A stretch of 34,153 nt of DNA from an uncultured Deferribacteres bacterium (GCA_964014485.1 CAXHAT010000081.1:1-34153); one strand, 5' to 3'; positions 1-34,153 are shown, numbered from the stretch's first letter. The notes: a model not told the origin generated them from the letters alone. Numbers and translations are program-made.

Positions 1-44
1 CACCAAGAAGCTCGTCGGCAGCGTCAGATGTGTATAAGAGACAG
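1..44 (+). other. Illumina Nextera i5/Read 1 adapter contamination (end of P5, 8-nt index, Tn5 mosaic end)
   Basis: 12..44 is TCGTCGGCAGCGTCAGATGTGTATAAGAGACAG, an exact Nextera Read 1 transposase adapter with the mosaic end AGATGTGTATAAGAGACAG at 26..44. It is preceded by CAC (end of P5 ...CTACAC) and an 8-nt index-length sequence CAAGAAGC. Confidence 0.98.
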
Positions 45-48
45 TCTT

Positions 49-79
49 TTTCTCCCGCCGAGATAGCTCGGCAGGAGAA
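49..79. terminator. Hairpin, possible intrinsic terminator
   Basis: TTCTCC-C-GCCGAG-ATAG-CTCGGC-A-GGAGAA stem-loop. A T-run precedes it on the + strand, but there is no clean U-tract directly 3' of the stem on either strand. Confidence 0.3.
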
Positions 80-106
80 GAAGGAAGACTTAGCTTGCAC
101 TCACGC

Positions 107-136
107 CCACGCGCTGAAGCGCGCGGCTAATGAGAA
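107..136. repeat. REP-like palindromic repeat, family A
   Basis: CCACGCGCTGAAGCGCGCGGCTAATGAGAA; 23/30 identical to 18653..18682 and related to 18599..18627 and 34108..34131. Confidence 0.55.
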
Positions 137-261
137 TGTTGCGTCATTTGCATACCTCGTGAATTTTTAATTCGCCAACAGTATCCGAAAGGCGCTGCGA
201 CGAGGCAAAATCGATTGACGAATGCAGTTTTGAGATTTTTACCAGCACTCCGTTTTTAGGC

Positions 262-289
262 TTGACAACGCGGAACTTTGTTTTATTTT
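262..289 (+). promoter_or_regulatory. Putative sigma70 promoter for the M50B-like gene
   Basis: TTGACA (262-267), 16-nt spacer, TATTTT (284-289), about 50 nt upstream of ATG 338. Confidence 0.4.
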
Positions 290-337
290 CTACAGCTTTC
301 CCAAAGCACAGATTGATTCGATTTTAGGTCCGTTCTG

Positions 338-1012
338 ATGTTGGCGCCAATACTCCGTATCTTTAAAGGCCTGTTTTTCCTATTTCTCATTCCGCTCACT
401 TGCGCTGCGTTTATGGAAGCGCTCGGCTTTATTAAGTCACACTGGAAAGCGGCGCTCGAAGGCTGGTTTGGGATCGGATTCGCGACGTACGCCGTCGGGT
501 ACATTCTTTTTCTGCGGGGGAAAATTGATCTGTTTGAGACGTTCGAGCACGAGATGGCGCACTCAATTGCGGCGTTGCTTTCCTTCAAAAACATCAACAT
601 TTTCGCGGTGCATTCTTCCGGGGCGGGTTTGGTTGAGCTGAAGAGCAAAGTCAACGGATTCATTGCTATCGCTCCCTACTTTCTGCCAATTTTCGTCATC
701 CCTTTTTTGGTCGTCCGTCCGCTGGTTTCCGCGGAAGTTCGAGAATACGTCGATTTTTTCGCCGGTCTAACCTTTTGCTTTTTCTGCATTCGCTTTTTGA
801 AGGAGTTCCGCGCCTACCAAACCGACCTCGACGTTTTGGGATTTCACCTGTCAGCGGCGCTCATCATTTTTCTCAATACAATCGTTTGGGTGGTGGTTTT
901 GAGTCTAGTGGCAGGCACGCCGGAAGAAATCTGGGCATTCATGCTTCAGACTTGGGAAAGCACGAAAACGCTGCTGCTTTTTATTATCGGAAAGTTTACG
1001 CCCTCAGGGTAA
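338..1012 (+). CDS. Membrane metalloprotease, peptidase M50B-like
   Basis: 224 aa, multiple hydrophobic helices, HEMAH (HExxH) zinc motif, IAPYFLP segment and later QTD motif. Confidence 0.7.
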   Translation: MLAPILRIFKGLFFLFLIPLTCAAFMEALGFIKSHWKAALEGWFGIGFATYAVGYILFLRGKIDLFETFEHEMAHSIAALLSFKNINIFAVHSSGAGLVELKSKVNGFIAIAPYFLPIFVIPFLVVRPLVSAEVREYVDFFAGLTFCFFCIRFLKEFRAYQTDLDVLGFHLSAALIIFLNTIVWVVVLSLVAGTPEEIWAFMLQTWESTKTLLLFIIGKFTPSG

Positions 1013-1126
1013 ATGCAAGGCGTTCACAATACGCGCTTACACTTTGCAAAATCATGACTTTAGCGTCATGCCTTATACCAAATTCCTTGATTTACTCTAC
1101 GCAAACATTAGCTTTTTCAAAAAACG

Positions 1127-1337
1127 ATGAATCGAAGTCTGCCCCTATCAACGAATCCATCAAGACACTCAAAGAACTTCTGAAAAAGACCCGTAAACCT
1201 GCCTTGAAGCGCCGTATTCATATGCTCGTTCTCTTCAAGGAAGAAGAGTGCAGCACCCGAGTTGCCGCTGCGGCGCATTTAGCCGTCCATCGTCATACGA
1301 TAACCGAATGGCTGAATTCGTATGCAGCCTCAGGCTT
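1127..1337 (+). pseudogene. Truncated, frameshifted IS630-type transposase N-terminal HTH fragment
   Basis: INESIKTLKELLKKTRKPALKRRIHMLVLFKEEECSTRVAAAAHLAVHRHTITEWLNSYAASGL resembles IS630 N-terminal HTH regions. ATG 1127 is out of frame with it, there is no DDE domain, and similarity stops where the palindrome begins. Confidence 0.65.
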
Positions 1338-1441
1338 ATACCAAATTCCATACTTTATACTACATTGGCAGCCTTCAGGATCTACGGGTATCCATACATC
1401 TTGAAGGGTGTTAAGGTAGTGTGAATAATGGAATTTGGTAT
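1338..1441. repeat. 104-bp imperfect palindrome (MITE-like)
   Basis: Self-complementary over its whole length, centred between 1389 and 1390. The terminal 14 bp (ATACCAAATTCCAT) are perfect and many internal mismatches are G-T compatible. Confidence 0.85.
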
Positions 1442-1565
1442 TAATATGCTGTGGGAATGCCAGCCATTCCGTTTTCATTTAGTGGAGCGAAAGCAATTGT
1501 GTAGTGACTTTATCTCAAGAAAAACTTCCACCAAGTTTTCCAGACAAAGTTTTCGGAGGGTTGTA

Positions 1566-1973
1566 TTATTTCCCGGCGATTTGAATGCGGTTAATGGCGC
1601 GCGACAAGGCTGTGCGAGCGCGAGCGACGTCCCAATTTTCGCGGCCTTCCTGCAAGCGCTTTTCCGCGCGTTCTTTCGCAGTCCGGGCGCGATCAAGGTC
1701 GATCTCGTCCGCTGATTCCGCAGCTTCGGACAGAATGATCATTTTATCGGAGGAGACTTCGGCAAAGCCCCCGGCAGTGGCAAATATCTGCTCGTCTCCA
1801 GGGCCGGATTTTATTGTCACTTCGCCAATATCGATCATCGCCAAAAGAGGCGCGTGTCTTGGCAAAACGCCAAAGTAACCTTCAATCCCGGGCGCGACGA
1901 CGCTTTTTGCCGTACCGCTAAAGACTTTTCTCGTCGGAGTAACGATTTCTATTTGGAGTGTCTTGTCAGCCAT
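1566..1973 (-). CDS. atpC: F1Fo ATP synthase epsilon subunit
   Basis: LQIEIVTP...PGIEGYFGVLPRHAPL...GGFAEV, IDLDRA motif, C-terminal helical hairpin; last gene of the atp operon. Confidence 0.97.
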   Translation of the reverse strand: MADKTLQIEIVTPTRKVFSGTAKSVVAPGIEGYFGVLPRHAPLLAMIDIGEVTIKSGPGDEQIFATAGGFAEVSSDKMIILSEAAESADEIDLDRARTAKERAEKRLQEGRENWDVARARTALSRAINRIQIAGK

Positions 1974-1982
1974 GTCTAAGAA

Positions 1983-2064
1983 TGGAATTATGGAGCTTGG
2001 GATTGTTGGAATTTTGGATTAAGCGAGATGTTCACATCCAAAATTCCATTAATCCATTACTCTA
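1983..2064. repeat. Inverted array of 8-nt TGGAnnnn / TCCAnnnn units, family B
   Basis: TGGAATTA TGGAGCTT GGGATTGT TGGAATTT TGGATTAA, then TCCAAAAT TCCATTAA TCCATTAC, in the atpD-atpC spacer. The same pattern occurs at 21499..21581. Confidence 0.75.
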
Positions 2065-2069
2065 AGATT

Positions 2070-3512
<1,443 letters not shown>

Positions 3513-4376
3513 TTATTTCAATGCCTCGGCGCCGCCGACGATTTCAAGAATTTCTGTGGTGATTGCCGCTTGTCGCGCTTTGTTATAAGTCAGCGTCAGG
3601 CCGTTGATCATTTCCTGCGCGTTTTCCGTTGCGTTGTCCATTGCAATCATACGCGCGCCTTCTTCGCCGAAATATGAAATTGCCAATGCCTTCCAGATAG
3701 AAATATTCACAGTCTTCGGGCAAAGTTCATTGAGAATTTCGTTCGCCGAAGGCTCGAAAATATAGTCATAGTTGAAATTCGATTCTTCTGTTTCCGCCGG
3801 TTTGATTGGTAGAAGCTGATCGGTGACAACATGCTGTTTTGCCGGGCTTTCCGCATGCGTATAAATAAGGTGGACTTGATCATACTCGCCGTTCGAAAAG
3901 CCGTACGCCGCTCGATTGGCCAGCGCAAGCGCATGCTCAAATTGAAGTGAATTGAAGAATCCAATCAGATCGAAATCAATCTCAAAACCGCGTCTCCGAA
4001 AATGATCGAACACTTTCTTGCCGGCGGTAATCAGATGAACTTCTTTTCCTGCGGCGCGGTCGCGCTCAATAGCAACTTCCGCGCTTTTGATCACATTTGC
4101 GTTGAAGCTGCCGCAAAAACCGCGGTCGGCCGAAATGACAACGTAGCAAATTCGCTTGTCGCCTTTCTCAGCAAGGAATTCGTTCAGGCCGGGTTCTACT
4201 TTCGATGCTACATTGGAGAGCATTTCAGAAAGCGCCTCGGCGTAGGGACGAATTTGGCCGATCCTGTCCTGGGCGCGACGTAATTTAGCCGCAGCCACCA
4301 TTTTCATAGCCTTGGTGATCTGCTGGGTGTTTTTGACCGAAGCAATCTTGCGACGGATATCTCTTAAAGACGCCAC
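3513..4376 (-). CDS. atpG: F1Fo ATP synthase gamma subunit
   Basis: MASLRDIRRKIASVKNTQQITKAMKMVAAAKL N-terminus; ARMIAMDNATENA and RQAAITTEILEIVGGA C-terminus. Confidence 0.99.
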   Translation of the reverse strand: MASLRDIRRKIASVKNTQQITKAMKMVAAAKLRRAQDRIGQIRPYAEALSEMLSNVASKVEPGLNEFLAEKGDKRICYVVISADRGFCGSFNANVIKSAEVAIERDRAAGKEVHLITAGKKVFDHFRRRGFEIDFDLIGFFNSLQFEHALALANRAAYGFSNGEYDQVHLIYTHAESPAKQHVVTDQLLPIKPAETEESNFNYDYIFEPSANEILNELCPKTVNISIWKALAISYFGEEGARMIAMDNATENAQEMINGLTLTYNKARQAAITTEILEIVGGAEALK

Positions 4377-4380
4377 GGTT

Positions 4381-5895
<1,515 letters not shown>

Positions 5896-6071
5896 TCAGT
5901 CATCCTCCGTACCGCCCGCACTATCCCGTGCCGGCCATAAGTATTGTATAATATAAGAATTCACTATCGACGCATTCATGCTGAAAAAATCCGGCAGCCG
6001 TATCTCAAAACATGAGTACGGCGCGCCTATTCAGCAAAAATTCGTCAAAGAAAAGGCTGAGCGAAACAGCG

Positions 6072-6617
6072 TTAGTTTTGCTGCTGGCGCATTCGGCCTT
6101 TGAGTTGGTCGAGTTGATTGCGCACACTTGCGTCAAACACTTTGCCTTCAACTTGCAAAATCAGGCCGCCAAGAATTTCCGGATCGACAAAATTCTCTAC
6201 CTCAAAATCTGCTTTATATTGATTGGTCAATACGCTTTGCAGAGATGTTTTGTCTTTCTCGGACATTGGCACCGCCGTGGTCGTCGCTGCGTGCATACGA
6301 TTGAGATGCTTATCGAAAAAGCGCTGAAATTCGGCTGCAACTTCTTCAAAAATATGTTGCCGCCCTTTTTCAAGAAGCACGAACATAAAATTTACGAAAA
6401 GCGTCGAATAGCGATCTTGAAAATTGTTCTCGATGAGCTTCTTTTTTCCCGTCTTGCCCGCCTCGGGGGAAAGGAAAAAATAGTGCAACTCCGGACTGCC
6501 GGACAGAAGTTTTTGAAACGAAACAACTTCTTTTGCAATCGTCTCGAGAGCTTTTTTTTCAGCCGCAAGTTCAAAGAGCGCCTTCGCGTATCGGCGTGCT
6601 AAAACCGTCGCTTTCAA
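6072..6617 (-). CDS. atpH: F1Fo ATP synthase delta subunit
   Basis: ARRYAKALFELA N-terminus; VDPEILGGLILQVEGKVFDASVRNQL C-terminus; TTG start overlaps the atpF stop (TTGA). Confidence 0.96.
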   Translation of the reverse strand: MKATVLARRYAKALFELAAEKKALETIAKEVVSFQKLLSGSPELHYFFLSPEAGKTGKKKLIENNFQDRYSTLFVNFMFVLLEKGRQHIFEEVAAEFQRFFDKHLNRMHAATTTAVPMSEKDKTSLQSVLTNQYKADFEVENFVDPEILGGLILQVEGKVFDASVRNQLDQLKGRMRQQQN

Positions 6618-7108
6618 TTGGCTTCCCCCATCTCTTTGAGCGCTTCGGAAATCAGCTTTTCGTGTTCGTCTTTGCCAAGAGCTTTGCCAATCGCCTTTTC
6701 CGTCGCCGAAATCGAAAGGTCAACAGCAAGATTTTTGATTTCTGTGATCGCCTTCTCGCGCTCTAACGAAATCTCGTTCTTGGCGCGTTCCAGCAAACCA
6801 TCAGCATCACTCCGCGCTTTTTTCATCATATCTTCGCGCAGACTTTCAGCAGTTTTCTTGCTTTTCTCGATCAATTCCTGCGATTCCTGGCGGGCTTTCG
6901 CCATCATCTCTTCATATTTCTTGAGAGACTCGTCCGCCTGCTCCTGAGCCTTGTCGGCTTTTTCGAGCGACTCGCGGATTTTGCGCTCACGCTCATCGAG
7001 GGCCTCACGCAGCGGTCCCCAGGCGAACTTATAAAGAACGCCGTACAGCAACAAAAACGTCACCGTGGTCCAAAGCATCAACCCTGGATTTGGAGTTAAT
7101 AAATCCAT
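6614..7108 (-). CDS. atpF: F1Fo ATP synthase b subunit
   Basis: PNPGLMLWTTVTFLLLYGVLYKFAWGPL TM anchor followed by a long charged coiled coil. Confidence 0.97.
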   Translation of the reverse strand: MDLLTPNPGLMLWTTVTFLLLYGVLYKFAWGPLREALDERERKIRESLEKADKAQEQADESLKKYEEMMAKARQESQELIEKSKKTAESLREDMMKKARSDADGLLERAKNEISLEREKAITEIKNLAVDLSISATEKAIGKALGKDEHEKLISEALKEMGEAN

Positions 7109-7127
7109 CGTTTGCGCCTATGTTTTT

Positions 7128-7364
7128 TTATTTGAAGGTGAGAAGTAAACAAACGATCAATGCGATAACGCCAACGCCTTCAATCAGAGCCGCGGTAAGA
7201 ATCATCGCACCGCGAATATCGCCGGAAGCTTCAGGCTGACGTGCAATGCCTTCCATCGCGGAAGCCGCGAGTTTACCAATACCAACGCCAACGCCAATTA
7301 CCGCGCCTGCTGCGCCAATTCCAGCACCCAAATACGCCAAAGCAGTAGGATCCATGGGTTCCAT
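7128..7364 (-). CDS. atpE: F1Fo ATP synthase c subunit (probably H+-coupled)
   Basis: GxGxGxG motif, RQPE loop and conserved Glu in ALIEG. It lacks the Q...ES/T Na+-binding signature. GAGGAGG RBS upstream. Confidence 0.97.
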   Translation of the reverse strand: MEPMDPTALAYLGAGIGAAGAVIGVGVGIGKLAASAMEGIARQPEASGDIRGAMILTAALIEGVGVIALIVCLLLTFK

Positions 7365-7428
7365 CAGGAAAACCTCCTCGAAATTACTTTTAGATTACTT
7401 CTTGTTAGAAAATTATTTGAATGTTCAA

Positions 7429-8241
7429 TTAATGATCTTGGTGAAGCGCCGCTCCAATAAAAACGGATGAGAGCAGCGTAAAAATATATGCTTGCAAAAC
7501 CGAAACCAGGGTCTCTAAAAGCCCAATAATCGCGGCGGTGATAATCGGGAACGGCGTTATCACCCAGCTTTGAAAAATGAAAATTATGGAAATCAATGCG
7601 AGAATGGCAATGTGTCCCGCCGTCATGTTGGCGAACAAACGCATGGCAAGAACAGCGTGTTTGATGAACAGGCTCAGGACTTCCAAAACTGCTATCAGCG
7701 GCAGAATAAATCCCGGCACGCCGGAAGGAATAAGGCCCTTCCAGAAACCCAAAACGCCGTTCGCCTGCATTCCCGCCGCCGTTCCGACCACAAAAACCAT
7801 GATCGCCAAAGGCAGCGTCACGCTAAGATCACTCGTTGGAGTAGCCCCTCCGGGAACCAACCCAACGAGATTGTTGAAGAGTATAAAAAAGAAGATCGTC
7901 AAAATGAAAGGTTCGAATCGGCGGCCGTCTTTGCCAAGATAATTATTGACAACATCTTCGCGCAAAAAGACGACGATCGCTTCAAACGCATTCGCCATGC
8001 CGGTCGGCACAAGGCGCTTTTTACCGAACAATGACGTCAACAAAAGCATCAGAACAATTGCGACGCCCCACATCCACAGCGTATGCAGCGTCAGGCTCAA
8101 ATCTATGCCAAACACAGTAGGCAGCGGCACAACGACTTGATCGAGAATGTGATGGAGAATATCAAAGCCTTCTCCGTCGCCGGACTCACTTGACGGGCTT
8201 GAAAAATTGGGGTTCAGGAATGACAGCAAGCTCAATAACAT
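7429..8241 (-). CDS. atpB: F1Fo ATP synthase a subunit
   Basis: LAMRLFANMTAGH, LQAYIFTLLSSVFI, and an N-terminal HHILD extension. Confidence 0.97.
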   Translation of the reverse strand: MLLSLLSFLNPNFSSPSSESGDGEGFDILHHILDQVVVPLPTVFGIDLSLTLHTLWMWGVAIVLMLLLTSLFGKKRLVPTGMANAFEAIVVFLREDVVNNYLGKDGRRFEPFILTIFFFILFNNLVGLVPGGATPTSDLSVTLPLAIMVFVVGTAAGMQANGVLGFWKGLIPSGVPGFILPLIAVLEVLSLFIKHAVLAMRLFANMTAGHIAILALISIIFIFQSWVITPFPIITAAIIGLLETLVSVLQAYIFTLLSSVFIGAALHQDH

Positions 8242-8242
8242 A

Positions 8243-8632
8243 TTATTCGCGCTTCTTATTTGCCAACTTAGACTTCAAGTATCCAACTTCGTAAATCTGC
8301 AAAATCATGTAGCAACTTATGACGGTTACGGCAAAAGCAACAAGGTTAAAATCCGTCCAAGCGATTACAATCAAAAAACAAACGGCAACCACCGCAAACC
8401 GTAAAAACATTCCGACAAAAAAGACTTTCATCATGCTTTTTTCCTTCACCAGAAACGCTCGTCTATTGAAGAAATAAGCAATGACTATTGTGGTTAAACC
8501 AACCAAACTCCCCATAATGACCGCCATCCACGTCTCTGGGCCGTGCGACCGAGAAAGCGGTATTACCGCAAGAGCCGTCATCAGCCCAACGCCTGCAAAT
8601 GCAAGCGCGAAAAACCTGCCGAAGTCAGCCAT
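8243..8632 (-). CDS. atpI: ATP synthase protein I-like membrane protein
   Basis: Four hydrophobic helices with GMFLRF, directly upstream of atpB. Start reassigned to ATG at 8632 (MADFG), which overlaps the atpZ stop, rather than 8707. Confidence 0.7.
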   Translation of the reverse strand: MADFGRFFALAFAGVGLMTALAVIPLSRSHGPETWMAVIMGSLVGLTTIVIAYFFNRRAFLVKEKSMMKVFFVGMFLRFAVVAVCFLIVIAWTDFNLVAFAVTVISCYMILQIYEVGYLKSKLANKKRE

Positions 8633-8873
8633 TTTTGCTCTGGTTATTATTTTTTGGAGAGGGATACGCTGCACGATAGATGGCGAGAAAACCGCCCGCA
8701 GCGCCAAACAATGCTCCGATAATCAAAAAGAGAGGCAGGGTCGAAAGCCTGGAATCAAGCCAATATCCTGCGTACGTACAAACCAGAATCGAAAGTGCGA
8801 ATCTTATTCCTAAATCAGTATATCGTAGAAATTCGTGAGTTTTGCTTGATTCTTTTTCGTTATCACTTTTCAC
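8625..8873 (-). CDS. AtpZ/AtpI-family (ATPase gene 1) small membrane protein
   Basis: LGIRFALSILVCTYAGYWLDSRLSTLPLFLIIGALFGAAGGF is the typical GYWLD...P-F-IIG-L-G pattern. The GTG start overlaps the bactofilin stop (GTGA). Confidence 0.85.
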   Translation of the reverse strand: MKSDNEKESSKTHEFLRYTDLGIRFALSILVCTYAGYWLDSRLSTLPLFLIIGALFGAAGGFLAIYRAAYPSPKNNNQSKNG

Positions 8874-9325
8874 TTCTTCTGAGGCATTGGAGCGCCTTTT
8901 TTCGGAGCGCCAAGCAGTGACTTCGCGCCAGCTTCGCCATTGCCAAACGGAGCCTTGCCGTCAGACTGTCCCATAGAGCAAACGCCTTCAAAAACAGCGC
9001 CTTCATTAATAACAAGCTTGGCAGTCTTGAGCTCGCCATGAAACAGCGACTTCTCTTCCAACACTATCCGGCCGCTTGCGTGAATCTTCCCTCTCACCTT
9101 GCCGCCAATGATCGCATTTTTTACAGCGACCTCTCCGTCAATCTCTCCTTCCTTGCCAACCACAAGGGATTCCCCGGTGGTCAGTCGTCCTTTTAATTTG
9201 CCGTCGACGCGGATGCTGCTCTGGACCTTGAGAGCGCCTTCAAAATAAGTTCCTTTTCCAACTATGGTATTTAAATCAGCGCCGGAACGATCAAAATCAT
9301 CCCCTTCTCTCTTACCACCAAGCAT
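8870..9325 (-). CDS. Bactofilin (polymer-forming cytoskeletal protein)
   Basis: TIVGKGTYFEGAL...IRVDGKLKG...LVVGKEGEIDGEV...IIGGKVRGKI...LVINEGAVFEGVCSM beta-helix pattern. Confidence 0.93.
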   Translation of the reverse strand: MLGGKREGDDFDRSGADLNTIVGKGTYFEGALKVQSSIRVDGKLKGRLTTGESLVVGKEGEIDGEVAVKNAIIGGKVRGKIHASGRIVLEEKSLFHGELKTAKLVINEGAVFEGVCSMGQSDGKAPFGNGEAGAKSLLGAPKKGAPMPQKK

Positions 9326-9354
9326 TTCTATTAATGACTCCTAAAAGTACTTCT

Positions 9355-10263
9355 TCAGCTATTATCCGCCTGGAAGGCAAGAATATATTCCCGAGGATCG
9401 ACAGGCTTGCCATCCTTCCAAATTTCAAAATGAAGATGCGGTCCTTTTGAAGTAGAACCTGAATCGCCTCGTTGCGCAATCACATCTCCTTTTTTTACAT
9501 ACATCCTGTCTGAAGCCAAAAGCTTGCTATTATGAGCGTAGTAACTAAACAAGTCGTCGCCGTGATGGATGATGACAATATTTCCGTATTTAGACGTCCA
9601 CCCTGCAAAAACGATCATCCCGGCCCCGGCTGCAACAATCTCCGTCCCTCGCGGGCCCGCAATATCAATTCCGGGGTGGCGCCCGGCCGCACCCAAACCC
9701 AAAACTCCGAGCGATGCGACATTATGAGAAAAATCATTCGACAGCAAACCATCTACTGGCAACAGAGTGGGCAGTGACGGCGCATAGGCGTGTACATTTG
9801 TCTTTTTGGGAAATAGAAAGCCAGTCTTCGTACCAACGCGATTTGCGGGCTGACTCGATGCGCCTGCAGACAAATCACTTACATCCCGACTATCACCAGC
9901 ATCATCAACTGACGCGTCAATATCTTTCAGCGGAAGAGAAACGCCGTTTTCCCCTGGCACGCCAAGCAAACCCAATATTCGAGCATAGCGCTTGTTAAGA
10001 TCACTAAATCGCTCCTGGAGGACATAAACTCTTTTATTATCCTCGAGCAGCTCAGCATTATCGCTATTGAGCTTCTTATTCTCCTGATGAGCGCTATACC
10101 ATCGCCAGTACGAATAACCGCCGGCAACAACATGAACAAATAGAATGACAAGGAACAAAATCAACATGCGCACAACGCGAATATTTAGTCGAAAACTAAA
10201 CGGTTCGGCGTTATCGTCAGGAATTAAAAGAACCGAAAGCTTTTTCGGTCTCCTTGTTGCCAT
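9355..10263 (-). CDS. M23 family metallopeptidase with N-terminal TM helix and coiled coil
   Basis: HPGIDIA (HxxxD), YAHNS, GPHLHFEI (HxH) motifs. Confidence 0.93.
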   Translation of the reverse strand: MATRRPKKLSVLLIPDDNAEPFSFRLNIRVVRMLILFLVILFVHVVAGGYSYWRWYSAHQENKKLNSDNAELLEDNKRVYVLQERFSDLNKRYARILGLLGVPGENGVSLPLKDIDASVDDAGDSRDVSDLSAGASSQPANRVGTKTGFLFPKKTNVHAYAPSLPTLLPVDGLLSNDFSHNVASLGVLGLGAAGRHPGIDIAGPRGTEIVAAGAGMIVFAGWTSKYGNIVIIHHGDDLFSYYAHNSKLLASDRMYVKKGDVIAQRGDSGSTSKGPHLHFEIWKDGKPVDPREYILAFQADNS

Positions 10264-10314
10264 GATAGAATTTAAAAGCGTTGGGCCACAAAACGGTTGA
10301 TTTTCAAGAAAGCG

Positions 10315-10343
10315 AACATAAATAACGGCAAACTAAAAGTCAA
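10315..10343 (-). promoter_or_regulatory. Putative sigma70 promoter for the M23-bactofilin-atp unit
   Basis: Minus strand TTGACT (10343-10338), 17-nt spacer, TATGTT (10320-10315), about 50 nt upstream of the M23 ATG. Confidence 0.5.
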
Positions 10344-10416
10344 CTTTTTTCTGAGTTGCCAAGCTGATAAATTAATAAAAAAACTTAATACTTCTTTTTT
10401 ATCCCAAATTCTTTCT

Positions 10417-11286
10417 TTACATAGACTTGAGTAGTTTTTCAACAATTCTCTCAAAGTCATTCTCATCATAAAAATCTAATTCTATCGTCCCTTTGCCGCC
10501 TTTCGTGACGACGCGCACCTGCGTTGCGAAAACCTGCCGAATCTTGTCTTCAATCTCATCCAACTCGAGACGGTTCTGCCGCTCTTTCCTTGACGGCGGC
10601 GACTTCTTTTGCGGCGTTTTTGTCTCACGCGACAATTTCTCTGCTTGACGGACGCTCAACCCTTTCTTCAATACAACGCTCCAAACCTCGAGCATTCTTT
10701 GCGTCGTCGCACAAGTCAGAATAGCCCTTGCATGCCCTGCGGAAATCTCGGAACGCTTGACGCTCTCGCGTATCTTGTCCGGCAGCTTCAGCAATCTCAG
10801 AAAATTCGCCACCGTCGCGCGATCCTTGCCAACTTTACGCGCCGCTTCTTCTTGCGTCAACTGACACTCTTCGATCAGACGCTGGTACCCCAAAGCTTCT
10901 TCAATGGGATTCAGATTCTCACGCTGGATGTTTTCCACGAGTGAGAGTTCCAACATTTCTTCGTCGGACTGAACGTTCAGGATATAAGCCGGGATTTTTT
11001 CATACCCTAATTCCTGAACTGAACGCAAGCGTCTCTCTCCGGCGATGAGTTGGTATTCATCGCCGAGCGGTCGGACGGTGATCGGCGTGACCAAGCCATT
11101 TTCAGAAATAGAATTCTTTAATGCTTGCAGGGCTTCGGGTTCGAAGTCAAGGCGGGGTTGAAACGGATTGGGAGAAATAAGTGCGGTTTCAATTTCGATC
11201 AAACTTTCTTTGTTCGCAACGGCGGGAGTTGCGCTCATTTCCGGAATCAGGGCGGAAAGCCCTCTACCCAGTCGCCGCGTGGCCAT
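10417..11286 (-). CDS. parB: Chromosome partitioning protein ParB/Spo0J
   Basis: [10 protein letters not shown]-terminus, [29 protein letters not shown] and HTH. Confidence 0.97.
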
Positions 11287-12040
11287 TATTTAACACCTCT
11301 TTTGCAAGGCTCATGTAGTTTTCGCATCCCATTGAAACGGCGTCATACAAAATAATCGGCTTGCCGTGGCTCGGAGCCTCGCTCAGACGAACGTTTCGAA
11401 AAACAACGGTTTTAAATACTTTTTCCCCAAAATACGTTCTGACGTCCTCAGCAACTTGCCTGCTCAAGTTTAGACGATTATCAAACATCGTCAACAAAAC
11501 GCCCTCAATTTCCAACCGAGGATTCAGGTGCTTTTGAACGAGCCGTACCGTGTTCAACAACTGGCTTAATCCTTCGAGTGCGTAATATTCGCACTGGATG
11601 GGAATCAAAACGGAGTCTGCGGCGGTGAGCGCGTTCAATGTCAAAAGCCCGAGAGACGGAGGGCAATCGATAAAAACGTAGTCGTAGTCACGCTTCAGAT
11701 TTCTCAGCGCGCGCTCCAAAATTTTCTCTCTGGACATCGCGCTCACGAGTTCCACCTCAGCTCCGACCAATCTCACATGCGACGGCACTAAATCCAGATA
11801 GTCAAGCTCGGTTTTTATAATCGCATTGTTGACGTCCTGACTCTCAACAATCACTTCATAAATGCTGCGCTCTACTTCCTGCGAGTTGATTCCAAAGCCG
11901 CTGGTGGTGTTCGCCTGCGGGTCAATATCGATGTTGAGCACGGCGTGCTCGGCCACCGCGATACACGAGGACAAATTGACTGTCGTCGTGGTCTTGCCCA
12001 CCCCCCCTTTTTGATTTGCAATTGCTATTATTTTTGACAT
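11264..12040 (-). CDS. parA: Chromosome partitioning ATPase ParA/Soj
   Basis: [11 protein letters not shown] deviant Walker [28 protein letters not shown]. Confidence 0.97.
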
Positions 12041-12074
12041 GTATTTTCTCGGTTCCTGCCTAAAAAAGCGCCGT

Positions 12075-12103
12075 AAGATAACCGGGCGCCCCTACAAAAG
12101 CAA
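12075..12103 (-). promoter_or_regulatory. Putative sigma70 promoter for parAB
   Basis: Minus strand TTGCTT, 17-nt spacer, TATCTT, about 35 nt upstream of the parA ATG. Confidence 0.4.
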
Positions 12104-12398
12104 GTTGTTTCTCCCTGTCGAAATCACGTAAACAGTGCGTCTTTCCCAAGCCAAAAAAGACTCACCAATCATATAAAAAAAGACAATTAATGCACTCATT
12201 GGCGTAATTGACCAGCTTCCCAACCTCGCTTGGGTCTTGATCCGAAAGCGACCGCTATGATAACTTTGCCGAGGTTCGGAGTCCCGACAACGTCAAGGTT
12301 GGTCAGAAACTTAGTTAGAAACAAATTTCATTTGTCGCGCATAACGCACAAATTGAAATCAAAACTTCATCAACAAGTCAAACAGAGCCGAGTCCAAA

Positions 12399-14228
12399 AT
12401 GCGATACCCGAAGTCCGCAACTTTTGCATTCATTTTCACCGTTGCCGCAATGCATTCTCAAGCCCTAACGCAGAGCAAAATGAACTACGTTTTAAGCTGG
12501 AAGGAACCCAACTCTCATTATCTGCACATCGAAACCACAGTCGAAGCGCCGAAAACCGAGAGCATCGATTTTCGAATTCCCGCTTGGCGGCCCGGTCGTT
12601 ACGTCATTCAAAACTATTCCAAAAACGTCGTTGGCTTTCAGGCTTTCAACGAGGCCGGAGAACCGCTCGAGTTCCGAAAATCTGATAAAGACACATGGCG
12701 CGTGACCCTAAACGGCGCTGAAAAGATCATAACCCGCTACAAATACTACGCGCGGCAACTCGACGCCGGGTCGAGCTATCTCGACGACATAGAAGCTTAC
12801 ATTAACCCAATCACCTGCTTCATGTATATTCCCGGCAAGGAATCGCTCCCGGTTGAGCTAAAAATAGAAAAACCGGCGGATTGGCGCACCGCCACGGCAA
12901 TGCCTTTCGACGAAGCGACGCAAACTTTCACCAGCGAAGACTACCATGAGTTCGTCGACTCGCCTATTTTAACGAGCGCAACTTTTGATCTCCTGACTTT
13001 CAACCACAAGGGGACAAAATTCGACATTGCCATCCAGGGCGAAGGCAATTACGATGGCGAGAAAATCGTCGAGGACGTCAAAAAAATTGTCGTGGAGCAG
13101 GTTGCAATTATGAAAGACCTGCCGATGAAGTACTATCTTTTTATGTACCACATCGTGCCCTACCGCTTCGGCCACGGCGTCGAGCATAAGAACTCCACTT
13201 CTATTGTGCGAGGCCCGGGAGATTTTGACGACGAGCGTTTTTATGACGGCTTTTTAGGCGTGACTTCACACGAATTTTTTCACGTCTGGAACGTCGAACG
13301 CATTAGCCCGGCAGCGCTTTATCCGCCGGATTATTCCAAAGAGAATTACACTTCGATGATGTGGATCCACGAAGGCGTCACGAGTTACTACACCGGCTTG
13401 ACGCTCACGCGCTGCGGGCTTTTGGAAACGGAAAAACATCTCGAAAATCTGGCGCGCTCTATTCGCGGCTATGAAAATACTTATGGCCGAAAAGTGATGT
13501 CCACAGCGGAAGTCGGCTGGGAAAGCTGGAACAAAAGCATGGGCCAGGCGCCGCCCAACACCTACTATTCATTTTACACCAAGGGCTCTATCCTGGGCTT
13601 GCTGCTTGATCTTGAAATTCGCGGTATTACAAAAAACAAAAAATCACTGAATGACGTCATGCGCCATCTCAATGAAAATTACGCGCAGAAAGATCGCGGC
13701 ATGCCTGAGGACGGCATGTTACGGGCAATCAATCAAGTTACTGGCGGAGATTTCACATGGTTTTTTGATGCGCACGTAGACGGCGTTGAGGAAATTGATT
13801 ACAACCGTTTTTTAAAACACGCCGGGCTGGAATTGGTGCGGGAAGTTGACAAGAAATCCCCAAAAGTTTGGTTGGGCCTGAGCTTGCGAGGCGATGAAAA
13901 CCACGCCAGAATTTCAAACGTTGTACCGGAATCTCCGGCATTCGAGGCAGGCTTGGATAGAGACGATCTTCTCGTTGCCATCGACGGTCGCCGCGTTCAT
14001 GCGGAGAATCTCGACCAAACACTTAAAAAATATCAGCCGAGCGACCAAATCGAAGTGACCGTTTTTCGGCGCGAGCACTTAAAGCAATTCAAAGTCACGC
14101 TGGCTGAGGCAAAGCCTGACAAATTCAAGATTCAAAAGCTCGAAAAAACTTCAGGCAAGCAGGATAAATTGCGCAAGGATTGGTTGAACGAGCAAGAGCC
14201 TGAACCGGAAGACGAAGAAGGGAAGTGA
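12399..14228 (+). CDS. M61 family (glycyl) aminopeptidase with C-terminal PDZ domain, probably exported
   Basis: PAWRPGRY, GVEHKNS, SHEFFHVWNV (HExxH), WIHEGVTSYY, SFYTKG, and PDZ segment VVPESPAFEAGL...DLLVAIDG. N-terminus is signal-like. Confidence 0.92.
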   Translation: MRYPKSATFAFIFTVAAMHSQALTQSKMNYVLSWKEPNSHYLHIETTVEAPKTESIDFRIPAWRPGRYVIQNYSKNVVGFQAFNEAGEPLEFRKSDKDTWRVTLNGAEKIITRYKYYARQLDAGSSYLDDIEAYINPITCFMYIPGKESLPVELKIEKPADWRTATAMPFDEATQTFTSEDYHEFVDSPILTSATFDLLTFNHKGTKFDIAIQGEGNYDGEKIVEDVKKIVVEQVAIMKDLPMKYYLFMYHIVPYRFGHGVEHKNSTSIVRGPGDFDDERFYDGFLGVTSHEFFHVWNVERISPAALYPPDYSKENYTSMMWIHEGVTSYYTGLTLTRCGLLETEKHLENLARSIRGYENTYGRKVMSTAEVGWESWNKSMGQAPPNTYYSFYTKGSILGLLLDLEIRGITKNKKSLNDVMRHLNENYAQKDRGMPEDGMLRAINQVTGGDFTWFFDAHVDGVEEIDYNRFLKHAGLELVREVDKKSPKVWLGLSLRGDENHARISNVVPESPAFEAGLDRDDLLVAIDGRRVHAENLDQTLKKYQPSDQIEVTVFRREHLKQFKVTLAEAKPDKFKIQKLEKTSGKQDKLRKDWLNEQEPEPEDEEGK

Positions 14229-14264
14229 TTGGTAATAAGTGAGGAATAACGCAAGTCCCTTGCG

Positions 14265-14328
14265 TGTCATTCTGGAAGAATCTTTTTAGTCGCGTGCTTT
14301 CGAGTAAAAAGATTCCCACAGAATGATA
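14265..14328. repeat. Palindromic element between convergent genes (GTCATTC...GAATGA family C; possible bidirectional terminator)
   Basis: TGTCATTCTGGAAGAATCTTTTTA...TAAAAAGATTCCCACAGAATGATA inverted arms. Confidence 0.55.
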
Positions 14329-14399
14329 TGCGAGGAAGATCGTTTTTGGAATTGCCGACATCAACGCTATGTTAGCCGAAAGGAGCCCCGGCAAACCAG

Positions 14400-14990
14400 C
14401 TAATCTTCCACCTCAAAAATCACTTCAATCTCAACAGCCATGTTGCGCGGCAACGATCCCATGCCGACGGCTGCTCGCGCATGTTTACCGCGCGGGCCAA
14501 AAACTTCGACAATGAAATCCGAAAAGCCGTTCATTACCTGCGAATGTTGAGTGAAATCCGGCATTGCGTTCACCATACCGTGCACCTTGACCACGCGCTT
14601 GACTTTATTCAAATCGCCAATCGCCGCCTTCAGTGAGGAAAGAATGCTGATTCCCGTGTATTTTGCCGCTTCTTTTGCTTGCTCCAAATCCAGATCGCGG
14701 CCAACCTTGCCCGTAATCAAACCGCCGTCAGGTTTGCGCGGACCGTGACCGGCCATAAAAACCAAATTGCCCGTCCGCACGGCGCGAACAAAATTCGCAG
14801 TTGGCGGCTCCGGCGAGACGAGCGTAATTCCCATGTCCGCTAATCGCTTTTCAACATCAGCGCCCGCTTCCTGACCGTTTGCCTCGCTGACTGCGCCTTC
14901 CTGTGTTTGGCAGCTTAGAAACAGACCGGAAAAGACCAAACAAACAACCAAACCAAATCGCTTCTTGTCGAAACATTTTGAACTTAACAT
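14400..14990 (-). CDS. RidA/YjgF/UK114-family protein with putative lipoprotein signal peptide
   Basis: VRTGNLVFMAGHGP, VMNGFSD, GKHARAAVGMGSLP...VEIE; N-terminal KKR, hydrophobic stretch, then FLS-C. Confidence 0.88.
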   Translation of the reverse strand: MLSSKCFDKKRFGLVVCLVFSGLFLSCQTQEGAVSEANGQEAGADVEKRLADMGITLVSPEPPTANFVRAVRTGNLVFMAGHGPRKPDGGLITGKVGRDLDLEQAKEAAKYTGISILSSLKAAIGDLNKVKRVVKVHGMVNAMPDFTQHSQVMNGFSDFIVEVFGPRGKHARAAVGMGSLPRNMAVEIEVIFEVED

Positions 14991-15134
14991 TTCTTTTCGC
15001 TCGCATTTCGTTTGAAAATCCCTGCTAAAAATTGCTCAATACTAAAATCCTGACAACAGTTTGGCAAGTTGAATCATCCTTACTATTGAAATAAACAAGA
15101 GCCAAGCCGTCGCCCTAAACATTGCGAGCTTCAA

Positions 15135-16031
15135 ATGTCCGTCTCGTCTTATCAATTCATCGACCCCAAAACGCTGGCTGCGATTCGCGATTTGCAATTG
15201 ATCGCCAAGCGCGTCGCCGAGGGCGTTATGCTGGGAATGCACCATAGCCCAAAGCCGGGCGCGGGGCTGGAATTCAGCCAATATCGCAGCTACCAGCCAG
15301 GCGACGATCCGCAGCACATCGACTGGAAAATGTTCGCCCGCTCCGACCGCTACTACGTTCGCGAATCCGAAATCGAATCGAGCATTGGCGTTCATTTCAT
15401 TCTCGACGCCAGCGCATCGATGCTGCACCAGGACGACGGGCTTTCAAAGTTCGACTACGCGAGATTTCTGCTCGCATCCCTGGGCTACCTCGCTTTTAAT
15501 CAAGGCGACGCCATCGGGCTGACCGCAATTGACGGGACGGAATCGCACAACTTGCCCCTGCGGCACACCACGCAGCATTTACATCGCTTCCTGCATCATC
15601 TGGAAAAAATCCGTCCTTCCGGGAAATGGCCGGAATGGCGTTCCCTAGAACCGCGTCTCGGTTTGAACGGCCGCAACCGCTCGATGATCATTTTCGTCAG
15701 CGACATGCACGAAGTCGATGGAGAAATCCGCGAATCGCTTGCAAAGCTCGCCGCCATGCGAAATGAGGTGATGCTTTTTCAAATTATCGCGCAAAATGAG
15801 TTGGAATTTTCCTGGCGAGGCGTGGTGGATTTTGAAGATTTGGAGACAGGGCAAGCAATGCAGGTCAACGCCGATGAGATGCGCACGTCTTACAAAAAGA
15901 ACCTCACCGCACACCTGCAAACGTTGCGAAAAGAACTCCACGATTTACACATTTTCTACGAAGCGCTCTCAACCGCCAAACCCCTGGACGGCGCCCTGCG
16001 AGAATTTTTAAAGCGGCGGTCTCAGTTGTAG
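15135..16031 (+). CDS. DUF58 domain (vWA-like) protein
   Basis: GMHHSPKPGAGLEFSQYRSYQPGDDPQHIDWK, ILDASASM MIDAS-like motif, FVSD. Confidence 0.92.
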   Translation: MSVSSYQFIDPKTLAAIRDLQLIAKRVAEGVMLGMHHSPKPGAGLEFSQYRSYQPGDDPQHIDWKMFARSDRYYVRESEIESSIGVHFILDASASMLHQDDGLSKFDYARFLLASLGYLAFNQGDAIGLTAIDGTESHNLPLRHTTQHLHRFLHHLEKIRPSGKWPEWRSLEPRLGLNGRNRSMIIFVSDMHEVDGEIRESLAKLAAMRNEVMLFQIIAQNELEFSWRGVVDFEDLETGQAMQVNADEMRTSYKKNLTAHLQTLRKELHDLHIFYEALSTAKPLDGALREFLKRRSQL

Positions 16032-18367
16032 TCCTTCAAAATTTCTCCGAGCTCATCAACCACTTGATCGGCGTTTTGCTTCGAGAATGTCATCGGCGGT
16101 TTGATTTTGATGACATTGTGCAGCGGGCCGTCCGTACTCAGAAGAATGCCGCGTTCCTTCATTTGCTCCACAATTTCGGACGCTTCTTTAGCGGCGGGCG
16201 TGAGCGAATTCGATTCGTCGGACGGACGGATGAATTCGACGCCGAGGAACAATCCCTGACCGCGCACGTCGCCGACAATTTGATGCTTGTTTTTCAAGCT
16301 TTGGAGGCGTTCCAATAAATAACCGCCAACTTCGAGCGCATTTTGCTGCAATTGGTCGTGCTCAATAGCGTCCAAGACCGCCAGACCGACGGCGCAGGAC
16401 ACGGGGTTGCCGCCAAAGGTGTTGAAATACTCCATGCCGTTGTTGAATGCCGCCGCGATTTCCGGCGTTGTCACCACCGCCGCCAGCGGATGTCCGTTGC
16501 CAATCGGCTTGCCCAACGTCACAATATCCGGGACGACGTCTTGCATTTCAAAGGCCCAGAAGTGCGATCCCGCACGCCCAAAACCGACCTGCACTTCGTC
16601 CGCGATGCAAACGCCGCCTTCTGCGCGAACGTGCTTGAACGCCTGCCCCAAATAATTCTCCGGCAAAATGATTTGCCCGCCGCACCCGAGCATAGATTCG
16701 CAAATAAACGCCGCCGGAGCGTGTCCGTTTTCTTTCAATTTGTCGATAATTTCCGCAACGTGCTGTGCGTATTTTTTGCTCGCGTTTTCATTGGATTTTT
16801 TATAGGGCCCGCGAAAAACGTCCGGCATAATTGCTTTGTGAACATGCGTCTTCTGATCGAATCCGCCCGGGCCTTCATACTTGTAAGGGCTAATTTCAAT
16901 CAACGCCGCAGTATTGCCGTGATAAGCCCCGTCGACTGTGATGAGATCACGATTTCCCGTATACGTTCGAGCCAAGCGCAGAGCCAATTCATTCGCTTCG
17001 CTGCCGGAGCAGACGAAAAAGCAAACGCTGAGCGGCTCCGGCAAGGTTGCCGCCAAGCGATCAGCAAAATCGATAATATTGTCATGCAAATAGCGCGAGT
17101 TCGTGTTTAAAATCGCCATTTGCTCAGAAGCGGCGCGAACGACGCGCGGATGGCCGTGCCCGACATGGCTGACATTATTGACGCAATCGAGATAAGTTTC
17201 GCCGCGATCATCAAAAAGATACTGCATCGCCCCGCGAACGATTTTGAGCGGCTTTTGATAGGAAATGCTCAAAGACGGCCCGAGGTTTTTCCGCCTGCGA
17301 TGCAAAATTTCATCGGAATTTGATTTTTGGGGAAACGGCTCAAGGCCGCAGGCTCGACGAAACGAGCTAATCGCCTGCTCTGGATTTATAGTGATCAATC
17401 TTTCCAGCGCATCCCAGGCGGGCTTTTCGCTGATTTGTATGTATGCGTTATCCGGCTCCAACTTGCTGCGCCGCGCCGAATTCAAGACGCTGACGCAAAG
17501 CCGCGCGCACATCGAATAAAAAAGAACTTCGATTTCATCTTCATTGAGCGGAAACTCGGCGTGAAATCCTTTCGCGACAGCGCTCGCGGTTTCAATTGGA
17601 TCGCTTTTATCCAGAATTGCATAAGCGCAAACCACCGCGAGTTCGAAAATTGTGTTTGAGAAAACCAAATCGCCGAAATCAATCACTGCATCGGCAATGA
17701 CGGTTTCATTTGAGTTTTTTCTTGTGAGAACATTGTAATCGTTGCCGTCGTTGTGGATGACGCTGCGACGAAGATCGCCAAGCCGAGGGAGGACGGCGTT
17801 TTCGAATTGCAAAAGAAAATACTCGACCAGCGTTCTTCGGCGCGGCGGATAAATGTCATTAACGAAGCGTCGAGCATCGAGCGCATAAACCAAGTCCCAT
17901 GCAAAGCGACGCATGGCTCCCGGATGCTCAAAATCAGACAGGGCTTTGGTCATGCCGCCGAACAGTGCGCCGAGGCTTTTGAGAAACGGCAGGTTTTGAT
18001 CCTGTACATCCGCCCACATCCCGCCTTCGATCCACGAAACCAACCAGACTAAATATTGCTGATCATTCCGCCCAACAACACGTTCAATCGCTAAATTGTT
18101 AGTCGATCTGTGAGGCGCGGGAAATCTGACGCTGTCAGAATCGTTTTTGTTCTGGAGATGGTCTAAAATCGCGACCTGCGCTTCTAGCTCAAGCCTGGGC
18201 GTATCGGAGTTGGCGATTTTGAAAACGAAAGAGCCGTTTGAAGATTGCACAAAAAAATTCTGATCACAGTAACTCACGAGCGGTTTCATAACGCTCGGTT
18301 TGATATTGAAAAGTTCAAGTAAAAAGCGAGAAGCCTGACGTTCAGAAAAACTTGGCGATGGAGTCAT
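16022..18367 (-). CDS. Fused APH/choline-kinase-like phosphotransferase and class-III PLP aminotransferase (hydroxylysine kinase / phospho-lyase-like)
   Basis: N-terminal HNDGNDYN and IDFGD kinase motifs; C-terminal [39 protein letters not shown] (PLP Lys), FNTFGGNP. Start is probably ATG 18367; alternative is TTG 18397. Confidence 0.88.
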
Positions 18368-18598
18368 TAGACCGTTCCACAAAAATTTCAATTCCAAGGG
18401 TTTTCGAAAGAATACAAAAAGCGCCGTTTCTTCAAACTAAAAGCGCTTTTAAAAGCAACGTTGATCAAAAAAATCGGCTGGCGTTTGATGATCCGACATT
18501 TCGCCCGTCAATCGGCGCATTTGAAATCATTTGTTTGACGGGATGCTTTTTCGACGATTTTGGCTTGTTTGCAATATACTTTCAAGCCTGATTTTGTT

Positions 18599-18682
18599 TT
18601 TCATTAGCTCCGGCTTTCAAGCCGGGTTTCGGTGAAACCATTCTCACCTTCTCCACGCCCTGAAGGAGACTGTTAATGAGAA
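18599..18682. repeat. Inverted pair of REP-like palindromes, family A
   Basis: TTTCATTAGCTCCGGCTTTCAAGCCGGG ... CCACGCCCTGAAGGAGACTGTTAATGAGAA; the ends are inverted with respect to each other and match 107..136. Confidence 0.55.
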
Positions 18683-18791
18683 AAGGAAATTGTCTGTATT
18701 TCCAAATCTCGTGTGCGGAATGTCTGGTTGATAAGAAGACTTCGTTTGTTATTCTCGTCTTAGCTTGGGCTATTCATAAATGTCATGCCCG

Positions 18792-18812
18792 TTCCCGCCT
18801 GCGCGAAGATAA
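18792..18812. repeat. Partial REP-like repeat, family C
   Basis: TTCCCGCCTGCGCG is the reverse-complement arm of GTCATTCCCGCGCAGGCG seen at 34032 and 23416. Confidence 0.4.
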
Positions 18813-18850
18813 AGCAATTTAATTTTTGAAGTTTTGCCGATAACAAAAAG

Positions 18851-18880
18851 TTGACAAATTAGAAATCGATTTCTATTTTG
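18851..18880 (+). promoter_or_regulatory. Sigma70 promoter with overlapping palindromic operator; probably leaderless transcript
   Basis: TTGACA (18851-18856), 17 nt, TATTTT (18874-18879). Perfect 16-bp palindrome TAGAAATCGATTTCTA at 18860-18875. ATG at 18885 with no SD sequence. Confidence 0.65.
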
Positions 18881-18884
18881 GAAA

Positions 18885-20057
18885 ATGATTCGACGTGTAA
18901 TATCTGAATGTATTCGCAGCCGATTGAGAAATTTCCCTGCGGCGGCTCTTTTGGGACCACGACAAGTCGGCAAAACGACATTGGCCAAATCATTGTCAAC
19001 GACCTACTACGATCTCGAGTTGGAAGAAGACAAAGTGCGACTCGATTTACAATGGCCCGAACTCGTAGAAACCGACCGATTGGTCATTCTCGATGAAGCG
19101 CAAAATTTTCCGGAAATCTTTCCAAGAATAAGAAGCGCCGTGGATGAGAGCAGAACCCGGAACGGGCGATTTCTAATTTTAGGCTCCGTTTCGCCGGAAT
19201 TGATGCATCAAGTCTCTGAAATTTTGACCGGCAGGATTGCAATATGTGAGCTCGCCCCGTTTTCAATTCAAGAAGTGAGCGATGTACCGGAAAACCAGAT
19301 GTGGTTACACGGCGGCTATCCGGACGGCGGCCCGTTGAAGAAAAGCGGATTTCCGATTTGGCAGCAAAACTACCTGGATTTACTTGCAATGCGGGATCTT
19401 CCGTTGTGGGGTTTACCCGCAAAACCGCATGTCACGAAACGGTTTTTCAAGATGGTCGCCGCCATTCACGGCCAGGTATGGAATGCCAGTCAAATGGGCA
19501 AGAGTTTGGGCGTCAGTTACCACACGGCAAATTCATATCTTGACTATCTGCAGCGCGCTTATTTGATTCGCACCACGCCCCCGTTTTACGCCAATATCAA
19601 AAAGCGACTTATCAAAAGTCCCAAAGTTTATTGGCGAGACTCAGGACTCTTACATAGCCTGCTCAATGTGCGAGGCATAAACGACTTACTAACTCAACCG
19701 TGGGTCGGTTTTAGTTGGGAAGGCTGGGTCATAGAGCAAATCATCATTTTTTTGAACAACCGCGACATTCAGTTCGATGGTCCGTATTTTCTCCGCACAA
19801 AGGACGGCGAAGAGCTGGATTTGGTTTTGATTATTTCAGGCGAACTCTGGGGCATTGAGATTAAATTAACAACCAACCCATCCGCACAAAGTCTGGAGAA
19901 GTTGAAAAAGACCGGCCAACTCATTGATGCGACTAAATTGGCGCTTATTTCGAGAACGAAAAAAACTGTCGCCGGGAACAACGTCTTCTCCACTAATTTG
20001 ACTGGTTTTATAGACCTTATTTTAGAAAAACACACCAACAGTTTTGGGGAACAATGA
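18885..20057 (+). CDS. AAA_14 ATPase with winged HTH and DUF4143 (PD-(D/E)xK-like) C-terminus
   Basis: GPRQVGKTT Walker A, ILDEAQ Walker B, FLILGS, GGYP, KRLIKSPKVYWRDSGL, RTKDGEELDLV...IEIK. Confidence 0.9.
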   Translation: MIRRVISECIRSRLRNFPAAALLGPRQVGKTTLAKSLSTTYYDLELEEDKVRLDLQWPELVETDRLVILDEAQNFPEIFPRIRSAVDESRTRNGRFLILGSVSPELMHQVSEILTGRIAICELAPFSIQEVSDVPENQMWLHGGYPDGGPLKKSGFPIWQQNYLDLLAMRDLPLWGLPAKPHVTKRFFKMVAAIHGQVWNASQMGKSLGVSYHTANSYLDYLQRAYLIRTTPPFYANIKKRLIKSPKVYWRDSGLLHSLLNVRGINDLLTQPWVGFSWEGWVIEQIIIFLNNRDIQFDGPYFLRTKDGEELDLVLIISGELWGIEIKLTTNPSAQSLEKLKKTGQLIDATKLALISRTKKTVAGNNVFSTNLTGFIDLILEKHTNSFGEQ

Positions 20058-20248
20058 ACAAAATCCGGGCTTGGAACTGTTGTTTAACAGAGCAAATTGG
20101 CCGCGGAGATTGATGAAGACCGCTTGGTTGTGAGAGGCTTGCAGGGATCATTGTATAAGAGCAGATTGTTCTGTTTGATTTTAAATAATGTTTTGACCGA
20201 AAACCTGGGGTGCTGAGATGAAATCTATAACCACTGAAAGGAGAAAAA

Positions 20249-20752
20249 ATGCCAAGCAAAAGAATGGAAGACGCGCTCAACGAGCAAATAAAACATGAAT
20301 TCGCCTCAGCGTGGGCGTATCTGGCGATGTCCGCTTATTTTGATGCAGAAAATTTGGGCGGCTTTGCGCAATGGATGCGTCAGCAGTCGCGCGAGGAAGT
20401 GATGCACGCCATGAAGATCGTCGATTTTCTGCAAGATCGCGAAGGGCGCGTTGTACTGCAAGCTATTGGTCAGCCGCAAATCGAATTTGCGTCGCCGTTG
20501 GACGTTTTTGAACATGCTCTGGCGCATGAGAAAAAAATTTCCGGGACGATCAACGATCTCTACGAAATTGCTTTGGAAGAAAAAGATTATCCAACGCAGG
20601 TGATGCTGCAATGGTTTATCGAAGAGCAGGTCGAAGAAGAAAAAACGGCCAGCGACATTGTCGAGCAGATCAAAATGATCGGCGACGATTCTTCGGCGTT
20701 GTTGTTAATGGATCAACGCATGGCGCAGCGTCAGCCGGAAGACGGCGAGTAA
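20249..20752 (+). CDS. ftnA: Non-haem ferritin
   Basis: ALNEQIKHEFASAWAYLAMS, EEVMHAMK, HEKKIS, LQWFIEEQVEEE ferroxidase residues; GAAAGGAG RBS. Confidence 0.95.
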   Translation: MPSKRMEDALNEQIKHEFASAWAYLAMSAYFDAENLGGFAQWMRQQSREEVMHAMKIVDFLQDREGRVVLQAIGQPQIEFASPLDVFEHALAHEKKISGTINDLYEIALEEKDYPTQVMLQWFIEEQVEEEKTASDIVEQIKMIGDDSSALLLMDQRMAQRQPEDGE

Positions 20753-20756
20753 ACCA

Positions 20757-21464
20757 ATGCAGCAAGCGATTTACGTGGATGGGCGATTTTGCGGCCCGCC
20801 GGATTCCGGCAACGGGGGTTACACCTGCGGCTTGGCGGCCAAATCGCTCGGCGGTTGCGTCGAAGTCAGACTGAGAAAACCGATTCCTTTGAATCAAAAT
20901 CTGACTATTTCGGCGAATGAGTCAGGGAGGGAAGTAAACGTCTCAAGCGGCAATGCCCTCATCATGTCAGCCAGTCGTTCAAGCTTGGAGTTAGACGTTC
21001 CGCCGCCGCCGTCCGTGGAAGAAACAATTCCCGCTTCACAAAACTACGCCGGATTCGAATCGCATATTTTCCCGACCTGCTTTGTCTGCGGCCCCGAGCG
21101 GAAAGCCAACGACGGTCTGCGCATTTTCGCCGGTCCAACCAAAGATCAACGTCTCGTTGCGGCTCTTTGGGCTCCGCATGATTCTTTGAGCAACTCCGAC
21201 GGAAAAGTGCGTTCGGAATTCGTTTGGGCGGCGCTGGATTGTCCAGGCGCTTTTGCCTTTGCCCAAAACGGCATGGTTCCGGCAGTGCTCGGCACGATGA
21301 CAGCCAAGTTAAATCAATCGTTAGATTCCGGGAGAAATTATCGCGTTATTGGATGGGAAATTGGACGAGAAGAGCGCAAGCTTTATGCAGGGACGGCGAT
21401 TTTTTCTGAGAGCGGTGAACTATGCGCCGCTGCAAAAGCGATTTGGATTGCGATTAGCTCTTAA
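20757..21464 (+). CDS. Hotdog-fold (thioesterase-like) protein
   Basis: RFCGPPDSGNGGYTCG, FPTCFVCGP...GLRIF, WAALDCPG, GRE-RKLYAGTAIF motifs. Confidence 0.7.
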   Translation: MQQAIYVDGRFCGPPDSGNGGYTCGLAAKSLGGCVEVRLRKPIPLNQNLTISANESGREVNVSSGNALIMSASRSSLELDVPPPPSVEETIPASQNYAGFESHIFPTCFVCGPERKANDGLRIFAGPTKDQRLVAALWAPHDSLSNSDGKVRSEFVWAALDCPGAFAFAQNGMVPAVLGTMTAKLNQSLDSGRNYRVIGWEIGREERKLYAGTAIFSESGELCAAAKAIWIAISS

Positions 21465-21498
21465 TCGATTCCGGCAGTAACGGGGGTTGACGACTATT

Positions 21499-21581
21499 TG
21501 GAATAATGGAATGCTGGATTAGTGGATTGATGAAAAATCACTCCCACAATCCAGCGTTCCATTAATCCAACACTCCACAGC
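21499..21581. repeat. Inverted array of 8-nt TGGAnnnn / TCCAnnnn units, family B
   Basis: TGGAATAA TGGAATGC TGGATTAG TGGATTGA ... TCCAGCGT TCCATTAA TCCAACAC TCCACAGC, between convergent genes. Confidence 0.75.
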
Positions 21582-21586
21582 AGTGG

Positions 21587-23356
21587 TTAGCGACGCACTA
21601 ATGTGATGGTAATGCCCCAATTCGTCGGGTCGTGCGGCGGCGAGGCGTTCCAATCGTTAAACGAATGCGAGTCGTCGGACTCATAAAAGACGATGTATTC
21701 GCCGCGATCCAATGATATTCTCTCGCTAACCATCCGATTTTTTCTGGCTCCGCCCGCACGATCAGTGTCATCATATTCCATTTCCCAGACCACCTTGCCC
21801 GTCTCGGCGTTTTCGATCCAGCCGAAATCATACATTTTGCCGTCCATTCCCTCGCCAAGCGCGTAAATTTGAATTTGTGCGTCGCGATCCAGAGTGAAGC
21901 GTTTGCGCTCATATTCTTCGTCGCGGACATGGATAATTCTCGCCAGCACGTTCGGGTCGTTTTCCGGCTTGTACTCCGAAACGTCGCTGGAATAAAAATT
22001 CGCATCCGCCGGCATGACACTCAGCCCATAATGTTCCTGATCATATGGCGGCGAAGCGTTCCAGTCGCGATAGGAGTGCGAATCGTCGGTGACGAAATAT
22101 GCGATGTAATTTCCGCGTGAGAGTGTAACCGTCTCGTCGTAGAGTCGGTTTTTCTCAGCGCCTCCGCCGTGCTCCGTATCGCGAAGTTTCATCTCCCAGA
22201 CTTTCTCGCGAGAGTTCGCATCGACGATCCAGCCGTAGTCAAACATTTCGCCGTCGCGACCTTCACCGATGGCGTAGATGTGAAGTTTCATCTCGCGATT
22301 CAGCGTAAAACCCTTTTCAAAAAATTCGTCATCACGGGCGTTAGTGAACGAGACGAAGGCGTTTTTAAAGGTCGTGTCTTCATAATCGTAGGCTTGAAAA
22401 TCACGCCGGGCGTCGGCGTTCTTGGAAGAAATCTTCAATCCCCAAAAAGCGGGGTCGTAGGGTGGCGGTGAATTCCATTCCTGCGGCGAATGCGAATCGT
22501 CCGTTACCACAACGGCGACGTACTTGCCGGCGGGCAGCGTAATCGTTTCTTGCGCCATGCGATTTTTCACCGCGCCGCCTGCACGTTCGGAATTGCGGTA
22601 ATCCAGTCGCCAGACTTTTTCGCGCGTCTCGGCGTTCATGATGTAGCTATAATCGAAATTGCCGTCTCGGCGCGCTTCGCCGACGGCGTAGAGATCGAGC
22701 TCAAGTGAATTTGAAAGCGTGAAGCCGACGCGCTCGTACATTTCGTCGCGATTGGCGAAAACAAAAGCCAGCGCGTCTTTTCTCTGCGTTTCAATTTTCT
22801 CGTTCAGTTCGTTCTTCGAAATTGAGCGACCGTCTGCTGTGATGCGGAAATAGAAATCGCGACTTAAATCATCATATTCCTCATCGTCGCGATTGAAAAT
22901 GCCCCGAAAAATGTTGGAGACGATGCCGCGCGACCACCATTGTCCTGAGCTTGAATGCCAGCCATCATCATTGTCGCGAAAGTAATAAGGGAAGGAAGCA
23001 AAATACGCTTCGTAAGTTCCGGCGGGCAAGCGTACCGTTTCGGTGTATTCTTCAACTCGCGGGCCTCGACGCGGGAAAGCGGCGCCGTCCATTTCCCAGA
23101 CTACTTTTCGCGTTTCGCTGTTGAGAATCCAGCCGTAGCCGAACATAAAACGATCTTCCCGGCGTTCGTCGATGTAGTGAATGCCAGCAATCTCGATCTT
23201 TATTTCTTCCGCGCTGTCCAATCGAAAACCATTGGTTCGCAACTCTTCCGGGTAGACGTTTTTAATATTCGCAACGGCCTCTTGCCGCGCCTGAAGTCCG
23301 CCAGTCAGAAGCGCAAGAATCAAAAGCGTCAAAACGCGCTGAATGATTTGTTTCAT
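21587..23356 (-). CDS. Secreted protein with four ~120-aa internal repeats, function unknown
   Basis: Signal peptide (MKQIIQRVLTLLILALLTGGLQA). Repeated GWI-N/DA-T/S-xxVWEM...GGA-KNR...L-xG-Y...DDSHS...WN-SPP-D motif. Confidence 0.85.
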   Translation of the reverse strand: MKQIIQRVLTLLILALLTGGLQARQEAVANIKNVYPEELRTNGFRLDSAEEIKIEIAGIHYIDERREDRFMFGYGWILNSETRKVVWEMDGAAFPRRGPRVEEYTETVRLPAGTYEAYFASFPYYFRDNDDGWHSSSGQWWSRGIVSNIFRGIFNRDDEEYDDLSRDFYFRITADGRSISKNELNEKIETQRKDALAFVFANRDEMYERVGFTLSNSLELDLYAVGEARRDGNFDYSYIMNAETREKVWRLDYRNSERAGGAVKNRMAQETITLPAGKYVAVVVTDDSHSPQEWNSPPPYDPAFWGLKISSKNADARRDFQAYDYEDTTFKNAFVSFTNARDDEFFEKGFTLNREMKLHIYAIGEGRDGEMFDYGWIVDANSREKVWEMKLRDTEHGGGAEKNRLYDETVTLSRGNYIAYFVTDDSHSYRDWNASPPYDQEHYGLSVMPADANFYSSDVSEYKPENDPNVLARIIHVRDEEYERKRFTLDRDAQIQIYALGEGMDGKMYDFGWIENAETGKVVWEMEYDDTDRAGGARKNRMVSERISLDRGEYIVFYESDDSHSFNDWNASPPHDPTNWGITITLVRR

Positions 23357-23414
23357 TTGAAATCTCCCTTTCCAAATCGATCAATTTTTTGCTCAATTTG
23401 AGCCATTTATCACT

Positions 23415-23487
23415 TGTCATTCTCGCGCAGGCGAGAACCTATTTCAATTGCACAAAACGACAGATTCCCGTTTACACGGGAATGACA
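23415..23487. repeat. REP-like doublet palindrome, family C
   Basis: TGTCATTCTCGCGCAGGCGAGAACCT ... AGATTCCCGTTTACACGGGAATGACA; each half is a hairpin and the ends are inverted. Confidence 0.75.
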
Positions 23488-23512
23488 CTCGAGGTAAGCA
23501 GTAGAATGGTCT

Positions 23513-24202
23513 TTATACCCGAAACTGCTTGTTAAAATTCTCCGTGACCACCTGCCCGTCGAAGAGATGAATCACGCGGTGGCTGTATTCGGCGTAGGAA
23601 GGCGAGTGCGTGACCATGATGATCGTCGTGCCGTCTTCGTTCAATTCAGTGAGCATTTCCATCACTTCATCGCCGTGTTTGGAGTCGAGGTTTCCGGTAG
23701 GTTCGTCGGCGAGGATCAATTTTGGCCGACCAACGACGGCGCGCGCAACGGCGACGCGTTGCTGCTGGCCGCCGGAGAGTTGTTGGGGATAATGGTTGCG
23801 CCGGTGCATAATTTCCATTTTTTCGAGCGCTTCTTCAACGCGCTGTTTGCGCGTCGCGCCCGGGACGTTCTGGTAGAGCAGCGGCAATTCAACGTTTTCG
23901 AACACTGTCAGTTCGTCAATAAGGTTGAAACTCTGAAAAACAAAGCCGATGTTCATTTTCCGCAGCTCGGCGCGCTGGCGTTCGGTGTAATCTGAAACTT
24001 CTTCTTCAACAAAAAAATACTCGCCGCCGTTTGGGTTGTCAAGTAAGCCAAGAATATTTAAAAGTGTGGATTTACCGCAGCCGGAAGGCCCCATGATTGA
24101 AACAAATTCCCCGTCTCTAATCTCAAAACTGACGTGGTTGAGCGCGGTGGTTTCAACTTCGTCCGTCGTATAAACTTTCGAAAGCTCATTGATGCGAATC
24201 AT
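23513..24202 (-). CDS. ABC transporter ATP-binding protein (LolD/MacB-like)
   Basis: [38 protein letters not shown]. Confidence 0.95.
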
Positions 24203-24455
24203 GAATCTCCTCCTCTATCAGGCGTATCTGGAGAAACGTCGTTTTTGCAAATTCGACGTTTATTTTATCGGCAAGAATCGACCACGCCGTCAAATCCGGC
24301 GCAATCTTCCTATCAGACGCATGATATGAAAAATGGTTACAGGATAGATAAAAGTTTGTCATCGTCGCCTGTTGGACACAATGAACCCCAAAAAAGTTTG
24401 TTCGATTTGTTTAAAGATTAACCGCGACGCAGCGCGGGTCGCATGCTGAAAAGAA

Positions 24456-24488
24456 TTGACATTTTCAAGTCACTTTGATATTGTGACT
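24456..24488 (+). promoter_or_regulatory. Putative sigma70 promoter of the TIR-STAND operon with overlapping inverted repeat
   Basis: TTGACA (24456-24461), 17 nt, TATTGT (24479-24484) with extended TGn. AGTCAC-N9-GTGACT (24468-24488) straddles the -10. Confidence 0.55.
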
Positions 24489-24655
24489 ATACTGAAACGG
24501 TCCGAATATTTGCCCAAAAAACACCGCGTTAAGAATGAAACCAAAGCCGATAATAATGGTGAAATAAATGCTCTGACATGGAAGTCGGAGCTTAATAGGC
24601 CACCCCCTAAAAGAGGAACCAAAAGCGAGATAAATCAGGGCGGAATGGAGCAGAC

Positions 24656-26155
24656 ATGAGTGTCAGCAGATTTCCAAATGACCTTTTTATCAGTTACGCG
24701 CATATCGACAATCAGGCTCTGAGTCCCGATCAACGCGGCTGGATTGACGAGTTCCATCGTTGCCTGGAAATTCGCCTGCAACAGCTTCTCGGCGAAAAAC
24801 CGGAGATTTGGCGCGATCCGAAATTGCAGGGGAATGACTACGTTCAGGAAGAAATCGTAAGCAGGTTTTCCGAAGTCGCGATACTGGTCTCGGTGCTGTC
24901 GCCGCGATATGTGAAATCCGAATGGTGCATGAAGGAACTCGACGGGTTTCTGCACGAGGCTGAGGCGAAAGGCGAGCTCAAGATCGGGACGAAATCCCGC
25001 GTTTTCAAAATCATTAAAACGCACCTGCCTTTGGATGAGCACCCGGAGCCGCTCCAAAAACTGCTTGGTTATGAATTTTACCAATACGATGACGTCACTG
25101 GCAGAGCAAGAGAATTTTGGGGAGCGTTTGGGCCGGAGGCAAGCAGACGGTTTTATGCGAAATTGGATGACGTCGCCTGGGACGTCAAAGATTTATTGTC
25201 GGAATTAGCTTCGACGAACGGTCGCCACAAAGAGAACGGCAAGCAAAAACCCGCCGCAACAATATATCTCGCCACAACCACGACAGACCTTAACGACGAA
25301 TACCAAAAGCTTAGACGAGAATTCGTGCATCGCGGGTACTGCGTACTCCCGGAAGAAACGTTGCCGATGAACGGAAAACGCCTGCGCGAACAAGTCAAGC
25401 AAGACCTTGAGCAGTCACTGATTTCCATCCATCTCGTCGGCGGTAAATACGCTTCCATCCCGGAAGAAGAAACGGCGTCTAACTCTTTTATTCAAAAAGA
25501 ACTTGCCGCTGAACAAACCCGAAGGCCGAACTTCCATCAAATTGTCTGGCTGCCCGTGGAACTGGAGATTTCTGATTCTAGGCAGGAAGAATGGGTGGAA
25601 ACTTTGCGCAACAGCGATCCCGCACGGCAAAACTTCGACCTGTTGCAAACGCCGCTCGAAGAACTCAAAACATTCACTGAAGATAAAATCAAGCACCTTT
25701 TGAGGCCCGCCAAAACCAAACCGTCGGGCGAATCGCCCGCGCACATTTATTTGATTCACGACCATGCGGACGAAGACGCCGTCCAGCCATTGAACGACTT
25801 TCTTTTCGACAGCGGCTTCGAGGTTCTCCGCACTTATGCTGAAGAAGACGAATCCGACTTCCACAAAGAGCACATTGAGAATTTGACGATTTGTGATGCG
25901 GTCGTCATCTATTTCGGGCAAGTCACGGAACGCTGGGTGCGCTCCAAATTACGCGACCTGATCAAGACCCGCGGCTATGGACGCGAAACGCCCCTGGATG
26001 CAAAAATGATTTACATCGACGACGACGGTTCGCCGGGCAAACAGCGGTTTCGGACGCACGAAGCGGAAGTCGTTAGGGCAAAAAAGGCTTTTAGTCCGGA
26101 AGCATTGACTTCCTTTATCGCTGATCTTCGCAACGGCGACGGGAGGCGCTCATGA
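24656..26155 (+). CDS. TIR domain protein with two additional TIR/DUF4062-like alpha/beta domains
   Basis: N-terminal DLFISYAHID...IWRD...LSPRYVKSEWCMKEL (TIR, Glu94). Two further modules begin IYLATT and IYLIHD. Confidence 0.85.
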   Translation: MSVSRFPNDLFISYAHIDNQALSPDQRGWIDEFHRCLEIRLQQLLGEKPEIWRDPKLQGNDYVQEEIVSRFSEVAILVSVLSPRYVKSEWCMKELDGFLHEAEAKGELKIGTKSRVFKIIKTHLPLDEHPEPLQKLLGYEFYQYDDVTGRAREFWGAFGPEASRRFYAKLDDVAWDVKDLLSELASTNGRHKENGKQKPAATIYLATTTTDLNDEYQKLRREFVHRGYCVLPEETLPMNGKRLREQVKQDLEQSLISIHLVGGKYASIPEEETASNSFIQKELAAEQTRRPNFHQIVWLPVELEISDSRQEEWVETLRNSDPARQNFDLLQTPLEELKTFTEDKIKHLLRPAKTKPSGESPAHIYLIHDHADEDAVQPLNDFLFDSGFEVLRTYAEEDESDFHKEHIENLTICDAVVIYFGQVTERWVRSKLRDLIKTRGYGRETPLDAKMIYIDDDGSPGKQRFRTHEAEVVRAKKAFSPEALTSFIADLRNGDGRRS

Positions 26156-29100
26156 ACGCGCAACAATCGCCGCAAGCCAATCCGTTCCCCGGCCTTCGTC
26201 CTTTTGAAAAAGAAGAAAATCACCTGTTTTTCGGACGCGACGGCCAGAGCGACGAGCTTTTGAGTCGTTTGCGCAAAAACCGTTTTCTCGCGGTTGTCGG
26301 CACGTCGGGAAGCGGCAAATCTTCGCTGGTGCGCGCCGGACTGCTCCCCGGGCTGGAAGGCGGCATGATGTTAAAAGCGGGGACGCATTGGCGCACCGCA
26401 ATCTTTCGCCCAGGCAACCACCCAATCGCCAATTTGGCCAAAGCGCTCAACGAAGCGGACGTTTACAGCAAAAACGGCGGAGAAACCGTAACCCACCAGA
26501 TTTTCACGGAAACGGCGCTCCGGCGCGGCGCCGTCGGCCTGATTGAAGCTGTGACGGATGCCCGTCTCCCCCAAAACGAAAAACTTTTGCTGGTTGTTGA
26601 TCAATTTGAAGAATTGTTTCGCTTCAAGTCCGGGACGGATTCGATCAAGGGTTACGATGAAGCCGCGGCCTTTGTCAAGCTCCTGCTCGAGGCCTCCTGG
26701 CAAGAAACCCTGCCAATTTATGTCGTCCTGACGATGCGCTCCGATTACATCGGCGATTGCGCGCAATTCCGCGATCTGCCGGAAGCGATCAACGACGGCC
26801 AATACTTGATTCCACGCATGACGCGAGAACAGCGTCGCCAGGCTATCTCCGGGCCGATCAAGGTCGGCGGCGGAGAAATTAGCGCAAGATTGACGAACCG
26901 GGTGTTGAACGAAGTTGGCGACAACCCGGATCAACTGCCCATTTTGCAGCATGCGTTGATGCGCACCTGGGACTTTTGGGAAAGCGCCCGCAAGAACGGC
27001 GAACCCATCGATATTGAGCACTACGAAAGCATCGGCGGCTTGCAGCGCGCACTCTCGAAACACGCCGACGAAGCCTTCAAAGAACTGCGCGGCAAACGGA
27101 ACAAGCAAATCACTGAAAAGCTTTTCAAGGCATTGACCGAAAAGGAATCCGAGAATCGCGAAATTCGCCGCCCGGCAACGCTTGCCCAAATTTGCGAAAT
27201 CGCCGAAGCTGAAGAAGACGAGGTTTTGGCGATTGTCGAAACGTTCCGCAAGCCGGGGCGCGCCTTTCTCATGCCGCCGGTCAGGGAATCCATTTCCACG
27301 CACACACTCATCGACATTTCGCATGAAAGCTTGATTCGCAATTGGCTGCGACTCAAAAAATGGGTGGACGAGGAAGGCGAATCCGCGAGAACCTACAAAA
27401 GATTGGCGGAAACAGCGGTGCTCTACAAAGAAGACCGCGCCGGACTCTGGCGCAATCCCGATTTGGAAATGGCCCTCGCCTGGCGGGAGAAGGCGCATCC
27501 AAACGCTGTTTGGGCTGCACGCTATTCGCCGCATTTTGAAATAGCGACCTCTTTTCTGGAGGAAAGTCAACTTGCTCATCAACTCGAGTTGGCGGCGATT
27601 GAAGAAGCGCGGCAGCATGAGCTTGCACAAGCAAAAGCGTTGGCCGAGGAGCAAAGCCTGCGCGCTGAAGCGGAAAAAAAACGCGCTCAAGAACAGGAAC
27701 AATCGGCCAGAAGGTTGAAGCGCGGCGCGATTGTTTTGCTCGTGGTGATGGTCATCGCGGTCGTCGCCGCAATCTTCGCACTCCAACTCAAACAAACCGC
27801 CGATGAAGAACGCCAAAATGCCGTTGATAATTTTGAGCTTGCCAAAGAAAATGAACGGCAAGCCAACCTGGCGCGACAGGTCGCGGATTCCGCCAAAATC
27901 GTCGCCTTGGAAGAACGGCGGATCGCGGATGAAAGGAGATTGGAAGCGGAGCGACAACGCAACAGAGCCTTGCAGCAAGAAAGAATTGCGAACGCGAACC
28001 TTGAACGTGCGGAAACCGCTGAAGAAGACGCCTTAAACCAGGCTCGCCTTGCGAAAGACAACGCTGAGGCGGCGCGACAGAGTCAGATTGCGGCTGAAAG
28101 ACAAGCGCAAATCGCCGACAGCCTGCGCAAAATCTACCTCGTCCGCTCCCTCGCCTCGGTGGCGCCGTTGCAGCAGCAGATTGGACAGGATGAACGCGGC
28201 GCATTGCTGGCGTTGCAAGCTTATCATTTCAATGAATCACAGGCGGAGGCTTCGCAAACGCCGGAAGTTTACGAAGGTCTGCGTCGTTCGCTCAATGCGC
28301 CGTTTTTTTCTGAGGGCGCGGAATTGGGGCTGGGCGGTCCGCGGCTTAAACGCAAACACGACGATTGGGCGCGAACCGTGGCTTATCATCCAAACGGCGG
28401 CTTCATTGCTTCCGGCAGCGGCGACGGCAGAATCTATCTTTGGGATCTGCAGCAAGACAGCGTTTACACAATGTCGGGGCACGCCGGCAGCGTGCGGGCG
28501 ATAACGTTCAGCGCCGGAGGGGATTCGCTTTTTTCCGGCAGCGATGACGGGACCATCCGCTTGTGGTCAAACATGTTTCGCGGCAGAGCGGCCTCCCGAA
28601 CTCTGACGGGGCACAAAGAACGCGTCTGGGCAATTGACCTAAGCCCCGATAATCGCATTCTCGCTTCCGGTGCGGCGGATGGAGAAATTCTGATCTGGCA
28701 ATTGAGCCGCTCGACCAATTCGCCCAAAAGCGCATTGCCCTCCAAAGCGCCCATACGCGCGCTGACTTTCGCCGACAACGGCGAAACGCTCCTGAGCGCC
28801 GGTCGCGACGGCGAGGTTACCGTTTGGGCAAAGAACAGCGCCGGGGATTTCGATAAAAGCCACGAATTTCAAGTCTCGGATCAAATCAACGCGATTGTCC
28901 TAAGTCCGGACGGCAATGAACTGGCGCTCGGGCTGCAGCAAGGCGCGGTCAGCGTGCTGAACTGGAAAGACCAAAACCAGTCACCTCGCCAGCTTTACCG
29001 TCACGACGGCGGCGTGACGTCTCTGGCGTACTCGCCGGACGGAATCACGCTCGCGTCGGGCGGTTACGACAAAACCGTCCGACTGACGCCGTTGAACGCC

Positions 29101-29355
29101 GCTCTCACTCGCCCGTTGATTTTGCAAGCGCACGAGGATTGGGTGCTTTCGATTGCTTTCAGTCCGGCCGGCGACCGCATCGCTTCCGGCGGAGCCGACC
29201 GTGCAATCGGTCTCTGGTATACAAATCCTGATAATCTCGCCGAACTCGTCTGTCAAAAAGTGCAGCGCAGTCTGTCGCAGGAAGAATGGGCGCAGTTTAT
29301 CGGCAACGATTTAAAGTACGAAGAATCATGCGGAAGGCCTTCTTCCAAACAATAA
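26152..29355 (+). CDS. nSTAND1-type P-loop NTPase with TM helix, coiled coil and 7 WD40 repeats
   Basis: NPFPGLRPF...FFGRD, GTSGSGKSS, LVVDQFEELF, LTMRSDY, LPILQHAL, ISHESLIRNW. TM at about 27724-27783, seven WD40 units from about 28357 to 29220. ATGA overlap with the TIR gene. Confidence 0.92.
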   Translation: MNAQQSPQANPFPGLRPFEKEENHLFFGRDGQSDELLSRLRKNRFLAVVGTSGSGKSSLVRAGLLPGLEGGMMLKAGTHWRTAIFRPGNHPIANLAKALNEADVYSKNGGETVTHQIFTETALRRGAVGLIEAVTDARLPQNEKLLLVVDQFEELFRFKSGTDSIKGYDEAAAFVKLLLEASWQETLPIYVVLTMRSDYIGDCAQFRDLPEAINDGQYLIPRMTREQRRQAISGPIKVGGGEISARLTNRVLNEVGDNPDQLPILQHALMRTWDFWESARKNGEPIDIEHYESIGGLQRALSKHADEAFKELRGKRNKQITEKLFKALTEKESENREIRRPATLAQICEIAEAEEDEVLAIVETFRKPGRAFLMPPVRESISTHTLIDISHESLIRNWLRLKKWVDEEGESARTYKRLAETAVLYKEDRAGLWRNPDLEMALAWREKAHPNAVWAARYSPHFEIATSFLEESQLAHQLELAAIEEARQHELAQAKALAEEQSLRAEAEKKRAQEQEQSARRLKRGAIVLLVVMVIAVVAAIFALQLKQTADEERQNAVDNFELAKENERQANLARQVADSAKIVALEERRIADERRLEAERQRNRALQQERIANANLERAETAEEDALNQARLAKDNAEAARQSQIAAERQAQIADSLRKIYLVRSLASVAPLQQQIGQDERGALLALQAYHFNESQAEASQTPEVYEGLRRSLNAPFFSEGAELGLGGPRLKRKHDDWARTVAYHPNGGFIASGSGDGRIYLWDLQQDSVYTMSGHAGSVRAITFSAGGDSLFSGSDDGTIRLWSNMFRGRAASRTLTGHKERVWAIDLSPDNRILASGAADGEILIWQLSRSTNSPKSALPSKAPIRALTFADNGETLLSAGRDGEVTVWAKNSAGDFDKSHEFQVSDQINAIVLSPDGNELALGLQQGAVSVLNWKDQNQSPRQLYRHDGGVTSLAYSPDGITLASGGYDKTVRLTPLNAALTRPLILQAHEDWVLSIAFSPAGDRIASGGADRAIGLWYTNPDNLAELVCQKVQRSLSQEEWAQFIGNDLKYEESCGRPSSKQ

Positions 29356-29372
29356 AATTTGGAGTAAACGCC

Positions 29373-29894
29373 ATGCGACGGAAGAACAAAAACAAGAAAG
29401 CGCCGCCGACAATCCGGCTGGCCATTGTACTGCTTTGTTCCAGCGTTTTTCCGACCGTCATTGAGGCGCAGACCAACTGCCAGGAAATGATTGCGCGCGC
29501 CAATCGCGCTTTGCAGGCGGGACGGTTTGAAACATCTATTCGCGTTTTGAACCAGACGATTGAGAGCAATTGCTCCCTGACAGACCAAACCCAGGCGCAC
29601 AGACTTCTGGCCTTGAGCTACATTGGCGCAGACTCTTCGAAAGCGGCCGTCAAGTTTGTTGTGCATGACTTGATCGCCCTGAACCGAAAGTTTTCGCCTT
29701 CTTTAAATGATCCCCATTTGTTCAAAGAGTTGGTGAAGCAAAGAAAACGACACTTGGCCAAAAAGCGCCGCAGAAATCGCTTCTTGAAAATTGGCGGCGT
29801 CGCCCTGGCGGTCGTCACGCCGAGTTATTTGCTCATGACAAGACCGCCGAATGCTTTGCCTGGTCCGCCGAGAGGAGGGCCGGGACATAATTGA
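29373..29894 (+). CDS. Small exported TPR-like protein with C-terminal TM helix and Pro-rich tail
   Basis: Start reassigned to ATG 29373 (GGAG RBS, 17 nt after the STAND stop). Signal peptide ending IEA-Q, helical QAGRFE...AHRLLALSY segment, KKRRRNRFLK + hydrophobic helix + LPGPP. Confidence 0.7.
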   Translation: MRRKNKNKKAPPTIRLAIVLLCSSVFPTVIEAQTNCQEMIARANRALQAGRFETSIRVLNQTIESNCSLTDQTQAHRLLALSYIGADSSKAAVKFVVHDLIALNRKFSPSLNDPHLFKELVKQRKRHLAKKRRRNRFLKIGGVALAVVTPSYLLMTRPPNALPGPPRGGPGHN

Positions 29895-29962
29895 ATGGAT
29901 TTTCTTGTGAATCGTCCAGGTCTGACCGAACTCATCTATTCATCACGACTTGAGGAATAGTC

Positions 29963-32900
29963 ATGAAGAAGGTAGTTTTTCTAACATTTTTTTGCAGCCT
30001 GATAAACTTCTCAACCGCTCTTTCTCGGCAGCCGGAGTTAAGCGTTAGCTCCAGGAATTTCCCTTTGGCTGATTGTAATGCGGAAGGCGAAATCACGATT
30101 AAAAATACCGGAGACGGCCAATTGCGGTGGCAAGTCGCTTCGGGCTTTCCTGCCTGGATTATCGTTGATGATGACGGCGCTGATAAATCCTTGGGCGGCG
30201 GCAAGGAAGCAACGATCAAGATTACGGCGAATTGCGAAAATTTACAGCCCGGCGAGGAAGAAGGCGATCTCACAATCGAACAAACCAACGGCGACGCCAG
30301 CAAAACGGTAACGATTGCCGTGAAAATCCCCAGCCTTGAAGTGACTCCGCTGTCCTTGACTTTTGACGAAGGCATGTTCGACCCGACAACCAAAGCGATC
30401 AAAATAAGAAATGACGGCGGAGAAGGGACTCTGAAATGGAGTCACGACGCACCGTCGCGGAACTGGATTACGGTCAAATCCGCGCCATCGAAAAAGGAAG
30501 TCCAAAAAGGAGATGAGCAGACAGTCACGGTAAGCGTTAACCCTGGAAGCCTCCCCAAAGGCCGGAAAGACGGAACGCTCACTTTTAGAGCGTTAAATTC
30601 CAATGGCGCGGAGGAAACCGTCAGTATTACGATGAATATTCCCAACCATGCGCCGAAGCTTGAAAGGGCGTTTCCCGATATTCCGGATTTCAAAAAGATC
30701 GATCAAGGCAAACCCAAGAGTACGATAGACTTGAACTTGCATTTTGGCGATCAAGACAACGACAAGCTCGAATTTGCAGCCACGCTGACTCCGGCGCAAA
30801 ACGAGAACATCTCAATCGAGATTGGCGCCGACGACATTCTTATTCTCACGCCGCTCAAGAAAGGCGGCGGCGCATCCACGATTACAGTTGAAGCCGACGA
30901 TAATGACGGCGGCAAAACGAGCAGTGATTTTACCGTCACAGTCGTCAACTCGCAACCGACGCTCAAAAGGGAATTTGGCAAAATCGCGTTCACCAGGGCG
31001 CAAGGGAAAGAAAACATCAAGTTAACGGACTTCATCGAAGACAAGGACGAGGATGAACTCGATTTCATTTTCGCTATGTTTGACAACAGCGGCGTCGAGT
31101 CCCCGAGCGTTTATGACGCCGAGGTTACGGAAAGCGATGACCTGATTTTGACGGCAATCGCCAAAGGCAACACCGTTAGAGCGACCATCGAAGCTAAAGA
31201 CGGAGAAGATTTCGAAGATTTTCCAGTCGATATTCAAATATTGAATTCGCCGCCCAGCGTCGATCCGAACAACCGATTGAGGGATCGAACTCTGCTTTTG
31301 GGAGAAATTTTTGTTTTGAATCTGGAAGGCAATTCGCCGGTTTTCTCAGACGCGGACACAGACGTTTCCGATCTTTACAGTTACGCCCGAGACACGCTGT
31401 TGTACGCCAACACATCGTCAGACACTTCCATCGCCTCTGCTTTTTCGGTGATTAATGACACCATCAATATTCCTAACGCGCTCTTTGTTCAAGCGAAAGA
31501 TTCCGGTCAAGCGACGATTACGGTCGTGGCGATTGACGATAACGGCGAGCAAGCGAGAGATGATTTTACGGTCAAAATTGGACTTAACCGCCCGCCGGTT
31601 TTGATCACGGAGAATAAAATCGACGACCAGGTTTTGACGGTCGGCGGCCCTGACTTTTCGATGAATCTTACAGAGAATCATGTTTTTGTTGACCCGGACA
31701 CCGCGGATAATTTGACTTATTCCGTCGAAAGTCTCGATCCGTCCATAGCTTTTGCTCTGATCGATTCCGGCGATGTTCTGAAAGCATTCCTGACGACGCC
31801 GGACAGCATTGGAGACGCAACAAGTATTATCGTGAATGTGGAGGACGGATTTGGCGGAAGTGCGTCAGACATTTTCAGCGTCAAAGTCAATTTCCCGCCT
31901 CGCGTGAAAGCGGAAGCGCCGAGATCGCTGCTGCTTCAAACCAGTGAAGAAAGCACGTTGGATTTGAACGCGGTCTTTTTTGATCCCGAAGAGCAAGCGC
32001 TAAATTTCCCCGATACGATTTGGACGCCAACGCATCTGGAAATATCTAAAACGGCGAATTTAGTCAATTTTAAAGGTCAGTCGCTAGGTTCGGATACGAT
32101 CAGATTTATCGCGGACGACGGCGTTGAAGGCGGGGTCGGCGTTTTCGACTTGATTGTCAATGTCGATGAACCGCCGATGATTTCTTCGGCTCCTCCCGTC
32201 GGTGCAATTGACGACAGCAGCATCGTTCTCACGGCGCAAATATCGGATCGCGGCAGCAGCGAGGCCGTTGCCGGGATTGAAACGGCGATTCTCAATTTCC
32301 GAAGAGGCGGCGATTCCAGCTTTTTCTCCATCCAGATGGACCCTGCGGATTTGGCGGATAATTTTCAGGTCAACCTCCCCGCTTTCGCCGTGACTTCGCG
32401 CGGCGTTGAATACACGATTGAAGCGCGGGACTTGGCGGGCATAACCGCGATCAATCCGGAACACGGATTTCAATCGATTCGCGTGCGGGTCGGAGGCGAA
32501 GGTGCGATTGCCGCGAACCCGCAACCGGCGGGAAAGGATACCACGCAATATCGTCTCGTTTCCTTCCCTCTGGAATTGGATCGCCCCGCACCGGCGGACG
32601 TCCTTGCCGATGATTTAGACCCCTACAAAAATTATCTCTGGCGTTTTTTGCTGCCCCACGCCGACGGCTTCTCGTTCACGGATTTTCCGGATATCGAAAG
32701 AGTCACGCCGGGGCAGGCTTATTGGATTATTGTGAAAAACAAAGACAAGGTGATTGATACCGGCTCCGGCGTTTCAATTCCAACCGACAAGCCTTTTGAA
32801 ATCGATATTGCTCCGGGATTGAACTTTGTCGGAACGCCGTTCACATTTCCAACCAATATCGCAGATACGCTCGCAAGCGGCGCGCAAACGCCCGTTCTTT

Positions 32901-33829
32901 ATCATTATGAAAGCAAATGGAGCGATCCGCTGACGGACCCCGTGGAAAGAATGGAGCCGTTTGAAGGCTACTGCCTGGTGAGCAACAATTCAGCGGCGGA
33001 CGTCTTATTTCTCACCTCGGACACCACTTCTCCCAGACGCTTTTTGACCAAACAAGCGATGTTAGCCGAAAACCGGATCGAATGGTCGATTCGGATCGTC
33101 GCAGCTTCAGGGAACGCCGTTGATGATAATAATCACGCCGGAATCTGGCCGTCCGGCAAGTTTGATTGGGATGAGCGCGACTATCCGGAACCGCCGGTGA
33201 TTGGCGGGTATGTTTCGGTGTATTTTCCGCACCCCGAGTGGGGGCGGTTGAGCAAAAAGTACACGACCGACTTTCGTCCGACGCTGGAAGACGGCGAAGT
33301 GTGGGAATTCGAGGTGTTGAGCAACATTCGCGACGCAGTGCGCTTGTCCTTCGAAGGCGTGGAAGACGCGCCGGAAGCTTACGACGTTTTTCTGCTGGAT
33401 GACGCTGTCAAAACGCCGATCGATCTGCGCGAACGCAACACGTACAGCATTGCAGGACGCGGGCCGGAGCACCCAAAGCGTTTGAAATTGCTCGTCGCCA
33501 AAGGCGCTTTTCTGGACGAAACCTTGACGGATTTCCAGGCCGTTCCAGAGACTTTCGAGCTGGCGCAGAATTACCCCAATCCCTTCAATCCTTCCACCAC
33601 GATCCGCTACGGTTTGCCGCAACCTGCGCGCGTCACCATTCGGATTTACAGCCCGGTCGGAGAACTGGTTCGCACGTTGATCGATGGAGAAGAACACGCC
33701 GCCGGTTATCACACGGCAATCTGGGACGGCAGAAACGCTTCCGGCTTATCGGTTGCGAGCGGCGTTTATCTCTACATGATGCATGCGGGAGCGTTTCGCG
33801 AAGTTAAAAAAATGGCTTTGGTCAAGTAG
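29963..33829 (+). CDS. Large secreted protein: 2 BACON-like domains, tandem cadherin/Ig-like repeats, C-terminal FlgD-Ig/T9SS type A sorting-like domain
   Basis: Signal peptide; ITIKNTGDGQLRW and IRNDGGEGTLKW BACON-like motifs; repeats starting NHAP/NSQP/NSPP/NRPP/NFPP with F-D-D and DD-GG motifs; C-terminal LAQNYPNPFNPSTTIRY...WDGRN..G..VASGVYLY...KKMALVK. Confidence 0.88.
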   Translation: MKKVVFLTFFCSLINFSTALSRQPELSVSSRNFPLADCNAEGEITIKNTGDGQLRWQVASGFPAWIIVDDDGADKSLGGGKEATIKITANCENLQPGEEEGDLTIEQTNGDASKTVTIAVKIPSLEVTPLSLTFDEGMFDPTTKAIKIRNDGGEGTLKWSHDAPSRNWITVKSAPSKKEVQKGDEQTVTVSVNPGSLPKGRKDGTLTFRALNSNGAEETVSITMNIPNHAPKLERAFPDIPDFKKIDQGKPKSTIDLNLHFGDQDNDKLEFAATLTPAQNENISIEIGADDILILTPLKKGGGASTITVEADDNDGGKTSSDFTVTVVNSQPTLKREFGKIAFTRAQGKENIKLTDFIEDKDEDELDFIFAMFDNSGVESPSVYDAEVTESDDLILTAIAKGNTVRATIEAKDGEDFEDFPVDIQILNSPPSVDPNNRLRDRTLLLGEIFVLNLEGNSPVFSDADTDVSDLYSYARDTLLYANTSSDTSIASAFSVINDTINIPNALFVQAKDSGQATITVVAIDDNGEQARDDFTVKIGLNRPPVLITENKIDDQVLTVGGPDFSMNLTENHVFVDPDTADNLTYSVESLDPSIAFALIDSGDVLKAFLTTPDSIGDATSIIVNVEDGFGGSASDIFSVKVNFPPRVKAEAPRSLLLQTSEESTLDLNAVFFDPEEQALNFPDTIWTPTHLEISKTANLVNFKGQSLGSDTIRFIADDGVEGGVGVFDLIVNVDEPPMISSAPPVGAIDDSSIVLTAQISDRGSSEAVAGIETAILNFRRGGDSSFFSIQMDPADLADNFQVNLPAFAVTSRGVEYTIEARDLAGITAINPEHGFQSIRVRVGGEGAIAANPQPAGKDTTQYRLVSFPLELDRPAPADVLADDLDPYKNYLWRFLLPHADGFSFTDFPDIERVTPGQAYWIIVKNKDKVIDTGSGVSIPTDKPFEIDIAPGLNFVGTPFTFPTNIADTLASGAQTPVLYHYESKWSDPLTDPVERMEPFEGYCLVSNNSAADVLFLTSDTTSPRRFLTKQAMLAENRIEWSIRIVAASGNAVDDNNHAGIWPSGKFDWDERDYPEPPVIGGYVSVYFPHPEWGRLSKKYTTDFRPTLEDGEVWEFEVLSNIRDAVRLSFEGVEDAPEAYDVFLLDDAVKTPIDLRERNTYSIAGRGPEHPKRLKLLVAKGAFLDETLTDFQAVPETFELAQNYPNPFNPSTTIRYGLPQPARVTIRIYSPVGELVRTLIDGEEHAAGYHTAIWDGRNASGLSVASGVYLYMMHAGAFREVKKMALVK

Positions 33830-33940
33830 CAAGACGTTCACCCTGCCATTGAATCGGGCGCACTATTTGAAAGTTGAGCGACCAAACTTTGTGCGCCCGG
33901 ACATGTCGCTTGCAAATCAAGCGCTTGTACCGTATTTTTC

Positions 33941-33980
33941 AAAACCCTCTGATCTTTTGGATTACGAGGGTTTTCATTTT
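33941..33980 (+). terminator. Putative intrinsic terminator closing the TIR-STAND operon
   Basis: AAAACCCTC-TGATC-TTTT-GGATTA-C-GAGGGTTTT-CATTTT hairpin with T-rich tail, about 110 nt after stop 33829. Confidence 0.55.
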
Positions 33981-34031
33981 ACTTCATTGATGTTACGCGA
34001 CAGCAGCGACGCCGTAGAAACTCTCGTTAAA

Positions 34032-34049
34032 GTCATTCCCGCGCAGGCG
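34032..34049. repeat. Partial REP-like repeat, family C
   Basis: GTCATTCCCGCGCAGGCG, 17/18 identical to 23416..23433. Confidence 0.55.
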
Positions 34050-34086
34050 CACGCACGATAAAAAGGTTGTGGATAACTTGTACCTT

Positions 34087-34131
34087 GTCCCGGAGGGGCA
34101 TTCGAAAATAGCCAGCCAATTCATTGGCTGG
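34087..34131. repeat. REP-like palindrome, related to family A
   Basis: GTCCCGGAGGGGCA hairpin followed by AATAG and the CCAGCCAAT-TC-ATTGGCTGG hairpin. Confidence 0.5.
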
Positions 34132-34153
34132 ACTGAAGTTACGCCTGATTTCC

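Follow-up and report, generated by a model that had tools for sequence, protein, structure and literature searches.

We propose that four consecutive genes of an uncultured Deferribacteres bacterium, here called g1 to g4, probably form a single STAND-type (NLR-like) receptor system spanning the cell envelope. They occupy positions 24656–33829 of the window, by which we mean the whole 34,153-nucleotide stretch of DNA that was analysed, and all features described below lie on its + strand. The relay from the cell surface to the cytoplasm that an earlier note had sketched for this locus is supported overall; its direction of signalling, trigger, oligomerisation, NADase output and passage across the outer membrane are parts that we infer.

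The four co-oriented open reading frames and their spacing, as described before, can be read directly in the sequence. The first two genes share an ATGA overlap (26152–26155), g2 and g3 are separated by 17 nt (29356–29372), and g3 and g4 by 68 nt (29895–29962). A sigma-70-like promoter candidate, TTGACA-17-TATTGT with TG (24456–24484), lies 172 nt upstream of g1 and is a consensus match only (10/12); the region holds 11 such sites vs 5.8 ± 2.2 in shuffles. Downstream of g4, the hairpin GGGCGCAC...GTGCGCCC (33856–33898) has no T-run directly after it, and the 131-nt region containing it is not unusually stable (z −1.5). The terminator scan, operating at chance level with 20 found vs 19.3 expected, did not list this hairpin. 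Judged from these signals, a single promoter and a single terminator serving g1–g4 are plausible.

The first gene, g1 (24656–26155), encodes a predicted cytoplasmic effector of 499 aa in which Pfam, the AF2 model, fold matches and hhalign together delineate a TIR domain and two tandem DUF4062-like (TIR-like) domains. The TIR_2 domain (residues 11–105; 24686–24970) scores 47.8 bits in Pfam, the cut-off being 28, and carries the motif S88-x-W-C-x-x-E94, whose Ser is kept in 44 and whose Glu in 39 of 49 homologues. It is the S-x-W-C-x-x-E helix of TIR NADases that carries the catalytic Glu. Catalysis by a conserved Glu in TIR NADases also appears in the available text of recent work (bioRxiv 2026.05.01.722283 / PMC13174449; 2026.09.04.749371). 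The AF2 model of g1 (pLDDT 91) matches the folds of the RUN1 TIR (TM by target 0.50), SPARTA TIR-APAZ and RPP1. Domains D2 (residues 198–352) and D3 (358–496), which together span 25247–26143, are assigned from hhalign and from a weak Pfam match to DUF4062 over residues 203–283 (22.9 bits, just under the cut-off of 24.7). By sequence, hhalign relates D2 to D3 (probability 80%, E 1.3e-5) but detects no relation of either to the TIR domain (probability <1%). What had been called a multi-TIR protein thus retains one canonical TIR, its other presumed copies being the DUF4062-like pair. At the position equivalent to the TIR Glu, D2 has E282, kept in 26 of the 49 homologues, and D3 has Lys.

The second protein, g2 (26152–29355; 1067 aa), is predicted to span the inner membrane, as the original description had it, and joins an nSTAND1 NTPase to a stalk and a WD40 propeller. 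Its NTPase domain (residues 11–428; 26182–27435) matches PF20703 with 340.4 bits vs a cut-off of 27.1, and with 344 bits in the genome search. The Walker A motif is intact (GTSGSGKS at residue 50), the Walker B region reads LLLVVDQFEE (residues 145–154), and G53, G55, K56, S57 and D150–E154 are invariant in a six-sequence alignment (A2). A single transmembrane helix follows (residues 525–544; 27724–27783), with a Kyte-Doolittle score of 3.36 over 19 residues. The predicted periplasmic stalk beyond it (residues 545–720; 27784–28311) is helical, consists to 67% of A/E/R/Q/K/L and runs for 127 residues without Pro or Gly; the median linker of the family is 175 aa. The chain ends in the WD40 propeller, at about residues 730–1030 (28339–29241; 180 bits in Pfam), which is likewise predicted to be periplasmic.

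The small protein g3 (29373–29894; 173 aa) combines a signal-peptide-like N-terminus, a Cys-bearing TPR-like helical domain, a basic stretch, a Gly-rich, hydrophobic C-terminal segment, and an LPGPP tail. It matched no family in Pfam, NCBIfam or PADLOC and has neither barrel nor plug; of its earlier designation as a TPR protein, the small TPR-like helical domain stands and a Pfam TPR match is missing. Within the phylum g3 is barrel-less, and its basic cluster lies before, not after, the hydrophobic segment, which is therefore unlike a standard type-I inner-membrane anchor. We know of no outer-membrane anchor type that fits this segment. In other phyla the same domain is found N-terminally in outer-membrane barrels and in TonB-dependent receptors: Pfam assigns 24 of 32 such proteins from outside the phylum to OMP_b-brl_2 barrels and six to TonB-dependent receptors, and finds no match in two. 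The g3 match covers the first 105–160 or so residues of these barrel and receptor proteins. Independently, an Atlas structure search with the g3 model matched clusters of TonB-dependent receptors and of porins at their N-termini. A PorP/SprF-type T9SS partner was considered for the g3-barrel proteins of Bacteroidota and rejected, as the representative at locus L116 has no NCBIfam match and is only a generic OMP_b-brl_2 protein in Pfam.

The last gene, g4 (29963–33829), encodes 1288 aa predicted to be secreted, with a hydrophobic, signal-peptide-like N-terminus (MKKVVFLTFF...), BACON/Ig-type repeats, an all-beta module of ~500 aa (g4C) and a T9SS C-terminal domain. The T9SS-type BACON/Ig protein of the earlier note is borne out by Pfam, with matches to BACON_2, weakly to Big_9 and, for the T9SS-type C-terminal domain, to FlgD_ig. 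This sorting domain (residues 1201–1288; 33563–33826) reaches 36.8 bits with FlgD_ig (cut-off 27) and also matches the PorU and PorZ models at their C-termini. The genome contains T9SS core genes (SprA, 150 bits; PorU, 825 bits, cut-off 420), and with signal peptide, sorting domain and secretion genes all present g4 is predicted to be T9SS cargo. The conserved g4C module (32030–33562) is common to at least nine paralogues in the same genome by tblastn (alignment A4); its AF2 model (pLDDT 84) finds only generic beta-sandwich folds.

The genomic setting of the locus is that of the core chromosome, with the atp operon, parAB and a bactofilin gene around it. Searching its proteins with PADLOC-DB 2.0, which includes Avs, bNACHT and other systems, matched no model above noise; the noise-level or repeat-driven matches were PDC-S66 (21 bits), spbK (15 bits) and a HEAT-ARM model on the WD40 repeats. 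Both observations argue against a classical mobile anti-phage island, not against a relay, and both favour a housekeeping role for the same architecture. The system would then watch over a T9SS cargo or adhesin of the cell itself, following export, attachment, tension or the integrity of the envelope, or else it would drive signalling at the surface or in development; its TIR would signal, not kill, and it would be no anti-invader device. The presence of several paralogous cassettes in one genome fits such a role. Two further complete ones were found, in which effector and NTPase vary and the TM-stalk-WD40 part, g3 and the T9SS giant recur: one (C29) encodes Pkinase-AAA_35, AAA_35-TM-WD40, a g3-like protein and a BACON/Big_9/T9SS giant, the other (C128) CHAT-TIR-AAA_35, AAA_35-TM-WD40, a g3-like protein and an FG-GAP/ASPIC/T9SS giant. 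Another (C257), with TIR and nSTAND1-TM-WD40, is cut by the contig end.

Some of the company that g3 and g4C keep elsewhere points the same way. Across the phylum, g3 was matched at E ≤ 1e-3 in 67 of 167 genomes, including the one studied here, and 40 fetched loci yielded 39 g3 genes, 36 of them with a same-strand upstream gene. These 36 encode 14 WD40 receptors, 12 other central-TM proteins (kinase-PEGA or caspase-PEGA in Pfam), two g4C proteins and eight others. Ser/Thr kinase-TM-PEGA receptors, with 13 among the 27 scanned upstream proteins, are the most frequent partners. Similarly, g4C giants of the same genome also adjoin sigma-54 activators and kinases. Against a housekeeping role, the swappable heads include TIR, SIR2_2, CHAT and caspase domains, which the available text of the conflict-system literature treats as death or NAD-depletion effectors (PMC7159879, PMC8195603), and nSTAND1 itself, according to the same kind of source, was defined in counter-invader systems (PMC8195603). 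On balance we regard the housekeeping role as unlikely, though it is an alternative of real weight.

Much less room is left for the view that g1 and g2 alone make up an ordinary two-gene TIR + STAND module next to an unrelated exported protein and a T9SS adhesin, which we consider very improbable. Conservation of g3 and g4 beside such NTPases had been proposed as a point on which the relay should be checked, and the gene order recurs. The exported protein follows the TM-WD40 module in all three complete cassettes of the genome and lies directly downstream in nine of ten judgeable TM-WD40 NTPase loci of the phylum, being undetectable at the remaining one (L173). Among the best 80 of 552 relatives from other phyla, the transmembrane helix falls at residues 400–620 in 65 of 73 judgeable proteins, a TIR gene adjoins 49 of 78 NTPases, and, of 40 WD40-type loci whose downstream gene is on the same strand, 33 encode a g3-domain protein in that position. 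The same sample holds what speaks for a two-gene module: a g3-domain protein is next downstream in 0 of 16 non-WD40-type loci, and TIR + nSTAND1 pairs lacking it occur in Acidobacteriota and elsewhere. The 68-nt gap ahead of g4 may be counted on that side too, as may the g4-type protein itself: a g4C/T9SS-CTD protein is encoded within two genes downstream of g3 in 23 of 35 phylum cases with a same-strand downstream gene, and is missing in 12, several of them at contig ends. Yet a T9SS giant lies downstream in two phyla, with Por_Secre_tail, a T9SS sorting domain, in five of the six complete downstream giants scanned in Bacteroidota, and in five loci of acidobacterial TPR-type relatives the downstream gene encodes another kind of outer-membrane barrel (Phenol_MetA_deg).

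A predicted contact between g2 and g3 further argues against a two-gene module. Co-folding the WD40 propeller (alignment of 46 rows) with the helical domain of g3 (residues 33–128; 29469–29756; 42 rows) gave an ipSAE of 0.82 (runs 0.79, 0.84 and 0.82) vs 0.00 for the best of three controls, so that the pairing of WD40 with the supposed TPR protein passes its controls. Partner pLDDT was at least 89, and the runs agreed in at least 92% of contacts. When the tool was calibrated, 116 of 157 solved complexes came up to its mark, as did 2 of 215 mismatched pairs; these counts hold only roughly because custom alignments were used here. The residues of the predicted interface are no better conserved than the remaining ones, with means of 0.375 vs 0.39 on the WD40 side, a level that 6168 of 10000 random sets matched, and of 0.37 vs 0.45 on g3. 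Docking of the g3 helical domain by the propeller is a model prediction, and since g3 also partners kinase-PEGA receptors that have no WD40 domain, this interface cannot be its sole mode of action.

The orientation of g2 is predicted from the residues flanking its membrane helix. A helix is found in 61 of the 66 NTPase-WD40 relatives examined. The 15-residue flanks in g2 hold six K/R on the N side and two on the C side, and the means over the 61 proteins are 6.1 vs 2.9. The N-side flank carries the higher net charge in 59 of the 61, and the flanks are equal in two, a distribution that predicts the NTPase inside and the WD40 propeller outside, across the inner membrane as first suggested. A cytoplasmic WD40 domain had been named as a finding that would tell against the relay, and here too the outcome favours the relay. 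A Cys pair in the WD40 tail, its members kept in 36 and 35 of 46 sequences, is present also in a cyanobacterial relative without a membrane helix and is therefore no marker of periplasmic location. A g2 whose hydrophobic segment fails to span the membrane or runs through it in reverse, so that its WD40 domain would be a cytoplasmic sensor like those of Avs or Apaf-1, is hardly tenable: cytoplasmic versions do exist in the five helix-less relatives and the Cys pair is not diagnostic, but the strength of the hydrophobic segment, the charge asymmetry, the need of the NTPase for cytoplasmic NTP and the conserved downstream partners, all of them signal-peptide-bearing or outer-membrane proteins, stand against it.

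Taking g1–g4 as one trans-envelope receptor, a mechanism can be outlined. The second protein would be anchored in the inner membrane, its nSTAND1 NTPase facing the cytoplasm, and a helical stalk of about 130–175 residues would hold its WD40 propeller in the periplasm, one face docking the small helical domain of g3. That domain may be the link to the outer layers, because in other phyla it is the periplasmic N-terminus of barrels and TonB-dependent receptors, and the T9SS-secreted giant g4 would be the variable, surface-exposed part. A change at the surface or outer membrane, such as the binding, loss or damage of a partner, would alter the occupancy of the propeller by g3, upon which the NTPase might switch, oligomerise in the plane of the membrane and activate the translationally coupled g1. 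The TIR domain of g1, possibly together with a DUF4062-like domain, would then cleave NAD+ or produce a nucleotide signal.

A literature search found no paper describing this layout for bacterial immune-type sensors. In FecA-FecR-FecI signalling, the outer-membrane barrel carries an additional N-terminal domain in the periplasm and has as its counterpart a single-pass inner-membrane protein, the periplasmic part of which receives the signal and the cytoplasmic part of which relays it. The likeness extends to the position of the g3 domain, which is exactly N-terminal to the plug of a TonB-dependent receptor in 6 of the 32 relatives scanned. However, this domain is not STN, a STAND NTPase takes the place of the anti-sigma factor and a TIR enzyme that of the ECF sigma factor as output, and g3 here is barrel-less. 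Membership in the TonB-transducer/FecR family was rejected, as the locus has no sigma or anti-sigma gene, g3 no barrel or plug, and its relatives no STN; by analogy, the system would work like TonB-transducer signalling while standing outside that family. The term Toll-like, used in the earlier note, is an analogy only: in animal Toll-like receptors a single chain carries both ectodomain and TIR, an NTPase is absent, and one membrane is crossed. What they have in common with g1–g4 is functional, namely a sensor on the outside, a single pass through the membrane and TIR as the output.

The nSTAND1 counter-invader conflict systems described by Kaur, Iyer, Burroughs and Aravind (eLife 2021, PMC8195603) belong to the same NTPase clade as g2 and, in the text available, couple TIR, caspase or kinase effectors to a STAND NTPase with C-terminal repeats. 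The same text mentions no membrane helix, periplasmic sensor or outer-membrane/T9SS partner for nSTAND1; here, moreover, the effector g1 is encoded apart from the NTPase, and no adaptor domain is recognised in it. Anti-phage STAND NTPases such as Avs and bNACHT are likewise built on three parts, the NTPase being combined with an effector and a repeat sensor, and WD40 is among the sensor types (Nature 2026, PMC13581612). As presented in the accessible part of that article, they are single polypeptides that sense phage proteins inside the cytoplasm, whereas g2 places its sensor past a membrane helix and has conserved exported partners. Kaur et al. (eLife 2020, PMC7159879) also described membrane-proximal conflict systems in which a TM segment is followed by PEGA, OmpA or PASTA domains and effectors are coupled to extracytoplasmic PEGA-type domains, and the partners of g3 in the phylum include kinase- and caspase-TM-PEGA proteins. 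Those systems are vWA-MoxR/iSTAND- or GTPase-centric, and the available text describes no g3-like adaptor, outer-membrane barrel or T9SS cargo. Finally, DUF4062 (NIR) domains are reported, in the portions available, as Glu-dependent NADases beside STAND NTPases with WD40 repeats, including the NACHT-WD40 proteins TEP1 and NWD1 (bioRxiv 2026.05.01.722283 / PMC13174449; 2026.09.04.749371). The middle domain of g1 resembles them weakly, but its match is below the cut-off, its Glu occurs in only about half of the homologues, and g1 has a canonical TIR as well and is a separate polypeptide.

In its fullest form, which we put forward tentatively as a possibility, the system would be an outside-in NLR pathway across two membranes. 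The T9SS giant and the outer-membrane or g3 partner would serve as a surface tripwire, the stalk-borne WD40 propeller would read g3 occupancy, and the TIR response would start before anything enters the cytoplasm. If so, the tripwire could report phage adsorption, contact with a predator or neighbour, or loss of outer layers, and would commit the cell to TIR-driven NAD+ depletion or signalling. With TIR, SIR2, caspase, CHAT and kinase heads swapping on a conserved module of g3 and T9SS giant, these cassettes would then represent a modular family of bacterial surface receptors for immunity or allorecognition, present in at least two phyla.

The four co-oriented genes belong to a real and conserved system, apparently unpublished, which is a trans-envelope variant of the STAND-effector systems. 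ORF calling placed on the plus strand the TIR-type effector g1 (499 aa, 24656-26155), the receptor g2 (1067 aa, 26152-29355), the small exported helical protein g3 (173 aa, 29373-29894) and the giant g4 (1288 aa, 29963-33829). Direct reading of the sequence confirmed the junctions given in an earlier note, namely an ATGA overlap followed by gaps of 17 and 68 nt. Neither the sigma-70-like consensus match at 24456-24484 nor the hairpin downstream of g4 at 33856-33898 (region z -1.5) is statistically compelling, and a terminator scan of the window stayed at chance level with 20 found and 19.3 expected. The sequencing runs listed as containing the 9.5-kb stretch include no RNA; three are DNA runs from a single marine metagenome study.

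The window makes up a complete contig of 34 kb (C81), the genome being 8.4 Mb in size and 97% complete, and core genes rather than a defence island surround the cassette: an F-type ATP synthase operon, parAB, a bactofilin, an M23 peptidase, a ferritin and an ABC ATPase. PADLOC returned no match above noise for the cassette proteins. Genes for a DUF58/vWA protein and a DUF4143/AAA_14 ATPase (15135-16031 and 18885-20057) lie on the same strand a few kb upstream; they are not adjacent to the cassette and no connection was seen. On the minus strand, 16022-18397 encodes a 791-aa protein in which an APH-type phosphotransferase domain is fused to a class-III aminotransferase, and a 589-aa ORF without Pfam family (21587-23356) neighbours the ABC ATPase gene (23513-24202), this pair being divergent from the cassette with a 450-nt intergenic region between them.

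For g1, Pfam gave TIR_2 at 47.8 bits and DUF4062 below threshold, and NCBIfam a weak match to the TIR-like FxsC. Its confident AF2 model (pLDDT 91) shows three alpha/beta domains, D1 to D3, and Foldseek matched it to TIR domains (RUN1, SPARTA TIR-APAZ, RPP1) and to two-domain flavodoxin-like proteins. By hhalign profile comparison D2 and D3 are related (probability 80%, E 1.3e-5); three homologous TIRs were rejected, as D1 against D2 or D3 gave a probability below 1%. What stands of the proposed multi-TIR protein is one canonical TIR, D1, the other two domains being DUF4062-like. The TIR glutamate E94 is present in 39 of 49 g1 homologues; its D2 equivalent is kept in 26 of the 49, and D3 has Lys at this position. 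Three preprints from 2026 (bioRxiv 2026.05.01.722283 / PMC13174449; 2026.09.04.749371; one on 'Evangelion') describe DUF4062 domains as TIR-like NADases that depend on a Glu. At most one of the two in g1 looks catalytic.

The receptor g2 combines nSTAND1 (340 bits) with WD40 repeats (Pfam), and hydropathy identified a single strong hydrophobic helix at residues 525-544 (score 3.36), flanked on one side by a coiled-coil-like stretch and on the other by a 176-residue linker. This linker is 67% A/E/R/Q/K/L overall and has no Pro or Gly in its first 127 residues, a stretch that, if helical, would be about 19 nm long by our own arithmetic (0.15 nm per residue). A TM helix is present in 61 of the 66 NTPase-WD40 relatives examined, and topology was read in these 61 from hydropathy and charge counts: K/R averages 6.1 on the N-side flank versus 2.9 on the C-side, and net charge is higher on the N-side in 59 and equal in 2. 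Because of this N-side excess, the NTPase is predicted to lie in the cytoplasm and the WD40 domain outside. A Cys pair in the WD40 tail (kept in 36/46 and 35/46 sequences) was rejected as a periplasm marker, since a TM-less cyanobacterial relative carries a similar motif; our own pattern for the pair matched only 30 of 45 TM forms.

No Pfam family matches g3. Across an alignment of 42 g3 sequences, the signal peptide ends in AQ with a Cys immediately following in 33, and over 90% of the sequences have a second Cys, which in the window stands five residues later; the alignment also carries a TPR-like motif AYxLLALAY...P.Y.P and a D-P..F motif. The C-terminus (29757-29891) consists of a K/R-rich part, KW, a Gly-rich hydrophobic stretch, a G-rich spacer and a terminal LPxPPxxP. 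Within the alignment this form of tail is confined to the window's phylum, and its charge placement is the opposite of that in a normal stop-transfer anchor. It corresponds to no sorting signal known to us. As a lead only, an Atlas structure search independently placed the modelled g3 on the N-terminal ends of proteins in TonB-dependent-receptor, porin and TonB_C clusters (TM by query 0.56-0.69).

In g4, Pfam detected BACON_2, a weak Big_9 and a FlgD_ig-type T9SS C-terminal domain (CTD), NCBIfam added CTD-type matches, and the genome encodes SprA (the T9SS translocon) and PorU (the sortase). An all-beta module of about 500 aa in the C-terminal part of g4, here called g4C, recurs in at least nine giants of the source genome, several of them having a kinase, caspase or trypsin gene, or a further nSTAND1-WD40 gene, as neighbour. 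Its model is confident (pLDDT 84); Foldseek found only generic multi-beta-sandwich matches (complement, alpha-2-macroglobulin MG domains) with TM at most 0.21, from which no function follows. Other giants with the module (C1:33590-39222, C47:17126-25134, C118:14431-24665, C120:2821-19353, C28:20037-30393, C158 and C341; loci L012-L018) have as neighbours a caspase, Ser/Thr kinases, sigma-54 activators, a trypsin-like peptidase and an nSTAND1 protein of 1511 aa whose WD40 repeats cover residues 830-1480. In most cases the giant comes after a small protein without family, 180-260 aa long.

Paralogues in the same genome were sought by tblastn with ORF maps, Pfam and hydropathy, which yielded two further complete cassettes and one ended by a contig end (loci L009-L011). 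On C29 (23931-33338) the order is Pkinase-AAA_35, AAA_35-TM-WD40, a 179-aa g3 homologue and a 1311-aa BACON/Big_9/T9SS protein; on C128 (721-13299), CHAT-TIR-AAA_35 precedes AAA_35-TM-WD40, a g3 homologue and a 2264-aa FG-GAP/ASPIC/T9SS protein; C257 (2-3483) holds a TIR gene and nSTAND1-TM-WD40 before the contig stops. Effector and NTPase family vary among the cassettes, while TM-stalk-WD40, g3 and the T9SS giant stay constant. Since the NTPases of the upstream and receptor genes in the AAA_35 cassettes are paralogous AAA_35 domains, a hetero-oligomer is suggested.

Of the phylum's 167 genomes, 67 (the window's own among them) match a profile built from three g3 sequences; among the 105 of high quality the number is 45. 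Forty contexts, mapped with small HMMs of our own, contained 39 g3 genes in total. For 36 of these the upstream gene is on the same strand, encoding an NTPase-TM-WD40 receptor in 14 cases, another central-TM protein in 12, a g4C protein in 2 and others in 8. PEGA-type receptors without WD40 are also paired with g3: Pfam applied to 27 upstream proteins revealed 13 Pkinase-PEGA, 2 caspase-PEGA and 1 PEGA protein preceded by a CHAT gene. The heads before NTPase genes in this survey include SIR2_2 in two loci and Pkinase-AAA_35 in two. A g4C/T9SS-CTD protein lies within two genes downstream in 23 of the 35 cases with a same-strand downstream gene; g4-type genes are missing at about a third of g3 loci, several of which stop at contig ends. 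Viewed from the receptor, g3 is directly downstream in 9 of 10 judgeable NTPase-TM-stalk-WD40 loci of the phylum (window excluded; two loci end too early), and the only judgeable nSTAND1-TM-WD40 gene there without detectable g3 is at L173 (G156:C308:1-6008), where the 1.4 kb downstream were covered.

Outside the phylum, 552 relatives were found, and the best 80 of these, mostly from Acidobacteriota and Bacteroidota with few other phyla, were used. Among these 80, a TM helix lies at residues 400-620 in 65 of 73 judgeable proteins and a TIR gene of about 500 aa is adjacent in 49 of 78; in 9 further relatives our crude HMM missed an adjacent gene of the same size. Still within the best 80, 40 loci of WD40 type have a close downstream gene on the same strand, which in 33 of them encodes a g3-domain protein; for loci of non-WD40 type the count is 0 of 16. 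The match spans the first ~105-160 residues of these downstream proteins (E 1e-5 to 1e-24), 32 of which were scanned: 24 are OMP_b-brl_2 outer-membrane barrels, 6 have a TonB-dependent receptor plug/barrel and 2 gave no hit. A PorP/SprF identity of the Bacteroidota g3-barrel proteins was rejected, there being no NCBIfam match.

In the Bacteroidota operon a ~400-aa protein without family comes after the g3-barrel gene, and a giant is next. Of 23 loci, 11 have an ORF of 1000 aa or more on the same strand, the locus end interrupting 13 of the 23 second ORFs, and of six complete giants that were scanned five carry Por_Secre_tail. Each of the four parts that the earlier note had proposed for the system recurs in this second phylum. 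Directly upstream of the TIR gene, Bacteroidota loci L103, L106, L113, L116, L118, L120, L123, L125, L127, L130, L152, L163 and others encode a ~1050-aa protein with 8-12 hydrophobic segments; the single example scanned, L116, had a weak HEAT_2 match. In Acidobacterial relatives TPR replaces WD40, and five loci (L093, L095, L098, L104, L105) show TIR and nSTAND1-TM-TPR followed by a Phenol_MetA_deg-type barrel without g3 domain, which looks like a parallel pairing of another periplasmic repeat with another barrel.

The partnership of propeller and g3 was also modelled, from alignments of 46 rows for the WD40 domain and 42 rows for g3 residues 33-128. Co-folding gave an ipSAE of 0.82 (runs 0.79, 0.84, 0.82), the best of three controls reaching 0.00, with a partner pLDDT no lower than 89 and 92% or more of the contacts common to the runs. 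When the tool was calibrated, 116 of 157 solved complexes attained this mark, as did 2 of 215 mismatched pairs, counts that hold only roughly here, our own alignments having been used. The predicted contacts involve loops from many propeller blades and g3 residues 48-51, 87, 112 and 114-116, and the model supports WD40-g3 binding. The predicted contact residues of both partners are not more conserved than the rest and so lend the interface no support; this pattern would suit a surface that determines specificity, and equally an interface that is wrong.

Several reports touch on parts of this architecture. nSTAND1 was defined by Kaur et al. in 2021 (PMC8195603), membrane-proximal conflict systems with PEGA domains appear in the consulted sections of Kaur et al. 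2020 (PMC7159879), and those of PMC10907252 describe DGR-linked nSTAND1/NACHT targets, some predicted periplasmic. A 2025 preprint names 'transmembrane STAND ATPases' in a single sentence, and a 2026 Nature survey of STAND proteins (PMC13581612) lists WD40 sensors, with 'transmembrane' once, in the abbreviation list, and 'periplasm' never. The literature retrieved on STAND, TIR or WD40 with outer membrane, periplasmic, TonB-dependent or transmembrane does not describe the relay; supplements may list such architectures. According to the parts of the literature consulted on the topic, characterised bacterial STAND/NLR-like sensors detect their ligand in the cytoplasm. Here, in contrast, comparative genomics and the co-fold predict a periplasmic propeller, whose predicted partner is a domain found in other phyla on outer-membrane barrels and TonB-dependent receptors, and a T9SS giant completes the putative operon.

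Anatomy, synteny, charge asymmetry and the co-fold provide the direct support, and the signalling steps are what we infer. g3, or its barrel-fused equivalents, would tether the periplasmic stalk, at its tip, to the secreted giant and the outer layers. The WD40 domain would read a change there, the TM helix would transmit it to the NTPase switch, and the TIR protein would be activated by NTPase assembly. Because the heads are swappable (TIR, SIR2_2, CHAT, caspase, kinase), we argue that g3 and the T9SS giant form a common input module. The kinase variants and the core-genome setting would also suit a signalling role unrelated to immunity, which we regard as a less probable alternative for the cassette. 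To the trans-envelope STAND-effector system the window adds the free-standing form of g3 and, within a single genome, three paralogous cassettes whose heads differ. Family members in the cultured, harmless isolates Sediminibacterium goheungense DSM 28323 (L114) and Mucilaginibacter hurinus ZR32 (L143) make the question directly testable. If the relay is true, the WD40 and g3 domains offer a defined protein pair for testing extracellular wiring, and NLR-type switches could be connected to extracellular events, which would constitute a bacterial counterpart of receptor-type immunity.
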